The position numbers were made by a program, and so were the translations under genes. Of a stretch of 64,000 nt of DNA, positions 1-64,000 are shown one piece after another. The notes below the pieces were generated by a model. That model saw nothing but the letters and a program-made list of their open reading frames with translations. It did no database searches and was not told where the DNA came from. This stretch comes from a virus: positions 96,545-160,544 of IMG/VR virus record IMGVR_UViG_3300048599_000816. One strand, 5' to 3'. Position 1 is the stretch's first letter. Each line of letters opens with the position of its first letter.

Positions 1-426
1 TTTCATGAGTTTTTTTGCTGTTTTTTCTAGAGAAGTAGAATTATCTATTTCTATAAATTTGCCTTCAAAATCCTTGAACTTATTTTTACATTCATCAATT
101 ATTTGTTTATAGACTTTCATATGTGATTTGAACGTCTCTAAATCATTGACGTGTTTTTCGTTTCTTGCTAATGCACGTTCAACTAAAACCTCAGGTTTTG
201 CTTTTACATAAACAAAACAAGCTCCAAGTTTTAAAAACTTATCAATAAGTTTTAAATTGTTCTCCTTTCGAACTTTGTCTGTACGACCATAAATTGTGTC
301 ATAAACAATGTTGCAAATAGGCGATCGAGGAATCATATAAGGTTCATAGTTGTAGAGTTTTGCAAGTTCATGCATCAAAGAATTTTTACCTGAGCAATCT
401 GTTCCCAAAAAACAAATTATTTTCAT
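1..426 (-). CDS. P-loop nucleotide kinase (thymidylate/dNMP-kinase-like), truncated by the window edge
   Basis: Minus-strand frame from ATG at 426..424 reads MKIICFLGTDCSGKNSLMHELAKLYNYEPYMIPRSP... (Walker A GxDxSGK) and stays open to position 1. Not in the ORF track because no stop lies in the window. Its ATG overlaps the stop of the upstream gene (ATGA). Confidence 0.5.
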   Translation of the reverse strand, partial: MKIICFLGTDCSGKNSLMHELAKLYNYEPYMIPRSPICNIVYDTIYGRTDKVRKENNLKLIDKFLKLGACFVYVKAKPEVLVERALARNEKHVNDLETFKSHMKVYKQIIDECKNKFKDFEGKFIEIDNSTSLEKTAKKLMK

Positions 427-1454
427 AACCAGTATGGCTCCATTTCTATATTTTCAATTACGCTATTGATAGTTTTTTCTATACCAATATCAAGAGGTAT
501 ATAATTGTCGAACTTGTTAAAACTTAAACCTGCATCTTCTATTTTTGAATCATCAATGTTATGATAATGTAAATAGTCTTTTTCTCTATCAAAAATTATC
601 CATTCATTGACTTGTTTGTTAAAATCAGTTTGGTTACAAATCCCCTTTTGTGCAAAATAATGACTTATAATAGCAAACATCTGATACCAATTTTTTGCTA
701 TTTTATAAGACTCACCAATGTTATAAACAGGACACCAATCTTTTAAATAATTACAATTACCTTCGACAAAACTCAAAATACATGTTGCAATGTTCTCTAC
801 TCTAGTATACGACTTAGGTATAGTTGGATCAAGCAAGATTGTTAATTTGTGATCAGTGTGTTGTGTAAAATTTTTGTACATTACATAGATAAGCTTTGTT
901 AAAGCACTATGAAGATCATCTGGATAGTTTCCAAAACCAAAAACAGGTCTAACAACAATGCGATCTGTTTTACAAACATTTTTTACTAAAAGTTCACCTG
1001 CATATTTAGTTATACCATAAAGCGTTTGAGGATTTATTGGTGTACCTTCTGACATTGGTTTGTTCATGTCATAACATGATGGATCAAGAATTGCTGTTGT
1101 AGAAAGATAAACTAAAGGTATGTCATATTTATTACAATATTGTACTATATTATGCGTACCTTCAACATTAGTTCTAATTGCAGCATTAGGATCAGAAGAA
1201 CAGAAATCAGTACCAACAAATGCACCAGAGTGAATAACAGCACCAAGAGTATTCCAAGGTATTGTTTCTAAAGCTTTTGGATCAAGAAAATCTAACTCTG
1301 GTTTCCTTACTTTAAAACTTTGATGTTTTTTGTGTTTAGTTAAAGAATTTTCTATTAATTGAGAATTGACTACTTCCAAACCATACAAATGAGCATTATG
1401 TTGCATTTGCATTGGAATAGTACCTGATTCACCTGTTATCAAAATCTTCTTCAT
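423..1454 (-). CDS. NAD-dependent sugar epimerase/dehydratase (extended SDR family)
   Basis: N-terminal Rossmann motif ITGESGTIP and catalytic YGITKYAGE (YxxxK). Confidence 0.65.
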   Translation of the reverse strand: MKKILITGESGTIPMQMQHNAHLYGLEVVNSQLIENSLTKHKKHQSFKVRKPELDFLDPKALETIPWNTLGAVIHSGAFVGTDFCSSDPNAAIRTNVEGTHNIVQYCNKYDIPLVYLSTTAILDPSCYDMNKPMSEGTPINPQTLYGITKYAGELLVKNVCKTDRIVVRPVFGFGNYPDDLHSALTKLIYVMYKNFTQHTDHKLTILLDPTIPKSYTRVENIATCILSFVEGNCNYLKDWCPVYNIGESYKIAKNWYQMFAIISHYFAQKGICNQTDFNKQVNEWIIFDREKDYLHYHNIDDSKIEDAGLSFNKFDNYIPLDIGIEKTINSVIENIEMEPYWL

Positions 1455-1642
1455 AAAGTTCCTTTTACTATAAATTTCATTTTTGTTGTTTTAACTTCAA
1501 TTTTATTTTCCAAAATCCAATCACTATCACATTGCCACCAACCATTCGAATTACAAACAAGCCAACCTTCAACTAATTGTTTGCAAACTTCTCCTATTGA
1601 TCCATCAGGTAGTTTGCAATGCGTCTTAAAAACTTCAATCAT
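1451..1642 (-). CDS. hypothetical small Cys/Trp-rich protein
   Basis: ORF track; translationally coupled to both neighbours. Confidence 0.3.
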   Translation of the reverse strand: MIEVFKTHCKLPDGSIGEVCKQLVEGWLVCNSNGWWQCDSDWILENKIEVKTTKMKFIVKGTL

Positions 1643-3345
1643 TTTAAAATTTCCAAAATCATTTCTTTGTATTTATCTTTTGTAGCTCTTTGGTAACTAA
1701 ACACATAACTTGGATGCCAAATATTCTGTAAAGGTATTTTTATATTATTATCTCTAAAAAGGATAGTTAAAAATTCAAAAACTTGTTTTCCCATGCTTAC
1801 GACAAGTTCGGGTTTCAAAACATCGATCTCATCAACTATATTCACAAAACAAGCTTGTGCCCAATGCAATTTTATTTCGTTAGTTTGTGATGAGCAATTA
1901 TGCATAACAAGATTATCTGCTATATAACTTTCATCTTCTTCAACACTTAAATTGTATCTAAACCCTCTGCTTTTTTCCATTCTTTCAATACTTAAAATTT
2001 TCGTAGGTTTGAAAACATATTGATGTGTATGATTCTTTAATATTCTTATAATTTCTTTTACGCATCTATCAGCATCTTTTAAAATCTCTTTTTCATCAAA
2101 AATCAAAACAGTATATCCTTTAGATTCTAAGTATTTTGTCCTTTTTGAAGAAAGTTCTACTTTTTTTGTTTTATGCCAGTACCAACCATTACATTCAATA
2201 ATTATTGGTTTTTCATCAAGAACAATATCAGGAAAATATCTACCAATTCTTAAATTGTCTTTAAACTTTATATTTTCTTTTTCTAATCCTTTTTTTATTA
2301 AAACTTCTATTTTTGTGTTTTTTATGGGAATAAATTTTTGTCCAGCAGAATATTTATGCGTACTATAGTACTTAGCAAGCGCTTCTGTCCCTAATGAAGG
2401 AAAGTCTACTCCTCTTTCTTTCATAATTTTTATATTTCTTTTACCTTGTAGTTTTTGTCTTCTCTTTACTTTTTTTGTTTCAGATTCTGAAAGTTTATAT
2501 AACCAGTGATTACCATTTTTATGAATATCACCTGAATGCCATTTTTTTTGTTTTACAAGATCTCTTACTTTATCATTCGCTTTTTTAGTCAATCTAAATC
2601 TTAATGTAGGATCTTTTTTTAAAAGCTTAGGTATTCTATATTTATTTGAACATTTTCTTGAACAATAAACATGTTTTTTTACATCATATTTATTTTTTAT
2701 TATTACTTTATTACAATATGCGCATTTAGAAGCAAGCGATATCAACTCGTCATCTGTAGTTAAATCACTTGCTTTTTTCCAACCAGTTGTTGTCAAAAAG
2801 GGATGTTCGTCTGTCACAATGATTTTATTTTTACTAGTTTTTTCAAATTCATTATTAATAAAAGTAATTTTTATTCTTGTGACACTGTTATCCATTTTTT
2901 CTTTAAAAACTTTTGTAATTTTTCTAAATCTTCCAAGATGTGTCAAAACTCTATCACCAACTTTTAAAAATTTAATTTGGATCCAGCCTTTAGAAGTATA
3001 AATTTTTGTTTTAGGACTTGTAAGACAATGTATGAGATTATCGCAAAATATCTCTTCAAACATTCCTGTTTCTTTTAAAAGCTCATTGAATTTTCTTCCA
3101 GACCCTGGACTACCTTCAACTCCACCAAATGCATATTCATGTCCAGGAAATCTGTTATAAGAAGGATTCATCCCTATAAACAAAAAACGGCATTTTTTTG
3201 TGCCGCCTTTCCAACCATAAAGTTTTCCATAACCTTTTGCAATATCTTTTTTGTTATAATCTAGATCACATAATTCACACCTTGTACAAGCTTGAATATC
3301 TTTGTTGATCTTATCTAATTGTGCTTCTAATTTTTGACAAATCAT
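1639..3345 (-). CDS. Fe-S uracil-DNA-glycosylase-superfamily protein interrupted by an intein
   Basis: Extein: Cys cluster CTRCELC..C, motif FIGMNPSY, C-terminal WHPSYVF (HPS motif). N-extein 106 aa plus C-extein 85 aa gives 191 aa, a normal UDG size. The remaining 377 aa start with Cys after NLIH and end with VMHN followed by CSS. Confidence 0.65.
   Translation of the reverse strand: MICQKLEAQLDKINKDIQACTRCELCDLDYNKKDIAKGYGKLYGWKGGTKKCRFLFIGMNPSYNRFPGHEYAFGGVEGSPGSGRKFNELLKETGMFEEIFCDNLIHCLTSPKTKIYTSKGWIQIKFLKVGDRVLTHLGRFRKITKVFKEKMDNSVTRIKITFINNEFEKTSKNKIIVTDEHPFLTTTGWKKASDLTTDDELISLASKCAYCNKVIIKNKYDVKKHVYCSRKCSNKYRIPKLLKKDPTLRFRLTKKANDKVRDLVKQKKWHSGDIHKNGNHWLYKLSESETKKVKRRQKLQGKRNIKIMKERGVDFPSLGTEALAKYYSTHKYSAGQKFIPIKNTKIEVLIKKGLEKENIKFKDNLRIGRYFPDIVLDEKPIIIECNGWYWHKTKKVELSSKRTKYLESKGYTVLIFDEKEILKDADRCVKEIIRILKNHTHQYVFKPTKILSIERMEKSRGFRYNLSVEEDESYIADNLVMHNCSSQTNEIKLHWAQACFVNIVDEIDVLKPELVVSMGKQVFEFLTILFRDNNIKIPLQNIWHPSYVFSYQRATKDKYKEMILEILK
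1897..3027 (-). mobile_element. intein (Hint domain plus DUF559/Vsr-like PD-(D/E)xK homing endonuclease domain) inside the UDG gene
   Basis: The insert begins CLTSPKT and ends VMHN|C. Its internal segment PIIIECNGWYWHK...YLESKGYTVLIF matches the hhExDGxxH...GW.VLRF motif of the three free-standing endonucleases in the tRNA array. Confidence 0.6.
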
Positions 3346-4273
3346 GACTTAAAAGTTCCATTGGATTGTTTATTCTTATTAAGTGTTTGTTTTTATAAAA
3401 TTGATCTTGATTGTATGTTTTCTCTAACAAAAAAACAATAAGACCTTGATGATTGAAATTTTTTGTGTTTTCAAGATTGTCTTCTACAATAAATTTAATT
3501 TTGAATCTTAATTTATAGACGTCCTCTTTTCTTTGAAAATCAGACCAATAAATAGCTTCAAAAGGGATGTTGTTTTGATGTAACCAATACAGAGTGTCTG
3601 TGTAAATTACTTTGTATTTCGATACAGGTCTATTTGTGAAAAGGATAATTGTTTCGCCATTATCCTTAAGTTGATTCATTAATTTAAGTGTATCTTTATT
3701 TACAGGTTGAAATCGTTTTTCTCCTGACAATCTATACTCTGTTTTTAGATCTTGATATCCTTTTAAATCAAGTTGGTCTTTCATCTGTTCAGTAGAATTA
3801 AAGTTTGTCCCTTTGTTTTTATTAACCCAATCAATGAAACAATCTGGAAAATTGTTAATCACACCATCAATGTCAAAGACAACAACTTCTTTACTTGACA
3901 AAATCTGAAATTTTTTATTTTGTTCATATTTTTGTTTTACAACTTCAGTTTTGTCATTGTAACCTTTTATGACATCTTCAAATGAAATACCAAGAAGTTG
4001 ACCAAGGCCCATAAAATATTTAAAGACGTCTACATATTCTTCGACAAGATTACTTGTTACTATTGCATCAGTTTCACGTTCATCATTTTGATAGTGCATT
4101 TTCCAGTGAGGCAAACAATTAATAAGGTCAGACAACTCTTGATTCACGTGAAAACAAAATTCTTTTGCCCAACGAATTTTATCTTCTATAGACAAATTTT
4201 TTAGATCAAGATTATGATCTTTAAAAAAGCGCTCATTAAATTCAAATTGATTATCCCAAATTTGTTTATTCAT
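3311..4273 (-). CDS. MazG-like all-alpha NTP-pyrophosphatase domain fused to a HAD-superfamily phosphatase (5'-nucleotidase-like)
   Basis: C-terminal half has VVVFDIDGVINNF (HAD DxDxV motif) and FTNRP. N-terminal half is helical with MazG-like acidic motifs. The fusion is inferred. Confidence 0.45.
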   Translation of the reverse strand: MNKQIWDNQFEFNERFFKDHNLDLKNLSIEDKIRWAKEFCFHVNQELSDLINCLPHWKMHYQNDERETDAIVTSNLVEEYVDVFKYFMGLGQLLGISFEDVIKGYNDKTEVVKQKYEQNKKFQILSSKEVVVFDIDGVINNFPDCFIDWVNKNKGTNFNSTEQMKDQLDLKGYQDLKTEYRLSGEKRFQPVNKDTLKLMNQLKDNGETIILFTNRPVSKYKVIYTDTLYWLHQNNIPFEAIYWSDFQRKEDVYKLRFKIKFIVEDNLENTKNFNHQGLIVFLLEKTYNQDQFYKNKHLIRINNPMELLSHDLSKIRSTIR

Positions 4274-4527
4274 AAGAATATTTTCCTTTTTTCAACTCTA
4301 TCATAATCATTGCAAGTAAAAAAATGAGAATTGAAATTTTCAATAAGATTTAAATGACACTCGCAACTTATAAAAATATAACCAAAAAAAATATTTTCTT
4401 TAAATTTTGAAGCAATGGTTAAACCAAACATCATTAAAAAAGGATTCAAGAAAACTTTCAAAATACTTCTATGATTTACTACTTCATTTTTATAATAAAG
4501 AATACCTAAAGGTTTAAATTTTTTCAT
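4270..4527 (-). CDS. hypothetical protein
   Basis: ORF track; operon-packed. Confidence 0.25.
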   Translation of the reverse strand: MKKFKPLGILYYKNEVVNHRSILKVFLNPFLMMFGLTIASKFKENIFFGYIFISCECHLNLIENFNSHFFTCNDYDRVEKRKIFL

Positions 4528-5180
4528 ACTATAAATCTCATCTTCACATTAACTTTTTCAGTTTCAACAAGTGGTGGTGCAGGATCTTGAACCCAAGACG
4601 TTTCAAAAAAATTTGGCTTCTGCGAAGGTATTGACATTAACCGTTCAGCTCTTCGAATCTCTTCAAGCGATATTTGTTGACGTCTTTGTGCTTCTTCATT
4701 TCTTTCAGCTCTTCTCAACCCATCAAAAGTTAGTTGTTCATATCTGGTTAAACGTTGACGTTCATTGCTTGTACGCTCAAGTTGTCTTCGTCTATAATCA
4801 TAAGACACTGAAAAAAATCCAACTACAAAAACAACTCTTGCAGGATTAAAATGTTCGACAATTTGCTCAGCGTTTCGTACTTCATCAGCGTAAATGTGAT
4901 ATAAATTTGATGGATTAAGTGTTCGCGATAATTCACTTTGCGCAACTTGTAAAGGTATATATGGATTCACAACAAAAACTTCTGCAATATCTCTATATTG
5001 ATCTAAAGCATGTCTTGTGTGAACTAGAACTATATTATTTCTTTGGTTGTTTCTTTGAATTAATTGTCTAATACAATTAGTCTTTCCAATTGCTCTTAAC
5101 ATCCCACAATCAATATTACGTGGACACCCACGTTCTATTTGACTGACCATAAACATTAATTCTTCAACAGACATCTGCAA
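4524..5180 (-). CDS. hypothetical protein with R/E-rich C-terminal low-complexity region
   Basis: ORF track; no motif recognised. Confidence 0.3.
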   Translation of the reverse strand: MQMSVEELMFMVSQIERGCPRNIDCGMLRAIGKTNCIRQLIQRNNQRNNIVLVHTRHALDQYRDIAEVFVVNPYIPLQVAQSELSRTLNPSNLYHIYADEVRNAEQIVEHFNPARVVFVVGFFSVSYDYRRRQLERTSNERQRLTRYEQLTFDGLRRAERNEEAQRRQQISLEEIRRAERLMSIPSQKPNFFETSWVQDPAPPLVETEKVNVKMRFIV

Positions 5181-6102
5181 TAGCTTCCTCTATTACTGTT
5201 TCTGTTTTCCAACGACGTTGCCATGCACCATAACGTCCAATAAATTTAACTTGTGGCTTATCTAAAATTTCGAAATCTTTATCTAAAGAGATTATTTGAT
5301 TTCCTTTGACATATCTAATTTGTTCTTCTTTGGGAACAATATAATATTTCTCCAAAATTTGTTTCATATACTCTTTTACTTTAGAGCCAAAAACATCACA
5401 AACAATCCCCTGTTTACATTTTGTCAGTCTGTGAAACACAGTATCTTGCCGGGCATCATATACATAATCAAAATCTTTTAAATCAAAAGTAACTTCACTT
5501 GGTAACAAGCAATAAGCCATATCAAAAGACTGTAATTTGACGTCCAAGCCAGCAACACGAGCGAAAATGCTTAGTGGTATTGTAGATACTAGTTTGCTGT
5601 ACTTGAACGTCATATTAGTGTCTGTTTCGACAATTTGGTTTTCTAAATCTATAGAAAAAGCTCTTCCCATATAGATTCTATCACCAATTTTTTCAAAAAG
5701 CTTATTGATTAAGTCTTTAAAGTCAACATCACAAACTTGAAATTCTTTTACGTTTGTATTTAAAACTGTAGGATCAAATCCTTCAAGGTTTTCTTGACCT
5801 CTTGACTTCATGAAATATTTTTGTCTAAATTCAGGTCCTGGATTTTCTACCCATCCTGAATCATCTAAATAACCTATTCTAATAGTAGAAAACTTTATTG
5901 GAACGTCTAATTCTTCTAAAAACTTTCTTACAGGCCCTGGTTTATCATGTAAATACCTTGGTCCAAGATCAAAATATGACATCATTTGGCCACCTACTTG
6001 ATCAGTCAAGATAAAATGATCTTTATGATAGTATGCCCAAATAAGACCTGCTATTCCTGCGCCCAGAATAATTTTCATATTAATTTCCTTTTGTTTTCCC
6101 AA
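5164..6102 (-). CDS. FAD/NAD(P)-binding oxidoreductase (UGM/amine-oxidase-like fold)
   Basis: N-terminal KIILGAGIAGL (GxGxxG); the segment LGPRYLHDK resembles the YGPHIFHT motif of UDP-galactopyranose mutase. Confidence 0.45.
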   Translation of the reverse strand: MGKQKEINMKIILGAGIAGLIWAYYHKDHFILTDQVGGQMMSYFDLGPRYLHDKPGPVRKFLEELDVPIKFSTIRIGYLDDSGWVENPGPEFRQKYFMKSRGQENLEGFDPTVLNTNVKEFQVCDVDFKDLINKLFEKIGDRIYMGRAFSIDLENQIVETDTNMTFKYSKLVSTIPLSIFARVAGLDVKLQSFDMAYCLLPSEVTFDLKDFDYVYDARQDTVFHRLTKCKQGIVCDVFGSKVKEYMKQILEKYYIVPKEEQIRYVKGNQIISLDKDFEILDKPQVKFIGRYGAWQRRWKTETVIEEAIADVC

Positions 6103-6815
6103 TATTTTTTTCTAGCAATCGACATTTTGTTTTTTGTTGAATCTGATTTCTTTTGTCCAGTAAGTTTTAAACTCATTTTCGCTTTGCAACTTTCTGACAA
6201 GTGTTTTCCTCTTATATTAGGATTTGACTTTCTTGAATCACTTATTTTTTTCTTTGATAGATCTGAATGGTTACCCCAAGAAACACCAGAACGTTTAATA
6301 CTTATTTTACGTTTTGTCTCTTCTGTATGTTTTTTACCAAAAAATGGATTATCTTCTCCTTTTACTTTATTTTTTAAAAAATCTTTATACTTTTGACTTC
6401 TTTTCTTGCCTTTATTTGCTTGACTTACTTTTTGCTTTGTACTAGCTGAATGTTTTTTCCCGAAAAAACCATTTTTTTCACCAGTAATACTTTGTGAAAT
6501 TTTCTTTTTAATTTCTTCATTAAATTCAAAAGAGTCACCACCATCAGTTAGATTATAACCAGATGATACTTTGTTTGAACAATAAAAAGCTATCCAAAAT
6601 TTTTCTTGCGTGTTTAATTGTACTCTTGTTTGACAAACTTCTAACACTTCCCATTTAAAATTTATTTTGCCATACTTTTTTATTGCTCTTTGAAAATAAG
6701 CACTATTATAGTCTGGCGAAGACTCATGGGTTTTTCTTCTTTGCTCTAATGTTTTTATAGTTTGACCAATATAAACTTTATTATTGATTATATTGGTTGC
6801 TTTATAAACGATCAT
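6075..6815 (-). CDS. GIY-YIG homing endonuclease
   Basis: N-terminal MIVYKATNIINNKVYIGQT...RRKTHE (GIY...YIG...R...H/E). Basic DNA-binding repeats follow (GKKHS / GKKHT NUMOD-like). Confidence 0.75.
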   Translation of the reverse strand: MIVYKATNIINNKVYIGQTIKTLEQRRKTHESSPDYNSAYFQRAIKKYGKINFKWEVLEVCQTRVQLNTQEKFWIAFYCSNKVSSGYNLTDGGDSFEFNEEIKKKISQSITGEKNGFFGKKHSASTKQKVSQANKGKKRSQKYKDFLKNKVKGEDNPFFGKKHTEETKRKISIKRSGVSWGNHSDLSKKKISDSRKSNPNIRGKHLSESCKAKMSLKLTGQKKSDSTKNKMSIARKKYWENKRKLI

Positions 6816-7793
6816 TTATTCGCTTTCAAAATAAGATCTGTCACTCTGTTCGAGTTTGTCATAATCATTTTCTGTGAAATCAATCCAGTCAGTTGGTAAC
6901 TTGATTTTCATATCAAGTTGCTGTTCAAGTTTGTCTTTGTCAGTACATGATTGATTGAATTCAGCATACTCATTTGATGTTCCTGGATTTCGATTACATG
7001 GGGCAAATAGACATCCAAACATATTTGACATATTGTAAGCATTGTTGTATGTGCATTTTTTCCCAAAATCACAACCAGGACGACAATAATTTGCCAAGAA
7101 AGGAAATACTTTTTCAAGTTCTTTGTGTACAAGCCACGCAAAAGCAACAGTTGCATCAGCTTCACAAAATTGCATTCTCCTTGCAAGTAAACTCTGAAGA
7201 GCAGCAAAATTAGCTGAGAAACTAAAAGCATGTGTATTTGAAATAGGGAATATTGAACGAGCACTTTGCCATGAACCTTTGCCTTTATGAATAACTAAAT
7301 CATAAACATCTTTACAGTGAAGTGCAGCACTTTTGAATGCTTCAAACAATTCAGGATCTTCAGCAATTTCATCATGAACAAAAAAACCTGCATCATTATG
7401 GTTATTGTCTCTTGTTCCCTGACTTGAGAAAACAATCCCAAGTCTTGCTCGAGCTATCTGATCAAAAGACCAACGAGGAAGACGTTCGACTGCAAATGTA
7501 AAACAAGGTGCTTCATAAGCTAAAGGCAATGCTTGTCGTTTCAAAACAGCTAAAACAACCATGAATCTTCCTTGGGGTGTTGTATCATTCCATTTGTCGA
7601 TTTTCTTTCCCCAGCAAGATGTTGCCATAGTGTACATAGATTTGTAAGGATTTCGCGAACAATCGATAAGCTTTACGCTGTCTTTCATACCAGTTACACC
7701 AATATGAAAATCAGTTTTTTTCTGAGGTTCTTGGTCAGGGAGAGTTCCCATAACTCTTCGAATTGCATTTACATGTTCATTTAAGTTTTCCAT
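6816..7793 (-). CDS. divergent ThyX-like (flavin-dependent thymidylate synthase family) protein
   Basis: CFTFAVERLPRWSFDQIARARLGIVFSSQGTRD aligns to the ThyX core FTF.IEG.SR..S.QLVRHR..S.SQQSQRY. However, RHR is replaced by RAR and SQRY by GTRD. Confidence 0.4.
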   Translation of the reverse strand: MENLNEHVNAIRRVMGTLPDQEPQKKTDFHIGVTGMKDSVKLIDCSRNPYKSMYTMATSCWGKKIDKWNDTTPQGRFMVVLAVLKRQALPLAYEAPCFTFAVERLPRWSFDQIARARLGIVFSSQGTRDNNHNDAGFFVHDEIAEDPELFEAFKSAALHCKDVYDLVIHKGKGSWQSARSIFPISNTHAFSFSANFAALQSLLARRMQFCEADATVAFAWLVHKELEKVFPFLANYCRPGCDFGKKCTYNNAYNMSNMFGCLFAPCNRNPGTSNEYAEFNQSCTDKDKLEQQLDMKIKLPTDWIDFTENDYDKLEQSDRSYFESE

Positions 7794-7801
7794 TTTTTCT
7801 C

Positions 7802-8167
7802 CTAAGATTTAAAGTTTTTGTACATTGTCGTATTTGTAAGGAAACTTGATTTCCAGTTCCATTCATCAAGAAAATAATGTTCAAAATCAGCTTCTGATAT
7901 TTCTATCTCTTCTCTTGTCTCAAATTCAATCATTTTGATTGCTTTTTCGTACTCTTTGACATAAGAGAAAGGTTTGGGAAGATTTGTAATATCAACTTTA
8001 GTATTAATTGCATTAGGAAGGTCAAGTTTTTCAAGAATCTTTTTTAACTCGACTTTAGCTTTTTCAATCCAACCAATGACAGCTTCGTCATAATCTTTTT
8101 GGTGTTGAGCAAGATTTTTTTTGAGAACATCAAGAACAGTTTCTTTTTTTACTTTAATATGTTCCAT
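7802..8167 (-). CDS. hypothetical protein
   Basis: ORF track, trimmed to the internal Met (MEHIKVKK) so it abuts rather than overlaps the next ORF. Confidence 0.3.
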   Translation of the reverse strand: MEHIKVKKETVLDVLKKNLAQHQKDYDEAVIGWIEKAKVELKKILEKLDLPNAINTKVDITNLPKPFSYVKEYEKAIKMIEFETREEIEISEADFEHYFLDEWNWKSSFLTNTTMYKNFKS

Positions 8168-8168
8168 T

Positions 8169-8405
8169 TTATTCCTTCTTTTCTGCAGGTGGTTCGTCAC
8201 AAACTTCAGCATCAACATCAGCTAAAAGTTTGACAAAAGTATTCTTTCCAATAAAAACTTTCGAGCCTTTTTTAATTTTGATTTTAGATGTATTATCAGT
8301 TTCTTTTTCTGTGATCAAATCGTCAAAAAAACTTTCAACACCTTTGCCAACATTCGTAAGACAATCTGTCAAGTTTTCAAATGCTTTTTCAAAATCTGTT
8401 TTCAT
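8169..8405 (-). CDS. hypothetical acidic protein
   Basis: ORF track. Confidence 0.3.
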   Translation of the reverse strand: MKTDFEKAFENLTDCLTNVGKGVESFFDDLITEKETDNTSKIKIKKGSKVFIGKNTFVKLLADVDAEVCDEPPAEKKE

Positions 8406-8430
8406 ATTACTCCTTTGTTAGCTTGTAATC

Positions 8431-8793
8431 TTGAAATTATATATTCCAAAAACAAGAAAAAATAATAAAAAACTTAAGATGTCATGTTTTTCTCACTTAA
8501 AGGAGCGTAAAATGAATGCTGAAAAGATTCACGAATTAAGTGGTCTAATAGCAAGACTTGAAAGATTTCAATGTTCTGTTTATAACAAAGATAGCAATCC
8601 TACAATGTATGTTGAATCAGAAAAAATTCAAAAATCAGAGTTTGAAAATGTAGAACAATTTGCTGAAGACTTAAGAGTAGCTATTGAAACTGTTGTAAAT
8701 AAACACGTCAATTTATTGAAGAAGGAAATTGAAAAAGAAGTATTGGGTATTGTAGAAAAACAAAAAACAAATAGAAAAACAAAAAAGACTTAG
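8431..8793 (+). CDS. hypothetical protein (lysine-rich C-terminus)
   Basis: Plus-strand ORF followed directly by the hairpin terminator. Confidence 0.35.
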   Translation: MKLYIPKTRKNNKKLKMSCFSHLKERKMNAEKIHELSGLIARLERFQCSVYNKDSNPTMYVESEKIQKSEFENVEQFAEDLRVAIETVVNKHVNLLKKEIEKEVLGIVEKQKTNRKTKKT

Positions 8794-8812
8794 TTTTCAC
8801 TAAGTCTTTTTT
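8786..8812. terminator. bidirectional rho-independent terminator
   Basis: agacttag-ttttca-ctaagtct stem-loop flanked by A-run and T-run, between convergent genes. Confidence 0.6.
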
Positions 8813-8834
8813 AAAATGATACCTTAAGGATACC

Positions 8835-9620
8835 TTAAGAAAAAAATGAGTTTGTTGTGCCACCAATTGTGGTCTGACTTGTCCGGATAACTGATTTACT
8901 AACTAAATCAACAGTCCTACGTATTTCACTTTCTGTTGCAGCTGCAGTTAGAACGTTTGGAAATCCAACCTTTTTAGCGACAGCTTTCAGAATTGTATCA
9001 GCACTTGGATCGTTAGGATCTGTATAACCGACGTACACAGGATAGAACATTTCTTTTTTAAGAAGCGACTCTGTTGTAATTTTAACTTCGCTTGAAGATG
9101 ATTTCTGTGAATCATTATCATCACCATCAGAAAAAACTACCACAATAGTTTTTGTTCTTACACCATTTTGATTCAGGTCTGTTGCATAAGCTTTCGCACC
9201 TGTGATAGATTCCATAAGAGCATCATATACTGCAGTAGAACCGCCTGTCGCTCTGTAATCATTACCAATTGGAGCAATTTCATCAGATTTTTTAAACCCA
9301 TGCAAAATTTTCGTCCTTGTCGAAAAAACAACTGTACTTACGAGAATTGAGCCACCTTGCTTTGAGTTTTTGAAAGACTGAATCATTTTGTCATACGAAT
9401 CACGTACAACTTGTTCATGTTTCTTCATTGAAATCGAAGCATCAAGTAAAATTTTAACGACTGTTACGTCATCTGTTTCAATATCATCCAATGAAGTACC
9501 AAGGCAACCAGCAAGATTTGAACCATCTAAACTGTTGACCATAAGTGCACCTACTGTAGGATCTACAGTAGGCAAACTAAATAGATTTTTTACGTCATCA
9601 ATATCAGCCATGTTAATCAA
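8835..9620 (-). CDS. von Willebrand factor A (vWA) domain protein, TerY-like
   Basis: MIDAS-like LLDASISM (DxSxS) and TKTIVVVFSDGDDND. Confidence 0.55.
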   Translation of the reverse strand: MINMADIDDVKNLFSLPTVDPTVGALMVNSLDGSNLAGCLGTSLDDIETDDVTVVKILLDASISMKKHEQVVRDSYDKMIQSFKNSKQGGSILVSTVVFSTRTKILHGFKKSDEIAPIGNDYRATGGSTAVYDALMESITGAKAYATDLNQNGVRTKTIVVVFSDGDDNDSQKSSSSEVKITTESLLKKEMFYPVYVGYTDPNDPSADTILKAVAKKVGFPNVLTAAATESEIRRTVDLVSKSVIRTSQTTIGGTTNSFFS

Positions 9621-9634
9621 TTCCTTTCTAATTT

Positions 9635-10579
9635 TTATTTAAAAACATCAGTGCTGTTGACAATATTAAGACCTGCTTTTTCGAATTTTGCAAATTCAGC
9701 ATTTGCAATTGCTTCAAAATCGATTGTTGGGTGCTTTACTGAACTCATGCAATCTTTCAGAATCCATATTTTCTTGAGTACTTCAGGTTGATCTTTAAAA
9801 AACAAATACAATTGAAGGAGAGACTCAAGAACACAATGTGATTTTGCTTGTCCTGCAACGAGCAAACGATCATAACGACCCATAAGGTTAAGAAATGCTG
9901 TATTGATACCACCTCTTGGATTTTTAGGTACCAAAACTTCAGGACGGAAAATACCGAACATTTCAGTTTCAGGAACGTCACCTTTAAGTTGAAAACTGAT
10001 TTGTGACCGTCGAACAGCTGCATGGTAATAACAAATTTCATAGAGAGAAGGTACCAATGCATGTCCAGGTGTACCAAGCATAGTATGTTCTGGCCAAATC
10101 ATCAATGGCTTATTTGCTTGTTTTTCAAGAGTTTTCACGTAATCTAAAGACCAAATCGGATCAATAACTGGCTTAAATTTACCCGCTTCAATATCAGCAC
10201 TCGTAATAACAGTATAGGGTGCCGGATTTTTTCCATTTTCATCAACCCACCAATATCCATAGAAGATTTGAAATACCATGTGAGTATCGAGCGTAGGATA
10301 AATTGTTGTAATTTTGCTCATGTTATTGATGATAAGATCAATAATTCTAAACATATCAATTTCAGAATTATCAACATAAAGTTGACCAATAGGTGGGGGC
10401 AAACAGAAATCAATCTGACAGTCAATTAGAAGCAAGGCAACCCTTTGGCCAGGTTTATCCATTGCCGATGGCATTATAGGGTTACGAGCGGCCTCAGCTT
10501 TCACAGCTTGGATGTTTGGGACAAATAGTTGTCCGATTTTTTTCTCATCGAAAAAACTTGGTCTTGGTGCCATACACAA
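9635..10579 (-). CDS. isochorismatase-family hydrolase, possibly a nicotinamidase (PncA-like)
   Basis: ALLLIDCQIDFC (catalytic Asp motif D.Q.DF) and LLVAGQAKSHCV (catalytic Cys motif). Confidence 0.5.
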   Translation of the reverse strand: MCMAPRPSFFDEKKIGQLFVPNIQAVKAEAARNPIMPSAMDKPGQRVALLLIDCQIDFCLPPPIGQLYVDNSEIDMFRIIDLIINNMSKITTIYPTLDTHMVFQIFYGYWWVDENGKNPAPYTVITSADIEAGKFKPVIDPIWSLDYVKTLEKQANKPLMIWPEHTMLGTPGHALVPSLYEICYYHAAVRRSQISFQLKGDVPETEMFGIFRPEVLVPKNPRGGINTAFLNLMGRYDRLLVAGQAKSHCVLESLLQLYLFFKDQPEVLKKIWILKDCMSSVKHPTIDFEAIANAEFAKFEKAGLNIVNSTDVFK

Positions 10580-10591
10580 CTCCTTCTAAAG

Positions 10592-12463
10592 TTATTTTTT
10601 TATAAGTCTTAAAAAACTGACCTTGTGTTCTGATACAACTAAAATACCATCTTTATATAAATACGTAGTGTCACTAGAATCAACATATTTTTCAGTTTGT
10701 TTTTTCAAAGATAATTGCTTGTGTTTTTCAATCACAATACCCACATCAGTCGGGTGTATAATAGAAGAACCTGCTAATGTTTTCCCAGTGATGTTTCTCA
10801 TAGTTTCTGAATTTATAGATGTTGTTGTCATTGTATCAATAACTTTTCCAGTATCATCAATTAAGAAATAATGTGAATAAGTTCTTCCATCAGGATGTAA
10901 AGATTTTACAAGAAACAAAACTGTAGAAATTGATATTTCAGCATCAACTTCAATTATTTTTCCTTCAATTTTGGGAAGAGAAAATTCATATCTGCCTTTT
11001 GGAGAAAAAACAAAATAATGATATTGATTAAAGACTCTAAAAAAACAAAAACCCAGTCCTGTCCTTCCAACTTTAAACCAAGTTTGATTTTGTAAAGTTT
11101 GCGTAATTACTGTATCAGCAATGTTTTTTCCAAAAATTTCAGAAGATAAAAGTGTTTGTTCTGCGAGTCTATAAAGTTTTGTTGAACTACAACTAAAGAT
11201 TAAATAACCATCATATTTCAAAGTAGTTGTCTTTAGAACAGGCTGCAAACTAAGTGTTACTTCAAATATTTGAAGTTCATCATTGACACCTAATACAAGA
11301 TAATTTTTAAAAAAATCATATTGTACATCTTTTGTATGACCTGACCATAACTTAAAATCTTTTTTATCTTTATCTGAAATTATATGCAAGTTAGTTTGCA
11401 TCCCATTAAATTCGATAACTATTATTCTATTATCGTCAAGAACTTTTGAAAAAAGAATAGTTCCTTCAGTTTGAAAAAGAATATCACAAATACAAAAATC
11501 ATCGTGAATATCTTGTGTTACGACAATTTGTTGAATATTAACTGTAGGTTGCACAATTGGTACAAAACAAACAGAGCATTTTCCTCTACCTTTATAGTAA
11601 TAGTTGTTACAAACATTACATTTTACAAAAGAATTTTTATGACTATCTAAAAGAGACATTGGCAATTCTATTCTTTGATCAAGTTTAAAAATTTTGTCAA
11701 AATAATCAAGCAATTCTATACTTAAAGTTTCAGGTTTAATTGCTATTCTCGGATAAACTACACTTGAATCAAATACAGAAATTTTATTTTTTGCTCTATC
11801 TACTATTGTTTGTAAGGTATTATGAACACCACCAAAAGGATGTGTTAAAAGCAAACATTTAAAAAGCATAACAGCATAACTATACCAATCAGTCTCTTTT
11901 GAAAAGTATTGTTTTAAAGAAAGATCAACGCCATAAAGTCTTGGATCAAGAAACTGTTCTGTTCCTACTGCACAAGGATATTTTCCAAACTGAAATGAAT
12001 CAACATCAATAAAAACTGACAAGAATGAATTATTGTAAAGTACATTCATATCATTGTAATCACCAACAACAATGTTATTTGTATGCAAAACTTGCAATGT
12101 CTCTAACATATGTTTAAAGAATGTTATGATTTCATTGGGAGTTATTTGTTCTTGATTTCTATTTTTTTTGTTTGAAAGATAGACTGCTTCTTTACATTTT
12201 TTTGCAACATGCATAGAGAAACCAACAATGTTTGATTTTTCATCATACACAAGATCTAAGGGACATGCAATATTATCGGGTAATGTCAATTTCAAATCTA
12301 TGAAATCTTTAAGTTTTTTTGCTCGTTGAGGAGAGGGATTATGATAAATTTTTAAAGCGTGTTTTTTATAAAGAACGACTGTCGCTTCACCACCTGTACC
12401 AAGTGAGTCTTTATCGTCAACTTGGATTTTTTCTTTATTAAATATTAATGTCTTTGTTGTCAT
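10592..12463 (-). CDS. protein-kinase-like (Ser/Thr kinase fold) protein with Zn-ribbon and C-terminal domain
   Basis: Gly loop LGTGGEATVV, ALKI lysine, catalytic-loop-like HTNNIVVGDYNDMN (D...N), DFG-like FIDVDSFQFG. Cys-rich CNVCNNYYYKGRGKCSVC follows. Confidence 0.5.
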   Translation of the reverse strand: MTTKTLIFNKEKIQVDDKDSLGTGGEATVVLYKKHALKIYHNPSPQRAKKLKDFIDLKLTLPDNIACPLDLVYDEKSNIVGFSMHVAKKCKEAVYLSNKKNRNQEQITPNEIITFFKHMLETLQVLHTNNIVVGDYNDMNVLYNNSFLSVFIDVDSFQFGKYPCAVGTEQFLDPRLYGVDLSLKQYFSKETDWYSYAVMLFKCLLLTHPFGGVHNTLQTIVDRAKNKISVFDSSVVYPRIAIKPETLSIELLDYFDKIFKLDQRIELPMSLLDSHKNSFVKCNVCNNYYYKGRGKCSVCFVPIVQPTVNIQQIVVTQDIHDDFCICDILFQTEGTILFSKVLDDNRIIVIEFNGMQTNLHIISDKDKKDFKLWSGHTKDVQYDFFKNYLVLGVNDELQIFEVTLSLQPVLKTTTLKYDGYLIFSCSSTKLYRLAEQTLLSSEIFGKNIADTVITQTLQNQTWFKVGRTGLGFCFFRVFNQYHYFVFSPKGRYEFSLPKIEGKIIEVDAEISISTVLFLVKSLHPDGRTYSHYFLIDDTGKVIDTMTTTSINSETMRNITGKTLAGSSIIHPTDVGIVIEKHKQLSLKKQTEKYVDSSDTTYLYKDGILVVSEHKVSFLRLIKK

Positions 12464-12825
12464 TTTATTTTGCTTTTACTATAACCCTTCATATTCGTTA
12501 GATTAGGCAATACAATATCTTTCCATGTCCATAAATGACGTGTATTAGAACCATTACATAAATCATCGTTTTTGGGAAAGATTTCAACTGCTGAAACATC
12601 TACACCAAGCAAATCATCTTTAATCTCTTGTAAGATCATGTAATCTTTTATTGGGTTACAATCTATTCTCTGAATTAAAAGATGAGTATAGGTAATACCA
12701 TTATCTGATTGTACATCTTCACAAAGAATATCATAGATACCATCTTCAGTTTGCCAGCATTTTTTTATGTTCTTTAAATGTGGTAACTTTTCTAATGTAG
12801 ATGGACAATACCTTAAATATTTCAT
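12460..12825 (-). CDS. hypothetical protein
   Basis: ORF track; lies between the kinase and the phosphatase. Confidence 0.3.
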   Translation of the reverse strand: MKYLRYCPSTLEKLPHLKNIKKCWQTEDGIYDILCEDVQSDNGITYTHLLIQRIDCNPIKDYMILQEIKDDLLGVDVSAVEIFPKNDDLCNGSNTRHLWTWKDIVLPNLTNMKGYSKSKIK

Positions 12826-12828
12826 AAT

Positions 12829-13569
12829 CTATTCTTTTGTATGTTTCTCAATTACTATACATGTTGCATCATCTCCAAATAAACCATCATTTTGCCATAG
12901 ATTAAATTTTCTTTGAAGTTCACGTTTTTTTGTGCCATATAAGTCTGAATCAAGATTTTTATCGATTAAAGATTGTATGCCATCTGTACCAATAATGACG
13001 CTATCGATTTTTTCACAATCAAAAACATTGATAGTAAAGAAATTTAATTCTGTGGGTTTTTGTTGAAGAAATTCTTTGGGCACTGATTTATATGCTATAT
13101 ACTCAGGTTTACCTTCTTGATGAATTTCATGTATTTCATTATTAATGATAACAATGCCATCACCACAATTTGCTACAACAACTTTATCTTTCGTCACCAC
13201 ACAAAATAAACAAGTACTTAATAAAAACTCGTTTATAAACGAAATACGTTCAGGTTGTGATGCAACTTCAAAAAACAAAATCCCCTCGAGGCGCTTTATA
13301 AACAAATCAATTTCGTATTCAAGTTGTTTTTTTAAAATTTCAGCATCAAAAAAAGCATCTGGTTTAAACGCATTTCTTAAAAGATTTACCATGAAAGTAC
13401 TCAGTAATGCGGAACCAACTTCAGAATATTTACTTTGACCACATCCATCGCATACAACACCTATTAATAAATCGGGTGAAACATGAGTATGAAAAAAGTC
13501 TTGTTTGTTCTTTTTAGAAAACTCATGTTCACGGCCTATTATAGATGCTTTATTTAAAACCCAGCTCAT
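12829..13569 (-). CDS. PP2C-family Ser/Thr protein phosphatase
   Basis: GVVCDGCGQS, VVVANCGDGIVII, IIGTDGIQ (PP2C metal-binding Asp/Gly motifs). Confidence 0.55.
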   Translation of the reverse strand: MSWVLNKASIIGREHEFSKKNKQDFFHTHVSPDLLIGVVCDGCGQSKYSEVGSALLSTFMVNLLRNAFKPDAFFDAEILKKQLEYEIDLFIKRLEGILFFEVASQPERISFINEFLLSTCLFCVVTKDKVVVANCGDGIVIINNEIHEIHQEGKPEYIAYKSVPKEFLQQKPTELNFFTINVFDCEKIDSVIIGTDGIQSLIDKNLDSDLYGTKKRELQRKFNLWQNDGLFGDDATCIVIEKHTKE

Positions 13570-13982
13570 TATAGACCCTTTGAGTTTTTGTGAGTAAGAA
13601 GAATTTGCATACCTTTTGTTTTTGTCACGTCACCAGATAACGGATCAAGAAGTGACTTTAATGCTGTCTTATCTTGAACTGTTCGCCATCTCAAGTTAAT
13701 GTGTTTGTTTGCAGCTTGAATTGCAATAAAATCACCTGCACGACGACCATAACATCTTCTTATGAAGCCTACATCATCTTGTTTTGTTGCAAATTCAGAG
13801 AGGATATAACCCTGTTTTGTAGGGTGAACACCAATACCTTGCAGACGCAATTTTCGAATAATTGTATAGATTGAACTTACTGTCAAACCACAAAGTTCTG
13901 CAAGTTGATTTGCTGTTAGATATGAATTTTCAATTAATGCAGTATGCACTTTTTTGAACATATCATTAGTCTTGGGTTTCAT
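13569..13982 (-). CDS. winged-helix HTH DNA-binding protein
   Basis: LTANQLAELCGLTVSSIYTIIRKLR helix-turn-helix. Confidence 0.35.
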   Translation of the reverse strand: MKPKTNDMFKKVHTALIENSYLTANQLAELCGLTVSSIYTIIRKLRLQGIGVHPTKQGYILSEFATKQDDVGFIRRCYGRRAGDFIAIQAANKHINLRWRTVQDKTALKSLLDPLSGDVTKTKGMQILLTHKNSKGL

Positions 13983-13990
13983 AGGTCTCC

Positions 13991-14428
13991 TTATAATTGA
14001 AATGATGTGCGAAGAATTTGTACAGCTTCATTTGCTTCTATAAGTGCTTCAGCACTTTTTCTATAAAAATGAGATTTTTTTAACATGTCAAGAGCATCAG
14101 AACGATCAGGTTCATCCATTGTTTTTAATTTTTTCACAAATTCATTAGTAACAGACATTCCTATCGGGAGATGTTTAGAATTATGAGAATTCTGTTCGAC
14201 TGTAGCAGGGAGATTTGAGTTAGAAGATTTTTTAAATACCAACTTATATTTATGGTTCGCGTTAATAATTTTACAACCATTATTCTTTTTATTAACATCA
14301 TGAACACCACTATATAATGCCTGTTTTGATATCTCAAGTGTTTTCATTATTTCTTCAGACGAAAAACCATCAGGTGCATCAGTCAACAATTGAACTATAC
14401 GATCTTTTGTAGTAACTTTTTTACTCAT
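13991..14428 (-). CDS. hypothetical protein (possible regulator)
   Basis: ORF track. Confidence 0.3.
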   Translation of the reverse strand: MSKKVTTKDRIVQLLTDAPDGFSSEEIMKTLEISKQALYSGVHDVNKKNNGCKIINANHKYKLVFKKSSNSNLPATVEQNSHNSKHLPIGMSVTNEFVKKLKTMDEPDRSDALDMLKKSHFYRKSAEALIEANEAVQILRTSFQL

Positions 14429-14624
14429 GTTTTTTATCTCCTTTTATTGTTGATCTGTATAATAATCCTTGATTTATTAACCATCTTACCTGATGTTGTA
14501 AGTTTCTGCCGTCTTCTTTAGCAGACGACATTACCTTTTCATGCATCTCTTCTGTGACTCTAAGATTTGATATCCCTAAAGTTTTCACTAAATTTTGTTC
14601 TGTTTTATCTGTTGTTGTTTTCAT
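14421..14624 (-). CDS. small ribbon-helix-helix/Arc-like DNA-binding protein (putative)
   Basis: 67 aa; it follows the palindromic TTAAC-rich intergenic region on the minus strand. Confidence 0.3.
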   Translation of the reverse strand: MKTTTDKTEQNLVKTLGISNLRVTEEMHEKVMSSAKEDGRNLQHQVRWLINQGLLYRSTIKGDKKHE

Positions 14625-14650
14625 ATGATCTATAATCTATATCATATGTT

Positions 14651-14695
14651 TTAACCAGGGTTAACAAATTTACACAATTTTTAACAAAATTTAAC
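14651..14695. promoter_or_regulatory. operator-like palindrome TTAACC-AG-GGTTAA with additional TTAAC repeats
   Basis: ttaaccagggttaa, then ttaac again at about 14681 and 14691, in the 175-nt gap upstream (minus strand) of the RHH-like gene. Confidence 0.35.
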
Positions 14696-14800
14696 ATTTT
14701 TTAGATAAGACAGTTTTGTTTATTTTTGTGGTATTTTAAAAGTAGGAGAACAAAGTGCTCATTATAGCATCAATGACGCACTTTGTAAAAATTGTTACGG

Positions 14801-15178
14801 TTAATAGCCAGTCTCTTGTCGTTTGAAATTGACATCTTGTTTTCTTTTTACTTCTTCTAACAATTCTTTTGCTGTCATATTATGAGTTAAAGCTGTATTT
14901 AAGACAAAAATAAACATATCAGCAATCTCATCTCTTACTTCTTTTTCGCCTTTACTGTCGTCTTGAGTCTTATGTGACTTATAATTTCCTACAGCACTAA
15001 TAAACTCGCCAACTTCTTGGTATAAGAGTAATGCAAGTTCTTTGCTAAATCTTGATTTTTCTTTTTTGTCAAATTCAGCAAGCGGTTTGTTAGGAAATTG
15101 ATCGCTTTTTGAAATAAGCAAGTTTTCAAAAACTTCTTGTCTTTCATAAATTTCAGCAAAAATAACATTAGTGTCCAT
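14801..15178 (-). CDS. MazG-like nucleoside-triphosphate pyrophosphohydrolase
   Basis: EVGEFISAV and EIADMFIFVLNTA motifs. Start set at the internal ATG (MDTNVIF) preceded by an AGGAGAAA-like Shine-Dalgarno sequence; the longer ORF-track N-terminus is probably not coding. Confidence 0.5.
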   Translation of the reverse strand: MDTNVIFAEIYERQEVFENLLISKSDQFPNKPLAEFDKKEKSRFSKELALLLYQEVGEFISAVGNYKSHKTQDDSKGEKEVRDEIADMFIFVLNTALTHNMTAKELLEEVKRKQDVNFKRQETGY

Positions 15179-15285
15179 ATTTTCTCCTTTTACTTGTTTA
15201 TATATTCTTATTTTAAAAGTTACAAAAAACTTTTTTAAATATAATAATATATTCAAGTAAGAAACAAAACATCTAAGGAGAAAAA

Positions 15286-15780
15286 ATGCAAGCTCTAAAC
15301 GTAGGATGTCATGACATCCATATTTCTGGAATGTTGAATATTGATATTGATCCTGCAATGAAACCAGATCTTTTGTTAGATTGTACTAAGTTAGCTGAAC
15401 ACTTTGACCAAGAATCAATTGATTTTGTTTATATGGGACACTTTCTTGAACATTTAACAATTCAAGAAGGAAAGAAAGTAGTTGCTGACATTTTTCGTAT
15501 TTTAAAACAATATGGTAGTGTTGTCATTACTATTCCCGACTACACAAAATGTGATGGTCTAACTATTACGGAGGTTGAAAGCGTAGTAATAGCAGGAGGT
15601 CAACATAAAACTCTTATGAATATTGAACGAGTCAAAGAATATATGCATGAAGCTGGATTTTGTACTATTGCTGAGATTCAACCCAAAGAAACACCTCATT
15701 GTCCTTTCCCTGAAGTAACATGGCAAACAAGTGCAATTGGTATCAAACACCCTGTGGTAAGATTTCATGGAATCAACTAA
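15286..15780 (+). CDS. class I SAM-dependent methyltransferase (putative)
   Basis: LNVGCHD...FVYMGHFLEHL Methyltransf_11-like pattern; good RBS (aaggagaaaaaATG). Confidence 0.4.
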   Translation: MQALNVGCHDIHISGMLNIDIDPAMKPDLLLDCTKLAEHFDQESIDFVYMGHFLEHLTIQEGKKVVADIFRILKQYGSVVITIPDYTKCDGLTITEVESVVIAGGQHKTLMNIERVKEYMHEAGFCTIAEIQPKETPHCPFPEVTWQTSAIGIKHPVVRFHGIN

Positions 15781-16459
15781 CACAACAGGATATTTTCACG
15801 TTGCTTTAATGCAAAATCTTGGTGGGTTTTCTGTTGCATCAGAAATGCATGGTCGTTTTTTACAATCAGGTTTGTATGATGCAACAGATGAAATCAATAT
15901 AGTGATTCTTGGTGACAAAACGCAAGCTAACTTCTTTATTGATTATATTGTAAACACTCATAAAAAATATAAACTCAGATTTTTTGACCCAAATATTTCA
16001 TTATATGAATGGCCAACTTTATCTTGCATTTATGAAGATTGCAAAACATCAAACAATGATGTCTGGTATGTACATACAAAAGGTGCAAGTAATTGTAGAC
16101 CTGACGTACCTGCAAGAATCCAAAGAAATATAAGATCGTGGCGAGGTGTAATGTCTTACAATATTATTGGAAAACACAAACTTTGCAAAGAAATATTGAG
16201 TGAAGGAATTGATGCTACTGGTGCTTTTTATCAAAAAGAAGTTAATTGTTTTTCTGGTAATTTTTGGTGGTCAAAAGCAAGTCACATACGTTCATTAAAA
16301 GAACCTATGGGAACTAGAAATGAAGCTGAACTTTGGGTGTGTACTAACCAGCAAGCAAAATATGAAAGTTTATATGATTTTGCAAGACTTGACATTTATG
16401 ATTTTGAAAATTTTTATGGTGAAAAAGGTTCTTTATGTTACAGTCCAGGTAGTATTTAA
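15767..16459 (+). CDS. hypothetical protein
   Basis: ORF track; overlaps the upstream plus-strand gene by 14 nt. Confidence 0.3.
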   Translation: MESTNTTGYFHVALMQNLGGFSVASEMHGRFLQSGLYDATDEINIVILGDKTQANFFIDYIVNTHKKYKLRFFDPNISLYEWPTLSCIYEDCKTSNNDVWYVHTKGASNCRPDVPARIQRNIRSWRGVMSYNIIGKHKLCKEILSEGIDATGAFYQKEVNCFSGNFWWSKASHIRSLKEPMGTRNEAELWVCTNQQAKYESLYDFARLDIYDFENFYGEKGSLCYSPGSI

Positions 16460-17449
16460 AGAATTTTCAAAAACAACTTTTTTACAACCCTTTGTTATAA
16501 CACCAATTTTGTAAGCATCATAAGATTTAGACAAATAATCTATAACTTTATTTGCTTTTTCAGGACTTACAACAACAGTTACACCAACACCCATATTAAA
16601 TGTACGAAGCATATCTTGATCAGAGACTTTTCCGATGTCTTTTATTCTTTTAAAAACATCTAAAACTCTAACTTTATTAAGATCAATAACAGCATTTACA
16701 TTTTCTGGTAAGATTCTATCTAAATTCTCACCTATGCCTCCACCAGTAATGTGTGCCATACCATTCACTTCACTGAACACTCCACATAAAGCTTTGTAAT
16801 ATGGCGTGTGAGGCTTCATAATATTTTGCATAAAATTTTGATCAGACATTAATTCTGGATGTTCTATAAGTATAGCCCTTATAAGAGTATATCCATTTGT
16901 ATGTGGACCATTAGAACTTATAGCTATGACAATATCGTTTTCTTTAATTGCACTTCCATCAACGATTTTCGATCTATCTACAATACCAACAATTGAAGAT
17001 GACAAAATATAAGTTCCTATTGGTATGACACCAGGTTGCTCAGAAGTTTCTCCTCCAACAAGAGTACAACCATTTAATTGACAAGCGTCAGCCATTGCCT
17101 TCACCATTCGTTTTACTTTATCGCTTTCCAATTTCCCGCAAACTATGCAATCTTGAACAACAAATGGATGAGCACCTACCATGATACAATCATTCACTAA
17201 ATGATTGATCATATCATAACAAATAGACTCATACATGTCAAATCCAAATGCGAGAAGTTGCTTTGATCCTGGCTCTTCTGTTTTTGTAACTATAACAGGA
17301 TCAGAAAAATTAAGCTTCGAAAAATCTGATATAGATGCAAATGCACCTACTTTGTTTAAAACAGAGGGGTTATCGAACAAAATTTCTTTAAAACCAGATT
17401 TAAGTGTATTTGCTTTATCAATATCAACACCAGATGTTTTATAATCCAT
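16433..17449 (-). CDS. purM: phosphoribosylformylglycinamidine cyclo-ligase (AIR synthetase, PurM-like)
   Basis: N-terminal YKTSGVDIDKAN, GGETSEQPGV, HITGGGIGENL. Confidence 0.65.
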   Translation of the reverse strand: MDYKTSGVDIDKANTLKSGFKEILFDNPSVLNKVGAFASISDFSKLNFSDPVIVTKTEEPGSKQLLAFGFDMYESICYDMINHLVNDCIMVGAHPFVVQDCIVCGKLESDKVKRMVKAMADACQLNGCTLVGGETSEQPGVIPIGTYILSSSIVGIVDRSKIVDGSAIKENDIVIAISSNGPHTNGYTLIRAILIEHPELMSDQNFMQNIMKPHTPYYKALCGVFSEVNGMAHITGGGIGENLDRILPENVNAVIDLNKVRVLDVFKRIKDIGKVSDQDMLRTFNMGVGVTVVVSPEKANKVIDYLSKSYDAYKIGVITKGCKKVVFENSLNTTWTVT

Positions 17450-17624
17450 TTGTTTCCTTCAAATTTTCATCAGTAGTTATTTTTCTTTCAGACAGTTGTT
17501 TTAACTCTCTATAAATTTTATTAAGTTGTATTTTCTTTGCTTTCGTAGGTTTTTCAGTTTCTTTCAAGAATTCTATCTCATTCTCTAAAGAAATAGCTAA
17601 CCTGCATAAATCATCTTTTTTCAT
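17439..17624 (-). CDS. hypothetical small protein
   Basis: ORF track. Confidence 0.25.
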   Translation of the reverse strand: MKKDDLCRLAISLENEIEFLKETEKPTKAKKIQLNKIYRELKQLSERKITTDENLKETNGL

Positions 17625-19330
17625 AATTTAAAACTCCAATCTTGTGCTATTGGAATTCTTCTTCCAAAACCAAAATCCTTTTTATGCATCTTAATACCTA
17701 TAGGTGCTTGACGTCGTTTAAACTCAGCTTTCTTTATTAAAGAGCAAACTTTTGCTGCAGCAGCTTGATTTGCATGAACTACTTCAATGCATTCTTGCTT
17801 TTCTACATGATTTAACAAATCGCCTTCAATAAAATATTTGAGGATTGCATCAAGAATCGGATATGGTGGCAAACTATCAGTATCTTTCTGTCCAGGCGCC
17901 AATTCAGCAGATGGTTCTTTATCTATAATAATTTGAGGTATCATTTCTTTCCCATGTTTTTCATTGAAATACTTTGAAGCACCAAAAACTTCCATCTTAT
18001 ACATACCAGAAATTGGAGATAGACCACCACACATATCTCCATACATTGTACAATAACCAACAGAAAGTTCGCTTTTATTTCCTGTTGAAAGAACTAAATA
18101 ACCATATCTGTTTGAATAGGCCATTAATATAATTCCACGAATACGAGCTTGTAAATTCTCTTCCATTATTCCCATTTTTTCAACAGACCCAAACACGTCA
18201 TTAAATCCTTTTATAATACTTTCATAATATGCTCGTATCGGTACAGTGTGAAATGCAATTCCAAGATTCTTACACAAAGTCTCAGAATCTTTCCAGCTTC
18301 CTTCTGATGACCATTCTGATGGCATTGTAATACCAAGAACTCTATCTGGTCCAAGAGCATCTCTTGCCAAAGCTGATACTAAAGCACTATCAATACCACC
18401 TGACTCTCCAATACAAACTCCTTTAAACCCGCATTTTTCAACATAAGACTTTATTCCATAAATTGCTTGTTCTGTAAAAAACTGAAATTTTGACTTCCAA
18501 GGTTTGTGTAAAAGACCTTCAGCATTAACACCTTGTACATGATAAGGAAGAATGTTATCATCAATAGTGTCTATTCGTTCTTTAAAAGCAGGCATTGTAT
18601 GAACAATAACGCCTCTTTTGTTTGTCACAAAAGAATTACCATCAAAAACAATGTCGTCATTGCCACCAACCTGATTAACATAAATAATAGGCATTGCATA
18701 TTGCCGACTAATTTTCTTTACCATTTCAATTTTTTCTTCATGTTTCCCTACAACAGAAGGCGAACCATTTATTGAAATAACAAATTCAGCATTTGCATTG
18801 AAAAGATCCTGCATTGGATTTACAGAATAAAGGGACTTATCGTTTTCCCACCAAAGATCTTCACAAATTACAATACCGATTCTGACACCTTTGAATTGAA
18901 ACAAACCCATTTCTTTACCAGGTTCGAAATATCGAGCTTCATCAAAAACATCATAGGTAGGTAATAACCTTTTCCTATAATTAAATATGATCTCGCCTTT
19001 GTAGCAAACTGCAGCGGAATTAAAAAGATCTTTTCCTTGCCCCTTATTTCTTTCAACATAACCAACAATAATCAATGAATCGGCATTTTTTGTTTGTTCA
19101 AGCAAAGACTGTAAAGCCAAATATTGTTTGTCAATAAATTGACTTAGATCTGCTAAGTCAAGTAAAGGATAACCACAAATTGTCAATTCAGGAAATATGA
19201 AAATTTGTTTTGAAACTGTTTTAGCAGGTTCTGTTAATGCACATTTCTTCTGTAATGCATCTATAATTTTTGCAACATTACCATCAAAATCACCTACTTT
19301 AGTGTCAATTTGACAAAGATTTATCTGCAT
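17621..19330 (-). CDS. nadE: glutamine-dependent NAD+ synthetase (CN-hydrolase domain plus NadE domain)
   Basis: N-terminal nitrilase-type domain (FIFPELTICGYP, IVICEDLWW) and C-terminal GESGGIDSALV P-loop signature of NAD synthetase. Confidence 0.85.
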   Translation of the reverse strand: MQINLCQIDTKVGDFDGNVAKIIDALQKKCALTEPAKTVSKQIFIFPELTICGYPLLDLADLSQFIDKQYLALQSLLEQTKNADSLIIVGYVERNKGQGKDLFNSAAVCYKGEIIFNYRKRLLPTYDVFDEARYFEPGKEMGLFQFKGVRIGIVICEDLWWENDKSLYSVNPMQDLFNANAEFVISINGSPSVVGKHEEKIEMVKKISRQYAMPIIYVNQVGGNDDIVFDGNSFVTNKRGVIVHTMPAFKERIDTIDDNILPYHVQGVNAEGLLHKPWKSKFQFFTEQAIYGIKSYVEKCGFKGVCIGESGGIDSALVSALARDALGPDRVLGITMPSEWSSEGSWKDSETLCKNLGIAFHTVPIRAYYESIIKGFNDVFGSVEKMGIMEENLQARIRGIILMAYSNRYGYLVLSTGNKSELSVGYCTMYGDMCGGLSPISGMYKMEVFGASKYFNEKHGKEMIPQIIIDKEPSAELAPGQKDTDSLPPYPILDAILKYFIEGDLLNHVEKQECIEVVHANQAAAAKVCSLIKKAEFKRRQAPIGIKMHKKDFGFGRRIPIAQDWSFKL

Positions 19331-19346
19331 TTTTACTCCTGTTAAA

Positions 19347-22328
19347 TTACTTAACTATTTGAATTCTATTTGTTGTCGAAAATTCTTTACCAATTTTAAA
19401 TTGATAGAGATAAGTTCCTGTTGTTGCATGCACTGTTGTATTATAGCATCCAGGATTCATGTTTCTATCATTTTTATATAAAATCTTTCCATTAAGTGAA
19501 TAAATAACTAACTGTACATTATTTTGTTTTGCAACAGAATATTTTACTATTCCTTTTGAATCCATATTGAAAGAATTACAAAGAGTTTTATTTGAAGAAA
19601 TAACTGATGTTGTTGGTATATTTGAAATCACCTTCACAGTAAAAGATACTTTACTTTTTCCATCTGAAATTGTGAATGTTAACGTGTCATTTATAACCTT
19701 TTTAAGTGTTATTGAATAGATTGAATCTTTAATGGTTACGACAAGGTTAGTCACACTGAACTTAGTTGTATCATAGGTATATATTAACTTATCTCCATCA
19801 GGGTCTATGGCCTTCGCGTTAATTGTAACAGGTTGATTCAAACTTTTAATTGTTATTGTAGTGTCAGAAGGTATTATAGGAAGTCTATTTTTATCAAGGA
19901 TTGTTATTACAGCTTGTTTTTCGACTGATACTTCACCATCAGAAACAACAACCTTTAAAGTTTGAATTCCTGCTGAAGTATAATTTGTAGTTATTTTGCA
20001 AGTACTATTTTCTGAAACCAATGTTGAACCAAGATACCATTTTGTAGAAAGAAGTGTTCCATCAAAATCAGACGTTGAAACTGTAAAATAAAGACTATCA
20101 GTCTCAGTAATTGTAGTATCTTTTAAAATTGTTGTTATTACTGGAGCAACATTTACGTTCGAAATTACCAAAGTATAGTTTTGTTGTGATGTCGTATTGT
20201 AAGAATCTTTAGCAATAATTGTAATTGAATAACTTCCTGAATTTTGTAAAGAAGGTGTCCATGTAACAAGACCTGTAGAAAAAATTGTCATGTTTGTAGG
20301 AGCATTTAAAAGTGAATATGAAATTGTTTGTTCGTCAGTTGCTTGAACTTGATAAGTGTATAATTGATTTTCAATTCCTGTTGTAATTGGTGTTGATGTA
20401 AATATCGGTGCATTGTTTTGTGAAATCACAAGCATAAAGTTTTGTTCGCGTTTTGCATTCTCACTATCTTTTGCAACTACTGACACACCATAAGTTCCTA
20501 CAACAGGAATCCAAGAAACAAGTCCTGTAGAAGAAATAGTCATATTTGCAGGTGCAGTTTTTAATGAATAAGTTATTGGTTGTTCGTCTGTTGCATTTGC
20601 TTGATATGTATATAATTGATTTTCAATTCCTGTTGTAATAGGAGTCGATGTAAATGTTGGTGGTACATTGATTTTTGTGATTGTTAAAGAGTAAATCAAT
20701 GTATCATAACTTGGCGAAAGATTTCGTTTTTGAAAAGCATCATAATAATTTGAATTATCAGTTAAAATTAAAGTAATTGTAGTATCTAAATTTGAATGTG
20801 TAGGTGTTCCTGAAATTGTGAATTGATTTTTTGAAGTTCTTGATATTGACAACCATGAAGGAAGTTTAGAATAAGAAATAAAAGAAGAATCATTGTCAAT
20901 ATCAGTAGTCGAAATAACTTGTGAATATTGTGTTCCTTCAGTTGCTGATGTCGTTACAGATTCGTTTATTGAAATCTTTCTTGAAAAAACTTTCAAGTTC
21001 CAAACTATTGAATCAGTTTTTGAATATGAATCTTCAGTCCTAAATTTAATTTCATAACTACCTGGTTGAATTATTGAGTTTAAAGAAATTATTGAATCGA
21101 CGATTGTTAAACCAAGAGGATTCTGAGGTATTGTAAAAGTTAAAGGATTATTAAGATATTCAAATGCATGTAATGTGTCAGTATAATAAATCCTTTTTGT
21201 TGATTCATCAGTGTACCCAAGTGAGTCGACAAAGGTTGTATTAAGAAAAAAAGGCGTGTTATTAAATTTGTAAATAGAAATGTAATCAGATATTTGATAT
21301 GTTATTTCTTGTGAATTTTGTTTGTAAAGAAAATCATATAAAGGTCTTGGAAAATTGCAACTCCTTGTATACTTAGATTTTGTGTAGAAGATCCTATTTG
21401 AATTTGAAATATTGTTGTTACTATCAAGAAAAACGTTGTATGATGCAACATCTTCAGAACAAGAAACATCTCCATAATACGAATTGTTTATTTTATAATA
21501 AGAGAAGAAAGTAGTATCAACTGGATTTACAGCAAATTTTTTAACTGCAAATGAAGAATTTGTTTTTACTACAACATTATTATATAATAGTTGTCCTGAA
21601 GAATTTGTTGTCCATATACCTTGAAGATCTAGAAAGTAACCAAATATTCCTGTTGCAATTTGTGAATATGTTGATCCACTAGAAATTTTGTAAAGTATTC
21701 CATTAGAAGAAAAATATGCACAATTATTTTGGAATTTAAAATCAAGTAATGTTGTTGTTCCTGAAGTTGTTATTGTAGTTTTCAAATTCCAATCATCCAT
21801 ATAATTTTTATAGATTTTTACTTTGTTAGAATTAGGAATTGCTACAATTACATACATTGAATCAAGTTTATATGTCCTTATGTAAGAATCTAAAGTATCT
21901 CTACGTGGATCAGCAAGACCAATTTGGAAAGGTCCCGGAATTGTTGTGTGTTCAAACCTTTTTTTATTGTAAAACTTCCTTATAGAATCAAGATCATTTT
22001 TTAACGAACCTGAAGCAAAAAGACGGAAACGTGTTTCATAATCAAAACGATAATAACAACCTATATCCAATGTATCTAAAGTATCTTTAGAATCAGAAGT
22101 TAATTTCTTTGTTGCATATATACCCCAGTATGGGTCATCTGTAGTAATTTGAAAAGCAGGTGAAATGTTTGATGCAGCTTTACATTGTTGTGTCAGATAC
22201 CAACTTTTACTTAAGCCTGTATAGAAAGTAGAAGTTGTTGTGAATGAAGAAGAACTATGAAGAATTGAGACATCAGCCATGATTTTCAATGTAAGAATCA
22301 TAGCTATTGTAATTGTTTTGTTGAACAT
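19347..22328 (-). CDS. large secreted Ig-like/cadherin-like repeat protein with T9SS C-terminal sorting domain
   Basis: N-terminal signal peptide; tandem repeats of about 90 aa (PIFTSTPITTGIENQLYTYQ..ATDEQ); C-terminus LVIYSLNGKILYK...GTYLYQFKIGKEFSTTNRIQIVK fits the Por_Secre_tail pattern. Confidence 0.65.
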   Translation of the reverse strand: MFNKTITIAMILTLKIMADVSILHSSSSFTTTSTFYTGLSKSWYLTQQCKAASNISPAFQITTDDPYWGIYATKKLTSDSKDTLDTLDIGCYYRFDYETRFRLFASGSLKNDLDSIRKFYNKKRFEHTTIPGPFQIGLADPRRDTLDSYIRTYKLDSMYVIVAIPNSNKVKIYKNYMDDWNLKTTITTSGTTTLLDFKFQNNCAYFSSNGILYKISSGSTYSQIATGIFGYFLDLQGIWTTNSSGQLLYNNVVVKTNSSFAVKKFAVNPVDTTFFSYYKINNSYYGDVSCSEDVASYNVFLDSNNNISNSNRIFYTKSKYTRSCNFPRPLYDFLYKQNSQEITYQISDYISIYKFNNTPFFLNTTFVDSLGYTDESTKRIYYTDTLHAFEYLNNPLTFTIPQNPLGLTIVDSIISLNSIIQPGSYEIKFRTEDSYSKTDSIVWNLKVFSRKISINESVTTSATEGTQYSQVISTTDIDNDSSFISYSKLPSWLSISRTSKNQFTISGTPTHSNLDTTITLILTDNSNYYDAFQKRNLSPSYDTLIYSLTITKINVPPTFTSTPITTGIENQLYTYQANATDEQPITYSLKTAPANMTISSTGLVSWIPVVGTYGVSVVAKDSENAKREQNFMLVISQNNAPIFTSTPITTGIENQLYTYQVQATDEQTISYSLLNAPTNMTIFSTGLVTWTPSLQNSGSYSITIIAKDSYNTTSQQNYTLVISNVNVAPVITTILKDTTITETDSLYFTVSTSDFDGTLLSTKWYLGSTLVSENSTCKITTNYTSAGIQTLKVVVSDGEVSVEKQAVITILDKNRLPIIPSDTTITIKSLNQPVTINAKAIDPDGDKLIYTYDTTKFSVTNLVVTIKDSIYSITLKKVINDTLTFTISDGKSKVSFTVKVISNIPTTSVISSNKTLCNSFNMDSKGIVKYSVAKQNNVQLVIYSLNGKILYKNDRNMNPGCYNTTVHATTGTYLYQFKIGKEFSTTNRIQIVK

Positions 22329-22424
22329 AAGTCCTCCCTATTTTTAGGTGTTAAGGTGTAATTAAGATATCGCACAATATCGTATTAACAGCCAACACTA
22401 TATAGAAACGGACTATTTTGACTT

Positions 22425-22826
22425 TTAGCTATTTTTAGTTTTTTGACTTTTTAAAAAACTCTTAATGTACAAATGGTATTTTTTTAATTCTTTGTTTGTC
22501 TTTTTTCTTATCGAAAATTTACCAACATTTATATTATAAACATCATTTAATCTTTTTAGAAGAAACCGTATTTTTATAGCTAAACAAATTCTTTCAGCAT
22601 GTTCTTTTTGATAGTCTTTTGCATACTTTGCCCATCTTTGAGGGTCTAAACTAACATATGTTCTTTTTGAAAGTTTATATTGTTCGATTTTCGCTTTTCT
22701 ATTTTCGTTTGTTCTTTCTTTAAAACAAAATTTGCATTCACTAAAGTAATATTTTTTATTATGAGCTTTATAAAATGCATTAATTGGTTTTAATTGCTTA
22801 CATTGCGTACAAACTTTAGTTTTCAT
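22425..22826 (-). CDS. hypothetical basic zinc-finger protein
   Basis: CTQCKQ...CKFCFKE, Lys/Arg-rich. Confidence 0.3.
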   Translation of the reverse strand: MKTKVCTQCKQLKPINAFYKAHNKKYYFSECKFCFKERTNENRKAKIEQYKLSKRTYVSLDPQRWAKYAKDYQKEHAERICLAIKIRFLLKRLNDVYNINVGKFSIRKKTNKELKKYHLYIKSFLKSQKTKNS

Positions 22827-23473
22827 AACACTACTTTTTTCTCATGTCCTACACGTATTTGAGGATCGACGAAAATTTCAAACCCTTTTTCTCTTATTAA
22901 ACGACAAAAAGAGACGTCTTCTGAAGCAAAATCTTTTGTATTACCTATAGTGAAAAACACTGGTTTAAACCAAGGATAAGTTAAAGTCTCGAACACTCCT
23001 TTTTTTATTAACATAAAACCCATACCTGTATATGCTACATTTACAAGTCCTGTTTTTTGCTCGATATCTCCAGTTCTAAGAAAATCAAAATGACCATTTT
23101 TTTTGAAACTGTCTTCATTCCAAGTTTGAACTGTAGCAAAGTGTACGCCATCAGACATCATATAGACGCCAGAAACTATGTCTTTATCATAATCAAGAAG
23201 TTTTTGAAACTGTTGTGGTGTGAATATTATATCATTATCAATCCACATTAAATGCGAATATTCAATTTTTCCGTCATAAGGTTTTTGATTTTCACCACGT
23301 AAAACATCACCACCCAAACACATATTTCTAACGTAGTATACTACAGAAGATTCTTGTCTAGAAATAGCAAATTGTATGTTTGATTTATAACAATAATGCA
23401 ACAACTCAGTAAAACAATCAAAAAAACGTCCAGAAAAAGAAGTACCAGTTAAACAAAAAATAATTTTATGCAT
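22823..23473 (-). CDS. hypothetical protein (possible glycosyltransferase)
   Basis: MWIDNDIIF DxD-like segment only. Confidence 0.25.
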   Translation of the reverse strand: MHKIIFCLTGTSFSGRFFDCFTELLHYCYKSNIQFAISRQESSVVYYVRNMCLGGDVLRGENQKPYDGKIEYSHLMWIDNDIIFTPQQFQKLLDYDKDIVSGVYMMSDGVHFATVQTWNEDSFKKNGHFDFLRTGDIEQKTGLVNVAYTGMGFMLIKKGVFETLTYPWFKPVFFTIGNTKDFASEDVSFCRLIREKGFEIFVDPQIRVGHEKKVVL

Positions 23474-24335
23474 TTTCTATTTCATCCCTATAAAATTCGC
23501 ATTTTGTATAAACGTTTGGATCTTCTTTTTGACATTTTTTGCATGTAGCTACTTTTTCATCGAGCTTGCCAAAATCCTCACACGACCTTGATGCTTCGAC
23601 AAGTTGTTTAACTTCACTTCTTAACCAGATACCATTGCTAAGTCTTGTTATTTTGTCTGATTTTTTTACAGCGTCAAATATATTCTCTTTATAATGCTTT
23701 ATCTCTTCTTTTAGTTCATCAATAACCATTACATCAAATTTTTCTTTTTCGACAGCATCATCTTTTACAATTTTAGAAAGATTTACTTTCGAACTATCTT
23801 TGACAATCCCAGTTTCTTCAAGTTTTATTTTTCTATATTTTAAAATACATAATTTTCGTGTTTTTTCTTTAAGAAGTTCTGGGTATTCTTCTACAGCTTG
23901 AAGGCCTTCTAAAAGACTCCAAATTTTTTGTTTTGAAAGTTTTTGATTTTCAAGAAATCCCGGGTCAATTTCATATCCGAGCTGTTGTAGTTTTCTAAGT
24001 GCTTTAAGTTCTTCTTGCCACGTCAAATGTTTACGACCAAGATTTTCATTAAACATAAGTTGTGTTTTTTGTAATTCAGTAAGATTATCATAAATTATAA
24101 CTAATGCTTTTTCAAACCCTGATGCTTTTAAAGCACGAAGACGTCGTTCTCCAGAAATAAGTTCGTATCTGTCATTCTTTTTGCAAACTATTATGGGTTG
24201 AATATTCCCATTCGTAGCTTTCAAACTTTCTTCAAGATCTTTAGTCTCTTCATCTCCAAAGTCTTCTCTAACATTGAAAGCAGGAACAATATCAATTAAT
24301 AAAACAGAAACTTCATCAAGTTTTATATTATTCAT
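23466..24335 (-). CDS. ParB/Srx-like nuclease-domain protein
   Basis: IQPIIVCKKNDRYELISGERRLRALKASGF (ParB N-terminal GERRxRA motif). Confidence 0.5.
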   Translation of the reverse strand: MNNIKLDEVSVLLIDIVPAFNVREDFGDEETKDLEESLKATNGNIQPIIVCKKNDRYELISGERRLRALKASGFEKALVIIYDNLTELQKTQLMFNENLGRKHLTWQEELKALRKLQQLGYEIDPGFLENQKLSKQKIWSLLEGLQAVEEYPELLKEKTRKLCILKYRKIKLEETGIVKDSSKVNLSKIVKDDAVEKEKFDVMVIDELKEEIKHYKENIFDAVKKSDKITRLSNGIWLRSEVKQLVEASRSCEDFGKLDEKVATCKKCQKEDPNVYTKCEFYRDEIENA

Positions 24336-24655
24336 TTTTCATCCATGTAATAGTAAATAAGATAAACATTATCACACAATGTACATTTTAAACTTTTTTC
24401 TGGTAATTCATCACCCGTCTTGAAAGCTACATAATTACCACATACGCAAGTAAGACTTAAATATGAAGGTCCTAAAACTTCATTTTGTTCTTTAAAGCCA
24501 ATAAGTTCGTTTTTATTGATCTCTAAACGTTCAAAACCAAATTGGTTTTTTGCATGAATAAGACCATCAACAAATCCAACTAAATAATCTTTATTCTTCG
24601 CTCTTAAAACTGCTTCTGTCATTTTTATCTTCTTCAAGTTCAAAACTTTCTTCAT
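24332..24655 (-). CDS. hypothetical Zn-ribbon protein
   Basis: CVCGNY...CTLCDN. Confidence 0.3.
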   Translation of the reverse strand: MKKVLNLKKIKMTEAVLRAKNKDYLVGFVDGLIHAKNQFGFERLEINKNELIGFKEQNEVLGPSYLSLTCVCGNYVAFKTGDELPEKSLKCTLCDNVYLIYYYMDEK

Positions 24656-25004
24656 GAATAAAAACTTTTTTAGGAGTCAAAATTTGAATCTTATCAGCTC
24701 TAATTTCGACTATAGAAATCTCACTATCTTTAATTTGTCTGTTTTGCAGAGAACCCTCAATATAGACTTTATCGCCCTTCACTAAGTTCTGCTCACACAA
24801 TATTGCAAGATTTAACCAAGCAGTAACACTTACATAACAATATTCTTCTTTCAACTCTTCTTTTGTTCTAAACTTTCTCCCACATGCAATTCTAAAGTTT
24901 GCTACTTTTACTTTATTACCTTTTGTAAGATTAATTTGCGGTGCACAAACAACAGTACCGACAATCATAACTTTATTAACCATTGGAGCGCTGTAATTTG
25001 ACAT
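24591..25004 (-). CDS. ssb: single-stranded DNA-binding protein (OB-fold SSB)
   Basis: MVNKVMIVGTVVCAPQINLTKGNKVKVANFRIACGRKF...WLNLAI, typical of the SSB N-terminal OB fold; acidic tail. Confidence 0.55.
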   Translation of the reverse strand: MSNYSAPMVNKVMIVGTVVCAPQINLTKGNKVKVANFRIACGRKFRTKEELKEEYCYVSVTAWLNLAILCEQNLVKGDKVYIEGSLQNRQIKDSEISIVEIRADKIQILTPKKVFIHEESFELEEDKNDRSSFKSEE

Positions 25005-25075
25005 TGTCGTCCTTTTTAATTAATGTAAAACATAGTATCTGCTAACTGCGTGTTTTAGCAGATACTTTTTACAAC

Positions 25076-25309
25076 TTATTTCTTTTCTTTTTTGTCTGTC
25101 TTTGGAACAGCTGCAAGAATGTCTTGAATATCTTTTCTGATTGAACGTGTAAGTTTTGCCATTGAAAGAAGAGCTTTTCTTGCTCTATGACCCGATACTT
25201 TCTTCTGTTTTTCTGTAAGAAGACTGTACTCAAGTTTGAATTCATCATACAGTTTTTGAAAATCAGAAACTCTTTCTGTTGTTGTTTCTGGTACATTGTA
25301 AGTCGCCAT
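25076..25309 (-). CDS. small Lys-rich DNA-binding (histone-like) protein, putative
   Basis: 77 aa ending ...KTDKKEKK. Preferred over the overlapping 75-aa alternative frame. Confidence 0.3.
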   Translation of the reverse strand: MATYNVPETTTERVSDFQKLYDEFKLEYSLLTEKQKKVSGHRARKALLSMAKLTRSIRKDIQDILAAVPKTDKKEKK

Positions 25310-26048
25310 GATTCCTCCTAAAAGATAAAAGTGTTTTTAAGCCAATTTCTAAATTGACCAACGGTTCCCATTTATAGAACTTGAAATTTTCACAATTGAA
25401 ACAAATTTCAAGTTTTTTTCTTCTCCATTTTATATCGTATTCTTCAGTTTTTCGCATTCGTTTTATTAGTTCTACTAATTTTCTTAACTCTATCGAATTA
25501 CCACTTGCAATATCAAAAACGCCAGAAACTTCTTTTCTTAATGCAACTTCTATAGCACTTACTACATCACCATCATAAATAAAGTCTCTCACAGAATTAT
25601 CAAATTCTCCAGAAGTTGTAAACAAAAATTTCTCAATAAGACTTTCTGGCATTGACGTACCATATATTTCTGAAACTCTAAAAATAACATACTGTTTTTT
25701 AGATTCAATTATTTTTTGCTCTATTGCAAGATAACGTTCACAAATTTCGTTTTTAGGTATAATTTTTGAATAAACACTAAAAGGCAAAGGGTTTTTACTA
25801 TTCAAATAAAGATCAAGAGCATTCTCTATAAGTATTACTTTTTTTATTTTTCTTTTTAAAACATCATCAATTTGTTTTTCTATTTTTTCCGAAACAGAAA
25901 AAAGATTTATAATGACAATATCAGGTTCAAAATTTGGTAAAACAACACCTCTTGAAGAATCTAACGAATCTTCAATCAAACATAAATCAATATGCTTTGA
26001 AAAACTATTATTATCAGAAAGTAAAAAAACTTTAAAATCATTTGCCAT
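25263..26048 (-). CDS. hypothetical protein
   Basis: ORF track. Confidence 0.3.
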   Translation of the reverse strand: MANDFKVFLLSDNNSFSKHIDLCLIEDSLDSSRGVVLPNFEPDIVIINLFSVSEKIEKQIDDVLKRKIKKVILIENALDLYLNSKNPLPFSVYSKIIPKNEICERYLAIEQKIIESKKQYVIFRVSEIYGTSMPESLIEKFLFTTSGEFDNSVRDFIYDGDVVSAIEVALRKEVSGVFDIASGNSIELRKLVELIKRMRKTEEYDIKWRRKKLEICFNCENFKFYKWEPLVNLEIGLKTLLSFRRNHGDLQCTRNNNRKSF

Positions 26049-26322
26049 TTTTTGTACGATCCTCGAAATACTCTAAGACAGTCTTGCAAACATTTATAAT
26101 TTTTTCTTTATCATATCCTAAAATATAATCTACAAGTTTCGAGCCATTATGAGTAGCTAAAATCTCTAAAAAAACGTAATCGGTTTTTTCATCATATCTA
26201 AAATTAATTGCATTTCTAGTATGCAAATCGTTTGATTCAAAAGTTGTCAATAAGGATATAATCAAATCAAATTTCTTTGGGTCGATTTCTGGGATTTCTC
26301 CCTTTGAAGATTTGAATATCAT
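26038..26322 (-). CDS. hypothetical protein
   Basis: ORF track. Confidence 0.25.
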   Translation of the reverse strand: MIFKSSKGEIPEIDPKKFDLIISLLTTFESNDLHTRNAINFRYDEKTDYVFLEILATHNGSKLVDYILGYDKEKIINVCKTVLEYFEDRTKNGK

Positions 26323-27230
26323 TCTTTCATCCTTACTTCTTTTAAATCTTTCATTTTTGCTTCAAAAGATTTATTAATATCTTCTTCAATACCTACAAGC
26401 TCTTTTTGAAATTCTTTGTAAAACTGAGCTTTTTCATGTTGATCAATAGACAAAGAAATATCTACAGAAGATTTTATTCTTTTTATTAAACTTTCAATAA
26501 CAGTACGAAGATATAATCGCTCAGCTTCTTTATACACAGCAGGATTTATTGTGTCAGCTTGTACGCCAAGAAAATCTGCTGTTTTGGGATCTAAAAACTG
26601 AAGTTGTCTATCCAAAAATTCAGCTTGTTTGCTTTGAAGCATTGCCTTAGACCACATTTTTAACTTTGAAATAACATTAGCTTGAAGATTATTCATGATA
26701 GTTTCTTGTTTCATGATTAGATTTTCAAGATTGAATGTTCTTCCCTCTTTTATACGTTCGTTTTTTATTTCATCAAGTTCTTGTAATCTTTTAATTTGTT
26801 GCATCATTGATAGTTCTAATAATTCTAAATCATTCACTTTTCGTTGCGTTAAAACAGAAAAAATATCTTTCATATCTCTCTGTTCTACAGCAGGTAAATT
26901 ACTAAAACCCATCTTTCTATTAAACTCAGCAATTGCTGCACCTGTACATTCAAAATGTTTAGAGAAATGTTCAGATACAACAGAAAGTTCAAGATTTTTT
27001 CCTGTAGACAACAATACTTCTTCAGTAAATTCTTCAACAATTTGCTTGTATGTTGATCCTGCAAGATAAGCTTTATTTATTTTTATTGCTGTCGAAGGAA
27101 GATTACAACAAGGACATTCAGGATGTGGTTGAATATATTTAGAGATAAAAAAATCTTTATCTTCTTCTATCAAAGTATCTATTGGTCGTACTTCTAATTT
27201 ATCTTGTGACATTTTTAACCTTTGAACCAA
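26319..27230 (-). CDS. hypothetical coiled-coil protein with CPCC Zn motif
   Basis: ORF track. Confidence 0.3.
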   Translation of the reverse strand: MVQRLKMSQDKLEVRPIDTLIEEDKDFFISKYIQPHPECPCCNLPSTAIKINKAYLAGSTYKQIVEEFTEEVLLSTGKNLELSVVSEHFSKHFECTGAAIAEFNRKMGFSNLPAVEQRDMKDIFSVLTQRKVNDLELLELSMMQQIKRLQELDEIKNERIKEGRTFNLENLIMKQETIMNNLQANVISKLKMWSKAMLQSKQAEFLDRQLQFLDPKTADFLGVQADTINPAVYKEAERLYLRTVIESLIKRIKSSVDISLSIDQHEKAQFYKEFQKELVGIEEDINKSFEAKMKDLKEVRMKE

Positions 27231-28099
27231 GTTCTATCAAAAGAAGTTGTATCTTTTTCAGACCAACCATTTTCATTATATTTCAACAAACTCAAGTGAT
27301 TCATTGTCGCGCTTATTTCGTCAGCTCTATGAACTATGTATGATTCTTTTGTCTTACAAACTACTGGACTTCCCTTTTCAAGTTCACCATGATGACTTAA
27401 AATTGCATGATATAAAAGCATTATTTTCTTTTGATCGATATCGCTTGGAGCAATTTTTGAAACAAAAAGTGATGATATTGAAAGATGTCCAAGCAACATT
27501 TCCCAATCTGTTTTTAAAACTTTTAAATCTTCATCCATGTCATAAGCTTTAAGTTTTCCAATATCATGCAAAAGACCTGCACAAATCAACAAGTCTCTAT
27601 TATACTCTCCAAAATAATTTGCAACAGACAAACTAATATCTACAACTTCAATACTATGTTGCAAAAGTCCATGCACATAGTTATGATGATTACCTTTAGC
27701 AGCTGGATAAGTAAAATATAGTTCTTTTACATCATCATTAAAACAGTTTTCAATAATTTTTTTGTAGTCAGAATCAACAATACTTGCTACTAACTCGTCA
27801 AATCTATCTATGTACTTTTGCACATTAAATTTTTGTACTTCTGTTTGGGGATCTAACATATTTTGTGTTATGTAAATTAAATCAAGACAAAAATTTTTCC
27901 TTTTTTTCCTTACTCTACCTTTACATACTATTTTGTCACCAACTTTGTATGTTTTTGAAAAAAGATCAATATTATCTTTTAAAATTCCTTGAATTTTAGT
28001 AGTTCCATTATTAAGTTCAATTTCAACAAAATGTTCGTTAAACTCTATTTTATCAATAGTGAAAGAACCAGTAAATACTTGTCCTGCTTGAAATTCCAT
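27215..28099 (-). CDS. OB-fold plus HD-domain phosphohydrolase (YhaM-like 3'-5' exonuclease family)
   Basis: N-terminal OB-fold (IQGILKD...KVGDKIVCKGRV), then HD motif GLLQHSIEV...AGLLHDIGK. Confidence 0.5.
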   Translation of the reverse strand: MEFQAGQVFTGSFTIDKIEFNEHFVEIELNNGTTKIQGILKDNIDLFSKTYKVGDKIVCKGRVRKKRKNFCLDLIYITQNMLDPQTEVQKFNVQKYIDRFDELVASIVDSDYKKIIENCFNDDVKELYFTYPAAKGNHHNYVHGLLQHSIEVVDISLSVANYFGEYNRDLLICAGLLHDIGKLKAYDMDEDLKVLKTDWEMLLGHLSISSLFVSKIAPSDIDQKKIMLLYHAILSHHGELEKGSPVVCKTKESYIVHRADEISATMNHLSLLKYNENGWSEKDTTSFDRTWFKG

Positions 28100-28131
28100 A
28101 ATATTATACCCTTTAACTTGTGCTTTGTAAA

Positions 28132-28647
28132 CTAGTTTTTAAGTTGTTTTAATGCTTCAAGACGTGCTAACGATTTATCAATTACTTTCTCATTAACTAA
28201 CCATCTTTTTCTCATTCTATCTAACGCTGCTTGACTTGCTAAATTTGCAGCAGGAATGTTTTTCTTTTCGATCATTTTCAAAACTTTCTCTAGTCTTGAA
28301 CAACCATCTTTTCTCAAAGCTTCACGTTTTCTTTGCATAGACTCAAGAATTGTCAATAAAATAGTCTTATAAGAAGAAATTGATTCGACAGTAAGTTCTT
28401 CAACAGTTTTCTTTGACAAAGAACAAACGTGGTCATAAAACAATTTCATTAACTTACCAATTTCTTCGTTTTCAACTTGTTCACCTTTTTGTTGATCAAT
28501 AATATGTTGTTGTTGTCTCAAAGCTGAATCTAAATCTGGAACATGTGAAACTGTATCACCAAAAAAACAAACATCTAAAGATCCATCAGCATTTACTTGT
28601 ATTCCTCGACGCTTTAGTGCTTCAATTACCCATTCATTATAAGCCAT
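28132..28647 (-). CDS. hypothetical protein
   Basis: ORF track. Confidence 0.3.
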   Translation of the reverse strand: MAYNEWVIEALKRRGIQVNADGSLDVCFFGDTVSHVPDLDSALRQQQHIIDQQKGEQVENEEIGKLMKLFYDHVCSLSKKTVEELTVESISSYKTILLTILESMQRKREALRKDGCSRLEKVLKMIEKKNIPAANLASQAALDRMRKRWLVNEKVIDKSLARLEALKQLKN

Positions 28648-28875
28648 TTAAACCTCATGTAATCTAGAACGTGTATAACATGTTTGACATAACCCTTTTG
28701 CAAAAACTGTTTTTCCACAACCTAAATTTTTGCAATAATTTGATAAAACAAGATGCTCGACAGTTTTTATTTCGCCCTTAAATTTCATTTGTTGATAATG
28801 CTTTGAGCAATATCCTTTGCAAAAAGCATCTTCACCACAATTAACAACAGAACAAGTTTTACCTTTGTTTCTCAT
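28648..28875 (-). CDS. hypothetical double Zn-ribbon protein
   Basis: CSVVNCGEDAFCKGYCSKH...CGKTVFAKGLCQTC. Confidence 0.3.
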   Translation of the reverse strand: MRNKGKTCSVVNCGEDAFCKGYCSKHYQQMKFKGEIKTVEHLVLSNYCKNLGCGKTVFAKGLCQTCYTRSRLHEV

Positions 28876-29087
28876 ATTTCTTCTAAATAAATTGTAGTTT
28901 TATCTAGATAAGCATTGCTTTTGATTAGAAGCAAGTCATGTTCTGTCGCTCTAATTCTGTAAGTTTTCTTATGTGCGACGTCATGAAATACAATATTAAT
29001 CTTTTCACCATTATTAAAATTAATGACATCTTCACTAATTAACTCTACTGCTAAACCATCACCATCAATTTGAAATATGTATCTCAT
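28872..29087 (-). CDS. hypothetical protein
   Basis: ORF track. Confidence 0.25.
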   Translation of the reverse strand: MRYIFQIDGDGLAVELISEDVINFNNGEKINIVFHDVAHKKTYRIRATEHDLLLIKSNAYLDKTTIYLEEI

Positions 29088-30724
29088 TTTTTTCTCAACA
29101 CATTAGGTTTTGAAAGAATCTCGTTAAACAAAGCATCAATATCGTCCTCACGCTCACTTGCGTAATTCGCTTTGATACCATCTTTTTTGTCATCATCCCA
29201 ACCAACCCATTGAACAAGATAATCAAGATCTTCCTGCATTGTCTTTTGCACTGATATTTTTGATTCCAAAACTTTAAGAATGTGATCTTGTTTCAAAATT
29301 GGTTGACTTCCAGTCAACTTGCTTTCATGCCACATTTTTACTAACGAAGCATTAACAACTTGATTTATCTCTCTTCCTGTTAGTAATGGGCTGTGAAGTC
29401 CTAAGGAATTAGTGTCAATACCAAGCTCTTTGGGATCTCTACCAGTCTTTCTCAAATGAATATCGAAAATAGTTGCTCTGTCTTTTGCTGATGGCAAAGG
29501 AATAAAAAACTTATCATCAAAACGTGAAATTAACTCTGGTGGTAAATATTGAATACTATTGCATGTTGCAATAATAAAAATTGGAGCCGTGCAGTCTTGA
29601 TACCAAGTTAAAAACGAACCAATAACTCTTGCTGTAGTACCTGCATCACTAAACGTAGACGATTGACTTCCAGCAAACTGTTTTTCAATTTCATCAATCA
29701 ATACTGCACAGGGTGCAACACTTTCAATCGTCTTAAGAGCTTTCATTAAACGTGTTTCGCTCTCACCAACTCTTGATGAAAATATTTTACTTGGCGTAAA
29801 TGCCAACAAAGGTATTCCCCAATAATTTCCAATAGCTTTTGCAAGTAGCGACTTTCCACAACCTGTTACGCCAAGAAGAAGAGCACCTTTTGCAGGAGGA
29901 ATTTTCAATTTAACTGCTTCTTCAGACCATGTTCCTTTACGTTCTTCAAACCAGTTTTTTACTTTACCTAACCCGCCAATTTCGTCAAATGTAATATTAG
30001 TCTCCATTACATCTAATAAATCAGTCTTACGAAGAATCGACTTTTTGTAAAGATTTATCTCGTTGATATCAAGCTTCTTCATTTTTTTCAATGATGCCAT
30101 AGTAATTTGCTCGACTTCAAAAAGAGTCAATCCCCTAAGACCTTGCTTTATAGTCTCTTCTATTTTTGTCGAAACTTGTTGGTCTTTTTTCGATACAGAA
30201 TTGTATTCGCCAAGTAAATAATCAATTTTCTTTTGAATCTCTTTATCATCTGGCAAGTCGTAAAAAACAACTTCTGAATATCTTTGAAGTTTCGTAGGAA
30301 TCAATAAGGTAGGTGAAACAATGATTATTGATTTAAGATGCACATAGTCATGATAAATATTCAAAACAATATCTTTTATTTTTCGAATTGTCTGAAAATT
30401 TGCAGGTTGTGATTCAATAAGATGATTATCAATATCAAGCAAAATGTAAATTAAACGTTTATCTGTTGATTGATTTGATTGTATATCGCTGAGAGCTTGA
30501 TGAATAGGCATTGTTTTTACATTAACAATACCTTCTTTTTTATCGCTCTCTTTTTGATAATCAGAATACGAAACAATACCTGTTGTCGTTCGATAAATAA
30601 AAATCTGCGAATCATCTTTTGTCTGATTATAAATATCTTCAATAAGACAGTCTTCTTCTTCAGTAACTACATGTATAAGAGGACGCAAAATATCAAGATT
30701 AGATTTTAAATCCATAGTCTTCAA
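29084..30724 (-). CDS. AAA+ ATPase
   Basis: Walker A GVTGCGKSLLAK and Walker B AVLIDEIEK. Confidence 0.65.
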   Translation of the reverse strand: MKTMDLKSNLDILRPLIHVVTEEEDCLIEDIYNQTKDDSQIFIYRTTTGIVSYSDYQKESDKKEGIVNVKTMPIHQALSDIQSNQSTDKRLIYILLDIDNHLIESQPANFQTIRKIKDIVLNIYHDYVHLKSIIIVSPTLLIPTKLQRYSEVVFYDLPDDKEIQKKIDYLLGEYNSVSKKDQQVSTKIEETIKQGLRGLTLFEVEQITMASLKKMKKLDINEINLYKKSILRKTDLLDVMETNITFDEIGGLGKVKNWFEERKGTWSEEAVKLKIPPAKGALLLGVTGCGKSLLAKAIGNYWGIPLLAFTPSKIFSSRVGESETRLMKALKTIESVAPCAVLIDEIEKQFAGSQSSTFSDAGTTARVIGSFLTWYQDCTAPIFIIATCNSIQYLPPELISRFDDKFFIPLPSAKDRATIFDIHLRKTGRDPKELGIDTNSLGLHSPLLTGREINQVVNASLVKMWHESKLTGSQPILKQDHILKVLESKISVQKTMQEDLDYLVQWVGWDDDKKDGIKANYASEREDDIDALFNEILSKPNVLRKK

Positions 30725-30744
30725 CCTGTCTAAATTTTCAAGAA

Positions 30745-31041
30745 TTAATGAACCATTATTACAATCTCATTTGAAGTTTCGGTCACTTCAAATGTCTCGC
30801 CACGTAAAGCTCTTTCACGAAGTTGATAATCGCGCTGATATTCAGCTTTGATTTTCTCGACTTCAGAAGTATTCATCGAATCACACGTAATTTCATTTGC
30901 TTTTATGTCAATATTGTAATAAGCACGTGCAATTGACAATCCTTCTTTTGTTTTCGAACACTGATGTCCAAGTCTTTTAAGTGTGTCTTCCATAAGCAAC
31001 ATATTTGCAACATTGAAAGCTGTTATAACTTTTCCTGACAT
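30745..31041 (-). CDS. hypothetical protein
   Basis: ORF track. Confidence 0.3.
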   Translation of the reverse strand: MSGKVITAFNVANMLLMEDTLKRLGHQCSKTKEGLSIARAYYNIDIKANEITCDSMNTSEVEKIKAEYQRDYQLRERALRGETFEVTETSNEIVIMVH

Positions 31042-31052
31042 AATTCTCTCCT

Positions 31053-31238
31053 TTATTCTATAATGTGCACTGAATCATGCACTGGCACATCATCGCCATG
31101 GTTAATAGGTGTTGAACTTATAACTCTACATTGTTGTGTAATTTCCTGCAACACATTGCAACTTGTAGAATCTAAAGTCTCTACTGTTACTTCACCTGCA
31201 TGTTTGCCATGCTTCGGAATTGTGATTTTGTAAGACAT
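31053..31238 (-). CDS. hypothetical small protein
   Basis: ORF track. Confidence 0.25.
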   Translation of the reverse strand: MSYKITIPKHGKHAGEVTVETLDSTSCNVLQEITQQCRVISSTPINHGDDVPVHDSVHIIE

Positions 31239-31246
31239 TGTTCCTC

Positions 31247-31546
31247 CTAAAGGTGTGACCTTATTGCTTTTTCTATAAAATCTTTTTTAAAACCTTCGAC
31301 TTTATCGATACATCCCATATCATTAAACAATAAAAACGTCGGTAAAATCTTGATATTATAGATATCTATAACTTGTGCTTCTTCAAATACATTTAATTTT
31401 GCTATAGCACATCTTCCTTTATATGCTTCTTCAAGAGTCAAAAGAAAAGGCTCAGCTAAAACACATGCATGACAAGACGTACTCCAAAACTCTACAAGAG
31501 TTAAACTTGTAAGCGTACCAATTTCATTAAAACTTAAATTTTTCAT
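31247..31546 (-). CDS. thioredoxin-fold protein
   Basis: WSTSCHAC (CxxC) about 30 aa from the N-terminus; 99 aa. Confidence 0.45.
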   Translation of the reverse strand: MKNLSFNEIGTLTSLTLVEFWSTSCHACVLAEPFLLTLEEAYKGRCAIAKLNVFEEAQVIDIYNIKILPTFLLFNDMGCIDKVEGFKKDFIEKAIRSHL

Positions 31547-31806
31547 GAGAAATAAATTTGAAGTATTTTTGCAAGTTCGCTGTCATTAGTGTATTTCACA
31601 ATACACTTAATTTTGCCCATGTGACGTTTTTTGATTTCTTCAGGCGTAAATGTTTTCACAGACAAACCATCATATTGCTTTGAAGCATCTTCAAGATGAA
31701 CACAACGTTTCATAACAAGAGCTTTCTTCAAACTCTTATCATAAACTTGAATATAATGTTTTGTCTCACGTATTTCGCCAAATTTCGAAAGTTCAGTCTT
31801 ATCCAC
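31543..31806 (-). CDS. hypothetical protein
   Basis: ORF track. Confidence 0.25.
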   Translation of the reverse strand: MDKTELSKFGEIRETKHYIQVYDKSLKKALVMKRCVHLEDASKQYDGLSVKTFTPEEIKKRHMGKIKCIVKYTNDSELAKILQIYFS

Positions 31807-31861
31807 AGATGTCCTCCTTTGTTATAGTAACTATTCTATATAAAACACAAAGTAGGATGCA

Positions 31862-32806
31862 CTAATAAATAAAATTTTCATCTTTTGTGCCTGATCTTTG
31901 CTTCCATATCAAAGCGTCATATACTGCAACAGAAACGTTTAAACTAGCTGCTCGAAATCTTATTTCATCCTCTATATTAAAATAATCAAATTTCTTGTCT
32001 TTGACACACAAATGTTGCAAAATATGTGTATCAACGATAGCTAAATCGTCAAGCCCTAGATTTCTTAGAAAATGACTAGAGGCCTTTAAGCCCATTCCTT
32101 TGATTCTACCTATTACAAATTTCCGTTTTGCTCGTGAATCACTATCTGTTTGTAAAAGCACTTCATTTAATTTGCTATAAAACAAATCATACTCATTCTT
32201 CATCTTAAGCAAATAATCAACTTTTCTATTTTTAAAACGAATTGAAGAAATCAGCTCAAGAAGTTTTTCTCTAGATATTTGTGAAGAATAAAAACCATTA
32301 TCTTTCAATTTTTGTATGACTGTAGAAACTGTACTAAATCTTGTTTGAGGTACTAAAATACAAAAGCAAAGATTATAAAAAATATCAATTTTTTCTTTTG
32401 GTTTTTTAAATCTCTCAACTATTTTTTCAGCATTTACAATTTCTTCTTCAGTAAAAAAATCTAACATTTCATAAACTTTCACATTAAGATGTTTCATAAA
32501 CCACTCTGCTACTAAATGTCGATGACAAAACTGTCCAGGCAGTTCCCAACAAAGTAGAACAGAATTTTCGCTCAACTCTTCATAAACAGTTTTAGGATCT
32601 AAAACATCAAGAACTTCTTTTTGATATTGCAGTTTATAGAACTCTTCATCACCGTCTTCTTTATACTTTTTGTAAAACCAAAGTTTTGGAGCGAGTTTTT
32701 TATATTGTCTACCTGAAAACCATTCAGGTGCTCTACCTGTAATAGATACAGCATTTGAACTTTTTCCCAATTTCGCAAAATATGATGTTTTCATGAAAAC
32801 ACTCAA
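31862..32806 (-). CDS. HhH-GPD-type DNA glycosylase/lyase-like protein with an N-terminal uncharacterised domain
   Basis: GMGLKASSHFLRNLGLDDLAIVDTHI (helix-hairpin-helix, Gly/Asp signature). Confidence 0.45.
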   Translation of the reverse strand: MSVFMKTSYFAKLGKSSNAVSITGRAPEWFSGRQYKKLAPKLWFYKKYKEDGDEEFYKLQYQKEVLDVLDPKTVYEELSENSVLLCWELPGQFCHRHLVAEWFMKHLNVKVYEMLDFFTEEEIVNAEKIVERFKKPKEKIDIFYNLCFCILVPQTRFSTVSTVIQKLKDNGFYSSQISREKLLELISSIRFKNRKVDYLLKMKNEYDLFYSKLNEVLLQTDSDSRAKRKFVIGRIKGMGLKASSHFLRNLGLDDLAIVDTHILQHLCVKDKKFDYFNIEDEIRFRAASLNVSVAVYDALIWKQRSGTKDENFIY

Positions 32807-32929
32807 TTCTCATAAGCTACTATTTTACGTTATTATATTTAAGGGAAGATTGAAAGTGAAGTATAAAAAACTGAGGTAGGAGGGATCGAACCTCCAACTT
32901 AATTGATTTTACAAAATGTTATAAAGAAG

Positions 32930-34222
32930 TCAAATCAATTTCTTATAACATTTTGTTTTATAAAAATTATACATATAAGTTTTCATCCATTTATTAACTT
33001 TTTGAGTCTTTATTTTTAACAGTTTTGAAACTTCATTCACCCAACCAATTTTTGAAAAATCTATTGAACTATTTTCAACTATCTTTATTTTCTCAAGTTG
33101 TTTAAGCAATCTTAACAAAAGTCTTATTTTTGATTTTCGTTGTAATTCAAGTCTTTTAGAGTTATCTCTATTTATTCTTAAAGTTTTATTTTTAAAAATA
33201 TGATTCTCAAGAACCTTTGGAACATATCTATATTCACTTAAATTATTTAACAGAGTTAAAAACGAATTAATTCTTTCTTGATTTATTTCATTATATGCAA
33301 TTCTTACTACTTTCCACCCTTTAGATAATAAATGTCTATCTTTTTTTAAGTCATGTTCAAATCTAACATTACCATGCGAAAAATGTGCTGGTCCATCAAG
33401 TTCAACAGCAAGTTTTATATTAACAAAAGCAAAATCAATAAAATATGGAAATTCAGCATATTCACTTACAATATCATACTTCTCATTCAAATTAAATTTT
33501 AAAACGATTTTATCTATGAACCACTGTTCTAAAGAACTTGGTATTTGTTTATTTCTTTTTTCCCAAGCTGTTTTACCTGTTCGTTTTTTTAAATATTCAA
33601 ATCTTGTTTCTCTTATTTTATCTTTTGTAGCTGTAGAATGTTTAAAAACTTCTGGGTTTTGTTTATGAACTAGTTTAATCGCTTCTGATAAAGAACGATG
33701 TTTGTCTTTTAAAGCAACTGTTATGAGAGATTTATGATAACCAGCTCTAATAAGTTCATAAGTTGACATACCAGAAGAATACATTTTTATAATTTCATTA
33801 ATTTGTTGTTCAGAAAAACATTTATGTTTTTTGAAATTTCCAGAATTGAAAAATCTTTTACATTGAGTACATTGTTGTTTTTTAAAACAACTTGATATTA
33901 CTTTTTGTCGAGTACCTATAAGATAAGATTTTTTAAGACACTCACTAGCGTTATGTTTTCTCTTGATGTCTTTAATATAGAATTTTACTAATTTTTCGGA
34001 ATATCCTCTTCTGACTATCTCAGTAAATAGCATTCCAGAAATATACAAATTTCTAATTTTATTGATTTCAGTTTTTGATAGAACGCAATTTCTTTTGTGT
34101 TGTATAAATCCAGTCAAATTCTTTAAAATCCTGCCACAATTATCACATTGTAATGGATTAAAAACTGGAGCGAGAAGACTTGAACTTCTAACTCTCGGAC
34201 TCAAATTCCGATGTTCTGCCAT
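32930..34222 (-). CDS. free-standing homing-endonuclease-like protein (C2H2-type Zn fingers, HTH, DUF559/Vsr-like nuclease)
   Basis: CDNCGRILKNLTGFIQHKRNC, CTQCKRFFNSGNFKKHKC, C-terminal YFIDFAFVNIKLAVELDGPAHF...GWKVVRIAY. The ORF-track N-terminus (MAEHRNLSPRV..) is a translation of tRNA-Gln, so the true start is uncertain. Confidence 0.55.
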   Translation of the reverse strand: MAEHRNLSPRVRSSSLLAPVFNPLQCDNCGRILKNLTGFIQHKRNCVLSKTEINKIRNLYISGMLFTEIVRRGYSEKLVKFYIKDIKRKHNASECLKKSYLIGTRQKVISSCFKKQQCTQCKRFFNSGNFKKHKCFSEQQINEIIKMYSSGMSTYELIRAGYHKSLITVALKDKHRSLSEAIKLVHKQNPEVFKHSTATKDKIRETRFEYLKKRTGKTAWEKRNKQIPSSLEQWFIDKIVLKFNLNEKYDIVSEYAEFPYFIDFAFVNIKLAVELDGPAHFSHGNVRFEHDLKKDRHLLSKGWKVVRIAYNEINQERINSFLTLLNNLSEYRYVPKVLENHIFKNKTLRINRDNSKRLELQRKSKIRLLLRLLKQLEKIKIVENSSIDFSKIGWVNEVSKLLKIKTQKVNKWMKTYMYNFYKTKCYKKLI

Positions 34223-34236
34223 TGAACTACGCTCCC
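34165..34236 (-). tRNA. tRNA-Gln(TTG)
   Basis: Hand-folded: T-arm AGAAG-UUCAAGU-CUUCU, D-arm GUUC-AAUGGCA-GAAC, anticodon stem UCGGA/UCCGA with loop AUUUGAG. There is a 1:72 mismatch. Confidence 0.6.
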
Positions 34237-34240
34237 AAAT

Positions 34241-34319
34241 TGGTCGAGATGAGAGGATTTGAACCTCCAGTTATACCTGACCCCAGATCAGGTGCCATAC
34301 CAGATTAGGCGACATCTCG
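34241..34319 (-). tRNA. tRNA-Pro(TGG), CCA encoded
   Basis: Acceptor CGAGAUG/CAUCUCG, T-arm GGAGG-UUCAAAU-CCUCU, anticodon stem CCUGA/UCAGG with loop UCUGGGG (C33 is unusual); 3' CCA present in the DNA. Confidence 0.5.
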
Positions 34320-34340
34320 ATGTAAAAGATCTAAAACAAA

Positions 34341-34370
34341 AACGGCTCCTCTTTTTGGAGAGGAGCCGTT
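34341..34370 (-). terminator. rho-independent terminator (12-bp GC-rich hairpin)
   Basis: aacggctcctct-ttttgg-agaggagccgtt; a T-run follows on the minus strand. Confidence 0.5.
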
Positions 34371-34526
34371 TGAAAATTTATCGATATTCAGTTATTCCAA
34401 CAGCGTCACTCTCCAAGTATTTTTCTTGGTTGGGGTTGTTGTGGCTGCTGTGGAAACCTTAAAAACATTATCAATTCCTTTGTTAGTTCTAATATAATAA
34501 AACTTTTTGCAAGTGTAAAATGTTTT

Positions 34527-35057
34527 TTAAAAAATCCTTGTTGTTTTAAAACTAAGACCATAAATATCTACAACAGCACGAGCACAAAAATTGTAGAGAT
34601 TATCAACACCAATATCAGTGTTTATAATAGTTTTTTTGTCTAACAAGATTCTTTTTGTTCTTGCTTTTCTTACTTTATTGCTAACATCGAAAAGTTTTGG
34701 ATAAGTTTGTTTGATTTTTTCAAATTTATTTACATCACTTTTTAACAAATAATTTAGAACAATTTCAGCAAAATCTGGCCAAGACATAGAATCGCTTCTT
34801 GCTATAGATACATTATCAATAAATATTTCTTTTACATGAGAACGTCCTATTTCTTCATAAAGTTTTGATTGTGTTTTTATCGAAAATAATTCTTCATCAG
34901 TTTTTACTTTTCTATTGCCTGAGTGCTTAATTTGAGAAACAGCATTTAAAAACGTCTTAGATCTTGACTCGATTACACTGAAAATTTCTTTTTGAATTTT
35001 AAGTAATTCTTCATTTGACAATGCATTAAAATTAAGTATTGATTGTGATTGTGACAT
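34527..35057 (-). CDS. hypothetical protein
   Basis: ORF track. Confidence 0.3.
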   Translation of the reverse strand: MSQSQSILNFNALSNEELLKIQKEIFSVIESRSKTFLNAVSQIKHSGNRKVKTDEELFSIKTQSKLYEEIGRSHVKEIFIDNVSIARSDSMSWPDFAEIVLNYLLKSDVNKFEKIKQTYPKLFDVSNKVRKARTKRILLDKKTIINTDIGVDNLYNFCARAVVDIYGLSFKTTRIF

Positions 35058-35170
35058 AAAGTCTCCTTCATTGAATGTTTAAAATATTATTTCAAGTTGC
35101 AACTTGTTAATACATTATATATCATGCTATTGGTCGCAATCAAAAAAATAATCGCGACCAAAAAATAAAA

Positions 35171-35194
35171 AAGGCTCTCTTAAAAGAGAGCCTT
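35171..35194 (-). terminator. rho-independent terminator
   Basis: aaggctctct-taaa-agagagcctt with a minus-strand T-run; downstream of 35222..35512. Confidence 0.55.
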
Positions 35195-35221
35195 TGATGT
35201 AAAAACACAAGTATTAATTTT

Positions 35222-35512
35222 TTATTTTGGATTATTGGGATAATAATAAACTGATTTATTTGTACCTACACCAGCTGACTGAAAATCTATCCAATATTCT
35301 AATAAAGAATCGCCTATAGAAAAATAAGGTACTTCAGAAGCTTTAAAGAAAAATTCTCTACCTGTATCTGTACGTGTCCAGAAAACATATTTACTTTCTT
35401 CACCCTTCGAAACATATTTTATATCTTTGACTATGCCTACATATCTATACTGAAAACTTTGAAAAGAATGCAAAGAAGCAGAAATCAAAATAACAAAGAA
35501 AAATGCTTTCAT
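35222..35512 (-). CDS. small secreted protein (signal peptide)
   Basis: Start set at MKAFFFVILISASLHS (signal-peptide-like), which avoids overlap with the upstream gene. Confidence 0.3.
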   Translation of the reverse strand: MKAFFFVILISASLHSFQSFQYRYVGIVKDIKYVSKGEESKYVFWTRTDTGREFFFKASEVPYFSIGDSLLEYWIDFQSAGVGTNKSVYYYPNNPK

Positions 35513-35540
35513 ACAAAACCTTTCATACAATTTAAACACA

Positions 35541-36323
35541 TCATTCATCCCAGTCCCATTGCATGTCTTTTGCAACTTTACCACCAGCTTTATATGTTTC
35601 AGTAATTAGTGTCGCATACTCACAGGGTTTGCATCGTGTACCGAATATGACATTGTTATCGAAAACAATAGGTTTAGAATGTGCTTTTGCAGAATAAACA
35701 ATATCACGAAAATTACATATTAAATTTCGAGGGAAGACAACTACAGGGAAATATCTTTCACCAAACAAATCAGCATTAGGCTTGTCAGCAATAAACTTAA
35801 TTGCTTCTTCAGCATCATTATAAAACCCTTGTTTAAATTTGAATCTCGAGTTTTTTTGATGCATTTCAGAGTACCATTCTTCAGGAGCATGATACTCATA
35901 TAAATGATTTTCTATTTTGAACTCTTTGAAAACAAGAACTAAAGAGATTTCATCAGGATTACCACCACCTCTACAAATGCGACCTAAAATGCCAGTTTTC
36001 CAAAACTTCTGGACAATTTCTTTTTTCCAATCAGAAAAATATTCTTTATAAGAATAATATTGTTTATAATCAGAACGGCCACCATTTTGTGCTTCCATTA
36101 TGTAAGCATCTTGTACTTTGCGTTTGATTATTGTATCTTTTTTTCCTTGAACTGGTACCCAACCGTAACCACCAAACTCGCCTGTGACAACTACCCATTG
36201 CTGTTTTTCATCTTTAGAAATTTCGCAAAGTTTAATTTCAAGGAATTTTCCAATGAAATCTTTTGTGTTGAAATCTCTAATTTCTTTTTTCGGTAAAAAT
36301 TCAAACATAATTTCCTCCTGCAC
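35541..36323 (-). CDS. hypothetical protein
   Basis: ORF track. Confidence 0.3.
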   Translation of the reverse strand: MQEEIMFEFLPKKEIRDFNTKDFIGKFLEIKLCEISKDEKQQWVVVTGEFGGYGWVPVQGKKDTIIKRKVQDAYIMEAQNGGRSDYKQYYSYKEYFSDWKKEIVQKFWKTGILGRICRGGGNPDEISLVLVFKEFKIENHLYEYHAPEEWYSEMHQKNSRFKFKQGFYNDAEEAIKFIADKPNADLFGERYFPVVVFPRNLICNFRDIVYSAKAHSKPIVFDNNVIFGTRCKPCEYATLITETYKAGGKVAKDMQWDWDE

Positions 36324-36379
36324 GAGAATATCGATTGTTTCTTATTAAGAGCCAAAAACTATGACACTTAAGAAAACAA

Positions 36380-36619
36380 TTATTCACTTTCCGAAGGCTT
36401 TATCGGAGCTCTTAACTCTTTACCATCAGCTGATATAGTAGGACTTTCAAAAGAAGAACCCATAGGTAACCCTACAAACTCAAACTCTTTTTTACATTCC
36501 TTACATCTAATACGAATATCAGCTGAGTAAACATAGGGTATTGCATTGGGATGACTAACTTTAGTAATCCTGTTAACTGCTACAGACGATTCAAACACAT
36601 AGTGTTGACACTCGCTCAT
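36380..36619 (-). CDS. hypothetical Cys-containing small protein
   Basis: ORF track. Confidence 0.25.
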   Translation of the reverse strand: MSECQHYVFESSVAVNRITKVSHPNAIPYVYSADIRIRCKECKKEFEFVGLPMGSSFESPTISADGKELRAPIKPSESE

Positions 36620-36707
36620 ACTTCACATCCCATATGTCAAACTTTCTTGTCTATTTTTTCAACCTTTAAAAAATTATATCTATTTTTTTTATACTTTTTT
36701 AAACAAT

Positions 36708-37688
36708 ATGAAAGCTGTAATAGTAGGTTGTGGATTAGCAGGTAGTATTGCTGCTAGAATTCTTTATGACAAAGGATGGGATGTACAAATTTTTGAGACT
36801 AGAAATCATATTGCAGGAAACTGTTTTGATTCGATTTTAAATAACGTTACAGTTCACAATTATGGCCCTCACATTTTTCACACAAATTCTAATCAAGTCT
36901 GGGAATTTATTAACAAATTTACAAAATTTAACAATTTTACTTTCAAAGTAATAGCAAACACATCAAAAGGTTTTGTCCCAATACCTTACAATAAGAAAAC
37001 AGAAGAAATCACAGGAAAACTCACTGATCAACAAATACAAGAATTGTTGTTTGTTGACTATTCAGAAAAACAATGGGGAATTAACTGGAACGAAATTCCA
37101 AAAGAAATTATTAATAGAGTTCATATTAGAAGAGACAACTATGACGACAGATATTTTTGTGATACATATCAAGGAATACCAGAGTTTGGCTACACGAAAA
37201 TGTTTGAAAACCTTTTAAAAAACATTAAAATAAATTTGAATTGTAAAAAAAATGACTGGAAAAAAGAAAAAAGTGATTTAGTTATTTACACTGGCAAACT
37301 TGATGAATATTTTGATTTTTGTTACGGACAGTTACCATATAGATCATTAAACTTTGAACATATTTTATCAAAACCAAGAGAACACTGTTTTATAAATGAA
37401 TGTAATAAAATAAACAAATATACACGTTCATATGATCATAGTCACTGGTTATTTCAACAAGTACAACAAACAATAATCACATATGAATACCCATGTGAGC
37501 ACACATCAGAAAACAATGCTTTTTACCCAATTTGTACTAATGAAAATTTAAAAATAAAAACTTTATATGAAAATTTAGCTTGTAAAGAAAAAAATGTATA
37601 TTTCTTAGGTAGGTTAGCAAACTACAAATATCTCAACATGGATAATATTATAGAACTTGTGTTACATTTTTTCTCTAAACGATTGTGA
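36708..37688 (+). CDS. glf: UDP-galactopyranose mutase
   Basis: VIVGCGLAGSIAA (GxGxxG), HIAGNCFD, YGPHIFHTNSNQVWEFINKF signature. Confidence 0.8.
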   Translation: MKAVIVGCGLAGSIAARILYDKGWDVQIFETRNHIAGNCFDSILNNVTVHNYGPHIFHTNSNQVWEFINKFTKFNNFTFKVIANTSKGFVPIPYNKKTEEITGKLTDQQIQELLFVDYSEKQWGINWNEIPKEIINRVHIRRDNYDDRYFCDTYQGIPEFGYTKMFENLLKNIKINLNCKKNDWKKEKSDLVIYTGKLDEYFDFCYGQLPYRSLNFEHILSKPREHCFINECNKINKYTRSYDHSHWLFQQVQQTIITYEYPCEHTSENNAFYPICTNENLKIKTLYENLACKEKNVYFLGRLANYKYLNMDNIIELVLHFFSKRL

Positions 37689-37694
37689 CAAAAC

Positions 37695-38327
37695 ATGAAA
37701 ATTGCATATGTTTATTCTTCTTCTCATGAAATTTTAAAAGACTATTTCTTTTTGGGCACTATGTGTGAACAATGGGAATTGATAGAAAAAAAATCAGATG
37801 AACATTCTACAGGCGATTATTTGTCTTCTGGTTGGTCAAAAATAGTAAAAGAAAAAATAAAAACATATATAGAAGTTATTAAAAATAATACTGACGAAAT
37901 TGTTGTTTTTTCTGATGTTGATATTACTTGGTTTAAACCTGTACAAGAAATTATAAAACAATGTCTAACACAGAAAGATATTGTTTTTCAAAAAGAAAAC
38001 TTACACAATGAAGAAGTCAATACTGGTTTTATTGCTATCAGGTGTAATAAAGATGTAGAAAACTTTTTTCAAGATGTTCTTGACAACATAGAAGACAATG
38101 ACCAAACAACAGTAAATCTTCTATTAAGTAACAACAAAATAAAATGTAATTATGGGTTTTTACCAGTAAGTTTTTCTAACGACAACTTATCACCCTGTCA
38201 AGACATTTTATTATATCATTCTATTTGTACTAAACCTAAAAACGGAAAAACTTCATTGCAAATTAAATATGAAAAATTATTAAAAATGAGAAGTTTTGTT
38301 TTAAATTCACAAAACATTTTGAGGTGA
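37695..38327 (+). CDS. nucleotide-sugar glycosyltransferase (DxD), putative
   Basis: VVFSDVDITWF DxD motif; forms an operon with glf. Confidence 0.4.
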   Translation: MKIAYVYSSSHEILKDYFFLGTMCEQWELIEKKSDEHSTGDYLSSGWSKIVKEKIKTYIEVIKNNTDEIVVFSDVDITWFKPVQEIIKQCLTQKDIVFQKENLHNEEVNTGFIAIRCNKDVENFFQDVLDNIEDNDQTTVNLLLSNNKIKCNYGFLPVSFSNDNLSPCQDILLYHSICTKPKNGKTSLQIKYEKLLKMRSFVLNSQNILR

Positions 38328-38974
38328 AAATGAAATTGTCTATTTGTACTCAATTACTTGATTGGAATTTTGGATTAAAAGAAGCTCTTCCTACTTGGTT
38401 AAAACTCCCTTGCAATGAAATAGTAATTTTCGACTGGGGAAATGGGAAAGAATCTGCAAAAGAAATAACAGACCAATATTCAGACTCAAGAATAAAATTG
38501 ATTATTGGTCAAGAAAAAATACCTTATAGTCATACAGTGTCACGGAACACATCAATAAGACATACGACAAGTGACTTAATCTTTTTTATTGATTCAGATA
38601 TAAAGATTTTGTCATCAACAATACCCGAAATACAACAAGACAATTTTATGCAAGGAAGTGAAGAGATTTGTGCGTTTGGGACATGTATTTTTTGGAAAAA
38701 ACATTTTGAACAAGTTAATGGATTTGACGAGCGTATGTCAGGCTGTTGGCATTTTGATAGAGATTTTTATGAACGTTTGACTAAAATAAATGTTAATAGA
38801 GTAGAGTTTCCACAAAATATGTTTCAACATGTAAACCACGATAATGCAGAACGAGTCAAAAATTTTGAAATTAAAGACCCAGGTGTTTATCGCCAGTATA
38901 ATCGTGATATCTCTAAAGATTCAAAATGGGATTGCAATTACAAACAAAAAATTTTAAATGTCAAGTTCGTTTAA
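38324..38974 (+). CDS. GT-A-fold glycosyltransferase, paralogue A
   Basis: ICTQLLDWNFGLKEALPTWLKLPCNEIVIFDWGNGKESAKEI...FFIDSDIKI (DxD). Confidence 0.45.
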   Translation: MKMKLSICTQLLDWNFGLKEALPTWLKLPCNEIVIFDWGNGKESAKEITDQYSDSRIKLIIGQEKIPYSHTVSRNTSIRHTTSDLIFFIDSDIKILSSTIPEIQQDNFMQGSEEICAFGTCIFWKKHFEQVNGFDERMSGCWHFDRDFYERLTKINVNRVEFPQNMFQHVNHDNAERVKNFEIKDPGVYRQYNRDISKDSKWDCNYKQKILNVKFV

Positions 38975-39705
38975 CGTATTCTTTTTACTTGTATTTTCTT
39001 TTGAACAAATGTAGAATCCCATTTTTTTTGCTTTGTTATATCAAGGTTTATGTCATTTGACACCCAAATATTCTTTATTTCGAAATTTTTCACTCGATCT
39101 TTGTCATCATGATCAACATGTTCTAAATCGTTTTCTAAAAAATGAAAATGTTTAATACCTAAAGCATGAAATCTTTTGTAAAAATCATAATCAACACAAC
39201 CCCAACCTTCTAACCTTTCATCAAATCCATTCAGCTCTTGAAAATGTTTTTTCAAGAAAATAGAAGTGCCAGAGATTGACGATAAAAAAAGTTGTTTTTC
39301 ATCACCAAATATAGAGTAACAATATTCCCACTTTTTACCTTTAACAGGTTCTGTTGGTACACCTCGAAAAGGCACACCTTGCATAAGACAATTTGACTTT
39401 ATTTTTGTCAAATCTATTTTCGGGTTTTTTATTTTAACATCAGCATCTAAATAAAAAATCATATCGCTTGTTGCATAATTGATAGCAACATTACGACCTA
39501 TTGAAGGATTATAACTCAGAGATTCTTCTAATACAATCAATTTGATTCTTGAATCAGGGTACATATCGACTATATCTTTTGCAGATTCTTTTCCGCAATT
39601 AAAATCAAATATTATAATCTCATCACAAGGGAAATTTAACCAAGTGGGAAGAGCTTCTCGCAAACCAAAATTCCAATCTAAAACATTTGTACAAATCGAT
39701 ATCAT
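38971..39705 (-). CDS. GT-A-fold glycosyltransferase, paralogue B (convergent with paralogue A)
   Basis: ICTNVLDWNFGLREALPTWLNFPCDEIIIFDFNCGKESAKDI...FYLDADVKI; clearly homologous to 38324..38974, on the opposite strand. Confidence 0.45.
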   Translation of the reverse strand: MISICTNVLDWNFGLREALPTWLNFPCDEIIIFDFNCGKESAKDIVDMYPDSRIKLIVLEESLSYNPSIGRNVAINYATSDMIFYLDADVKIKNPKIDLTKIKSNCLMQGVPFRGVPTEPVKGKKWEYCYSIFGDEKQLFLSSISGTSIFLKKHFQELNGFDERLEGWGCVDYDFYKRFHALGIKHFHFLENDLEHVDHDDKDRVKNFEIKNIWVSNDINLDITKQKKWDSTFVQKKIQVKRIR

Positions 39706-39914
39706 TTTCTCGCTTCTATCTCTCTATATTGAATCTCATACACACCCTCTTTATGATCAAAAACTCTATATTCGAAATTTTTAGACTTTAATTCGTCAAG
39801 AGTTTTTGTCAATTCTTGTTCGCTACCAACATACTTTATAGGATAGTTAGACCAAGAATAAGTTTGTTGTGCACACTGAAACAATAAAACTAAAATTAAA
39901 AATAACAACTTCAT
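39702..39914 (-). CDS. small secreted protein
   Basis: MKLLFLILVLLFQCAQQ signal peptide. Confidence 0.3.
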   Translation of the reverse strand: MKLLFLILVLLFQCAQQTYSWSNYPIKYVGSEQELTKTLDELKSKNFEYRVFDHKEGVYEIQYREIEARK

Positions 39915-40251
39915 TTTCTATTATACTTCCAAGGTTGTAAAGACCATCTACTCATAGTTTTTTCAGACTCATACCATCTAAAATCGCAAATACTCCAAGT
40001 ATCAAAAACTTTCTTGAAAGCTTTTCCATCTGCAACATCTTCTGTTCTTCTAATTTTCTTGTTAGAACATCTCTTAAAGAACTGACGACGTTTTGAACCT
40101 TTGTAACCATCTGTGACCCAAGGTTTACGATTTGAACGTGATATGTTGAACTCCTTAGTTTAAGTAATTACAACATATCACCTCCTTTGAAAATGTTCAA
40201 GAAACTCTATTTACTACTATCTATTATAAAATAATTTCAAAACTTGTCAAT

Positions 40252-41262
40252 TTATTTTTTTATTGTTCTTTCATAATCTTCAAAACGAATTTTTGCAATT
40301 TTTGAACGATCAGCTGTTCTCGCAACAACACCCTCAGGTTTACCTTCTAACCCTTTATCTAAAGATGCAAAAGTCGATCCGGGTAAAATATACTTTAACC
40401 ATCCATAAGTCTTTTCAACGCTTTTAGGCGGATTATAAGCTGGAATACTTGGTACAAGGTCGCAATAGATTCTTTTTGCTATTTTTTCGATTTCATCTTT
40501 AGTAACAAATTTTTGACCACCATTGTCTCTCCATGAAGCAATTTTATCTAAAGGTAAATCAAGCAATTCTTCAAACTCTTTTGCGCCCATTATCATAACA
40601 TCAAATAATCTAAAACCAAGATTACCTGTTTTAGTGTATTGTTTTGCGCTCTTTGTTGCTTTACCACCGTATGTCTCACCAAATAAAACATAAACGCGTT
40701 GTTCAAGTTCATCGTGCAACATACGTCTTGCATTATCAGCAATAGTTCGTACTGTTTCAACAATATCATGTACTGGATTGAAAATAATATCGCCATAAGC
40801 ATGTAGTAACTCTTCTCTTGATCCAATGACATACATATCTTTGGGAAAAAGAATTATACGACTATTTACCCCATCAATTTTTTCAGAAACAAAAATTTCT
40901 TCAACAGATTCAAAAGAAACCAATACTTCGTCTTTTAAAGATCCTCTATCGCCAAGCGCATGATATGTAAGAATACTAGGGTATTTAGTTGCAGAATTCA
41001 CTTTTTTAAGATCAAATGAACGTATATTAGTACAATATTTACCGTAATCAGGATTGCTCTTCATTAAATCGTCAATAGTTGCTGGTCTAATATTCCATGA
41101 GATTTGTTCGCAATTCCCGCAAACACAATCCATAGAAAGCGAAATAGCATCGTATGGCATTAAAACTTCGTTTTTGCAATTTTTACAAACTATCACGCCA
41201 AAAGAGCTTGGTGGACAAAACTTTCCTTCATGAGTGCTACCACAAAAAATACAATGTCCCAT
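40252..41262 (-). CDS. ATP-dependent polynucleotide ligase-family nucleotidyltransferase, probably an RNA ligase, with N-terminal Zn-finger domain
   Basis: Motif I EKIDGVN (KxDG), motif III VLFGETYG, motif V LEGKPEGVVARTAD. No room for a C-terminal OB domain. N-terminal Cys cluster CIFCGS..CKNCKN..CVCGNC. Confidence 0.5.
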   Translation of the reverse strand: MGHCIFCGSTHEGKFCPPSSFGVIVCKNCKNEVLMPYDAISLSMDCVCGNCEQISWNIRPATIDDLMKSNPDYGKYCTNIRSFDLKKVNSATKYPSILTYHALGDRGSLKDEVLVSFESVEEIFVSEKIDGVNSRIILFPKDMYVIGSREELLHAYGDIIFNPVHDIVETVRTIADNARRMLHDELEQRVYVLFGETYGGKATKSAKQYTKTGNLGFRLFDVMIMGAKEFEELLDLPLDKIASWRDNGGQKFVTKDEIEKIAKRIYCDLVPSIPAYNPPKSVEKTYGWLKYILPGSTFASLDKGLEGKPEGVVARTADRSKIAKIRFEDYERTIKK

Positions 41263-41270
41263 ATTTTTCC

Positions 41271-41714
41271 TTAATCTTCATAAACGCGTTTTTCAAAACG
41301 TAAACGAAATGCTTTAACAACATCACCATGATCAAAAGCTAAAGGCGGTAAATTATTAAGATCAAAATATGCAATTGCTCTTGCATCATCTTTTGCTTTC
41401 ATCTCACCATAATGTGCCAAAACAACATAGACATGATCAATTACATGACCTCTTGGATCTCTAACAGGACTAGAATTAACGCTGAAAAGTTGAATCTTAT
41501 CTATATGTGTAACTAAATTTGTTTCTTCATAGAATTCTCGAATTGCAGCTTGTTCAAGTGTTTCTTGATCACAATTAAGAAAACCACCTGGAAGTGCCCA
41601 CATTCCAGCAAAAGGTTCGTGATCTCTCTGAATTAAAAGCAACTTATTGTCATTAACAAAAATCAAGCTTGCTGTTGATGCTGCATTTTTGAAATCATGG
41701 ATTTTTTCTGGCAT
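41271..41714 (-). CDS. Nudix hydrolase
   Basis: Nudix box LPGGFLNCDQETLEQAAIREFYEETNL (GX5EX7REUXEEXGU). Confidence 0.75.
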   Translation of the reverse strand: MPEKIHDFKNAASTASLIFVNDNKLLLIQRDHEPFAGMWALPGGFLNCDQETLEQAAIREFYEETNLVTHIDKIQLFSVNSSPVRDPRGHVIDHVYVVLAHYGEMKAKDDARAIAYFDLNNLPPLAFDHGDVVKAFRLRFEKRVYED

Positions 41715-41958
41715 TATGTGGCCCCTTCAAAAAAATAAAATTATCTTCTAATATTTGAAATGCTGTTGGATGCTGTATTGCAATACAATTACCACAATGA
41801 CATCTGTAACCAAAACGTTTATCTTTGATATTAGTGTTGAAACTGTCACAACAAAGACATTCTTCAGTAAGTTGAAAATCTTTAGGCAACATATTTGTAA
41901 TTGCTTCAAAATTTTTCTTTACTTCTTGTAATAACATGTAATGTTTTACTGTATCCAC
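41695..41958 (-). CDS. hypothetical Zn-finger protein
   Basis: CLCC...CHCGNC. Confidence 0.3.
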   Translation of the reverse strand: MDTVKHYMLLQEVKKNFEAITNMLPKDFQLTEECLCCDSFNTNIKDKRFGYRCHCGNCIAIQHPTAFQILEDNFIFLKGPHNARKNP

Positions 41959-42072
41959 AATAATTCCTATTGTTCATAAAATTGCACTACATACTATTGT
42001 ATATTTTTTAATAAAAAAGAGTAAAAAATGAAGCATTTTAAATTAAGTTACTATTAAAAACTGAATAGTAAC

Positions 42073-42618
42073 TTAATCGTGTTGTAGTTGTATATTCCAA
42101 TAGATAAAATCAACCCAAGTTTCATGAGGAATTTCTATAGCTAATCTACGAACAACCTGGGAAGGTGCTGCTCTATTGAACTTTGGTACATAAGGTGCAC
42201 GAATCAATTTTCTTTTATAGTTCTTAACATCTTTACAACCTTTTTGACTATTACATCTTGTACAACTAACAACAATATTATCCCACCAAGTTTTTCCACC
42301 ACTATCTCTTGGTACAACATGATCAAATGTAAAATTCGAAAGAGATACTGTCTTTCCACAATACATACATCGACCACCATCTCTGATAAACACATTCTTT
42401 CTGTTAAAAGGAAGAATATTTGTAAAGTGTTTTGGAATGTAATCTGACTTAATACATTTGATTACAGATGGAACTGGCATTGAAAATCCAACACATTGAA
42501 AAGTCTCAGCATAGTCAGCGACAGAAATAGCTTTCTCTGTTGTTATAAGAGAAATTGCTCTACGTGTCGAAACAATTGAAACTGGGATCATACCAGTATT
42601 TAAAACTAAAGTCTCCAC
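42073..42618 (-). CDS. HNH endonuclease
   Basis: CMYCGKTVSLSNFTFDHVVPRDSGGKTWWDNIVVSCTRCNSQKG. Confidence 0.7.
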   Translation of the reverse strand: METLVLNTGMIPVSIVSTRRAISLITTEKAISVADYAETFQCVGFSMPVPSVIKCIKSDYIPKHFTNILPFNRKNVFIRDGGRCMYCGKTVSLSNFTFDHVVPRDSGGKTWWDNIVVSCTRCNSQKGCKDVKNYKRKLIRAPYVPKFNRAAPSQVVRRLAIEIPHETWVDFIYWNIQLQHD

Positions 42619-42639
42619 CTATTACCTCAAACATTCTTC

Positions 42640-42831
42640 TTAAGAACTTGTCACTTGTCTTTTTAACGCTTTCAGTTTTCGTTTATAATATTTAATAGAA
42701 TTTTGTAATAATTTCTTTGAATGTAAATCTGTCACATATAAAATCGCAATGTTATTAATTGCAATTTGATCTTCACAGTGTTTGAACTTTTCTTCAAGCG
42801 TCTGTTTCAAACGAATTAACTCCAACTCCAA
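42640..42831 (-). CDS. hypothetical small protein
   Basis: ORF track. Confidence 0.25.
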   Translation of the reverse strand: MELELIRLKQTLEEKFKHCEDQIAINNIAILYVTDLHSKKLLQNSIKYYKRKLKALKRQVTSS

Positions 42832-43006
42832 CCTTTTTGTTCAAGAACTGCAATTGCTTCTTGAAATTCTTTTGCATCAGAAATAGCTTGATCTTTTGAC
42901 CCTTGCGCTACAACACCTGTAGTATCATTCGCTATAGTGTTGCGAGCTCTAATTTCTCTTTGCAAATGCGAAATAGTTCTTTCAAACATAGTATCCTCCT
43001 TAAAAA

Positions 43007-43088
43007 TATCCAAGGCCGGGTTCGAACCGGCATGAGTTTCCTCGACGAGTCTTAAGCCCGTTGTGTCTCCCAATTTCACCACTTGGAC
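43007..43088 (-). tRNA. tRNA-Leu(TAA), class II
   Basis: Acceptor GUCCAAG/CUUGGAU, T-arm GCCGG-UUCGAAC-CCGGC, anticodon loop CUUAAGA, variable hairpin GAG-GAAA-CUC. The ORF-track ORF 42816..43247 runs through it (GSNPALD is the T-arm translated) and is therefore doubtful. Confidence 0.65.
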
Positions 43089-43385
43089 TTGATTACTAAT
43101 TCTAAAATGTTTTTTACATACTTCACAAAAATAACTACAATAACCTTCAGGATTCAAAGTTCCAGCAATCATTGTTGTATTTTTCGCTTCACATTCAGGA
43201 CAATGAACATCTGTTTTTGTTGTGAGCCATTTTAAGCGAAAAACCATGATTCACCTTTTATTCAAATCGCTCTACAATATTTTTCCAATTTCTCTTGTCA
43301 GTTCTTACTTTTTTTCGACCCCATTTTATTTGATCTATTTTGGGTGTAGAAACTTCATGTCTTTCTTCTTTTTTTATTGCTTCTT

Positions 43386-43988
43386 TCATTTCTTCACACA
43401 AAAAACACTATAATTTCCAAAAGTTGGTTTTCCAAAATGAATCGTCATATCAGGTTCAAGTCCTGTCTTTCTTACATAGATGGAAAATCTACTATCTAAC
43501 ATATCGTACAAATCGTTCTCAGTATAATGTTTGATGTGATATTTCACAACTCTATGATCAGGGTATCTTACTCCATTTGGAGTAGTAAAACACCAAATGC
43601 CTTTTTCTTTCAAAACTCTGTAAACTTCACTAATCATCTGTTCAGCATCAGTCACATGTTCAAATGTCTCAACAGAAATTACAGTATCAAAAGTTGCATT
43701 CTCTTCAGGTATCTTGCAAATATCACCAACTTCATATTTTATTTTTTCATCTGCATAATACTTTTGAGCAAATTCAATTGTTTCTGGATCAATGTCATAT
43801 CCCTTTACAGATTGTGCTCTATTTGAAAGCATCTTCGATCCCATACCACATCCACAAGCAATATCTAGAACAACTTTATTTTCAGCTGCTACCAAAAATT
43901 CTCGATACATCAGATCATGAATATCAATATTACCCTGACCTTGCTTATCATCATGTTGCGGAACTATTCTTTCACCTGTGTAAATCAT
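43386..43988 (-). CDS. class I SAM-dependent methyltransferase
   Basis: Motif I VLDIACGCGMGS and the DxxxF acidic motif. Confidence 0.6.
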   Translation of the reverse strand: MIYTGERIVPQHDDKQGQGNIDIHDLMYREFLVAAENKVVLDIACGCGMGSKMLSNRAQSVKGYDIDPETIEFAQKYYADEKIKYEVGDICKIPEENATFDTVISVETFEHVTDAEQMISEVYRVLKEKGIWCFTTPNGVRYPDHRVVKYHIKHYTENDLYDMLDSRFSIYVRKTGLEPDMTIHFGKPTFGNYSVFCVKK

Positions 43989-44689
43989 TAATCTTTCCTT
44001 ATATAAACGTGTTGATCAATAAATTCTCTCTTCTTAGAAAACACTGGGATACTCAAATCAACATCGTTATTTACAATGCAAAAACCTCGTTTCCGAACAA
44101 TCGGATATTTATCGAAATTGATTCCTTTTTGAAAGAGCATCTCTTGTATTACGTTGCAACTTACTTTTTTTAACTCTTCATGAGAGAAATGCTCTCTTCC
44201 TGCCATTTGAATTGCATTTCTTGTTGCATCAATCTGTCTCCAGATAAAATAATTTGTCACATCATCTTGCGGAACAGAAAAGACTCTACTATCAAAACAA
44301 ACATTCTTTCCATGCAACCTTGAAAAAACTGCACTTGCTAGTGATGCTGAAATAGAAATCATTTTTCGTGCATCATACCCAAACCATGGATCAGTCCCAA
44401 TTGTTTTGTAATCAGTCAAAAGAAAACTAATCTCATCAGATTGACAATAACAAAATGTACAACCTTGCATATCTTTTTTGACTGTTTTTGCAGTTTCAAT
44501 CATCTGCTCAACAAACTCCATTGACCATGCTTTGCCAAATCTCTTACGTGTAATAGTATGAAATGCGCGACCATCAATTCTCAGAATAACTGGTACTCTT
44601 CGTACCATAGTCCAAGCAGACACAGATTCGTAGGTTTTAAACCGATTTCCAATCTCAAGCCCATCACTACTCATACATTTACCTTTCAA
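43988..44689 (-). CDS. Thg1-like protein (tRNA 3'-5' nucleotidyltransferase/polymerase family)
   Basis: VPVILRIDGRAFHTITRKRF (RIDGRxFHxF) and CQSDEISFLL (SDExSF), the two Thg1 signatures. Confidence 0.8.
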   Translation of the reverse strand: MKGKCMSSDGLEIGNRFKTYESVSAWTMVRRVPVILRIDGRAFHTITRKRFGKAWSMEFVEQMIETAKTVKKDMQGCTFCYCQSDEISFLLTDYKTIGTDPWFGYDARKMISISASLASAVFSRLHGKNVCFDSRVFSVPQDDVTNYFIWRQIDATRNAIQMAGREHFSHEELKKVSCNVIQEMLFQKGINFDKYPIVRKRGFCIVNNDVDLSIPVFSKKREFIDQHVYIRKD

Positions 44690-44701
44690 CTAGCATTTTA
44701 A

Positions 44702-44785
44702 CGGAAGCACCAGGAATCGAACCCGGGGAGCATTGCTGCTTTGCTTGATTTCGAATCAAGGTCCTCGACCAACCGGACTGCTTCC
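44702..44785 (-). tRNA. tRNA-Ser(CGA), class II
   Basis: Acceptor GGAAGCA/UGCUUCC, anticodon stem CUUGA/UCAAG with loop UUCGAAA, variable hairpin AGCA-GCAA-UGCU, T-loop UUCGAUU. Confidence 0.6.
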
Positions 44786-44841
44786 TTATATAGTTTTATT
44801 AACATTATCACTCAATATTGCTAGACTGTGTCGTAGCTTAA

Positions 44842-45201
44842 TTAAAAACAAAACCAACCTGTGCATTTAGTGCACTTTACTCCACCACCTGGTGCATCAA
44901 CAATTTCATGTTCACAATCAGGATCTGCATCGAAAAGTTCATTTTCAAACACAGTATCTTCTTTCAAAGTTTGATTGGTTTTTTCTTGTGTTGTCATATT
45001 TTGTTTACAACTAAGCCCGTGACAAACAAAATAATTACCAAGTCTGTCGTCTCCTTGCAAACCAGTTAAATGTCTGAACAGAAAAAGTGTAAGTTCTTCC
45101 TCTAAAAAACCAGAAGCATTTCTTACAACTTCCTTTTTACAATAATCGCATTTCAAAATTAAACCTAAAATAAAAGATCGCGAGAGGACTTGAACCTCCA
45201 A
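44842..45201 (-). CDS. hypothetical Cys-rich protein
   Basis: ORF track; the N-terminal roughly 8 codons overlap tRNA-Cys, so the true start may be downstream. Confidence 0.3.
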   Translation of the reverse strand: MEVQVLSRSFILGLILKCDYCKKEVVRNASGFLEEELTLFLFRHLTGLQGDDRLGNYFVCHGLSCKQNMTTQEKTNQTLKEDTVFENELFDADPDCEHEIVDAPGGGVKCTKCTGWFCF

Positions 45202-45246
45202 TGGACTCTTTTGCAGAGAGTTACCTTACCATTTGGCGACGCGATC
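45175..45246 (-). tRNA. tRNA-Cys(GCA)
   Basis: Acceptor GAUCGCG/CGCGAUC, U8, anticodon stem ACUCU/AGAGU with loop CUGCAAA, T-arm GGAGG-UUCAAGU-CCUCU. Confidence 0.6.
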
Positions 45247-45563
45247 ATTACGATAAATTATGTAATTCTTCAGCACACTCATAATAAATAGCTCGTTCTT
45301 CATTCGTGATACTTCTTGATTGTGCTTTCTCTGTCCATTTTTTTACTAAATCATGAGCAGAATTTTTCAAAATTTGTAATTTGTCTTTATCTGTTATAAG
45401 TGCATCCATTAGAATCCACCTAAACTAATTATTTTATCGTGAATTTTTGCAATGTAAAAACCGAAACAATCACAACTATATTTGCTCCAATCTTTCATGC
45501 AATTTTCATATTCAACTATCAATTGCTGTTTTGTTGCATTTTCAATGTTGTTCATGTTATTCA

Positions 45564-45653
45564 CTTTTATAAACGGTGAGAGTAGGATTCGAACCCACGG
45601 TACTCTTTCGAGATACTCTCGATTTCAAGTCGAGCGCAATAGACCAGACTCTG
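45564..45653 (-). tRNA. tRNA-Ser(TGA), class II
   Basis: Acceptor GGUGAGA/UCUCACC, anticodon stem CUCGA/UCGAG with loop CUUGAAA, long variable hairpin GUAUCUC-GAAA-GAGUAC, T-loop UUCGAAU. Confidence 0.6.
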
Positions 45654-45663
45654 CCATCTCACC

Positions 45664-45855
45664 CTAATTATTATGTTTCGCTAAATTTTCATATCTTTCA
45701 CTTTTTTCAGCATAAGACATATTTAAAACTGTTTGATCTAGACTAAATAATTCCCAATTTTTACTCACACAAGGACCACATTCTTTTGTTTTAAGTCTCA
45801 TACAATCAAGACAAGTGAACTTTCCATTTCTTCTCTGCTTAAGAATTTCAGTCAT
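45664..45855 (-). CDS. hypothetical Zn-finger protein
   Basis: Trimmed to MTEILKQRRNGKFTCLDCMRLKTKECGPC. The longer N-terminus (MVEHRNHNPNVAGSIPV) is tRNA-Met translated. Confidence 0.3.
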   Translation of the reverse strand: MTEILKQRRNGKFTCLDCMRLKTKECGPCVSKNWELFSLDQTVLNMSYAEKSERYENLAKHNN

Positions 45856-45920
45856 AAGAATCTCCTGGTTATGTGTTACTGTTAGCCAGTAGATTCTTAT
45901 ATAATTTTTAGAAAAGAAAT

Positions 45921-45991
45921 TAGCAGTGACTGGGATCGAACCAGCGACATTCGGATTATGATTCCGGTGTTCCACCACTGAACTACACTGC
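45921..45991 (-). tRNA. tRNA-Met(CAT) (or lysidine-Ile)
   Basis: Acceptor AGCAGUG/CACUGCU, D-arm GUUC-AGUGGUGGA-AC, anticodon loop AUCAUAA, T-arm GCUGG-UUCGAUC-CCAGU. Confidence 0.6.
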
Positions 45992-46007
45992 TATAAAAGT
46001 TTAAAAA

Positions 46008-46175
46008 TGGTTGCATCTGAGTTATCAATGCGTAGTTTTGCTTTTGACAGTTTAAACGACTGTTGCCTGTACCATTCGGCTACTTCCCCACTAAATCGAC
46101 ATAATCAACTTAGTGGGGAAGCTTGGACTCGAACCAAGAAAAAAATGTAAGCATTAAACGTTAAAAGATGCAACC
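46008..46175 (-). tRNA. circularly permuted tRNA-like gene, copy 1 (anticodon loop CGUUUAA; UUU would be Lys)
   Basis: RNA-sense order: helix strand GGUUGCAUCU, spacer, T-arm CUUGG-UUCGAGU-CCAAG, 3' acceptor CUUCCCC, discriminator A, 19-nt loop, 5' acceptor GGGGAAG, U8A9, D-arm GCC-GAAUGGUACA-GGC, anticodon arm ACAGU-CGUUUAA-ACUGU, spacer, helix strand AGAUGCAACC. Confidence 0.55.
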
Positions 46176-46176
46176 A

Positions 46177-46198
46177 AATATTTTCAAAGAACTAAATT
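46177..46198 (-). promoter_or_regulatory. conserved promoter-like motif AAAT(A)TTTTCAAAGAACT upstream of permuted unit 1
   Basis: One of six near-identical copies, each abutting the 5' end of a minus-strand RNA gene. In RNA sense it reads AGTTCTTTGAAAAT, containing TTTG. Confidence 0.45.
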
Positions 46199-46203
46199 AA
46201 AAT

Positions 46204-46370
46204 GATTGTGTCTGAGTTATCAATGCGTTGTTTTGCTTTTGACAGTTCCTAATACTGTTGCCTATACCAATTCGGCTACTCCGCCACGCAATTGACATAA
46301 TCAACTGAGTGGCGGAGCTTGGACTTGAACCAAGAAAAAATGTAAGCATTAACGGTTAAAAGACACAATC
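46204..46370 (-). tRNA. circularly permuted tRNA-like gene, copy 2 (anticodon loop AUUAGGA; UAG would be Leu)
   Basis: Same architecture as copy 1 with compensatory changes: closing helix GAUUGUGUCU/AGACACAAUC, acceptor CUCCGCC/GGCGGAG, T-arm CUUGG-UUCAAGU-CCAAG, D-arm GCC-GAAUUGGUAUA-GGC, anticodon arm ACAGU-AUUAGGA-ACUGU. Confidence 0.55.
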
Positions 46371-46392
46371 AATATTTTCAAAGAACTAAATT
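46371..46392 (-). promoter_or_regulatory. same motif upstream of permuted unit 2
   Basis: aatattttcaaagaactaaatt. Confidence 0.45.
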
Positions 46393-46598
46393 GCTCCAAA
46401 CGGAATATCTTGACAAGTGCAACGAGTTTTTGGATTTTCAAAATTACCTGAACCTGTGATTTCTTTACCACATGTTGCACAATCTTTTCCCAAACCACTA
46501 CCTTTGCATTCTTGACATTGTTTTTGTCTATTTTTAGAGTCCTTCCCTGAACCACTACAAATTTGACAAGGTTTTCTATTCCACTTAGGCATACTCAT
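46386..46598 (-). CDS. hypothetical Cys-rich Zn-ribbon protein
   Basis: CQICSGSGKD...CQECKGSG...CATCGKE...CTC. Preferred over the overlapping frame 46349..46555. Confidence 0.3.
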   Translation of the reverse strand: MSMPKWNRKPCQICSGSGKDSKNRQKQCQECKGSGLGKDCATCGKEITGSGNFENPKTRCTCQDIPFGAI

Positions 46599-46612
46599 AA
46601 AAACTCACCAAG

Positions 46613-46694
46613 TACCCAGAGAGGGACTTCAACCCTCACGCCTTTCGGCAATTGCTTTTGAGACAACCGTGTCTTGCAATTCCACCACCTGGGC
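46613..46694 (-). tRNA. tRNA-Leu(CAA), class II
   Basis: Acceptor GCCCAGG/UCUGGGU (two G-U pairs), anticodon loop CUCAAAA, variable hairpin GCC-GAAA-GGC, T-arm GAGGG-UUGAAGU-CCCUC. Confidence 0.6.
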
Positions 46695-46769
46695 ATAAAT
46701 ATCTTCAGTCATTTTTTCATTAAACTTATTTGTTTCTATACAAATTCTCATTTTAAATTCAATTAAAAA

Positions 46770-46853
46770 TACCCAGAGAGAGACTCGAACTCTCAATTAC
46801 CTTTCGGTGCCAGATCCTAAGTCTGGTGTGTCTCCCAATTCCACCACCTGGGC
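46770..46853 (-). tRNA. tRNA-Leu(TAG), class II
   Basis: Same acceptor and D-arm as the Leu(CAA) tRNA, anticodon stem CCAGA/UCUGG with loop CUUAGGA, variable hairpin ACC-GAAA-GGU. Confidence 0.6.
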
Positions 46854-46861
46854 ATAAATAA

Positions 46862-46944
46862 CGGAGAGACGGGGATTCGAACCCCGAAATCCTTGCGGAC
46901 GCAAGTTTAGCAAACTTGTTACTTAACCATTAGTATATCTCTCC
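46862..46944 (-). tRNA. tRNA-Ser(GCT), class II
   Basis: Acceptor GGAGAGA/UCUCUCC, anticodon stem CAAGU/ACUUG with loop UUGCUAA, variable hairpin GUCC-GCAA-GGAU, T-arm CGGGG-UUCGAAU-CCCCG. Confidence 0.6.
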
Positions 46945-46951
46945 AAAAAAT

Positions 46952-47024
46952 CATAGATGGAGGGACTTGAACCCCCAACCGTTGGTTTTGGAGACCAGTG
47001 CTCTACCAATTGAGCTACATCTAT
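46952..47024 (-). tRNA. tRNA-Trp(CCA)
   Basis: Acceptor AUAGAUG/CAUCUAU, D-arm GCUC-AAUUGGUA-GAGC, anticodon stem CUGGU/ACCAA with loop CUCCAAA. Confidence 0.65.
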
Positions 47025-47032
47025 ATAATTCA

Positions 47033-47107
47033 TAGGTCCAGAGAGATTTGAACTCCCGACTTTCGGTTTGTAAGACCGACGCTCTATACCAACTGAGCTA
47101 TGGACCC
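47033..47107 (-). tRNA. tRNA-Val(TAC)
   Basis: Acceptor GGGUCCA/UGGACCU, D-arm GCUC-AGUUGGUAUA-GAGC, anticodon stem UCGGU/ACCGA with loop CUUACAA. Confidence 0.65.
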
Positions 47108-47122
47108 GTTAAATCATGCTTT

Positions 47123-47142
47123 CCAAAATTTCAAAGAGCAAC
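47123..47142 (-). promoter_or_regulatory. promoter-like motif (variant AAAATTTCAAAGAGC) upstream of tRNA-Val
   Basis: ccaaaatttcaaagagcaac, 16 nt from the tRNA 5' end. Confidence 0.4.
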
Positions 47143-47294
47143 TTTTCTTGGTGACTGATTTTTAAAAACTTCTTGAAGTTTCACATCAGCGTCATCAGAA
47201 ATATTTTTGTTTTGAATGATTACTTTTGCCTGCTCTCTAGCTTCAATATCATCTAAAGCTTTGAGAGGGATTTTTATAATTAACATATAATCAT

Positions 47295-48242
47295 TCATAT
47301 TCGTTTCCTAAAGTATTGTAATTCAGGGAAAAAGTCTTTCAACTTTCTCTTTGTATGTGTATGGCTTAAATTCATTTTTTTACTTAATAAAGTAAGCCAA
47401 CCAAACTTTGTAATATCTATGTTTCTTAATTCATTTTCAAATTTTTGCTTTTGCGAAATTAATTTGTCAAATCTTTCCTGCTTTATTTTTTTGCTATATT
47501 TTTCTCTTTCTATTATTTTCTTTTGTCTTTCTAAATAGCGATTAATTTGTAAATTTTTAAAATTTTCATCAATTAAAACTTGATCAACTTTATTTTCGTT
47601 TAAAGCATTTTGTAAAAAACAAATACAAGATTCAATATCGTTTCGTATATGTTTTGCTTTAAATCTTAAAACCTTCCATCCTTGTGATTTTGACCACTCA
47701 TCTCTTCTTTGATCTATTTTTTTTACATGTTCAAGTTCATGTGTATAACCATCAATCTCAACATCTATTTTTAATAATGGGAAAGCAAAATCATATTCAT
47801 AAATCCCACAATAATATTTTTGAATCCACCCAGTGATATTGTTTTTTTCTAAAGTTTCTCTAAAATATTTTTCTATCCAACTTTCTTTTGACGAATGATT
47901 TAACTTATAAGGAACTTTTTCAGGATGTTTGTTCAAATATTTAATTCTTGACTTTCTTATTTTATCTTTAGTTTTTTCAGATAATTTTACAGGATGCAAT
48001 TTTGCATATAATTTTATTGAATCAGAGCGTGTTCTTTTTACATCTCTCATTATGAAACAAGCAGTTGTTTGTGCACATCCTAAAAGCTTTGATATTTTTG
48101 ATAAAGAAAGTATTCCTTCAAGATATGCTTCTTTTAATTGACTTATTTTTTCTTCAGTTAAACTACAACTTTCCTCATGTTTATTTAAGTTTTTTTCAAG
48201 TTTAAAAACTCTACCACATTTCGAACAATGACTTTTTGTCAT
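47295..48242 (-). CDS. free-standing homing-endonuclease-like protein (Zn finger, HTH, DUF559/Vsr-like nuclease)
   Basis: CSKCGRVFKLEKNLNKHEESC; YEYDFAFPLLKIDVEIDGYTHE...GWKVLRFKAKHI. Lies between tRNA-Val and tRNA-Lys. Confidence 0.6.
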   Translation of the reverse strand: MTKSHCSKCGRVFKLEKNLNKHEESCSLTEEKISQLKEAYLEGILSLSKISKLLGCAQTTACFIMRDVKRTRSDSIKLYAKLHPVKLSEKTKDKIRKSRIKYLNKHPEKVPYKLNHSSKESWIEKYFRETLEKNNITGWIQKYYCGIYEYDFAFPLLKIDVEIDGYTHELEHVKKIDQRRDEWSKSQGWKVLRFKAKHIRNDIESCICFLQNALNENKVDQVLIDENFKNLQINRYLERQKKIIEREKYSKKIKQERFDKLISQKQKFENELRNIDITKFGWLTLLSKKMNLSHTHTKRKLKDFFPELQYFRKRI

Positions 48243-48303
48243 TTCGAACTCCTTTATAAAACTTTATTCATAAGAATGATGTTTTATAAAGGCTATAAAA
48301 AAA

Positions 48304-48376
48304 TGAGACTGGAGAGTCTCGAACTCTCGACTCCGATCTTAAAAGGATCGTACTCTTCCAACTGAGTTACAGTCCC
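48304..48376 (-). tRNA. tRNA-Lys(TTT)
   Basis: Acceptor GGGACUG/CAGUCUC, D-arm ACUC-AGUUGGAA-GAGU, anticodon stem CGAUC/GAUCG with loop CUUUUAA. Confidence 0.65.
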
Positions 48377-48383
48377 GTAAAAA

Positions 48384-48455
48384 TGGCTGCTGTCAGAATT
48401 GAACTGACCTCTACAGATTTTCAGTCTGTTGCTAATCCGTCTCAGCTAAACAGCC
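48384..48455 (-). tRNA. tRNA-Phe(GAA)
   Basis: Acceptor GGCUGUU/AGCAGCC, anticodon stem ACAGA/UCUGU with loop CUGAAAA, T-arm GUCAG-UUCAAUU-CUGAC. Confidence 0.6.
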
Positions 48456-48467
48456 AAAATTTCTAAG

Positions 48468-48539
48468 TACCCCAAGAAGGATTTGAACCTTCAACCTTTT
48501 GCTTAAGAGGCAAATACTCTGCCATTGAGTTATTGAGGC
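48468..48539 (-). tRNA. tRNA-Lys(CTT)
   Basis: Acceptor GCCUCAA/UUGGGGU, anticodon stem UUUGC/GCAAA with loop CUCUUAA, T-arm GAAGG-UUCAAAU-CCUUC. Confidence 0.6.
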
Positions 48540-48549
48540 ATAAAGTAAA

Positions 48550-48636
48550 TGGGCCGTGATGGACTCGAACCACCGAAAACGGAATTAACCGTGTCTGATC
48601 TACAGTCAGGTGCAATTGCCACTCTGCCAACGACCC
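48550..48636 (-). tRNA. tRNA-Tyr(GTA), bacterial class II type
   Basis: Acceptor GGGUCGU/ACGGCCC, anticodon loop CUGUAGA, long variable hairpin ACGG-UUAAUU-CCGU, T-loop UUCGAGU. Confidence 0.55.
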
Positions 48637-48653
48637 AAAATTTCAAATAACGC
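48634..48653 (-). promoter_or_regulatory. promoter-like motif variant upstream of tRNA-Tyr
   Basis: cccaaaatttcaaataacgc. Confidence 0.35.
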
Positions 48654-48654
48654 T

Positions 48655-48940
48655 AAAACAAAAAAGCTCCACCTTTTTGAGGTGGAGCTTTTTAAGTTTT
48701 TTTATTTTATAAATTACTTAGTTTCGCTCCACCTCGTGTCTCTTTTTAAAATAGAGAGACATTGGTAAACATGACAGATAACTATATACTGAGCATAGTA
48801 TATTTTTTTGCCATGTTTTAAGTGAAGTTAGACGAATCATAAATATTCCTTAGTTGTTCTGTTCACTCAATTGAGTGTAACATTCTTAATATAAAACATT
48901 ATTTTTCAAGTGTACAGGTTTTTTTATTTTAATTGTCAAT
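48655..48940. repeat. noncoding repeat module, copy 1 (terminator hairpin plus about 250 nt conserved blocks)
   Basis: Begins with hairpin gctccacc-tttttga-ggtggagc followed by a T-run. Shares blocks tattttataa.ttactta, tcacct.gtgtctc, ttgccatgtttt.a.tgaagtta, gaatcataa and caagtgtacaggttttttta with 51295..51560. Confidence 0.5.
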
Positions 48941-48942
48941 TT

Positions 48943-49077
48943 TCAGTCGGGTGGTGTCCTTTTATGAGGTTTAACAGGTACAGTCTTAGGTCCTGGTTTT
49001 GATGTTGTTCTTTGACTTGGCGTTGAACTTGGTGTCGATCTTCTATGCGGTTTAACTGTAACTGTTTTTGCTCCCAT
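48943..49077 (-). CDS. small basic protein with KTVTVKPH / KTVPVKPH repeat (below the ORF-track size cut-off)
   Basis: ATG preceded by a GTAGGAGAGTAAAA-type RBS; translation MGAKTVTVKPHRRSTPSS...KTVPVKPHKRTPPD. Confidence 0.3.
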   Translation of the reverse strand: MGAKTVTVKPHRRSTPSSTPSQRTTSKPGPKTVPVKPHKRTPPD

Positions 49078-49238
49078 TTTTACTCTCCTACTTCAGTTTT
49101 TGTTTATTTCATATCTTATTTATATATAATTTTGTCAGACAACTCATTTTTTGTTTTTCTTGAGACATATAAATTATATATTTCATTATATATTTCATTA
49201 TATATTTCTTAAAAACCTTTAATGTAAAGAAAATCTTC

Positions 49239-49469
49239 ATGAATACAAGAAACAAAATTTTTTGTGCAGCTGTAGCATCTAGCGTGATAATACCAATAAT
49301 TGGGTTTAGTCAAACTGACTATAAAGTTGATGACGACATCAATGAAATAAAGTATTTTCCTTTGCAAAATACAAATGCAACAATGCTTACATCTGGTTGT
49401 ACAGGTATGATTGCAGATTCAAGTATATTTAGAGAATATTTTTCATTACAAGAATTGAAAGACATGTGA
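49239..49469 (+). CDS. small secreted protein
   Basis: Signal peptide MNTRNKIFCAAVASSVIIPIIGFSQ. Confidence 0.3.
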   Translation: MNTRNKIFCAAVASSVIIPIIGFSQTDYKVDDDINEIKYFPLQNTNATMLTSGCTGMIADSSIFREYFSLQELKDM

Positions 49470-49486
49470 AAAATTGAATATATCTA

Positions 49487-49741
49487 TTATTGTTTTTCTA
49501 AAAGTTTCATCAATTTTTCGACAATGTCATTTGACAAAACATGTTCTACAGCTAAATCTCCTGCCATATCGAGAATACCAGTAACATCACCTGATAGGTC
49601 CTGAGTTTTCCCATCAGTTGTGGGAACTGTAACAACAAAATATCCAGGTTTTCTAGACTTTTGTATTAGAATTTCATTAGATGATGCTTCTACAATCGAA
49701 TCAAGAAATGACGACTCATTTGATCTTGCTATTTTTTGCAT
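49487..49741 (-). CDS. hypothetical protein, MQKIARxNES family (paralogue of 54493..54999)
   Basis: N-terminus MQKIARSNESSFLDSIVEASSNE versus MQKIARPNESALLESILTQASKDN. Confidence 0.3.
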   Translation of the reverse strand: MQKIARSNESSFLDSIVEASSNEILIQKSRKPGYFVVTVPTTDGKTQDLSGDVTGILDMAGDLAVEHVLSNDIVEKLMKLLEKQ

Positions 49742-49826
49742 TTTTATTCCTTTCAGTACACTTCTATTTTAAAATCGAAAGATTTTTAGAATTTACCATA
49801 TATAAAATATAAAAGGATTTCAAATT

Positions 49827-50222
49827 ATGAAACAAATAATGCAAACTGCTTTTTCTGATGAAGATAAGAAAATTAGAGGCAATTGCTTTTGGGCAGCAAT
49901 ATCTTCTGTTACAGAAATACCCCTTGAGTTATTTAAAGACTTTCAGTACATGTCTGATGGTACTTGGTTTCCACCTTTATGGGATATATTGACAAAAAAT
50001 GGCTTTACATATCACGGTATGATTAGAGATAAAGAAAAAATACTAAATTATACTATAGGAGTAGATGGTTATTATGTTGTGACAGGTGGATCCCCAAGAG
50101 GTTTTAAAAGTAGTCATGCAGTAGTTTTTAAAGATGGAAAAATGGTGCATGACCCTCATCCAGAAGGCACTGGAATTACTTCTATTGATCATGCATACAT
50201 GATAGAAAGAATAGAAAAATAG
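49827..50222 (+). CDS. hypothetical protein, possible papain-like Cys peptidase/amidase fold
   Basis: Candidate Cys (GNCFWAAIS), His (SHAVVF) and Asp (HDPHP) triad. Weak. Confidence 0.25.
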   Translation: MKQIMQTAFSDEDKKIRGNCFWAAISSVTEIPLELFKDFQYMSDGTWFPPLWDILTKNGFTYHGMIRDKEKILNYTIGVDGYYVVTGGSPRGFKSSHAVVFKDGKMVHDPHPEGTGITSIDHAYMIERIEK

Positions 50223-50295
50223 CGGGGGCTGGATTTGAACCAGCGATCGGAAGTTTATGAGACTTCCCAGTTAACCTGACTACTAGTACCCCGCA
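50220..50295 (-). tRNA. tRNA-Met(CAT), second copy, with 1:72 mismatch
   Basis: T-arm GCUGG-UUCAAAU-CCAGC, anticodon stem GAAGU/ACUUC with loop CUCAUAA; acceptor UGCGGGG/CCCCGCU has a U1-U72 mismatch. Overlaps the 3' end of the downstream endonuclease ORF. Confidence 0.5.
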
Positions 50296-51181
50296 ATTTC
50301 AAATTTTCAATCAAAACTTTTATACATTCATTAACATTGTTTTTCACTTGTGTTGCTGTAAAACGCAATACTTCCCAACCATTTTGTTTTGACCATTCAT
50401 CACGTTTCTTATCTTTCTTTTTAACAATATCAAGTTCATGAGTTTTACCATCTATTTCAACATCAATTTTTTCTTTAACAAAAGCAATATCATATTCATA
50501 AATTCCAATTCGATATCTAGATTGCCAATTTTCAATATTATGTTCAATTAAAGCTTTTTTAAATAATTCTTCTACATAAGATTTTTTTGAACTGTGATAC
50601 AATCTGTATGGAAGTTTTTCAGGATGTTCATTTAAAAATTTCAAACGATTTTCAGAAATTTTCAGTCTTGTTTGTTCTGAAAAAACAATTTTTCTTTTTT
50701 TATTTTTTAAAACATCTTGAATAATTTTTTTTCCGTACAATTTTCTAAGTTCATTTTTTTCTATTCCTGACTCCCATTTGCTTGTTATAATAGAAGTAAT
50801 GTCTAGATTGTTTTTAATTATATAAATAGCACAACTTTTTTTATGTTTTGCAAAATTACCTGCGTTAAACATTTTTCCACACGCGCACTGAACATCTTTA
50901 GAAAAAACTTTAAAACTTGTGACTTTCTTTCTTTTTGGATTTGTATGTGAACATTTTTGACTTTCACTTGTAGTTCGTTTTTTCACATTTCTAAGTGCAT
51001 AAACAATTTCTGTTTTCGACAACCTCGTTTCTTGCATAATTTCATGAATTGACATGCCTTTAACATATTTCTCAATAATATTTTGACAATCATGAAAAAA
51101 CAAATTGCAACCAGATACGTGTTGCGTACATCCAGATTTTGTTGAAAACTCTCTTTTACATTTTTTGCAAAAATAACTCAT
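50255..51181 (-). CDS. free-standing homing-endonuclease-like protein (Zn finger, HTH, DUF559/Vsr-like nuclease)
   Basis: Trimmed to MSYFCKKCKREF; the upstream part of the ORF-track ORF (GGSRLVGLRPRP) is tRNA-His translated. YEYDIAFVKEKIDVEIDGKTHE...GWEVLRFTATQV. Confidence 0.6.
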   Translation of the reverse strand: MSYFCKKCKREFSTKSGCTQHVSGCNLFFHDCQNIIEKYVKGMSIHEIMQETRLSKTEIVYALRNVKKRTTSESQKCSHTNPKRKKVTSFKVFSKDVQCACGKMFNAGNFAKHKKSCAIYIIKNNLDITSIITSKWESGIEKNELRKLYGKKIIQDVLKNKKRKIVFSEQTRLKISENRLKFLNEHPEKLPYRLYHSSKKSYVEELFKKALIEHNIENWQSRYRIGIYEYDIAFVKEKIDVEIDGKTHELDIVKKKDKKRDEWSKQNGWEVLRFTATQVKNNVNECIKVLIENLKLRGTSSQVNWEVS

Positions 51182-51198
51182 ATTTTTATATTTTAAAA

Positions 51199-51277
51199 TG
51201 GGGTGGTAGAGCAGATTTGAACTGCCGATCACCGACTTCACAGGTCGGGGTCTTAGACCAACTAAACGACTACCACC
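51199..51277 (-). tRNA. tRNA-His(GTG) with genomically encoded G-1 and 3' CCA
   Basis: G-1 plus acceptor GUGGUAG/CUACCAC, discriminator C73, CCA present in the DNA. Anticodon stem CCGAC/GUCGG with loop CUGUGAA. Confidence 0.6.
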
Positions 51278-51298
51278 ATAAATTTTCAAAGAACTCTC
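51278..51298 (-). promoter_or_regulatory. promoter-like motif upstream of tRNA-His
   Basis: ataaattttcaaagaactctc, directly abutting the tRNA 5' end. Confidence 0.45.
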
Positions 51299-51560
51299 TA
51301 AAACAAAAAACTCCATCTTCTTTTTGAAGGTGGAGTTTTGTAAGTTTTCGTATTTTATAAGTTACTTAACTGAACTTCACCTTGTGTCTCAAGCATGACT
51401 GATGACTATGGATCATATGATGAACCATACTTATTTGCCATGTTTTTAATGAAGTTATTTGAATCATAATCCTTTGTCTTTGTGAATTACCTGTTTAAAT
51501 ATAACAAATTTTGCGTCAAGTGTACAGGTTTTTTTACATTAAAAAATTCTGGGTTTTGTC
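51295..51560. repeat. noncoding repeat module, copy 2
   Basis: Hairpin ctccatcttc-ttttt-gaaggtggag with T-run, then the same conserved blocks as 48655..48940. Again sits between an upstream minus-strand gene and a tRNA. Confidence 0.5.
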
Positions 51561-51565
51561 TCATG

Positions 51566-52249
51566 TCATCTAATACAAGAGTTTTGTCTTTCTTTCGCTA
51601 TGCTTATCAAATTTTGTCTTAAATTAGTCAATTGTTCAATTCCCAAAATATTTTGTAATGTTTTCATGATCTTTGAAACTGCAACATCAGGATCTACTTT
51701 GATATCATTTGATGCTATTCCAAAGATATTCTGAAAAACTTTAAACATTTCTTCTGCTGCACCAGCATCATTTGCACCACTTGGATCATGGTCATAAAAT
51801 TGAGCTTGAGCACCTATTTTTCTAATACTTGCTTCAAATTTTTCAAGGATTTCAGCAACATTATTAGTCAACCAAATACAATACTTATTTCTTACTTCAA
51901 GTAATTCATAAGATAAAGTCAAACATGTTTTTGAAGGTCCCTCTTTTATAAGTGTTTTAATAGTTTTTAACAATTGTGTTTTATACTCTTCACAGAATTC
52001 AATTTGATGATCAAAAATAACATCAGCCATGTGTGTTGTCATAGCTAAATGAAAGTTTTGCTGATCATGTTGTTCTATCATCTTTTTTTGATGTTTCATT
52101 TCGTCTTGAAAAATTTTATATAAAATTGCTAGTAGACCAAGTATACCTGGTGAACTATAAAAATATCTTAAAGCGTCTTCAGAAGGCAATGCAAAAGTCA
52201 AACAAATTGTTAATACTATTACACTAAATAGCATAATATAAATTTTCAT
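51566..52249 (-). CDS. hypothetical membrane-anchored protein
   Basis: N-terminal hydrophobic segment IYIMLFSVIVLTICLTFAL. Confidence 0.3.
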   Translation of the reverse strand: MKIYIMLFSVIVLTICLTFALPSEDALRYFYSSPGILGLLAILYKIFQDEMKHQKKMIEQHDQQNFHLAMTTHMADVIFDHQIEFCEEYKTQLLKTIKTLIKEGPSKTCLTLSYELLEVRNKYCIWLTNNVAEILEKFEASIRKIGAQAQFYDHDPSGANDAGAAEEMFKVFQNIFGIASNDIKVDPDVAVSKIMKTLQNILGIEQLTNLRQNLISIAKERQNSCIR

Positions 52250-52284
52250 TTTTCTCTCCTACCTATTGTCACATGTTTAGAATT

Positions 52285-52782
52285 TCACTCTTTCAGTGCT
52301 GTTTTTGCAATACCTCTCATAGTATCATCAAATATGTCTTCAGTATATATTTTTCTTAAAGCAACTTTCATCTTCTCGTTCTCAGTCTTTAACTTGTCAT
52401 ATTCTGTCTGACTTGTTTTATCGAGATTTTCAAAAGCGTATCCTAATGCTTCTGTAAAAGAACACCCACCATTGTAATATTGAAGGACAAAATCAATAGA
52501 ACCATCTTGTTGACGTGTTGCTTCAAAGATATCATCACCATCATAATTCTTGATCTGAATTATTTCATAAATGACTTTATCAAGCATTGCTCCATGTTCT
52601 TTGTAAAATATTTCACAAAACATTTCTTCGACATCATCATCAGAAAGTTGTTTTCCTTTATAACGCGACGGAATGCTTTGTTTTTTCTCTTTGACAAACC
52701 GTTCAACATAAGCTTGAAATGTTTCATTGGGAATTCTTACAAATTCTTTAAGTTTACCTTTTAAAGTTTCAGTCTCACTCAT
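52285..52782 (-). CDS. hypothetical protein
   Basis: ORF track. Confidence 0.3.
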   Translation of the reverse strand: MSETETLKGKLKEFVRIPNETFQAYVERFVKEKKQSIPSRYKGKQLSDDDVEEMFCEIFYKEHGAMLDKVIYEIIQIKNYDGDDIFEATRQQDGSIDFVLQYYNGGCSFTEALGYAFENLDKTSQTEYDKLKTENEKMKVALRKIYTEDIFDDTMRGIAKTALKE

Positions 52783-52973
52783 GGTTCAAACCCGGGTCTA
52801 AGTTTGTAGTCGTCTTTTACGACTTTCCAGAAACGAGGTGCATTGTCGCCAGAACATTCTAGATTAATAGTTTCACAAATTTTTTGTGCAGTTCTTTGCG
52901 ACAAAAGAGGAAGATTGACGAATTTTTCGTCAGGATAGTCACCATCAAAATTATCTGTTTCAACGATTTTCAT
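52779..52973 (-). CDS. hypothetical small protein
   Basis: ORF track. Confidence 0.25.
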   Translation of the reverse strand: MKIVETDNFDGDYPDEKFVNLPLLSQRTAQKICETINLECSGDNAPRFWKVVKDDYKLRPGFEP

Positions 52974-53184
52974 GATTTTTTATATATCTTTACAAACCAA
53001 TAAAAACAAGTTTTAGTCATTAATCCTCCAACATTGTTAGCTAGATGCCGACTAGTTTACATCAAAAGAGCACTATAGTTTCCTATAATGCTCTTTCACA
53101 AATATGCTAGCGAGTGTAGTAGTAACTCAATTGATAAAACTATGGTCAATGAGGAAACATAAGTATAAGTAAAACTGTCTCTTC

Positions 53185-53394
53185 CTATTCAGCTTTACCG
53201 CCACCACAACTATGCATGGCATCACATGATTTACGAGTTTTTTGTGTTGTTACATTTTCTGTATTTGTAAACACTTCCCAGCCAGAGTCATTTGTACTCG
53301 TAATTAATACACCACAATGAATACAAAATTCTTCTAAATTCGATTGAATCGGCTCTACCGAGCCAAACGATGTTGTTCCCAAGGTTTCATGCAT
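53185..53394 (-). CDS. hypothetical small Cys-containing protein
   Basis: ORF track. Confidence 0.25.
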   Translation of the reverse strand: MHETLGTTSFGSVEPIQSNLEEFCIHCGVLITSTNDSGWEVFTNTENVTTQKTRKSCDAMHSCGGGKAE

Positions 53395-53422
53395 AGTATT
53401 CCATCAGTTGATAAGTCTAGAG

Positions 53423-53899
53423 TTATTTTCGCAATACTTCTTTTATAATCTTCTCAGAATCCACTTTTTGTTTGAAGCCCTGAGGTGTAATTGTAATACC
53501 AAGAGTTTTTTCAACTTCCTTTTTGTCCCTTGCTTGCATAGTTTCATGATCCTGAAATTCCCAAGTTACTTTTCCAAGAGACTTAGCATCTCCCATACTG
53601 AATTCTGAAATGACATCAGATTTGTATTCTTCAGGGAAATCATTACCCCATGCAACTTTCCACTCATTAGAGCCATTCTCCATGATTCTTCCACGAGGCA
53701 GACCTCGATAATTATCTTCAATGACATCGACTGTCTTGCCTTTGAATCTTCGACGAAGAAGATTGACAATAGAGTCCCATAACATTAAATGAACGGCTTC
53801 ATCACCTTCCTCAGAATAAATAGTATACTTTCCTGACTTGGGATCAGGTACCATATAAAATACACCGAGTTTTGGTGGTTCAAATGCTTTCTTTTCCAT
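53423..53899 (-). CDS. hypothetical protein
   Basis: ORF track. Confidence 0.3.
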   Translation of the reverse strand: MEKKAFEPPKLGVFYMVPDPKSGKYTIYSEEGDEAVHLMLWDSIVNLLRRRFKGKTVDVIEDNYRGLPRGRIMENGSNEWKVAWGNDFPEEYKSDVISEFSMGDAKSLGKVTWEFQDHETMQARDKKEVEKTLGITITPQGFKQKVDSEKIIKEVLRK

Positions 53900-53910
53900 T
53901 TCAACCTCGA

Positions 53911-54105
53911 TTATTTTTTAGGAAGAACTTTCAATGTTGCAGTTGCTTGCTGAAGATTTTTGATGCACTTTTTTACGATTTTAAGTAATTCGCCATCACC
54001 ACATGATGAACAAAAAGGCATATCATTAATCTTCACAGTTGCGTTTTTATCACAAAAACAACAAATTTCACCTGATTCTTCTTTTACTTTTTCAACAACA
54101 ATCAT
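53911..54105 (-). CDS. hypothetical Zn-ribbon protein
   Basis: CCFCDKN...CSSCGDG. Confidence 0.3.
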   Translation of the reverse strand: MIVVEKVKEESGEICCFCDKNATVKINDMPFCSSCGDGELLKIVKKCIKNLQQATATLKVLPKK

Positions 54106-54151
54106 AATATTACTCCTTATAAAAGGTATTTAATATATCGAATCGTTTAAT

Positions 54152-54439
54152 TTATTCTGCCACAATTTCTATAGTGTGATGTCTTGTGTGAAACGAACTT
54201 AACTCGTTAGACTCTAAACACTCTTTCATAGTTTGAAAGGATCCAACTGTTGTATTAAAATCATCGATTCCATACCAACAAAAAGCTCCAGCTTCCTTTT
54301 GTCGGGAACTTACTTTAGTGCTTACAAGATCTCCCTTAAAACTTATTCCGAGGACTTCTTTGCACTTTTGTTTTAATTTTTCAGATTTTTTTGTTTTCAT
54401 TTTTATGTTATATCGTTTGTTATAACTTAAAACTGCCAA
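54152..54439 (-). CDS. hypothetical protein
   Basis: ORF track. Confidence 0.3.
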   Translation of the reverse strand: MAVLSYNKRYNIKMKTKKSEKLKQKCKEVLGISFKGDLVSTKVSSRQKEAGAFCWYGIDDFNTTVGSFQTMKECLESNELSSFHTRHHTIEIVAE

Positions 54440-54448
54440 AATACAAAA

Positions 54449-54470
54449 AAGGAGTTCAAACGAACTCCTT
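54449..54470 (-). terminator. rho-independent terminator
   Basis: aaggagttc-aaac-gaactcctt with a minus-strand T-run (rc of atacaaaaaa). Confidence 0.5.
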
Positions 54471-54492
54471 CAAGAACTATCTTAATGCTTAA

Positions 54493-54999
54493 TTAATAGA
54501 CTTTGCCCAAATATTTAGGTTTATGCTCTTTATTGATAAATGCATCTACTTCTCTATCAATCTTGTTTAGTTCTTGTTGTTTTAATAATTTAGAAATTTC
54601 GATATCACTATCACTGTAAAAAACTTTGTATTTTTCAGCTTTAAAACGTGTATATTCTTTACCAGAACCATCCACATCAGAGTCGAGAAACGTATCAATA
54701 TCATCTATTGTGACAGGTACTTCTACTTCTTCAACAGATCCTTCTTTTAAATCTTTAATGATGCTAAAAAAATGATCAAATAACTGATCATTATCATACT
54801 TTTCATTCGTAGATTTGAAATCAATCTCTTTGTCTTCTTGTTTCACTATATCAAAAATTTTATGATCACCAAGGTAGATAGCATTATTTTTGTAAGTGAA
54901 TGGAACTTTTATGTTTTCAACTTCAAGATTATCTTTTGATGCTTGAGTTAAAATACTTTCAAGTAAAGCTGATTCATTTGGCCTTGCTATTTTTTGCAT
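54493..54999 (-). CDS. hypothetical protein, MQKIARxNES family
   Basis: N-terminal paralogy with 49487..49741. Confidence 0.3.
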   Translation of the reverse strand: MQKIARPNESALLESILTQASKDNLEVENIKVPFTYKNNAIYLGDHKIFDIVKQEDKEIDFKSTNEKYDNDQLFDHFFSIIKDLKEGSVEEVEVPVTIDDIDTFLDSDVDGSGKEYTRFKAEKYKVFYSDSDIEISKLLKQQELNKIDREVDAFINKEHKPKYLGKVY

Positions 55000-55009
55000 A
55001 ATTCTCCCA

Positions 55010-55225
55010 TTAATCTATATCGATTTTGCTCCAAGCATCTTCAATATCTTTGACAGTTTGTTCTAAATCGTTTCCACTCCTAAAAGAACCCGATAAATTA
55101 ATTTCAAATCCTTGTTTGTCTTTTGTTTCTTTAAGTGTACAAACAACACCTGGACCTAAATCAAATCTTTTACTTGCAGCTTCTTTTTCAAAAATAGCAG
55201 ATGCAATTTTCGCTACTTTACTCAC
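55010..55225 (-). CDS. hypothetical small protein
   Basis: ORF track. Confidence 0.25.
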   Translation of the reverse strand: MSKVAKIASAIFEKEAASKRFDLGPGVVCTLKETKDKQGFEINLSGSFRSGNDLEQTVKDIEDAWSKIDID

Positions 55226-55476
55226 AAAATTCTCCTTTTTATAAAACTACTCTAGTATGCTCACATTCAACACCTGTGATCGATTAAGGCGTGATTACCA
55301 CCACAGTGGGCCGCTTGTTTCAGGCTGAGTCTTGTCTCTTCGTCAACCAGAGTAGCTTAATTCAAAGGTATTATAAAAGCTTTGGAAAATACATGAGAGC
55401 ATTACTAACACACAAAAAAATAAACATATAGTTTCCTATGGAATACGTTTTATGATGTGCTAGAGACCTTTCGTTT

Positions 55477-55743
55477 TCACCCGTAATAAGTATAAACTTC
55501 AAGGCCCATTTTTTTATAAAAAGCAATAAGGTTTTCTAAACTGATAGAATTTTCTTTAGGTTTTGCTACAATTTTGATCACGTCTTTGTAACCAGTTTCT
55601 CTTATCTCATTAATTGCTAATTGTATGAGTTCTTTTGCTTTTCCTTGTCTACGGTATTCTGGATAAACAAAAAGATCGTAAATGTGAGTATAGTCTAGTT
55701 CAAAATCATATTGGCAATGACCATATTGAGTTCGAATTAGCAC
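55477..55743 (-). CDS. GNAT-family N-acetyltransferase (short)
   Basis: YRRQGKAKELIQLAINEI (Q/RxxGxG/A acetyl-CoA motif). Confidence 0.45.
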   Translation of the reverse strand: MLIRTQYGHCQYDFELDYTHIYDLFVYPEYRRQGKAKELIQLAINEIRETGYKDVIKIVAKPKENSISLENLIAFYKKMGLEVYTYYG

Positions 55744-56669
55744 TAAATAATTGCTTTCTTTTTCAAACTATGTATGATAGCATCATCTATAGAAAATTTT
55801 GGTTTCCATTTTAATTTTTCAAAAGCTAATGACGAATCTGCAACCAAAAAATCAGGTTCGCCCTCTCTTTTGTTTTCTATAATTACTTGAATTTTCTTTT
55901 TTGACAAAGTCTCGACTTTATTTACAAGATCTAACACAGTATGACCCGTTTCAGAACCTAAATTATAAATGCCATTATTGTTTAATCCAAGCACTATAGC
56001 ATCACTTATATCTGAAACATGAACATAATCTCTTAAACATGTGCCATCATAAGTCGAGCAATTCATGCCATAAATCCTAAAAGGTTTGTCATTTATTACA
56101 CTTTCTAACAAAGCAATTAAAATTCTTGAACTATTATTAATACCCAGTCCAAGTTCGAGAGATGGATCCGTTCCAACAACATTAAAAAAACGAAAAATAG
56201 AATAAGAAATGTCTGAATTTATTATTGCTTTTTCAGCAATCAATTTTGAAATACCATACGGATTAATAGGCTTTAAGTCTGAGTTTTCTGTTATGGGCAT
56301 AGGTGCATTTCCATACACAGAACAAGAACTTGAAAAAACTATCTTATTTACTTCAAATTCTTTCATGATTTTTAATAAAACAATTGTTCCAGCTGCATTG
56401 TTTCGTAAATATTTTTCTGGGTCTAAAATAGATTCATTTACGAAAGCAAAAGATGCAAGATGAATAACAGCTTTAAAATTGTATTTTGAAAATATTGATC
56501 TTAAATTTTCTTCATTCAAAATATCACATATTTCAAATGTGCCATATTTTACAACATTTTTATCGCCATTGACTAAACTATCACAACAAACATGTCGATA
56601 ACCAAGACTAGATAGTTTTTTACATACATGACTACCTATATATCCAGCACCACCTGTAACTAAAATCAT
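55743..56669 (-). CDS. galE: UDP-glucose 4-epimerase-like NAD-dependent epimerase
   Basis: MILVTGGAGYIGSH; catalytic YGISKLIAE. Start set at the internal ATG (MILVTGG). Confidence 0.7.
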   Translation of the reverse strand: MILVTGGAGYIGSHVCKKLSSLGYRHVCCDSLVNGDKNVVKYGTFEICDILNEENLRSIFSKYNFKAVIHLASFAFVNESILDPEKYLRNNAAGTIVLLKIMKEFEVNKIVFSSSCSVYGNAPMPITENSDLKPINPYGISKLIAEKAIINSDISYSIFRFFNVVGTDPSLELGLGINNSSRILIALLESVINDKPFRIYGMNCSTYDGTCLRDYVHVSDISDAIVLGLNNNGIYNLGSETGHTVLDLVNKVETLSKKKIQVIIENKREGEPDFLVADSSLAFEKLKWKPKFSIDDAIIHSLKKKAII

Positions 56670-56770
56670 ATTGTTTCTCTCATTATTCAAAAACATTGCA
56701 AAGCAAATACTAAAAATGAGCATATAGGATTTCCTATATGCTCATTGTAATATGCTAGTCAATGTCGCTG

Positions 56771-58228
56771 TTATTCTTTTTTTTCATCGACGCTATCAAA
56801 AATACCTTTTGTAGTTACGCCAATTTTACTAAGAAGACCACTAATGTCAAAACCCATTTGACTCATAACTTCTTGAAGCATTCCTAAATTTTTAGGAACT
56901 TGTCCTGCAAACTTTTGCATTCCGCTTTGACCATTTCCTGAGTCGATAATAACAACTTTATCAATAGCAGAAAGAGGTTGTGCAGCTTCTCTAACAATTG
57001 CAGGGAATTTTTCTAAGATACTTGGTAATTTCTCAAGGATCATTTGAAATTGTCCTGCATCATCAAGCATTTTATAAGCTTCAGCTTTTTTCATAAGACC
57101 TTCAGCTTCACCCATAAGACGTGCTTTGATTGCGGCTCCTTCAGCTTCTCCAATTGCTAAGATTCTTGCAGCTTCTCCTTCACCTTCTAATCGAAGTTTA
57201 CTCTTTGCAGCTTCAGCACTTTTAATTGTTGAAGCACGTTCACCTTCAGCTTTGGCAATTTTTGCAGTTGCTTCTTTTTCAGCAGGAACAACTTTTTTCG
57301 CATGTTCTTCTTTTTCAGCGACAAGAATCATTTGTTCTTGAACCGCAATATTTGCTTTTTGACGAGCTTCTTCAATACCGACTTGCGCTTTTATAACTTC
57401 TTGCATTGCTTCAGCATCAGATCTTGGTCCTGCTTGCTCTGCACGTGCTCGTTCTGCAGCTACTTGCGCATCAAACATTGCTTTCTTAACATCACGTTCT
57501 TTAATTGCTTCAAAAGTAAGAGCATCGTTCTGTGCTGCAGCAATATTTCCATCTTTTTGTGCTGATGTTGATTGTTGTTTTGCTTCTTTATCTGCATTTG
57601 CTTGTCCAATTGAAGCATCACGCATAACTTCAGCAGTACGTTTTTTACCAAGGGACTCAATATACCCTGCATCATCAGTGATACTCTGAATATTTAAAAT
57701 GTCAATTCCAACACCAATTTTCCCAAGTTCACCGTCAGCTTCTGATTTTACTTTATTATTAAGAGCTTCACGATCTTTAATTAACTGTTCAATAGACATT
57801 GTACCAATTACTGAACGTAATTGACCTTCAAGGTTTTCTTGAACTGTAACATGAATATCAGCATCTCTTTTCCCTAAAAATCTTTCGACAGCTGCATTAA
57901 GCGATGCTTGATCGCTTTTAATCTTACATGTTGCAACAGCATCAATATTTACTTTAACACCATCTAAGTTGGGAATTCCTTTTAATGGCATTTTCAATTG
58001 AAAAGCCGCCATATCCATTACTTGATAGTCTTCAATAACAGGCCATTTGAATTTAGCACCGCCAGTTACGACAACAAAACCTTTATCAAGATGTTTTCTT
58101 CCAAAGAAAACAGCTGCTTTGTTGGGTGGTACTTTGATATAGTTCTTTGCAAGTAATGCGACGACAACTATTAAAGAAATTACAGCACCAACTACTACAA
58201 TTATCGGTAAAAAATCTTTAAATTCCAT
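56771..58228 (-). CDS. flotillin / SPFH (band-7) domain protein
   Basis: N-terminal TM helix, SPFH core (KAAVFFGRKH...VDMAAFQLKMPLKG), then a long Ala/Glu-rich coiled coil (EAARILAIGEAEGAAIKARLMGEAEGL). Confidence 0.75.
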   Translation of the reverse strand: MEFKDFLPIIVVVGAVISLIVVVALLAKNYIKVPPNKAAVFFGRKHLDKGFVVVTGGAKFKWPVIEDYQVMDMAAFQLKMPLKGIPNLDGVKVNIDAVATCKIKSDQASLNAAVERFLGKRDADIHVTVQENLEGQLRSVIGTMSIEQLIKDREALNNKVKSEADGELGKIGVGIDILNIQSITDDAGYIESLGKKRTAEVMRDASIGQANADKEAKQQSTSAQKDGNIAAAQNDALTFEAIKERDVKKAMFDAQVAAERARAEQAGPRSDAEAMQEVIKAQVGIEEARQKANIAVQEQMILVAEKEEHAKKVVPAEKEATAKIAKAEGERASTIKSAEAAKSKLRLEGEGEAARILAIGEAEGAAIKARLMGEAEGLMKKAEAYKMLDDAGQFQMILEKLPSILEKFPAIVREAAQPLSAIDKVVIIDSGNGQSGMQKFAGQVPKNLGMLQEVMSQMGFDISGLLSKIGVTTKGIFDSVDEKKE

Positions 58229-58240
58229 TTAATCTCTCCT

Positions 58241-58813
58241 TCATATTATTTTAACAATTCCAACGTTTCCTGAAATTCTAATAATTTCAACGTTAGTACC
58301 TGACACAATTTGACAACCATTCTCTGATTGTACATCTAAAGAACGAACTTGACCTTCAATTTCGATAGTAATTTCTCCTGTTCCTTGTTGAGGTATACCA
58401 ACTCTTAAAGGCGCTTTTAAGCCAACAAATTTTTCATTTGTAAAAAGTGATGAAGATTGTTGAGATAGAAAAAATTTGATTATACTCCATGCACAAAATC
58501 CAATAATTATTCCAGATAACAAACCAAAAACACCATCAATAAAAATTCCCAATCCTATAATTTGACGTTGTTGTATCACCCAACTACTTATCCAACTGTG
58601 TGAAACAATTGCTCCCATCCCAAAACCTACAAGAAAACAAGCCATGACTTTTGCTGAGAAAAAACTTGGGCTAATTGTATTATCAACATCATGTCCTGTA
58701 AAATCAATATGATGTTCAACATTTAACCCTTCAAACCCAAATAAAAATGATACAATCAAAAAAACAAACCCTGCTAAAAAAACACATAAATAAACTGTCA
58801 TCAACATATCCAT
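58241..58813 (-). CDS. NfeD-like membrane protein (partner of the SPFH/flotillin protein)
   Basis: Multiple N-terminal TM helices and a C-terminal OB-like beta domain (GEITIEIEGQVRSL..VSGTNVEIIRISGNVGIV). Immediately upstream of, and co-oriented with, the flotillin gene. Confidence 0.6.
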   Translation of the reverse strand: MDMLMTVYLCVFLAGFVFLIVSFLFGFEGLNVEHHIDFTGHDVDNTISPSFFSAKVMACFLVGFGMGAIVSHSWISSWVIQQRQIIGLGIFIDGVFGLLSGIIIGFCAWSIIKFFLSQQSSSLFTNEKFVGLKAPLRVGIPQQGTGEITIEIEGQVRSLDVQSENGCQIVSGTNVEIIRISGNVGIVKII

Positions 58814-58815
58814 TT

Positions 58816-59166
58816 TTAACTCTCCTTTATAAACTTAAATTTATTTGACTTTGTCTTATCTCCTACATGAGGTTTTTTGACATCGCCTGTTTTCTCAAAA
58901 CAATCTTTACATATATGTTTTATAAGAAATATTGTTTGTGAATGTTTTCCCTCAGTTTTAGTTTGATTAACGTATTTTTCGCCTGGTAAAATCGCTTTTT
59001 TACATTCAGTACATTTCCATTTTTTTCTTGCTGTAGTTGCTTTTGTAGTATATTTTGTCCCTGCAGCATCATGATAAGCATCAATCAAGTCTTTTCTTCC
59101 TTGATTTATCACATACTCAAAAATCTCTTCTAAAATCTTGTGTTGCTTGTTATATTCATAATACAT
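58816..59166 (-). CDS. hypothetical Zn-finger protein
   Basis: CTECKKAILPGEKY...CKDC. Confidence 0.3.
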   Translation of the reverse strand: MYYEYNKQHKILEEIFEYVINQGRKDLIDAYHDAAGTKYTTKATTARKKWKCTECKKAILPGEKYVNQTKTEGKHSQTIFLIKHICKDCFEKTGDVKKPHVGDKTKSNKFKFIKES

Positions 59167-59361
59167 GTTTTAATCTTCTAATTCAAGGACAATATTTGTA
59201 TCTAAGAGATTCACAGAAATGATTTTCTTTCCTAAAATTGTTATAGGATCTACAAGTTGCATTTGCTCATTAAAAACTACTTGAGTCCCGCCCAAATCTG
59301 GATGTGATTCATATTCAATCAAAATTTTCATATTGTTTTATATATTGTATATTTTCGAGAT

Positions 59362-59397
59362 AAAACAAAAAAGTCTCTGGCGCAAGTACCAGAGACT
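59362..59397 (-). terminator. rho-independent terminator of ssrA
   Basis: agtctctgg-cgcaagta-ccagagact, followed on the minus strand by TTTTTTGTTTT; about 50 nt past the tmRNA 3' end. Confidence 0.6.
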
Positions 59398-59449
59398 TTA
59401 ATGAAGAGCTGGGATAGCTCTTTAGACAGGACAGGGATAAAAATTAAAA

Positions 59450-59852
59450 TGGAGGTAAAGGGAATTGAACCCTTGTCCATAGAACAATCCAAACAAACTT
59501 CTACATGTTTATCTGATTTGTATCTTACATTCTTTTATCTTAAAACCAGAAAACTTTCTAAAAGAACGGCATAAACGTAATTTCGGTCCCCTTCTCACTT
59601 ATGCACTTCGGTTTTCCTACGCTGTGTCAATTAGATCTTAAGCTCCACAGTATTGCCTAAGTTCTTCGTTGCTTTTAATTAAGCAACAATTGTATTCGCC
59701 ATGCCCAAACGAACATTGTTCGCAAAAGCAAGAGCGAAATTAACTGCAATTTTGTTGACAGTTATATTGTAACCAGATTTTTAACGAGGCCAACTGATCA
59801 TCCTCGGCATGCAATCTGCACTTCATGTTCCATGTCGAAACCTGATACCCCC
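59450..59852 (-). ncRNA. ssrA: tmRNA (SsrA)
   Basis: RNA sense starts GGGGGUAUCAGGUUUCGAC...GCAUGCCGAGG...GUUGGCCUCGUUAAAAA, close to E. coli SsrA (GGGGCUGAUUCUGGAUUCGAC...GCAUGCCGAGG...GGUUGGCCUCGUAAAAA). The 3' end is tRNA-like: T-arm AAGGG-UUCAAUU-CCCUU, acceptor 3' UACCUCC-A pairing with 5' GGGGGUA including the G3-U wobble. The internal tag ORF ends ...ANTIVA-UAA. Confidence 0.8.
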
Positions 59853-59875
59853 CCAAAATTTTCAAAGAACTTTAT
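59853..59875 (-). promoter_or_regulatory. promoter-like motif upstream of ssrA
   Basis: caaaattttcaaagaactttatc, abutting the tmRNA 5' end. Confidence 0.45.
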
Positions 59876-59927
59876 CTAAAAATACAATAAAACAAACAAG
59901 AATATAAATAATTTTTCAAATAAAAAC

Positions 59928-60158
59928 TCAATTTTTTACAAACCATTCCCATAAGTAATTGGTTTTTTTTCTTTCAGTTTTAATTGAAAAGTATTCAATG
60001 TCTCTCCATTTAGTCATTATTCCGACTGCATCATTTTCTATAGAATGAATTTTACAAACTTCTCCTTTACTAAACACACAGCCAGGTTCCATTATTTCTG
60101 GCACATGTGTTTTAGCTATTAAAGAGTCTCCTTCTTTAATCAATTCGAAGTTATTCAT
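59928..60158 (-). CDS. hypothetical protein
   Basis: ORF track. Confidence 0.3.
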   Translation of the reverse strand: MNNFELIKEGDSLIAKTHVPEIMEPGCVFSKGEVCKIHSIENDAVGIMTKWRDIEYFSIKTERKKTNYLWEWFVKN

Positions 60159-60164
60159 TAAATT

Positions 60165-61370
60165 TCATCCTACAGGTAATCCTGACATGTATCCATTAGT
60201 TTCACCAACTAAATCTTTCATACCTTTTGCTTTAACTTCTTCAAATTGATTTTGAAAAACAAAAAACAATCTCATGACCGAAGTTGGTTTTTCATCCCAA
60301 TCAGAAACTTTCAAAGGATCAATAACAAGTTGTTGATTTATTTCAGCACCTGCACCTACACCTACTTCTTTTACTGGTGTTTCAATTCTTTGTTGAATAG
60401 CTAAATCAACACAAGCTCCACCTGCTACACCTTCAGGTCCATTGAGTCCTTGTACGCCACGTACTCCGGATTCATGATCGACATTGCTATAAAAAGAAGC
60501 ACTATCTAAGCAAGCATAACTCTCTGCAGATCCTGTTGCAAGTTTTCGACTATTAGAAAGACTTTCAAAACTAGAATTTGAGCTTTTTACGCTTCTCAAT
60601 GCCATTTTAGAATTTGACTTATTTACAGTCAGATTTGCGTCTGGATTACTTTCTCCAAGACCAATGCTCCCTGCTGCATAACATTGAGTAGATGTGTGAA
60701 AATTACAGCTTTTTGCTAAATAATTTGAAGAGGATATATGGTTTGAATACTTAATTGGTTCATTATAAGTATGCCAGATTGTCTGTTGAATAACTGGACG
60801 TTCTCTTCTTACTTTAGATCTAAAGAAAGCAAAGCCAAAAGCGGGAACTGTATCTTCTTTACCAATTACTAATTCAGGAATAGATTTTGCAAGATCTTCT
60901 GTAAAAAAGAATTGTCTTACTTTTCCATCACTTGTACGAAAACCATCCCACCATAATCTATTTGGGTGCGATACATAATTTTGCGCAGGCCACTTGAAAT
61001 TACATTTTTCGCAAAACAAACCTTCTTTGAAAGGTTCATCATGTATAGGACACTTGTCAACATATCTTTCAAGTGAAAACCCGTTAGAACGTTGTCCTGT
61101 AATTGGATTCATGCCTTTTATTGACATTAAAACTGCAGTGTTCATTTCATCATTGAGCGTCCAATCAAACCACAATCCCCAATTAGGATCAACAGGAATT
61201 ACATAGTTACCTTGTCCTGGAATCCAAGATGACAAAGGCTCTTTGAAAGAGTCAACTGGATAAACAGGTATTTGACGTCCAGAAGGAAGATCATGTACAC
61301 CTTCACCTGTCAACCTTATTGCTCTCATTATTCGTGCTGAAAACCCATTAAAATTCATTGTATACATCAT
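60165..61370 (-). CDS. hypothetical protein
   Basis: ORF track; 401 aa; C-terminal Gly/Ser/Ala-rich region. Confidence 0.35.
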   Translation of the reverse strand: MMYTMNFNGFSARIMRAIRLTGEGVHDLPSGRQIPVYPVDSFKEPLSSWIPGQGNYVIPVDPNWGLWFDWTLNDEMNTAVLMSIKGMNPITGQRSNGFSLERYVDKCPIHDEPFKEGLFCEKCNFKWPAQNYVSHPNRLWWDGFRTSDGKVRQFFFTEDLAKSIPELVIGKEDTVPAFGFAFFRSKVRRERPVIQQTIWHTYNEPIKYSNHISSSNYLAKSCNFHTSTQCYAAGSIGLGESNPDANLTVNKSNSKMALRSVKSSNSSFESLSNSRKLATGSAESYACLDSASFYSNVDHESGVRGVQGLNGPEGVAGGACVDLAIQQRIETPVKEVGVGAGAEINQQLVIDPLKVSDWDEKPTSVMRLFFVFQNQFEEVKAKGMKDLVGETNGYMSGLPVG

Positions 61371-61438
61371 AAAACTACCTCCAAGTGTTTATAATAAAAA
61401 AATAGGATACACTATTTTTTTAGTGTATCCACAATAAA

Positions 61439-62347
61439 TTAGTATGTTTTGTGTGAAGAAACTCTAAAAGGATCGTTTTCACGCGACTTTGAGATTCTTC
61501 TTTTTAAACTTGGAAGTTTATCTTCATCTTTTAATTGTTTGAACTTGAGGAATATTTTTGGGAATGTTTGTGAGAGTGTATCAAACTTTAGTTCTCTATA
61601 AAGTCTGGGTGTTTCTGTTGGAATGTTTTCTTTGACAAGTCTGAGAAATGTCAGTCTATCAATATCTTTTGTATCGTATGTTGTACCGCATTCTTCACAA
61701 TATCCATCTATTAAAAGAACATTGTTATGTATAGGACATTCAAAAAAGACATCGAGCGGAAATTCACCAACTTTGTAGATCTGTTTCATTTCACCACAAA
61801 TAACAAATGTCGATGGTGTTTCTTGATGCCGTGCTTTCCTTAACATATAAAGAGAATTTTCAACATCAACTTTCCCGTCTTCAAGAAAAACAATACAAGG
61901 TCTATCCTTACATCGTTTCTTAAGAACATCTTCAACTTCAGGAAGAGAATCTTTACCGTATGCTTCGAGAAGTTCAATATCAGAATAACCTCCAACAGGT
62001 TTAAAAGTTTTAAGAAGTTCAGCTATATTATCTGAAGATGGTTTTGTTGGTGCAGGCTTTTCTTGTTTTTGTTCAGCTAAAGAAGCCCATGCGAGTTTTA
62101 AACGAGGTACAGGAATAGCAGCACCTTCTACATGAACTTTTGCAACTGCTCCATAGAAATCATCAAATGATGTTGTCGGAGAATCTAAAATTTCTAAGCC
62201 AATTTCTGGTTCATCGATTCCCATTTCAAAAAGAATCTTATCGAGTTCACTTTTTTCAATTTTGAGATATTTTAAAGCAGCTTCAATGCGGGAATTTAAG
62301 ACTGTAACACTTCGTTCTTGAATACGATTTTCAAGGAATTCGTTCAT
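61439..62347 (-). CDS. hypothetical protein
   Basis: ORF track. Confidence 0.35.
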   Translation of the reverse strand: MNEFLENRIQERSVTVLNSRIEAALKYLKIEKSELDKILFEMGIDEPEIGLEILDSPTTSFDDFYGAVAKVHVEGAAIPVPRLKLAWASLAEQKQEKPAPTKPSSDNIAELLKTFKPVGGYSDIELLEAYGKDSLPEVEDVLKKRCKDRPCIVFLEDGKVDVENSLYMLRKARHQETPSTFVICGEMKQIYKVGEFPLDVFFECPIHNNVLLIDGYCEECGTTYDTKDIDRLTFLRLVKENIPTETPRLYRELKFDTLSQTFPKIFLKFKQLKDEDKLPSLKRRISKSRENDPFRVSSHKTY

Positions 62348-62474
62348 TTTTTTCTCCTGTTTTGAACCTTTTGGTTCGTGTTTTTACTACTCTTGTAGTG
62401 TTTGCAACTTGGTCTCACAGTTACAGTTTCCTAAGCATCTCTCTTTAAAGTCTTGAGAGCTATAGACTTCGTTT

Positions 62475-62687
62475 TTACTTCTGCATCTCCTTTCGTTTCT
62501 TGTTTATAAGAATATATATAATTGTAATTGTAACAGGCCAAAAAATCGCATAAAAAATTTTAGGTGTGATGTCTGTTGTTTTCCAAAATTTTTCTCGAGA
62601 CATAAAAACATAAAAAACAAAACATAAAATTGCATAAATTATAACAAAACTCATGTAAGGCTCACTTTTGTGTGTGTAAAATTGCAA
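62475..62687 (-). CDS. hypothetical small membrane protein
   Basis: Two hydrophobic helices. Confidence 0.25.
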   Translation of the reverse strand: MQFYTHKSEPYMSFVIIYAILCFVFYVFMSREKFWKTTDITPKIFYAIFWPVTITIIYILINKKRKEMQK

Positions 62688-63171
62688 ATTCTGTTAAAAT
62701 CGCTGTTGCTAAACCTGCAACAAAACCAAAATAAACTATGTTTTTCTCAAGCCAAGTTCGCTCAACTTTCTTATTTAAAATTTTTATTTCATTTTGATAA
62801 ATTTTTTCTACATCTAACGATTTGTCGTATAACACAGAATATAATGTGTCAACCAATGCTAACTTCTTATCTAAGTACACATTATTGTTTTTATAAAAAG
62901 TGTATAGAGCTGCTTTTTTTTCACTAATCAAAATCCCAGGCTTTAATTGTATTGTATCTTTATAAATCGTAATTAATCGCCCAGAATCGACAGCAAATTG
63001 TTTAAAATCAGGTAAAGTAGAATCAACAACATCTTTATTAGGTGGCATTAATAAGTCAATATCAAGCTTTTCAGGAAGATAACTATATTTTAAAGGTTGT
63101 TCCTGAATGTTTGTTTTTGTTGAAGCACATGAAATCAGCGATATGCAAGCAAACAAAATTAGTTTTTTCAT
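62662..63171 (-). CDS. lipoprotein (putative)
   Basis: MKKLILFACISLISCAS signal peptide with lipobox-like LISC; C-terminal hydrophobic helix. Confidence 0.35.
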   Translation of the reverse strand: MKKLILFACISLISCASTKTNIQEQPLKYSYLPEKLDIDLLMPPNKDVVDSTLPDFKQFAVDSGRLITIYKDTIQLKPGILISEKKAALYTFYKNNNVYLDKKLALVDTLYSVLYDKSLDVEKIYQNEIKILNKKVERTWLEKNIVYFGFVAGLATAILTEFAILHTQK

Positions 63172-63174
63172 GAC

Positions 63175-63546
63175 TTACCCCATTAATTCTGCTAAACGTT
63201 TACGACGTTCTCTATTATCTTCAATTTTTTGAGCATCTTTTAATTCAGTCATTAATTGTTGATTTTCAGTTTTTGCAACAGCAGCTTCAATTTTTACTAC
63301 AGTATTAACTTCTTGCAACTTCTCTTTTATTTCAGACACATGATCTTTAATTTCATCTGAATCATTAGAAGTTGTCGCAGTTGTTGCTCTAATTGTAGAA
63401 ATTATTTTCAAAATAAGAATCAAAATAGCAGGGATTAAAATTAAAGCATACTTCCAATATTTTTTCACAAAAGTTGTTTTTCTAAAAATTATCAAAAAAA
63501 CAATAGCAATACAACAAATAACTAAAAGAACAAGCTCTGTTGTCAT
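63175..63546 (-). CDS. hypothetical membrane protein
   Basis: Two TM helices followed by a coiled coil. Confidence 0.3.
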   Translation of the reverse strand: MTTELVLLVICCIAIVFLIIFRKTTFVKKYWKYALILIPAILILILKIISTIRATTATTSNDSDEIKDHVSEIKEKLQEVNTVVKIEAAVAKTENQQLMTELKDAQKIEDNRERRKRLAELMG

Positions 63547-63549
63547 TTT

Positions 63550-63972
63550 TCACTCCTTTGTTTTATCAATTTCAATCAAATTCAAACGCCCAAACTTGTT
63601 AATATTTCCAATAAGACGTTTTTGATATCTCTTTATTAAAGCATCTTTATTATCTTTTATGTCTTTAACTTTTTGCAAAACATCACAGTTATGGTCAGAT
63701 AGAACTCTATTATTTATCGCAGTATGATGTATATGAAAAACATTAAAATTCATTGTAATATTTTTCATAAATCGTTCTACTAATATTGACATGATATCAT
63801 CTTCAACACCCCATATATTGGGCTCTTCATCCCAACCCTTAATTTTCAAAAAAGCTTCTTTCTTAAAAACACTTATTGAACTAGCAAAAGTCAAATGAGG
63901 TCTAGTACTCAACGAACTTTCTTGTTTTGAAATTTTAAAAACACCAGGATTTAAGTCGTAAATAGCACTCAT
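63550..63972 (-). CDS. hypothetical protein
   Basis: ORF track. Confidence 0.3.
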   Translation of the reverse strand: MSAIYDLNPGVFKISKQESSLSTRPHLTFASSISVFKKEAFLKIKGWDEEPNIWGVEDDIMSILVERFMKNITMNFNVFHIHHTAINNRVLSDHNCDVLQKVKDIKDNKDALIKRYQKRLIGNINKFGRLNLIEIDKTKE

Positions 63973-64000
63973 AGGATTTACAGCATCATACTCACCTATT

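Follow-up and report, generated by a model that had tools for sequence, protein, structure and literature searches.

The 64,000-nucleotide stretch of viral DNA analysed here (the window) very probably carries, inside a UDG gene, a class-1 intein with an in-frame DUF559 nuclease that derives from a larger clade of such inteins, and the DUF559 genes in the tRNA array of the same window form a separate paralogous lineage. The features of the interrupted gene are the following:

1639..3345, minus strand: whole precursor gene, a UDG-like protein interrupted by the intein (568 aa, ORF confirmed)
3028..3345, minus strand: N-extein, aa 1-106 (106 aa), with cluster ligands Cys20 and Cys23 and motif A GMNPS, ending in ...DNLIH
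1897..3027, minus strand: intein, precursor aa 107-483 (377 aa, 1131 bp)
2728..3027, minus strand: N-terminal Hint part of the intein, intein aa 1-100, with Cys1 and block B T72-x-x-H75
2650..2724, minus strand: four-cysteine module C102-x2-C105...C122-x3-C126, predicted to bind zinc, its cysteines kept in relatives
2323..2649, minus strand: helical linker, intein aa 127-235, presumed to bind DNA, its helices modelled with low confidence
2023..2322, minus strand: Vsr/EDxHD/DUF559 nuclease domain, intein aa 236-335, with E241, D267, E278, N280, H285 and Ser293
1897..2022, minus strand: C-terminal Hint part of the intein, aa 336-377, RYNLSVEEDESYIADNLVMHN
1639..1896, minus strand: C-extein, 85 aa plus stop, starting with Cys+1 (Cys107 of the spliced protein) and containing Cys122 and motif B WHPSY

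The initial annotation had placed a Cys at the start of the insert and HN followed by C at its end. The residues expected of a class-1 intein are complete (C1, T72-D-E-H75, H376-N377 and C+1), with the intein opening on CLTSPKTKIYT and closing on LVMHN ahead of CSSQ, and they are nearly invariant in 150 relatives (C1 in 131, T72 in 147, H75 in 148, H376 in 144 and N377 in 146). The HMM search suggested as a check of the splicing domain matched Intein_splicing (PF14890) to the precursor above its cutoff (E 1.7e-10), the insert has the Hint fold, and its removal leaves exactly the 191 aa that had been given for the host protein. A protein identical to the 568-aa precursor is present on JGI contigs of up to 426,911 bp. 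Judged by its residues and modelled fold, the insert is a class-1 intein lying in frame in a UDG-superfamily gene of a huge phage; no further inteins were found among the large ORFs of the window. The cysteines of the four-cysteine module are retained in 144-148 of the 150 relatives, and the module persists both in P0012, which has an HNH nuclease, and in degraded members, P0010 among them; together with the linker it is modelled poorly (pLDDT 35-70). From the residues and the fold we infer that, after translation, a thioester would form at Cys1, the N-extein would be handed over to Cys+1, and cyclisation of Asn377 would leave the two halves joined as a 191-aa UDG-like protein. The freed intein would then consist of the zinc module, the helical linker and the Vsr/EDxHD (DUF559) nuclease, the last of these encoded in frame and splitting the Hint fold in two.

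The host had been described as a UDG-superfamily protein of the Fe-S type, and this description holds. PF03167 matched the spliced protein above its cutoff (E 6e-10), and 22 homologues all retain C20, C23, C107 and C122, which line up with the cysteines of the family-4 UDG TM0511, C107 falling on the Cys of NVVKC. The spliced 191-aa protein was modelled with a pLDDT of 92.7, and its top fold matches were family 4, family 5 and UdgX UDGs. It resembles TM0511 (1L9G/1VK2) in fold (Foldseek E 1.9e-10), in the matching positions of the four cysteines and in the HPS of motif B, but differs in having GMNPS where family 4 has GE(A/G)PG in motif A and is only ~20% identical to it. Scores with the NCBIfam family models were far below those needed for membership (Arch_udg, 32 bits vs 250; UDG_fam4, 27 bits vs 125), and the host is best filed as a UDG-superfamily, family-4-like protein with a predicted [4Fe-4S] cluster. 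The intein sits directly before Cys107, the invariant third cysteine of this predicted site, and because of that position the iron-sulfur site would form only after splicing, when the four cysteines can meet.

The nuclease had been assigned to the Vsr/DUF559 type as opposed to LAGLIDADG or HNH, and we agree. DUF559 (PF04480) matched the intein with an E value of 2.2e-12 (47-48 bits against a cutoff of 20.6) over the segment IIIECNGWYWH...GYTVLIF, and the domain has a Vsr-type restriction-endonuclease-like fold. Its ECNGWYWH parallels EVNGVYW(H) of I-Bth0305I, whose Asn208 is in the active site. With the residues of I-Bth0305I as reference (E170, D196, N208, H213 and D222), E241, D267, N280 and H285 of the E-D-x-H-D motif are present, as is the extra conserved Glu (E278). 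Unlike I-Bth0305I, the window intein has Ser at position 293, the equivalent of its Asp222 and of Vsr Asp97; of 150 relatives, 141 have an acidic residue (Asp or Glu) there, and locus L006 has Ala. Position 280 is Asp in 141 of 150 relatives and Asn here, as it is in I-Bth0305I. Because of the substitutions at positions 293 and 280, the nuclease of the window intein may be weakened or dead.

By sequence comparison, the window intein comes from a large clade of contiguous DUF559 inteins in uncultured phages. This in-frame clade comprises 507 cluster representatives at E ≤ 1e-30 and 347 IMG/VR loci; the match ran end to end in 121 of the best 150 clade representatives and lay within one ORF in 78 of the 80 best IMG/VR loci. 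The majority of clade inteins interrupt MuF-like proteins at HPx|CRC, and hosts beyond UDG also include a metallopeptidase-like protein and polymerases. HWQ|CRS sites are MuF-type and not UDG sites. Variants within the same clade have an HNH nuclease, a degraded nuclease or no nuclease (mini-inteins), and one member, from a Gordonia phage, carries an ORF on the antisense strand. The best BLAST matches of the window intein are UDG-site inteins, and the inteins closest to it are inserted at this very site in other UDG domains; the idea of a unique ectopic jump from MuF was dropped once these relatives were found. Monophyly of all UDG-site inteins was not supported, with bootstrap values of 0/100 when three family-4 UDG inteins from genome bins are included and 21/100 without them. 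The view that inteins with this nuclease are uncommon fits the literature and the deposited phage genomes but not metagenomes, where hundreds exist. Among deposited phage genomes, megablast of window positions 1-12000 returned no match, and tblastn of the intein returned only matches to the N-terminal Hint part, with no record covering at least 80% of it.

Comparison with an intein-less UDG allele, proposed as a way to define the homing site, yielded a candidate target. A syntenic relative (P0029/L001), 93% identical in protein and 86-91% identical in DNA in the aligned flanks of the insert, lacks exactly 1131 bp, a clean in-frame difference. The L001 junction reads ...CTCATACAT|TGT..., within an intein-less site of ...GATAATCTCATACAT|TGTTCATCGCAAACT..., and none of the 36 extein homologues found is interrupted, each being one continuous UDG sequence that lacks the insert. 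For P0001, the 99%-identical P0065 loci were used in place of its contig. No clear pseudopalindrome was found at the insertion site, only a weak 5-of-6 match 11-12 bp upstream, whereas I-Bth0305I cuts a pseudopalindrome. If homing proceeds as for I-Bth0305I and classical inteins, the nuclease would act during co-infection and cleave the allele that lacks the intein near ...GATAATCTCATACAT|TGTTCATCGCAA...; the 1131 bp would then be transferred as the break is repaired on the intein-bearing genome. The intein and the exteins of the window differ from those of L006 to the same extent (~90% identity each), which fits vertical descent since those lineages split, and there is no sign of recent intein transfer between them.

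Three free-standing genes of the tRNA array carry the same Pfam domain, and all exceed the DUF559 gathering threshold of 20.6 bits:

32930..34222, minus strand: free-standing ZnF-HTH-DUF559 gene, its 5′ end overlapping tRNA-Gln (34164-34237); DUF559 E 2.9e-9, 37 bits
47295..48242, minus strand: free-standing ZnF-HTH-DUF559 gene between tRNA-Lys(ttt) (48304-48376) and tRNA-Val (47033-47107); DUF559 E 1.5e-10, 41 bits
50255..51181, minus strand: free-standing 2xZnF-DUF559 gene between tRNA-His (51199-51276) and tRNA-Met (50219-50296); DUF559 E 3.1e-11, 44 bits

Each gene adjoins or overlaps a tRNA gene, as had been noted at the outset. In the 32930 gene the sole ATG that retains the first zinc finger lies inside tRNA-Gln, and 18 nt separate tRNA-His from the start of the 50255 gene, whose stop codon falls in the anticodon loop of tRNA-Met. 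The C2H2-like zinc fingers and HTH attributed to these genes were borne out in part: a C-x2-C-x12-H-x3-C pattern is present in all three, but Pfam zf-C2H2 and HTH_7 fell below their cutoffs, so the assignment is one of sequence pattern only. The three genes are paralogues (E 1e-19 to 5e-48), and a nuclease gene between tRNA genes recurs in different phages, with homologues in the tRNA arrays of all four other loci examined (L008-L011; three in L009). L008, the only close relative covering the region, also has the 47295 homologue. An Rfam scan around the tRNA-array genes found no group I introns, only tRNAs and a tmRNA; exact-match searches of IMG/VR with two tRNA sequences of the window, intended to recover arrays free of the endonuclease genes, gave zero matches, and when the 47295 gene was compared with the PDB, only repeat designs came up, as spurious matches. 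SegB of T4 is likewise flanked by tRNA genes in a phage tRNA array (PMC2330249; PMC13096335), but it is a GIY-YIG enzyme as opposed to ZnF-HTH-DUF559, and the homing role of the window genes is putative. With these features, the three genes look like free-standing homing endonuclease genes that have settled at the borders of tRNA genes.

The automatic JGI name of the precursor, 'very-short-patch-repair endonuclease/uracil-DNA glycosylase', would suit an insert that is a permanent nuclease domain of a fused, non-splicing repair enzyme, and a Vsr-like nuclease beside a glycosylase is functionally sensible. Such an enzyme would have two of its Fe-S ligand cysteines 377 aa apart within its most conserved motif, and it is hard to reconcile with the full set of splicing residues and Hint fold at the insert, with the same element in unrelated hosts (MuF, the metallopeptidase-like protein and polymerases) or with the precise absence of the insert in close relatives; we consider it highly improbable. 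The relation of the intein to the tRNA-array genes raises another alternative, as the initial annotation had one nuclease family deployed both as intein payload and in the tRNA array. The common family stands, with DUF559 in all four, but the kinship is old and at family level, not recent. In one search the intein nuclease matched the 47295 gene at 29.6 bits and gave nothing against the other two, as against 43-71 bits (28-42% identity) with the nucleases of other clade inteins. In a separate whole-protein comparison it did align with the 50255 gene (28% over 179 aa), and the intein-clade profile matched the 47295 (E 1.3e-21) and 50255 (E 8e-14) genes over the whole linker-plus-nuclease module. 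The intein nuclease and the three genes have a GC content of 25-26%, vs 31% for the window. The shared domain, the AT-richness and the profile matches all speak for a recent capture in this genome, by which a free-standing tRNA-array gene was fused into a mini-intein. Against it are the search scores above, the different motifs (E-x-N/D-G-x-x-W-H in inteins vs E-x-D-G-x-x-H in the free-standing genes) and the fact that the whole unit of Hint, zinc module and nuclease is common to hundreds of inteins elsewhere, and we give such a capture very little credence. The intein very probably arrived as a ready-made unit, without assembly in this genome, and the three genes form a paralogous branch of their own within this nuclease family.

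A clade-derived intein could still have lost its mobility. It is quite possible, though we lean slightly against it, that the intein still splices while its nuclease is a dead or dying relic, the element now being only vertically inherited at a late stage of the homing cycle. This would agree with the replacement of the near-invariant catalytic Asp/Glu by Ser293 (Ala in L006) and of Asp by Asn280, with the equal divergence of intein and exteins, with the many degraded and mini forms within the clade and with the loss of the motif in the family-4 UDG inteins L012-14. The near-identical relatives L006 and L002 each have a different 1-nt deletion in the nuclease-coding part, but both frameshifts are in homopolymer runs and could be assembly errors. 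Against L006, a 90%-identical lineage (dS ~0.5), the whole intein has a dN/dS of 0.07, the nuclease one of 0.13 and intein aa 101-235 (zinc module and linker) one of 0.04, which argues against a relic; the Asp is already absent in both lineages. I-Bth0305I is also active despite Asn at the equivalent of position 280, and the intein-less allele persists in an equally close relative, so homing targets remain available.

The in-frame intein described here shares with EDxHD/Vsr-like homing endonucleases (I-Bth0305I, PDB 3R3P; PMC2677866; PMC3239194) an N-terminal DNA-binding region and a C-terminal nuclease, and these too occur in phages and in company with self-splicing elements. The known members are encoded as ORFs of their own, which lie in group I introns, separate the halves of split inteins or stand free (Dassa 2009, PMC2677866; Taylor 2011, PMC3239194), whereas the nuclease of the window intein is translated in frame within one contiguous intein, and its presumed DNA-binding part is the four-cysteine module plus helices, in which no NUMOD repeat was recognised (without a NUMOD-specific test). 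Vsr-like nucleases linked to full inteins have also been reported in actinobacteriophages, and otherwise only with split inteins (bioRxiv 10.1101/2025.01.02.630785). The actinobacteriophage inteins belong to the same clade, at the MuF site, and that of Gordonia phage Nordenberg has the clade motifs VGDRVLTH.GR and NF.V.EDESYIA...HN|CRC. In those phages the Vsr-like gene is antisense and the in-frame intein region folds into nothing recognisable (same preprint), unlike the window intein, whose nuclease is read in frame and takes the form of a folded domain in the model. In the literature searched, Vsr-like nucleases were only beside split inteins or antisense within inteins, and we found no description of an in-frame Vsr/DUF559 nuclease in a contiguous intein. 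Classical LAGLIDADG/HNH inteins (PI-SceI, PI-PfuI) also have a Hint fold split by an in-frame endonuclease and an insertion before the conserved nucleophilic residue of an essential motif, and their homing cycle is visible, as in the clade of the window intein, in intact, degraded and mini forms; they differ in lacking its restriction-endonuclease-like Vsr fold and the four-cysteine module ahead of the nuclease.

Taken jointly, the evidence tips us somewhat towards regarding this as the first recognised contiguous intein with an in-frame Vsr/EDxHD (DUF559) nuclease, the fused end product predicted by the 'fractured genes' model in 2009 and again in 2025. The same reading has it belong to an extensive clade that had not been described, with 50%-identity clusters numbering at least 500, in which DUF559, HNH and antisense modules were swapped on one Hint scaffold, and which colonised a new host site, the UDG Fe-S cysteine, in at least four architectures: stand-alone UDG, canonical family 4 UDG, and UDG fused either to a family-A polymerase or to one of the Pol III alpha (DnaE) type.

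Within one clade, a single splicing scaffold is thus found with an in-frame Vsr-type nuclease, an in-frame HNH, an antisense, a degraded or no nuclease. Homing-endonuclease families are few, and evolutionary biology has yet to settle how inteins acquire their nucleases; the clade and the related free-standing genes would form a natural series on which the model of a splicing domain first, invaded later by a nuclease, could be tested. EDxHD nucleases were earlier proposed as compact cleavage modules, and several hundred intein-borne variants, each with an insertion site from which its target can be deduced, would expand this toolbox. Since the Fe-S site of the host would form only after splicing, splicing could gate UDG maturation. 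Finally, the tRNA-array genes would extend the SegB paradigm, in which tRNA clusters are inherited and amplified, to another nuclease family and to huge phages.

The intein gene is a single unbroken ORF of 568 aa on the minus strand, in a window with 18 tRNA genes, one tmRNA gene and a GC content of ~31%. The identical 568-aa protein is also encoded on JGI metagenome contigs as long as 426,911 bp, and from the size of these contigs and the tRNA and tmRNA gene content we infer that the source is a huge phage.

Genes and intein parts (intein residues numbered from its first Cys)
1639-3345 (-): precursor, N-extein, intein and C-extein
1897-3027 (-): intein, 377 aa, precursor residues 107-483
Intein aa 1-100 and 336-377: Hint parts, pLDDT about 90
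Intein aa 115-235: poor pLDDT
Intein aa 240-335: nuclease, pLDDT about 80
32930-34222 (-): free-standing DUF559 gene
47295-48242 (-): free-standing DUF559 gene
50255-51181 (-): free-standing DUF559 gene

The residues named in the initial annotation are present: the intein opens with Cys (CLTSPKTKIYT) and ends in LVMHN, followed by Cys. It also carries an internal T-D-E-H. Its excision brings FCDNLIH next to CSSQTNE, and the product has exactly the 191 aa proposed and matches Pfam UDG (E 6e-10). In the precursor, UDG, DUF559 (aa 357-436, E 2.2e-12) and Intein_splicing (E 1.7e-10) all lie above the curated Pfam cutoffs, confirming by HMM search both the nuclease family and the splicing-domain similarity.

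The intein-less allele that had been recommended for comparison is found on L001, a contig syntenic with the window. It encodes the nearest extein homologue (P0029, 93% identity, 191 aa) and matches the window with 91% identity over 3565-3025 and 86% over 1902-1033, with a sole gap of 1131 bp exactly between CTC ATA CAT and TGT/TGC TCA. All 36 of 36 homologues of the spliced extein are one contiguous UDG sequence without an insert. Three contigs with 99% nucleotide identity to the window (L003-L005) bear the intein, as does a further lineage at about 90% identity (L006 and L002), so the element is present or absent among closely related phages. The nearest synonymous differences to the insertion site are in C-extein codons 1 and 3, TGC TCA TCA in the window and TGT TCA TCG in L001 (window 3025-3045 and 1882-1896 compared with L001:526-555). 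L006, also intein-bearing, reads TGT TCG TCA there, so no consistent "immunity" change is linked to the intein.

In the spliced protein C20, C23, C107 and C122 are invariant among 22 aligned homologues, as are G58, N60, P61 and S62 of motif A (GMNPS) and H167-P168. The four cysteines line up in HMMER with those of TM0511, a family-4 UDG (C-x2-C, NVVKC and AAC), and the top fold matches of its model (pLDDT 92.7) are TM0511, a Sulfolobus family-4 enzyme, a Thermus family-5 enzyme and UdgX. Among UDGs, families 4 and 5 are those with a [4Fe-4S] cluster (PMC5295032). Since the protein fails the NCBIfam family-4 tests (32 bits against a cutoff of 250, and 27 against 125) and the family-4 motif A test, having GMNPS, we class it within the UDG superfamily as family-4-like. 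The +1 nucleophile of the intein is C107, the third invariant cysteine, so the precursor would keep the predicted cluster site split, with 377 residues between its halves.

The AlphaFold model of the intein, built from eight clade members, has a mean pLDDT of 71. Comparison scores reach 17.6 for solved inteins, 13.5 for 3hrl (a DUF559 protein), 13.1 for 3r3p (I-Bth0305I, the EDxHD prototype) and 11.9 for 1cw0 (E. coli Vsr), and 3hrl (E 1e-5) and 3r3p (E 1.4e-4) are also matched in sequence, in agreement with the DUF559/Vsr type first assigned. The stretch that links the N-terminal Hint part to the nuclease contains C102-x2-C105...C122-x3-C126, a predicted zinc module with Cys at each position in 144-148 of 150 relatives.

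I-Bth0305I residues E170, D196, N208, H213 and D222 correspond to Vsr E25, D51, H64, H69 and D97, with an extra conserved acidic residue at Vsr position F62 (Taylor, PMC3239194). The intein carries E241, D267, E278, N280 and H285, and its ECNGWYWH closely resembles EVNGVYW(H) of I-Bth0305I. The position of D222 and D97, however, is Ser293 in the window intein, where 116 of the 150 relatives have Asp and 25 Glu, and L006 has Ala. At position 280 the window intein has Asn, like 4 of the relatives, whereas 141 have Asp. Judged from these two substitutions, the activity of the nuclease is uncertain. It may be decaying, a reading that draws on L006 and L002, which are 99.7% identical and come from different sequencing runs; their intein genes (L006:5590-7301 and L002:80-1791) each have a different 1-nt deletion in a homopolymer of the nuclease-coding part. 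Each deletion cuts the gene into an N-extein plus N-intein ORF and a C-intein plus C-extein ORF, and the frameshifts may reflect decay, an intermediate on the way to a fractured or split gene, or an assembly error. Against decay, dN/dS between the window and L006 is low (nuclease 0.13, zinc module plus linker 0.04, whole intein 0.07, exteins 0.05-0.10), at a dS of about 0.5.

All three free-standing genes exceed the Pfam DUF559 cutoff, placing them in the same nuclease family as claimed, and are clear mutual paralogues (E 1e-19 to 5e-48). The zinc fingers and HTH ascribed to them are recognizable as putative C-x2-C-x12-H-x3-C fingers followed by HTH-like segments in all three, but the Pfam matches are sub-threshold. 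The four nuclease domains align only in part: queried with the intein domain, intein relatives give 43-71 bits and the 47295 gene 29.6 bits, but the 32930 and 50255 genes are unmatched. Whole-protein BLAST against the precursor aligns the 50255 gene at 28% over 179 aa and the 47295 gene at 30% over 90 aa, with no significant alignment for the 32930 gene. Against a profile of the intein clade, the 47295 gene aligns at profile positions 108-324 (E 1.3e-21) and the 50255 gene at 112-304 (E 8e-14), a span of linker plus nuclease reaching beyond the catalytic core. The GC content of the four mobile genes is 25-26%, vs. 31% for the window. An origin of intein nuclease modules from free-standing-type genes was proposed by Dassa et al. 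(PMC2677866), and an old origin from a gene of this general type would fit the module here; nuclease exchange within this genome does not fit the BLAST and profile pattern. The proposal of one family deployed in two ways holds for the shared DUF559 family, but as old kinship and not as in-genome exchange.

As originally described, each free-standing gene is beside or overlaps a tRNA gene. The 50255 gene starts 18 nt after tRNA-His and has its TAA in the tRNA-Met anticodon loop, the 32930 gene adjoins tRNA-Gln, inside which lies the sole ATG retaining its first finger, and the 47295 gene is between tRNA-Lys and tRNA-Val. Homologues on four other contigs are within tRNA arrays in 4/4 cases, and on contig L009 a single array of 15 tRNAs contains three of these genes, whose stop codons lie 2-5 nt ahead of the following tRNA. 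T4 SegB is a known parallel, although from a different nuclease family (PMC2330249). The close relative L008 has a free-standing HNH gene (L008:3202-3807) directly upstream of tRNA-Tyr and an extra tRNA-Leu(gag), both missing from the window (about 48638); this array is thus also polymorphic for the presence of a further endonuclease gene. Window 51281-52087, upstream of tRNA-His, aligns to L008:2354-3143 (about 63% over about 850 nt), and 48638-48929, upstream of tRNA-Tyr, aligns to the same stretch (88% over about 300 nt), suggesting that a segment was duplicated within the tRNA array.

Elsewhere, a phage-encoded tmRNA (59447-59852, -; Rfam 127 bits) has the ARAGORN-predicted tag peptide VNKIAVNFALAFANNVRLGMANTIVA. 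Directly downstream of the 32930 gene, 31862-32806 (-) fuses an Ogg-type 8-oxoguanine glycosylase domain to a DUF488-N3 domain and is a second DNA glycosylase in the window. GC skew is +0.185 at 20001-22000 and negative in all other 2-kb bins; this bin is within minus-strand gene 19347-22328 (993 aa, Ig-like repeats He_PIG, Big_9 and PKD). Cargo unusual for a phage (10592-12463, 16433-19330, 56771-58228) comprises a protein kinase domain protein, an AIR-synthase-like protein, a glutamine-dependent NAD synthase and a flotillin/SPFH protein.

A word-indexed search returned full-length intein homologues (27-32% identity) with DUF559 and Intein_splicing, mostly in Phage_Mu_F proteins. At the HPx|CRC MuF site the clade ranges from intact DUF559 forms of 334-390 aa through degraded ones of 197-257 aa to mini-inteins of 135-145 aa. 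The same-site intein of the MuF-like protein P0012 keeps the 4-Cys module with an HNH nuclease (PF01844) in place of DUF559, which suggests a swap of nuclease modules. A search of 1.84 billion cluster representatives with a profile of eight members gave 507 proteins at E<=1e-30; 121 of the best 150 match end to end (334-434 aa; first residue Cys in 116 and Ser in 5, HN ending in 119), and the hosts that were sampled comprise MuF-like proteins and large multi-domain proteins. IMG/VR holds 347 relatives, with the whole intein within one ORF in 78 of the best 80. Inteins of this type had been called uncommon, which is true of GenBank phages, where no record covers >=80% of the intein, but not of these metagenomes. 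Gordonia phage MuF inteins have Hint motifs in common with the window intein, and the insert bears an antisense ORF.

By BLAST, the window intein is closest to inteins that share its insertion site in other UDG domains.

DUF559 inteins at the UDG site in other proteins and contigs
P0186: stand-alone UDG-like protein, NLIK|CSTE, 36% identity to the window intein
P0212: UDG fused to family-A polymerase, intein inside the UDG domain, NVQQ|C
L054, L055, P0187: UDG fused to Pol III alpha (DnaE)-type polymerase, intein inside the UDG domain, NVVK|C

The UDG-polymerase fusions are phage proteins, and the polymerase part of P0187 has a second Intein_splicing match. L006:12932-17301 has its Pol III alpha (DnaE) gene split in two: a 467-aa PHP-domain gene is followed by a 66-aa ORF and then by a second piece of at least 1177 aa, which has an Intein_splicing match; the counterpart of this region is beyond the start of the window.

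Canonical family 4 UDGs (GEAPG...NV[IV]K|CRPP...HPAA) on contigs L012-L014, from genome bins labelled Nitrospira, Anaerolineae and Pyrinomonadaceae, carry same-clade inteins at the homologous site with a degenerate nuclease motif (E-V-R-G-P..., no W-H). The six phage UDG-site inteins form one group in a neighbour-joining tree, with a bootstrap of only 21/100, the window intein and P0186 pair at 48/100, and the genome-bin trio is apart. In published descriptions Vsr-like/EDxHD nucleases have ORFs of their own, which stand free, lie in group I introns or separate the halves of split inteins (Dassa 2009, PMC2677866; Taylor 2011, PMC3239194), and the literature reachable to us, mostly outside subscription journals, held no in-frame Vsr/DUF559 intein nuclease and no UDG intein. 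The component parts and logic of the intein are already known; what appears not to have been described before is its Vsr-type architecture in frame, how large the clade is and the UDG site, and the UDG cysteine site is a recurrent home of this intein clade.

Follow-up and report, generated by a model that had tools for sequence, protein, structure and literature searches.

Four genes clustered on one strand of a huge phage genome, which encode a PP2C-family phosphatase, a Ser/Thr protein kinase, a nicotinamidase and a stand-alone vWA protein, recur together in bacteria and in phages, and the nicotinamidase is a fixed core fourth member of this widespread cassette. Because this enzyme is a constant component of the cassette and lies among NAD-recycling genes, the most likely function of the block is to control the salvage of vitamin B3/NAD through protein phosphorylation. 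We put at roughly 0.55 the probability that it is a nicotinamidase module under phospho-regulation, supplying Preiss-Handler NAD salvage and borrowed by huge phages. The stretch of DNA analyzed here (64 kb; hereafter the window) derives from a contig of 426,911 bp. Given the size of this contig, a syntenic relative that is an IMG/VR viral genome of 424 kb (L004), and the 18 tRNAs and one tmRNA encoded in the window, the cassette very probably resides in a huge phage; an initial sequence-only reading of this region had likewise placed it in a phage.

That reading had proposed a co-oriented and tightly linked set of vWA, kinase, and PP2C genes with a hydrolase gene embedded in it. All four ORFs are present on the minus strand at the positions that it gave (Table 1), and the family identities of the three signaling proteins are upheld by HMM searches, including a match of the vWA protein to Pfam VWA (E = 4.9e-5; 24.1 bits versus a cut-off of 23.8). 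Two ATG codons with good ribosome-binding sites, at positions 9611 (vWA) and 10573 (nicotinamidase), are likely to be the true starts of their genes. Translation from the former yields a product identical to database protein P0241, and translation from the latter yields one that has the same length as the 99%-identical database protein P0121. The genes are separated by 23 bases (vWA and nicotinamidase) and 18 bases (nicotinamidase and kinase). A fifth ORF that had been overlooked, encoding a DUF7694 protein, lies between the kinase gene, which it overlaps by 4 bases, and the PP2C gene, from which it is 3 bases distant; the PP2C gene in turn overlaps an upstream HTH gene by a single base. The DUF7694 gene was undetected in all fetched related loci, in which the PP2C gene directly adjoins or overlaps the kinase gene, and it is the sole gene added in the window's cassette, i.e., a window-specific insertion.

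Table 1. Features of the cassette region and its surroundings in the window
Feature	Coordinates	Strand	Length	Characteristics
Terminator-like hairpin	8780..8813	-		15-bp stem, then T run; 22 bases past vWA stop codon
vWA protein, stand-alone	8835..9611	-	258 aa from ATG	ORF to 9620 from TTG; complete MIDAS
Nicotinamidase, long-form PncA/Pnc1 type	9635..10573	-	312 aa from ATG	ORF 9635-10579, 314 aa from TTG
Ser/Thr kinase	10592..12463	-	623 aa	Pkinase E = 5.5e-11, 42.8 bits vs cut-off 31.7, residues 20-262
Kinase: predicted seven-bladed beta-propeller	10595-11497	-
Kinase: 4-Cys zinc ribbon	11567-11620	-
Kinase: kinase domain	~11654-12424	-
DUF7694 small protein	12460..12825	-	121 aa	DUF7694 E = 2.8e-10; phrog_7839
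PP2C-family Ser/Thr phosphatase	12829..13569	-	246 aa	PP2C_2 E = 4.5e-21
Winged-HTH protein	13569..13982	-	137 aa	HTH_24 E = 7.4e-6; stop overlaps PP2C start by 1 base
HTH protein	13991..14428	-	145 aa	HTH_11 E = 1.2e-4
Small Arc/ribbon-helix-helix-like ORF	14421..14624	-	67 aa	First gene of the unit; weak Arc match, E = 0.019
Promoter-like site	14761..14789	-		TTTACA-17-TATAAT with upstream TG; 11/12 consensus matches, best in 8000-15500
NadE, glutamine-dependent NAD synthase	17621..19330	-	569 aa	NAD_synthase 1.4e-69; CN_hydrolase 5.4e-24

The promoter-like site probably represents the start of the transcription unit, as judged from a consensus match only, in a region where the total number of such sites does not exceed that in shuffled controls. 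The tightly packed genes extending from this site (14789) to the terminator-like hairpin (8813-8780) look co-transcribed, in an operon-like arrangement. The first gene of the unit also matches a PHROG Arc-like repressor (0.0035), and a 75-aa gene occupies the corresponding place in L004 (a positional match only). The two HTH proteins that follow exhibit 44% (145 aa) and 63% (137 aa) identity to the products of L004 genes, the former lying in the same position, and the winged-HTH gene occupies the place that NrtR takes in many bacterial loci. The NadE gene resides ~4 kb upstream of the cassette, outside the four-gene block but in a syntenic location: its relative position is the same in L004 and L092, and it directly adjoins the cassette in L006 and L093.

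The hydrolase, previously described as isochorismatase/nicotinamidase-like, looks like an active nicotinamidase of the PncA/Pnc1 type on the basis of its conserved residues and modeled fold, with nicotinamide as the presumed substrate. As a single sequence, the 314-aa ORF matches the Pfam Isochorismatase family below threshold (E = 0.023), and both profile and fold searches place it with nicotinamidases. When its family profile was compared with the PDB, yeast Pnc1 was the best match (1.1e-7), followed by M. tuberculosis PncA, and the 12 best Foldseek PDB matches to its AF2 model (pLDDT 94.2) are all nicotinamidases, among them A. baumannii PncA (2e-13). With residues counted from the TTG start, the catalytic triad D53, K199, and C249 is invariant in the 40 family members compared and reaches at least 97% conservation across 76 cassette copies, the metal ligands D98, H100, and H165 are invariant, and W162-P163-x-H165 aligns with the WPVH motif of Pnc1. 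The enzyme shares the D-K-C triad, the D-H-H metal site, the W-P-x-H motif, and the fold of PncA and Pnc1, from which it differs in its greater length, in its identity of 15-19% to the solved enzymes, in the sub-threshold Pfam score of the single sequence, and in being encoded beside a dedicated vWA partner. Homologues number more than 2,876, many of them named nicotinamidase or cysteine hydrolase by JGI and NCBI. Among the four cassette proteins this is the most conserved, with ~45-50% identity to bacterial copies versus 26-34% for the others.

The PP2C phosphatase is predicted to be active, as its metal-binding residues D24, D41, D137, D196, D233, and D234 are each found in 99% or more of 76 cassette homologues. 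The kinase belongs to a family with 2,240 cluster representatives at E<=1e-30, and its invariant residues include G22xGGE26, K38, G134-D135-x-N137-D138-x-N140, and D153xD155. Four further invariant residues, C282, C285, C296, and C299, define the zinc ribbon; the family profile matches solved zinc ribbons and, at E<=0.001, no solved kinase. Residues 270-623 were modeled with a pLDDT of 91.6, and Foldseek matches of the C-terminal region to the clathrin terminal domain and to propeller B of DDB1 identify it, at the level of the model, as a seven-bladed beta-propeller that had gone unnoticed until now.

With residues counted from the TTG start (the ATG start lowers each number by 3), the vWA protein has the MIDAS residues D60-x-S62-x-S64, T129, and D165, which are retained in 88-100% of 72 homologues. 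Its Ser-rich C-terminal tail, which terminates in Phe-Phe, follows the pattern V-S241-x-S243-[AV]-I-R246-x-S248-Q249-x(8-10)-F259-F260 and is nearly invariant across phyla and phages. Many of its relatives are named 'YegL' by JGI, which we take to be the TerY-type vWA COG. Weak relatives encoded on plasmids have neighborhoods containing genes for macro-domain proteins or O-acetyl-ADP-ribose deacetylase, which in one case are adjacent.

The gene arrangement is conserved from two independent seeds. Among 80 bacterial genome loci seeded with the kinase, 66 carry all four genes on one strand, and about half of the remaining 14 are cut by contig ends; among 80 IMG/VR viral loci seeded with the nicotinamidase, the corresponding number is 57. 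The PP2C, kinase, and vWA genes are co-located in these genomes as well, and the hydrolase, which had been regarded as an unusual addition, is instead a conserved member of the cassette. The linkage is far beyond chance: adjacency holds at protein identities as low as 22-30%, and the carriers include Chloroflexota, CPR bacteria, Myxococcota, Gammaproteobacteria, and others, as well as a phage of 46 kb whose cassette lies directly beside an SPP1-type portal gene. In 58 of the complete bacterial loci the order is PP2C-kinase-nicotinamidase-vWA, and in the other 8 it is nicotinamidase-vWA-PP2C-kinase, such that the pairs PP2C-kinase and nicotinamidase-vWA are intact in both. The PP2C gene adjoins the kinase gene in 66/66 complete bacterial loci, and the nicotinamidase-vWA pair is never split in the loci compared; three loci without a nicotinamidase gene (L020, L073, and L075) are without the vWA gene too. 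The cassette is composed of two fixed gene pairs, and the huge phage probably acquired it from bacteria. A limited literature search, which did not extend to the founding 2012 TerY-P paper, revealed no published account in which these four genes are coupled.

The neighborhoods of the cassette are enriched for genes encoding PncB, NadE, NadD-like proteins, NAD kinase, Nudix proteins, and NrtR, an NAD regulator. In both sets of neighbor ORFs, 150 bacterial and 143 viral, NAPRTase ranks first of all Pfam families, with NAD synthase next among the NAD-related ones; the top families overall are NAPRTase, methyltransferases, NAD synthase, NrtR, Nudix, and NadD-like, and no Ter family occurs among the 25 most frequent. 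NrtR adjoins the cassette in 13 of the 80 bacterial loci, where NadE, NAD kinase, and NadD-like genes also occur. In the 330-kb phage L093, the genes PncB-NadE-PP2C-kinase-nicotinamidase-vWA are contiguous, and PncB and NadD-like genes flank the cassette in this phage and in L096, L165, and L167. Against a role in NAD salvage, NAD genes lie within the examined flanks in a minority of loci only, and the Preiss-Handler pathway is incomplete within the 64 kb of the phage examined here, since NadE is present and neither PncB nor NadD was found in the window by Pfam searches of 40 ORFs or by tblastn; the genome is ~360 kb larger than this stretch.

These observations are consistent with a mechanism in which the nicotinamidase would convert nicotinamide to nicotinate, the entry to the Preiss-Handler route that leads through PncB, then NadD, and then NadE to NAD+. 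We infer that the small vWA protein forms a complex with the nicotinamidase as its dedicated partner, and its near-invariant tail (S-x-S-x-x-R-x-S-Q ... F-F) may serve as the phospho-acceptor. The zinc ribbon and beta-propeller of the kinase would dock on or sense a partner or signal, whereupon the kinase would phosphorylate the vWA tail; the PP2C phosphatase would reset the switch, and the MIDAS site might read the phosphorylation state so as to raise or lower nicotinamide deamidation. Acting with the phage NadE, the cassette could keep or rebuild the NAD+ pool in infection, including infections in which host NADase defenses have freed nicotinamide. Host takeover, superinfection exclusion, and defense evasion, the roles suggested by the sequence-only reading, might apply only in this guise of NAD maintenance. 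Removal of nicotinamide would also relieve product inhibition of sirtuin-type NADases, an effect that is not obviously favorable to the phage and that speaks against the salvage reading.

Jumbo phages with Preiss-Handler genes are already known (PMC11662467), and NAD+ rebuilding by phages counters Sir2-type defenses (PMC13464706). These two sources describe huge phages that resemble the present one in carrying NAD synthesis genes, with NAD+ supply in infection as the likely benefit, and three pathways, NARP1-3, that use Adps/Namat, NadV/NMNAT, or PnuC/NadR. The cassette route differs in that it is proposed to start by nicotinamide deamidation and to be coupled to a kinase-phosphatase-vWA switch; PMC11662467 makes no mention of a protein kinase, phosphatase, vWA protein, or nicotinamidase. 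None of the cassette proteins, and none of the window ORFs that were scanned, matches the NARP1-3 families (Adps + Namat, NadV + NMNAT, PnuC + NadR). It is possible, although unlikely, that phages have in the cassette a fourth, signal-gated means of rebuilding NAD+, in which the propeller kinase would sense a consequence of host NADase defense (e.g., a surge of nicotinamide or ADP-ribose, or a host protein), phosphorylate the vWA tail, and thereby switch on the nicotinamidase, with nicotinamide passing via PncB, NadD, and the phage NadE to NAD+. The bacterial counterpart would then be a hitherto unrecognized post-translational control of NAD salvage under NrtR.

The sequence-only reading had likened the three signaling genes to the TerY-P triad. 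By domain content and name (YegL), the set does match: one operon-like unit encodes a MIDAS-containing vWA protein, a phosphatase of the PP2C family, and a Ser/Thr kinase bearing a C-terminal zinc ribbon. The genomic context is that of NAD metabolism and not of tellurite or restriction loci, and PADLOC, which presumably contains TerY-P models, gave no TerY-P match for the vWA, PP2C, or kinase protein even at E<=10. At this threshold the kinase matches generic kinase models only, and the vWA and PP2C proteins match no defense model. In the TerY-P pattern (Anantharaman, Iyer and Aravind 2012, as outlined in PMC11090510), a TerY-like vWA and a PP2C protein accompany a kinase that has a zinc ribbon fused at its C-terminus. 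The window kinase has an additional seven-bladed beta-propeller in its model, the nicotinamidase is a fixed fourth member, and the neighbors are NAD salvage genes, as opposed to ter genes, McrBC/CoCoNuT systems, or DNA-processing genes. The anti-phage TerY-P system (Gao et al. 2020; PADLOC) has three domain types in common with the window; its kinase is followed by an OB fold, as stated in PMC11090510, instead of a zinc ribbon and propeller. Similar in kinase architecture are actinobacterial sets in which a kinase with a zinc ribbon as well as a beta-rich domain is encoded next to PP2C and stand-alone vWA genes and adjoins GAP1-N2 GTPase systems (Kaur et al. 2020, PMC7159879), a likeness that is drawn by description only; those sets have a GTPase-centered conflict system as partner, with no nicotinamidase or NAD context mentioned.

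Elsewhere, TerY-P triads occur alongside restriction-type systems, and phage defense is the function of a TerY-P-like module (PMC11090510), which runs counter to the salvage reading. The cassette might be a conflict module that serves TerY-P-type defense, superinfection exclusion, or counter-defense, with a nicotinamidase-like effector that, for example, manipulates nicotinamide, NAD, or ADP-ribose signaling in infection and does not supply NAD. Its frequency in phages and patchy distribution across bacterial phyla would fit such a role, as would two neighbor ORFs that are ADP-ribosylglycohydrolases, the ADP-ribose-related genes near plasmid relatives of the vWA protein, and the presence of vWA 'chaperones' and regulators of the NrtR type in systems predicted to oppose ADP-ribosylation (PMC9503650). 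We nonetheless consider this role rather improbable, given the PADLOC results, the strong conservation of the enzyme, which is unlike that of fast-evolving effectors, and the lack of a linked nuclease, toxin, or other typical effector. Moreover, the cassette is embedded among NrtR, NadE, NAD kinase, and PncB genes in reduced CPR genomes.

A functional linkage might also involve a substrate other than free nicotinamide. The enzyme exceeds solved nicotinamidases by ~100 residues (query-normalized TM-score 0.55), because its N-terminus is extended and a segment is inserted between the motifs D-x-H and W-P-x-H, and its substrate could therefore differ. Candidates include NMN, nicotinamide riboside, another pyridine amide, or NAD itself, which would yield deamido-NAD for re-amidation by NadE, a frequent neighbor that acts on this compound; the cassette would then control a different NAD node. 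We give this proposal little credence, because PncB, the user of free nicotinate, is the top neighbor family in bacteria and viruses, and because the triad, metal site, and W-P-x-H motif match those of true nicotinamidases, the enzymes that it resembles most closely in fold.

It is more doubtful that the vWA protein acts as a metal-loading or activating chaperone of the metal-dependent nicotinamidase, as vWA proteins of the CoxE, NorD, or CbbO type do, while the kinase and phosphatase act on another target. The protein has a weak VWA_CoxE match (E = 5.2e-4) and an intact MIDAS, nicotinamidases need a bound metal whose ligands are conserved here, and the nicotinamidase-vWA pair stays together in the loci compared. 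However, the MoxR-type AAA+ partner that is normal for such vWA activases is lacking, most loci have inherited the kinase and PP2C genes along with the nicotinamidase-vWA pair, and a phospho-site better explains the invariant Ser-rich tail. Finally, that the four genes are unrelated neighbors, as might be imagined in a dense huge phage genome with most window genes on one strand, is refuted by the conservation of their adjacency and co-orientation in both bacterial and viral loci at low protein identities.

In bacteria, NAD salvage is regarded as being mainly under transcriptional control, exerted by NrtR, NiaR, and NadR. If the phospho-regulated salvage module that we favor is real, a kinase-phosphatase-vWA switch acting on a nicotinamidase would add a post-translational layer to this control in organisms as diverse as Chloroflexota, Myxococcota, and metabolically minimal CPR bacteria. 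To our knowledge, the biochemical output of TerY-P triads has so far been hypothetical, and the triad here has a concrete, assayable partner enzyme. For phages, the cassette points to Preiss-Handler-based and possibly regulated NAD+ upkeep, a subject on which phage-defense research currently focuses (NARP1-3). Experiments are feasible, since the cassette is carried by a cultured bacterium, Ktedonospora formicarum SOSP1-1 (L062), and by small phages.

The best-supported reading of the gene block is that it constitutes a phospho-regulated nicotinamidase module feeding Preiss-Handler NAD salvage. The four open reading frames named by the sequence-only reading all occur on the minus strand, and the vWA, protein kinase and PP2C families proposed for three of them are each backed by Pfam. 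ATG codons at 9611 and 10573, both preceded by good ribosome-binding sites, give a vWA protein of 258 aa and a hydrolase of 312 aa, lengths that are shared with an identical database protein (P0241) and a 99%-identical one (P0121), respectively. Between the PP2C and kinase genes lies a DUF7694 gene missed in that reading, which shares 4 bases with the start of the kinase gene. None of the related loci fetched showed it, and it is the sole window-specific gene of the block. Gaps between genes of the block measure 3 to 23 bases, and genes that overlap share 1 to 4 bases; judged by consensus matches, the block and the small genes upstream look like a single eight-gene transcription unit.

Features of the window, in order of position
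Feature	Position	Strand	Evidence
Uracil-DNA glycosylase-like gene split by an intein (Hint / Intein_splicing) bearing a DUF559/Vsr-like endonuclease domain	1639-3345	minus	
Terminator-like hairpin, 15-bp stem, shortly past the vWA stop	8813-8780	minus	sequence pattern
vWA protein	8835-9620	minus	Pfam, E=4.9e-5, barely over the curated cut-off
Predicted nicotinamidase	9635-10579	minus	sole Pfam match Isochorismatase, sub-threshold, E=0.023
Kinase	10592-12463	minus	Pfam Pkinase, E=5.5e-11, residues 20-262
DUF7694 / phrog_7839 small protein, 121 aa	12460-12825	minus	E=2.8e-10
PP2C phosphatase	12829-13569	minus	Pfam PP2C_2, E=4.5e-21
Three small HTH or Arc-like genes, immediately upstream of PP2C	13569-14624	minus	ORF family matches
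Promoter-like site, best of the region	14789-14761	minus	consensus match
PurM-like AIR-synthase-related protein, adjoining NadE	16433-17449	minus	
Glutamine-dependent NadE	17621-19330	minus	syntenic with the 424-kb relative
ORF with DUF559 / MTES_1575-type endonuclease domain	32930-34222	minus	
tRNA genes (18, several clusters) and tmRNA	34164-51276, 59450-59852	minus	
RNA ligase, beside the tRNA array	40252-41262	minus	
Stand-alone Nudix hydrolase, 147 aa, like the NrtR sensor domain	41271-41714	minus	
Thg1-type tRNA-His guanylyltransferase, beside the tRNA array	43988-44689	minus	
ORF with DUF559 / MTES_1575-type endonuclease domain	47295-48242	minus	
ORF with DUF559 / MTES_1575-type endonuclease domain	50255-51316	minus	
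SPFH/Band 7 protein, 485 aa, flotillin-like C-terminal region	56771-58228	minus	

The hydrolase, previously read as isochorismatase/nicotinamidase-like, comes from a family that numbers more than 2,876 proteins, about 307 aa in length and often labelled nicotinamidase or cysteine hydrolase in the source databases. On its own, the 314-aa protein retrieved from PDB sequences nothing but chance matches to tubulin-tyrosine ligase, and assignment to nicotinamidases in the PDB required a family profile, whose closest solved relatives are yeast Pnc1 (1.1e-7) and M. tuberculosis PncA (4.9e-6). Across 40 aligned members, the catalytic triad (D53, K199, C249; residues numbered from the upstream TTG) is invariant, and so are the metal ligands D98, H100 and H165, with H165 sitting in a W-P-x-H motif; these are the residues expected of a PncA-type enzyme. 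An AlphaFold model (pLDDT 94.2) compared with the PDB by Foldseek gave nicotinamidases as all of the top 12 matches, led by A. baumannii PncA (2e-13). The protein is thus predicted to be a nicotinamidase, and the reading as an isochorismatase in the strict sense is rejected, because the best profile and fold matches are nicotinamidases and the metal-site motifs agree. The enzyme is about 100 residues longer than the solved nicotinamidases, which makes an altered substrate possible; we consider it unlikely that the substrate is something other than nicotinamide.

The kinase family comprises 2,240 representatives at E<=1e-30. Among 37 aligned members, the glycine-rich loop, the ATP-binding lysine (K38), the catalytic loop G-D135-x-N-D-x-N140 and the metal-binding D153-x-D155 are retained, and four cysteines at 282-299 are invariant. 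Because the family profile matched solved zinc ribbons and none of the solved kinases in the PDB, the evidence for a kinase consists of Pfam and the conserved motifs. The metal-binding aspartates of the PP2C are likewise conserved. The proposed TerY-P-like triad holds in that the same three-part set is defined in PMC11090510, the propeller being an addition; it finds no counterpart in PADLOC, where none of the three proteins matched a TerY-P model, only generic kinase models responded, and no system-level assignment was obtained. NCBIfam likewise gave no family assignment, its matches lying far below threshold. An architecture similar to that of the window kinase has been noted in GTPase systems of actinobacteria, in which a kinase with a zinc ribbon as well as a beta-rich domain has PP2C and vWA neighbours (PMC7159879). 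A role of the cassette as a conflict system appears improbable.

The vWA protein has a complete MIDAS (D60-x-S-x-S, T129, D165) and a C-terminal tail that hardly varies, V-S-x-S-[AV]-I-R-x-S-Q with F-F 8-10 residues further on. The tail motif also occurs in a distant copy from a 46-kb phage. That this protein, with its metal-site motif, acts as a metallochaperone is a reading to which we give still less credence than to a conflict role. Its closest plasmid relatives, at about 26% identity, are found on Selenomonas plasmid pSRC2 (L172) and a Peptoclostridium plasmid (L173); a macro-domain or O-acetyl-ADP-ribose deacetylase gene lies immediately upstream of the vWA gene in L173 and about 1.6 kb upstream in L172, which hints that the vWA clade generally pairs with NAD/ADP-ribose enzymes. 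The context of a vWA match on a Variovorax plasmid was uninformative.

Chance adjacency of the four genes is excluded by the breadth over which their linkage is kept. With the kinase family as seed, bacterial assemblies taken at one genome per species yielded 80 loci, from Chloroflexota, Patescibacteria (CPR), Myxococcota, Gammaproteobacteria, Planctomycetota, Spirochaetales and others, and 66 of them contain all four homologues on the same strand. The order is PP2C-kinase-nicotinamidase-vWA in 58 of these full loci and nicotinamidase-vWA-PP2C-kinase in eight, all Anaerolineae, with the matched genes separated by median distances of 33-180 bases; about half of the 14 incomplete loci are broken off by contig ends. 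An independent, alignment-based nicotinamidase scan of IMG/VR gave 97 viral loci, of which 80 were kept; all four genes are present in 57, and at least kinase, nicotinamidase and vWA in 66. The triad homologues are co-located well beyond the window, and the hydrolase, which the sequence-only reading regarded as an unusual insertion, is rather a core member of the cassette. Within the cassette, PP2C forms a fixed pair with the kinase, and the nicotinamidase one with vWA: loci without the nicotinamidase (L020, L073, L075) also have no vWA gene, and the nicotinamidase occurs without its partners in L010 and eight viral loci.

Querying IMG/VR with the kinase alone gave no confirmed locus, and an exact look-up of the window kinase returned no record. 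The huge-phage match LR756511 (L001) was rejected as a cassette, since only the kinase domain matched and a distant vWA lies 7 kb off; a 630-aa gene upstream of a lone Anaerolineae kinase was rejected as a paralogue and encodes a pentapeptide/TPR protein. In the 46-kb phage (L099), one of the viral loci with all four genes, two small ORFs separate the cassette from an SPP1-type portal gene some 1.6 kb downstream, and a DUF2828/DUF7788 protein bearing a second vWA domain is encoded immediately upstream (6403-7854).

In 13 of the 80 bacterial loci the cassette adjoins NrtR, an ADP-ribose-sensing regulator of NAD genes; other recurrent neighbours are NadE, NAD kinase, Nudix and NadD-like genes. 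When 150 bacterial neighbour ORFs were tallied by Pfam family, NAPRTase (PncB) came first; the other leaders were NAD synthase, NrtR, Nudix, NadD-type (cytidylyltransferase-like) proteins and generic methyltransferases. NAPRTase was also first among 143 viral neighbour ORFs, with NAD synthase the next NAD-related family; NAD-dependent DNA ligase, portal and sheath proteins appeared as well. One 330-kb phage carries a contiguous PncB-NadE-PP2C-kinase-nicotinamidase-vWA array. Within the 64-kb window, NadE is present and neither PncB nor NadD was found. The stand-alone Nudix hydrolase shares 32% identity with the ADP-ribose-sensing Nudix domain of the NrtR flanking the cassette in bacterial locus L008, and may be a further phage NAD/ADP-ribose gene. 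Between NAD kinase and NadE in L008 (13669-14874; also in L036 and L090) lies a gene for a conserved 401-aa protein, whose sole match, a weak one, is with the N-terminal domain of quinolinate phosphoribosyltransferase. A divergent phosphoribosyltransferase acting on nicotinate or nicotinamide is one possible identity for it.

Within a phospho-regulated nicotinamidase module, the vWA protein would be the partner of the nicotinamidase, and its serine-rich tail might be the substrate of the kinase and PP2C. Propellers of the kind found in the kinase are known to bind peptides; this role, together with the gene pairing and residue conservation, suggests that its zinc ribbon and propeller could serve in docking or sensing. 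In the phage, the module and NadE would help sustain or rebuild NAD+, in agreement with the carriage of Preiss-Handler genes by jumbo phages (PMC11662467) and the defeat of NAD-depleting defences by phage NAD+ reconstitution (PMC13464706). Taken singly, TerY-P-like triads, nicotinamidases and jumbo-phage NAD genes are already known. A limited literature search found no description of a fixed link between a long-form nicotinamidase and a vWA-PP2C-kinase (zinc ribbon-propeller) set: a survey of NAD genes in viruses (PMC9503650) mentions neither PncA, isochorismatase, NadE nor PP2C, and the jumbo-phage study (PMC11662467) mentions no kinases, phosphatases or vWA proteins. The TerY-P-like triad thereby gains a concrete enzyme partner, and the cassette suggests a testable post-translational control over NAD salvage.

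The window has a G+C content of about 31%, with genes almost all on a single strand, and its tmRNA encodes the tag peptide VNKIAVNFALAFANNVRLGMANTIVA. Clusters of tRNA genes accompanied by a tmRNA are typical of huge phages. The kinase and vWA protein also occur on a 426,911-bp JGI contig, the block proteins are 56-72% identical to those of a syntenic 424,144-bp IMG/VR viral genome, and other relatives span 330-466 kb. The intein and the DUF559/Vsr-type endonuclease genes also count as evidence for a huge phage. Because no capsid, portal or terminase was found among the scanned ORFs of the window, such a carrier is, from the window alone, very probable rather than proven. A distant-mode DNA search of positions 8000-15000 against INPHARED phages gave no match. 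The three DUF559 / MTES_1575-type ORFs, one of which overlaps predicted tRNA genes, are probably homing-endonuclease-like selfish genes, and the Thg1-type enzyme and RNA ligase suggest a phage set for tRNA maturation or repair. The SPFH/Band 7 protein is an odd cargo in a phage.

Follow-up and report, generated by a model that had tools for sequence, protein, structure and literature searches.

The window, a 64-kb stretch of viral DNA taken as a whole, carries a one-piece tmRNA (ssrA) gene on its minus strand, preceded by a promoter-like motif and followed by an intrinsic terminator. The features of the locus are given below, beginning upstream of the gene.

59858..59870, minus strand: promoter-like motif GTTCTTTGAAAAT, separated by 5 nt from the mature 5' end
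59450..59852, minus strand: one-piece tmRNA (ssrA) gene, 403 nt to the discriminator A, called by ARAGORN and Rfam RF00023
59846..59852, minus strand: 5' strand of the acceptor stem, GGGGGUA, pairing at 7 of 7 positions with UACCUCC (59451-59457), with G3:U70 and the discriminator A at 59450
59771..59806, minus strand: pseudoknot PK1, stem 1 CGAGG/CCUCG and stem 2 GAUCAG/CUGGUU, in which all pairs form
59679..59759, minus strand: tag reading frame, most likely 26 codons for VNKIAVNFALAFANNVRLGMANTIVA, from the resume codon GUC (59759-59757) to the stop codon UAA (59681-59679); ARAGORN coding part 94-174
59668..59687, minus strand: helix-5 hairpin GUUGCUU-AAUUAA-AAGCAAC, 7 of 7 pairs, whose 5' strand and loop hold the UAA stop and the two tag codons before it
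59622..59661, minus strand: pseudoknot PK2, CUUAGGC/GCUUAAG and CUGUG/CACAG, supported by covariation
59458..59474, minus strand: T arm AAGGG-UUCAAUU-CCCUU with a GGUUCNANUCC-type loop, from the covariance-model alignment and RNAalifold
59362..59399, minus strand: intrinsic terminator, a 12-bp stem with 5 G-C pairs (59399-59370) and a 6-nt loop, then TTTTTTG

Sequence and structure of the tmRNA gene

ARAGORN and Infernal, named in the initial annotation as checks on its claim of a 403-nt minus-strand SsrA RNA, both call a tmRNA at this position. ARAGORN returned 59450-59852 on the minus strand, exactly 403 nt, and the RF00023 covariance model matched 59447-59852 over model positions 1-374 of 374 and scored 127.2 bits, the gathering score being 47 (E = 2.3e-49). 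The conserved blocks that had been reported, UUCGAC, GCAUGCCGAGG, and GUUGGCCUCGUUAAAAA, are all found in the tmRNA sequence, as are the tRNA-Ala-like ends with their G3-U wobble (GGGGGUA/UACCUCC, G3:U70, discriminator A). We conclude that 59450-59852 is confirmed as a real, complete tmRNA gene that shows the sequence blocks and the fold expected of a canonical tmRNA, PK2 being the downstream pseudoknot backed by covariation.

Four orthologues, 74-98% identical, were compared with RNAalifold, which detected compensatory changes at 13 pairs. Acceptor positions 6 and 7 covary (UA/UA in the window, UG/CA in contig L004, CG/CG in contig L001) and G3:U is invariant, while the T arm has an extra G-C pair (n = 1) in L003 and L004 and a compensatory change from A-U to C-G in L001. 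The anticodon arm is absent, its place being taken by a long P2 helix of ∼27 pairs, several of them with compensatory changes. PK1 stem 2 covaries, reading UCUGGA/UCCGGA in L001 and UGAUCG/CGGUCA in the viral contig L165, which also provides a covarying counterpart of helix 5 (GUCAUCU/AGAUGAC); PK2 stem 2 reads CUGCG/CGCAG in L004 and UCGUGU/ACACGA in L001. The PK3/PK4 region was aligned to the model with low posterior probability, and RNAalifold gives nested helices there.

CCA is absent from the gene in the window (...ACCUCCA, then UUU) and is encoded in L003, L004, and L165. The window copy lacks both the CCA and one T-stem pair that are present in the 98%-identical L003. Since at least 16 of the 18 window tRNAs also lack an encoded CCA, post-transcriptional CCA addition to the tmRNA is expected.

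L003, L004, and L001 conserve the promoter-like motif ahead of the tmRNA, and also a T-rich stretch, CTTGTTTGTTTTATTGTATTTTT, that lies further upstream, to about 59900. That the tmRNA and the tRNAs have such a motif in common, as the initial annotation proposed, is borne out: (G)TTCTTTGAAAAT, exact or with one mismatch, is found 1-19 nt before the tmRNA and before three tRNA units, heading the tRNA-His, tRNA-Tyr, and tRNA-Val clusters. The shared motif was located as follows.

51292-51282: before tRNA-His
48649-48639: before the tRNA-Tyr cluster
47137-47127: before the tRNA-Val cluster
46384 and 46190: before two further tRNA-like units

A sigma-70 scan gave no good site at the right place upstream of the tmRNA. 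The Bacteroidota -33/-7 promoter consensus has 23-25 nt between its elements, and this reading of the motif was rejected, the TTTG elements upstream of tRNA-His being only ∼13 nt apart. We take GTTCTTTGAAAAT to be a phage-specific promoter-like motif, and we infer its promoter function. The clean terminator described at the other end of the locus corresponds to the 12-bp stem and TTTTTTG at 59399-59370; a terminator scan counted 2 such sites in the region versus 0.4 expected, and the locus ends with this hairpin in L003 and L004 too, though ∼720 nt further downstream.

Resume codon and tag reading frame

The tag frame ends as first annotated, with ...GMANTIVA followed by UAA UUA A, and the predicted peptide end of the tag is ...ANNVRLGMANTIVA. 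The start of the tag had been left ambiguous between GCA and GCG; the frame assumed there was correct, but both codons are probably wrong, since GUC, which lies four codons 5' of the GCA candidate in the same frame, is the one that fits the 11-nt spacing and U(-5)A(-4). The Rfam alignment likewise sets the consensus resume codon on GUC. All four lineages have 11 nt between PK1 and the resume codon, along with U(-5)A(-4), and the resume context reads UAACU-GUC in the window, UAAUU-GCC in L001, the most distant orthologue, and UAAUU-GGC in L165. In E. coli, the 11-nt spacer and the near-invariant A86 have been described as frame-setting determinants (PMC2481249). Resumption at GCA (a 22-aa tag) or GCG (a 14-aa tag) was rejected: these codons lie at least 23 nt after PK1, and L001 lacks A(-4) before its GCA. 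Most likely, then, the resume codon is GUC, and the predicted tag has 26 aa rather than 22 or 14.

Comparison of the orthologues placed 12 of 19 substitutions in the tag frame at codon position 3 (P = 0.007), although some third-position changes coincide with predicted RNA pairs in the tag (RNAalifold columns 119/158 and 125/153), so that RNA structure could explain a few of the substitutions counted as synonymous. Tag length is constant at 26 codons in all orthologues, and the replacements are conservative (M/I/V, T/S, I/V, N/D/K). Judged by this pattern of substitution, the tag frame is under coding selection and evolves as coding sequence.

Across the orthologues the tag ends in ...TIVA or ...SVVA, a hydrophobic C terminus with a terminal Ala, not LAA. 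The description of IVA as atypical holds against the 38 cellular tags retrieved, all of which end in LAA, MAA, or YAA, but not against other viral-contig tmRNAs, which also carry long, odd tags. The E. coli tag is an efficient degron when engineered to end in ...LVA, and the hydrophobic ...IVA end probably still works as a degradation signal. The tag may resemble the Campylobacter tag ANNVKFAPAYAKAA.

Cellular and other viral tmRNAs

The window tmRNA is built like E. coli SsrA and the bacterial one-piece tmRNA (RF00023), sharing with them the tRNA-Ala-like domain, G3:U70, A73, the T arm, and a long P2, as well as PK1 with GCAUGCCGAGG...GGCCUCGU, a spacer of 11 nt that includes U(-5)A(-4), a stop codon placed in the loop of helix 5, and, further downstream, the pseudoknot PK2. 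It differs from bacterial tmRNA in resuming at GUC (Val), in not encoding CCA, in having no adjacent smpB, and in lying in a 30%-GC phage genome. Its tag also differs: the tags of the 38 cellular tmRNAs are 9-19 aa long and end in LAA, MAA, or YAA, whereas the phage tag has 26 aa and ends in IVA or VVA. These cellular tmRNAs, obtained in one genome-contig scan with a pattern of PK1 plus resume context and biased as a sample by that pattern, are 56-66% identical to the window tmRNA globally, with likeness confined to the universal 5' and 3' cores; no nhmmer alignment to them was obtained for the central region of ∼200 nt (about nt 126-333). The scan returned tmRNAs of the PVC group, Deinococcota, Armatimonadota, Hydrogenedentota, and others, all with short LAA-type tags, and it says nothing on Bacteroidota or Campylobacterota. 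A Bacteroidota origin, as implied in the initial annotation, draws no support from the present data.

A tblastn search with E. coli SmpB as the query gave no match in the window or in the flanks covered, most of the phage genome lying outside the window. With no SmpB gene in the window and no encoded CCA, host factors would be needed. The UDP-galactopyranose mutase gene was uninformative for host inference, with thousands of matches at ∼50% identity.

Phage tmRNAs have been reported from 2.3% of phage genomes and from huge phages, and precedents include Bxz1-group mycobacteriophages, Bacillus phage G, the huge phages of Al-Shayeb et al. 2020, and the marine myophage Melnitz (PMC4131195, PMC7162821, PMC9004378). 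The window gene is like these in being a complete ssrA in a large phage genome with many tRNAs and other translation genes, and in its patchy occurrence within a clade. The documented phage tmRNAs have tag sequences different from that of the window, and the Melnitz tmRNA is two-piece and riboswitch-linked, whereas the window tmRNA is one-piece.

Other long-tag tmRNAs of the same PK1 sequence type were found in the viral contigs L165, L150, L157, L101, L068, and L073, with tags of 23-42 aa (the resume codons of L068, L073, and L101 being those assigned in this analysis). By coordinates, the tmRNAs of L068, L101, L150, L157, and L165 lie well inside their contigs. All six are ∼64-69% identical overall to the window tmRNA, and their tags differ, with the C termini AVI, ALV, LAA, VAA, and LPA. 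L165, a 149-kb contig, is alike in its 26 codons, its 11-nt spacer, and a core ...VDFCLAF... that resembles ...VNFALAF.... Bxz1 is also counted among the phage tmRNAs with long tags.

Searches for closer relatives returned few. A nucleotide search of INPHARED phages with the tmRNA gave no match, and scans of viral contigs with three tmRNA segments (exact and near-exact) found only the 424-kb contig. A degenerate AFANNVRLG pattern had 7 matches in a metagenome scan, of which 2 are real (the 424-kb contig and an activated-sludge contig); the other 5 were rejected as chance matches, with no tmRNA there. The lineage is known only from metagenomes. Phage tmRNAs, including those with long tags, are already documented, and what is new here is a further, metagenome-only lineage.

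Carrier and proposed role

The orthologous tmRNA, with the same 400-aa ORF as its neighbor, occurs in 424-kb IMG/VR, 149-kb, 30-kb digester, and activated-sludge contigs. The initial annotation had raised the prospect that the flanks might be host chromosome, i.e., a prophage boundary. They are not host: both flanks are syntenic with the 149-kb contig, the 30-kb contig, and the interior of the 424-kb IMG/VR viral contig, which together are L001, L003, and L004, and in L001, the 424-kb contig (Ga0265297_10000052), the tmRNA is ∼200 kb from either end. This interior position and conserved neighborhood indicate that the gene belongs to the phage and is not a host ssrA bordering a prophage. The window has an even GC content of ∼30%, with no boundary.

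The surrounding block of phage-like genes is as first described, with 18 tRNAs, homing endonucleases, Thg1, and RNA ligase among what are mostly ORFans. Window genes include HNH, GIY-YIG, and DUF559 endonucleases, Thg1, RNA ligase, a polynucleotide-kinase-like protein, ThyX, NadE, PurM, and many ORFans. Genes for capsid, portal, terminase, or tail were not found in the 64-kb window; it is therefore by its relatives and gene content that the window is assigned to a phage. Wastewater, digester, and similar metagenomes supplied its closest relatives, which are contigs of 149-424 kb; the neighbor protein family has 521 matches, and the longest contigs among the matches listed are 0.09-0.42 Mb. No tmRNA and no detectable remnant of one lies within ±10 kb of the neighbor-ORF homologues in the related contigs L006-L009, which suggests that the tmRNA is dispensable for the clade.

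We consider it likely that the one-piece tmRNA specified by the locus is functional and belongs to a huge phage. Transcription would start from the GTTCTTTGAAAAT motif, which also heads the tRNA clusters, and end at the hairpin 59399-59370. Host enzymes would trim the ends and add CCA, and host AlaRS would charge the RNA via G3:U70 and A73. The charged tmRNA would then enter stalled ribosomes with EF-Tu and a presumed host SmpB, resume at GUC, 11 nt after PK1, append Ala and VNKIAVNFALAFANNVRLGMANTIVA, and free the ribosome at UAA. The likely benefit would be that ribosomes are kept available during infection, beside the tRNA supply and repair island. Rescue of ribosomes during host shutoff and retargeting of tagged proteins, both suggested in the initial annotation, are putative roles.

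Two other readings concern what carries the gene. It might be the host's own ssrA at the boundary of a prophage or integrated element, or the product of a chimeric assembly, as ssrA is a classic integration site and a generic PK1 pattern had 120 matches in viral contigs, most of them ANDENYALAA-type genes typically within ∼1 kb of a contig end, a prophage-edge artefact. This reading is extremely improbable and already largely refuted. Host ssrA genes at prophage borders lie near contig ends and have the host-type tag ANDENYALAA, whereas the window tmRNA gene is interior, as seen ∼200 kb from each end in the 424-kb relative; the flanks are syntenic across four independent assemblies, the ∼30% GC shows no boundary, no integrase was seen nearby, and none of the 38 cellular tmRNAs is similar beyond the universal cores (56-66% identity, with the central 200 nt unalignable). 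It is also very unlikely that the carrier is another giant extrachromosomal element with translation genes, such as a megaplasmid or Borg-like element. The lack of capsid, portal, terminase, or tail genes in the window would suit such an element, as would its ParB-like proteins, the similar translation gene suites borne by large putative plasmids (Al-Shayeb et al.), and the binning of one neighbor-protein homologue in a "Nanoarchaeia" MAG. However, the 424-kb relative is catalogued as a viral genome in IMG/VR, many PHROG matches are strong (e.g., phrog_9677, 6e-91; phrog_8638, 6e-87; phrog_4717, 1e-67), and large lytic phages typically have multiple homing endonucleases interspersed with their tRNA genes.

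A third alternative concerns function: the tmRNA could be a replacement or decoy in an anti-defense module, replenishing tmRNA or tRNA function after a host defense nuclease has cut the translation RNAs of the host, or titrating host SmpB, with general rescue not its main role. The gene does lie beside 18 tRNAs, RNA ligase, a polynucleotide-kinase-like protein, and Thg1, an apparent tRNA supply/repair set; published work proposes that phage tRNAs counter tRNA-targeting defenses (PMC10264068), and titration of SmpB has been suggested for the TLD-only tmRNA of phage DS6A (PMC4131195). An RNA that did nothing but sequester SmpB would, however, need no mRNA-like region, resume context, or stop, all of which are kept, nor a coding-constrained tag, and a nuclease-resistance feature is not readable from sequence alone. 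We regard this alternative as quite unlikely; its replacement variant does not conflict with the main explanation, and both could hold.

Under the preferred reading, a functional tmRNA of a huge phage, the locus adds a well-supported, metagenome-only huge-phage tmRNA lineage in which sequence evolution indicates a translated tag, and its resume codon is corrected; the tmRNA alone changes no current view. To our knowledge, phage tmRNAs are functionally unexplored, and nobody has shown the role of a phage-specified tag. The tag, conserved at 26 residues with an IVA or VVA end, offers a concrete reagent for tests. A long conserved tag might also be more than a degron: viral tmRNAs with 23-42-residue tags (this lineage, L165, L150, L157, L101, L068, and Bxz1) may redirect stalled chains away from the host ClpXP route, a proposal that we hold to be unlikely. 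If it were true, the redirected chains would go to another protease or adaptor, be sequestered, or be shielded from degradation, and the phage would reprogram, not simply strengthen, the protein quality control of its host.

As a separate observation, the tag resembles two tag-like halves joined together (ANNYAVKFALAF and ANNVRLGVANSVVA in L001), which hints at an origin by internal duplication or by read-through of an ancestral ...FALAA stop.

A single tmRNA gene and its covarying fold

ARAGORN called one tmRNA in the window, a gene of 403 nt at 59450-59852 on the minus strand with the tag peptide VNKIAVNFALAFANNVRLGMANTIVA*. The Rfam tmRNA model RF00023, whose gathering score is 47, matched 59447-59852 over its full length (model positions 1-374 of 374; E = 2.3e-49) with 127.2 bits. 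The initial annotation had placed a phage tmRNA at 59362-59875, and both methods agree with it; every sequence block that it quoted is found in the RNA, and the call is correct, far beyond chance. The observation is confirmed and its interpretation supported, with three corrections: to the resume codon, to the 3' end, where CCA is not encoded, and to the suggested Bacteroidota connection, for which the analysis gave no evidence. Helices were read directly and compared with three orthologues, from a 424-kb IMG/VR contig (L001), a 149-kb Logan contig (L003), and a 30-kb JGI contig (L004), and with one distant relative on another viral contig (L165).

Structural elements of the tmRNA
Acceptor stem: GGGGGUA/UACCUCC, with G3:U70 and discriminator A
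P2: long helix, several of whose pairs show compensatory changes
PK1: stems CGAGG/CCUCG and GAUCAG/CUGGUU
Helix 5: hairpin GUUGCUU-AAUUAA-AAGCAAC, whose 5' strand and loop hold the final two codons of the tag and its UAA stop
PK2: CUUAGGC/GCUUAAG and CUGUG/CACAG
T arm: AAGGG-UUCAAUU-CCCUU

The G3:U pair is invariant, and acceptor positions 6 and 7 covary (UA/UA, UG/CA, CG/CG). Covariation is also seen in the second stem of PK1 (UCUGGA/UCCGGA in L001, UGAUCG/CGGUCA in L165) and in that of PK2 (CUGCG/CGCAG and UCGUGU/ACACGA). Of the 109 pairs given by RNAalifold, 13 show compensatory double changes; the PK3/PK4 region has low posterior probability in the Rfam model alignment. CCA is not encoded, UUU coming after the discriminator. 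Since an encoded CCA is missing from at least 16 of the 18 tRNAs in the window, we regard this as the habit of the genome and not a defect of the tmRNA.

Resume codon and tag peptide

For the resume codon, the first codon of the tag, GCA (22-aa tag) or GCG (14-aa tag) had been proposed. ARAGORN and the Rfam alignment choose neither; both select GUC at 59759-59757, in the same frame and four codons upstream of that GCA. Exactly 11 nt separate the 3' strand of PK1 from the resume codon in the window, L004, L001, and L165, and the five bases before it are UAACU or UAAUU, with U at -5 and A at -4. E. coli tmRNA has the same 11-nt spacer (AAAAAAUAGUC) and the same A at -4, where A86 is near-invariant and determines frame choice (PMC2481249). 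At the same position L001 has the canonical codon GCC. Given the spacer, the U(-5)A(-4) context, and the GCC of L001, the tag is taken as 26 residues, following the alanine borne by the tmRNA itself. GCA was rejected as the resume codon; the downstream GCA of L001 is preceded by AUUAU, without A at -4.

Substitutions were counted by comparing the tag frame of the window with those of L004 and L001, the three frames being distinct orthologues. Of 19 changes, 12 fall at the third codon position (binomial P = 0.007), with five at the first and two at the second. As a caveat, RNAalifold pairs some tag positions with one another, and two of the changes taken as synonymous also compensate within those pairs. 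Tag length is constant among the orthologues, and replacements are conservative. Together with the position 3 bias, these features provide direct evidence, from the pattern of substitution, that the tag frame is translated. As judged from these alignments, the RNA carries the elements that trans-translation requires, with covariation in its helices outside the weakly aligned PK3/PK4 region, and coding selection acts on the tag frame.

Other viral contigs carry tmRNAs that share the PK1 type of the window tmRNA and have tags of 23 to 42 residues, so long tags do not look peculiar to it.

Long tags on other viral contigs
L165: 26 aa (GKSNVDFCLAFGALCYANARQDIAVI), with the 11-nt spacer of the window tmRNA
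L150: 29 aa
L157: 30 aa
L101: 32 aa, resume codon assigned by hand
L068: 42 aa, resume codon assigned by hand
L073: 23 aa, resume codon assigned by hand

These genes are interior wherever contig coordinates show their position. Long tags may be a recurring, possibly general, property of virus-borne tmRNAs. The L068 and L101 tags share the motif ...VAEAD.(V/I)LA(R/K)FG....

Cellular tmRNAs were retrieved by scanning genome contigs for PK1 plus the resume context, which biases the sample toward that pattern. The scan gave 38 loci, and a tmRNA could be called at 35 of them; their sources include Verrucomicrobiota, Planctomycetota, Kiritimatiellota, Deinococcota, Armatimonadota, and Hydrogenedentota. 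Unlike the phage tag, the cellular tags have 9 to 19 residues and end in LAA, MAA, or YAA. In global alignment the RNAs are 56 to 66% identical to the phage tmRNA, hardly above the identity between unrelated tmRNAs, and an nhmmer profile of the phage tmRNAs finds alignable sequence in them only at the two ends, in the first 100 to 130 and last ∼65 to 90 nt. There is no sign of a recent cellular donor among these pattern-selected tmRNAs, none of which is from Bacteroidota.

Expression signals and phage setting

Upstream of the tmRNA, the motif GTTCTTTGAAAAT stops 5 nt short of the mature 5' end; it is also kept at the orthologous tmRNA loci. As the initial annotation had noticed, it is common to the tRNAs: the motif or a one-mismatch variant lies 1 to 19 nt upstream of tRNA-His and of the first tRNA in the Tyr-Lys-Phe-Lys and Val-Trp-Ser-Leu clusters, and likewise of two tRNA-like units. 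A weak Sigma70_r4 protein encoded ∼10 kb upstream of the tmRNA in relatives makes a phage-specified promoter plausible, and GTTCTTTGAAAAT is a candidate for it. Two other promoter types were rejected: a sigma-70 scan found no match in the right position, and the spacing misfits the Bacteroidota consensus, which is of the -33/-7 type. The clean terminator described earlier is also present:

59399-59370, minus strand: terminator, a 12-bp hairpin and then a T tract

In L003 and L004, the two closest relatives, the same terminator lies ∼720 nt further downstream, past an inserted ORF. The insertion (L003:11915-12640 and L004:11886-12640, versus window 59400-59449) separates it from the tmRNA 3' end. 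The ORF spans 238 aa in L004, and a frameshift cuts it to 142 aa in L003. It has no Pfam match; its C-terminal pattern SKGE...EFD...EYNG..H resembles Vsr/DUF559-type endonucleases. An encoded CCA and one additional T-stem pair distinguish both relatives' tmRNAs from the window copy, which has neither. The arrangement looks like an insertion/deletion polymorphism of a mobile endonuclease at the 3' end of the tmRNA.

The immediate upstream neighbor of the tmRNA is a 401-aa ORF (60165-61370). A homologue, 55% identical, lies at ∼200 kb in IMGVR_UViG_3300029288_006769 (L001; 424,144 bp), with a tmRNA directly downstream (147 bits; tag ANNYAVKFALAFANNVRLGVANSVVA). The ORF family has 521 members in a large protein database, and the longest contigs among the family matches listed are 91 to 422 kb. 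The L003 tmRNA is 98% identical to that of the window, with an identical tag, and the L004 tmRNA is 91% identical, with tag VNKIAVDFALAFANNVRLGIANTIVA; gene order is conserved on both sides in both. A metagenome scan found the L004 version on an activated-sludge contig. Window GC is ∼30% throughout, and nearly every gene is on one strand.

Gene content of the window
18 tRNAs; HNH, GIY-YIG, and DUF559 endonucleases
Thg1, tRNA methyltransferase-like protein, RNA ligase, and polynucleotide-kinase-like protein
ThyX, NadE, PurM, ParB-like proteins, glycosyltransferases, and many ORFans

These relatives and this gene content argue that the region is a huge-phage accessory region, neither bacterial chromosome nor prophage edge. 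The block of phage genes claimed around the tmRNA has syntenic relatives, one of them inside the 424,144-bp contig, and the kept gene order and uniform GC show that its flanks are not host DNA. A generic PK1 scan of IMG/VR returned mostly enterobacterial ANDENYALAA genes, typically near contig ends, a prophage-edge artefact pattern unlike that of the window tmRNA. That the carrier is a non-phage giant element, as the lack of any virion gene seen within the 64 kb might suggest, is very improbable, the 424,144-bp relative being catalogued in IMG/VR. Within the huge-phage clade the tmRNA is accessory, since it is absent at the homologous locus of the more distant contigs L006 to L009.

Proposed role and neighboring loci

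In the mechanism that we propose, the tmRNA would be transcribed from the shared motif, matured at its ends and given CCA by host enzymes, charged by host AlaRS, and delivered by SmpB and EF-Tu of the host; a tblastn search with E. coli SmpB detected no smpB in the window. Translation would resume at GUC and release would follow at UAA, and the ...IVA end of the tag may direct proteolysis. Ribosomes would likely be kept free during infection, alongside the neighboring tRNA supply and repair genes. The tmRNAs of the mycobacteriophage Bxz1 group and Bacillus phage G are catalogued (PMC4131195), huge-phage translation genes include tmRNAs and SmpB (PMC7162821), and ssrA occurs in 402 of 18,146 phage genomes (2.3%) (PMC9004378). 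The kind is thus already known: a well-documented phage tmRNA with a conserved atypical tag, unsurprising to a specialist.

Three genes downstream of the tmRNA lies an SPFH/Band-7 protein with a flotillin domain (56771-58228, minus strand; L003:13666-15129; L004:13649-15106), conserved in the close relatives. FtsH, among the proteases that degrade SsrA-tagged proteins in E. coli, is modulated there by the SPFH proteins HflK/C. The proximity may be coincidental.

Further loci in the window
32930-34222, 47295-48242, and 50255-51316, minus strand: three DUF559 (Vsr-like endonuclease fold) ORFs among tRNA clusters
40252-41262, 43386-44689, and 3311-4273, minus strand: RNA ligase, Thg1-family tRNA-His guanylyltransferase with adjacent methyltransferase, and polynucleotide-kinase-like protein
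46004-46384, minus strand: two tandem ∼190-nt units, each headed by GTTCTTTGAAAAT
36708-38974, plus strand: UDP-galactopyranose mutase and two further ORFs
19347-22328, minus strand: 993-aa ORF with no PHROG match

Two of the three DUF559 ORFs overlap tRNA genes in mechanical calls; they are probably homing endonucleases shuffling the tRNA island. The ligase, Thg1, and kinase-like protein, accompanying the 18 tRNAs, together look like a tRNA repair and maturation set, in which the tmRNA may participate. The plus-strand block is the largest of few, the rest being almost all minus; its mutase is 87% identical to metagenome proteins and ∼50% to the bulk of homologues, and no donor could be named from these matches. 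GC skew is +0.185 at 20001-22000, inside the 993-aa ORF, and negative in all other 2-kb bins. In L003, a gene with a Cas_Cas7 Pfam match begins ∼9 kb downstream of the tmRNA (L003:21114-21203), where the analyzed part of the contig ends, and suggests that the phage encodes a CRISPR-Cas module.

The tandem units, with a homologue at L007:16343-16482 (plus strand) on one of the more distant contigs, fold very stably, at -61 and -62 kcal/mol (z ∼ -7). Rfam gave only sub-threshold tmRNA_permuted matches and a composite tRNA match, and none of the window's genes was recognized as Ro60/TROVE. In each unit a long helix joins the 5' and 3' ends. The rest of the fold comprises a canonical T arm, a loop-closed "acceptor" helix of 9 bp, U8-A9, a GG-containing D arm, and an anticodon-arm-like hairpin (5-bp stem; 7-nt loop, AUUAGGA or CGUUUAA). 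Covariation is seen in the end and acceptor helices, both from one window copy to the other and against the L007 copy. With its T arm, closed acceptor, D arm, and paired ends, the fold matches the layout of YrlA-type Y RNAs, which mimic tRNA (PMC4201824), or alternatively that of a circularly permuted class-II tRNA.
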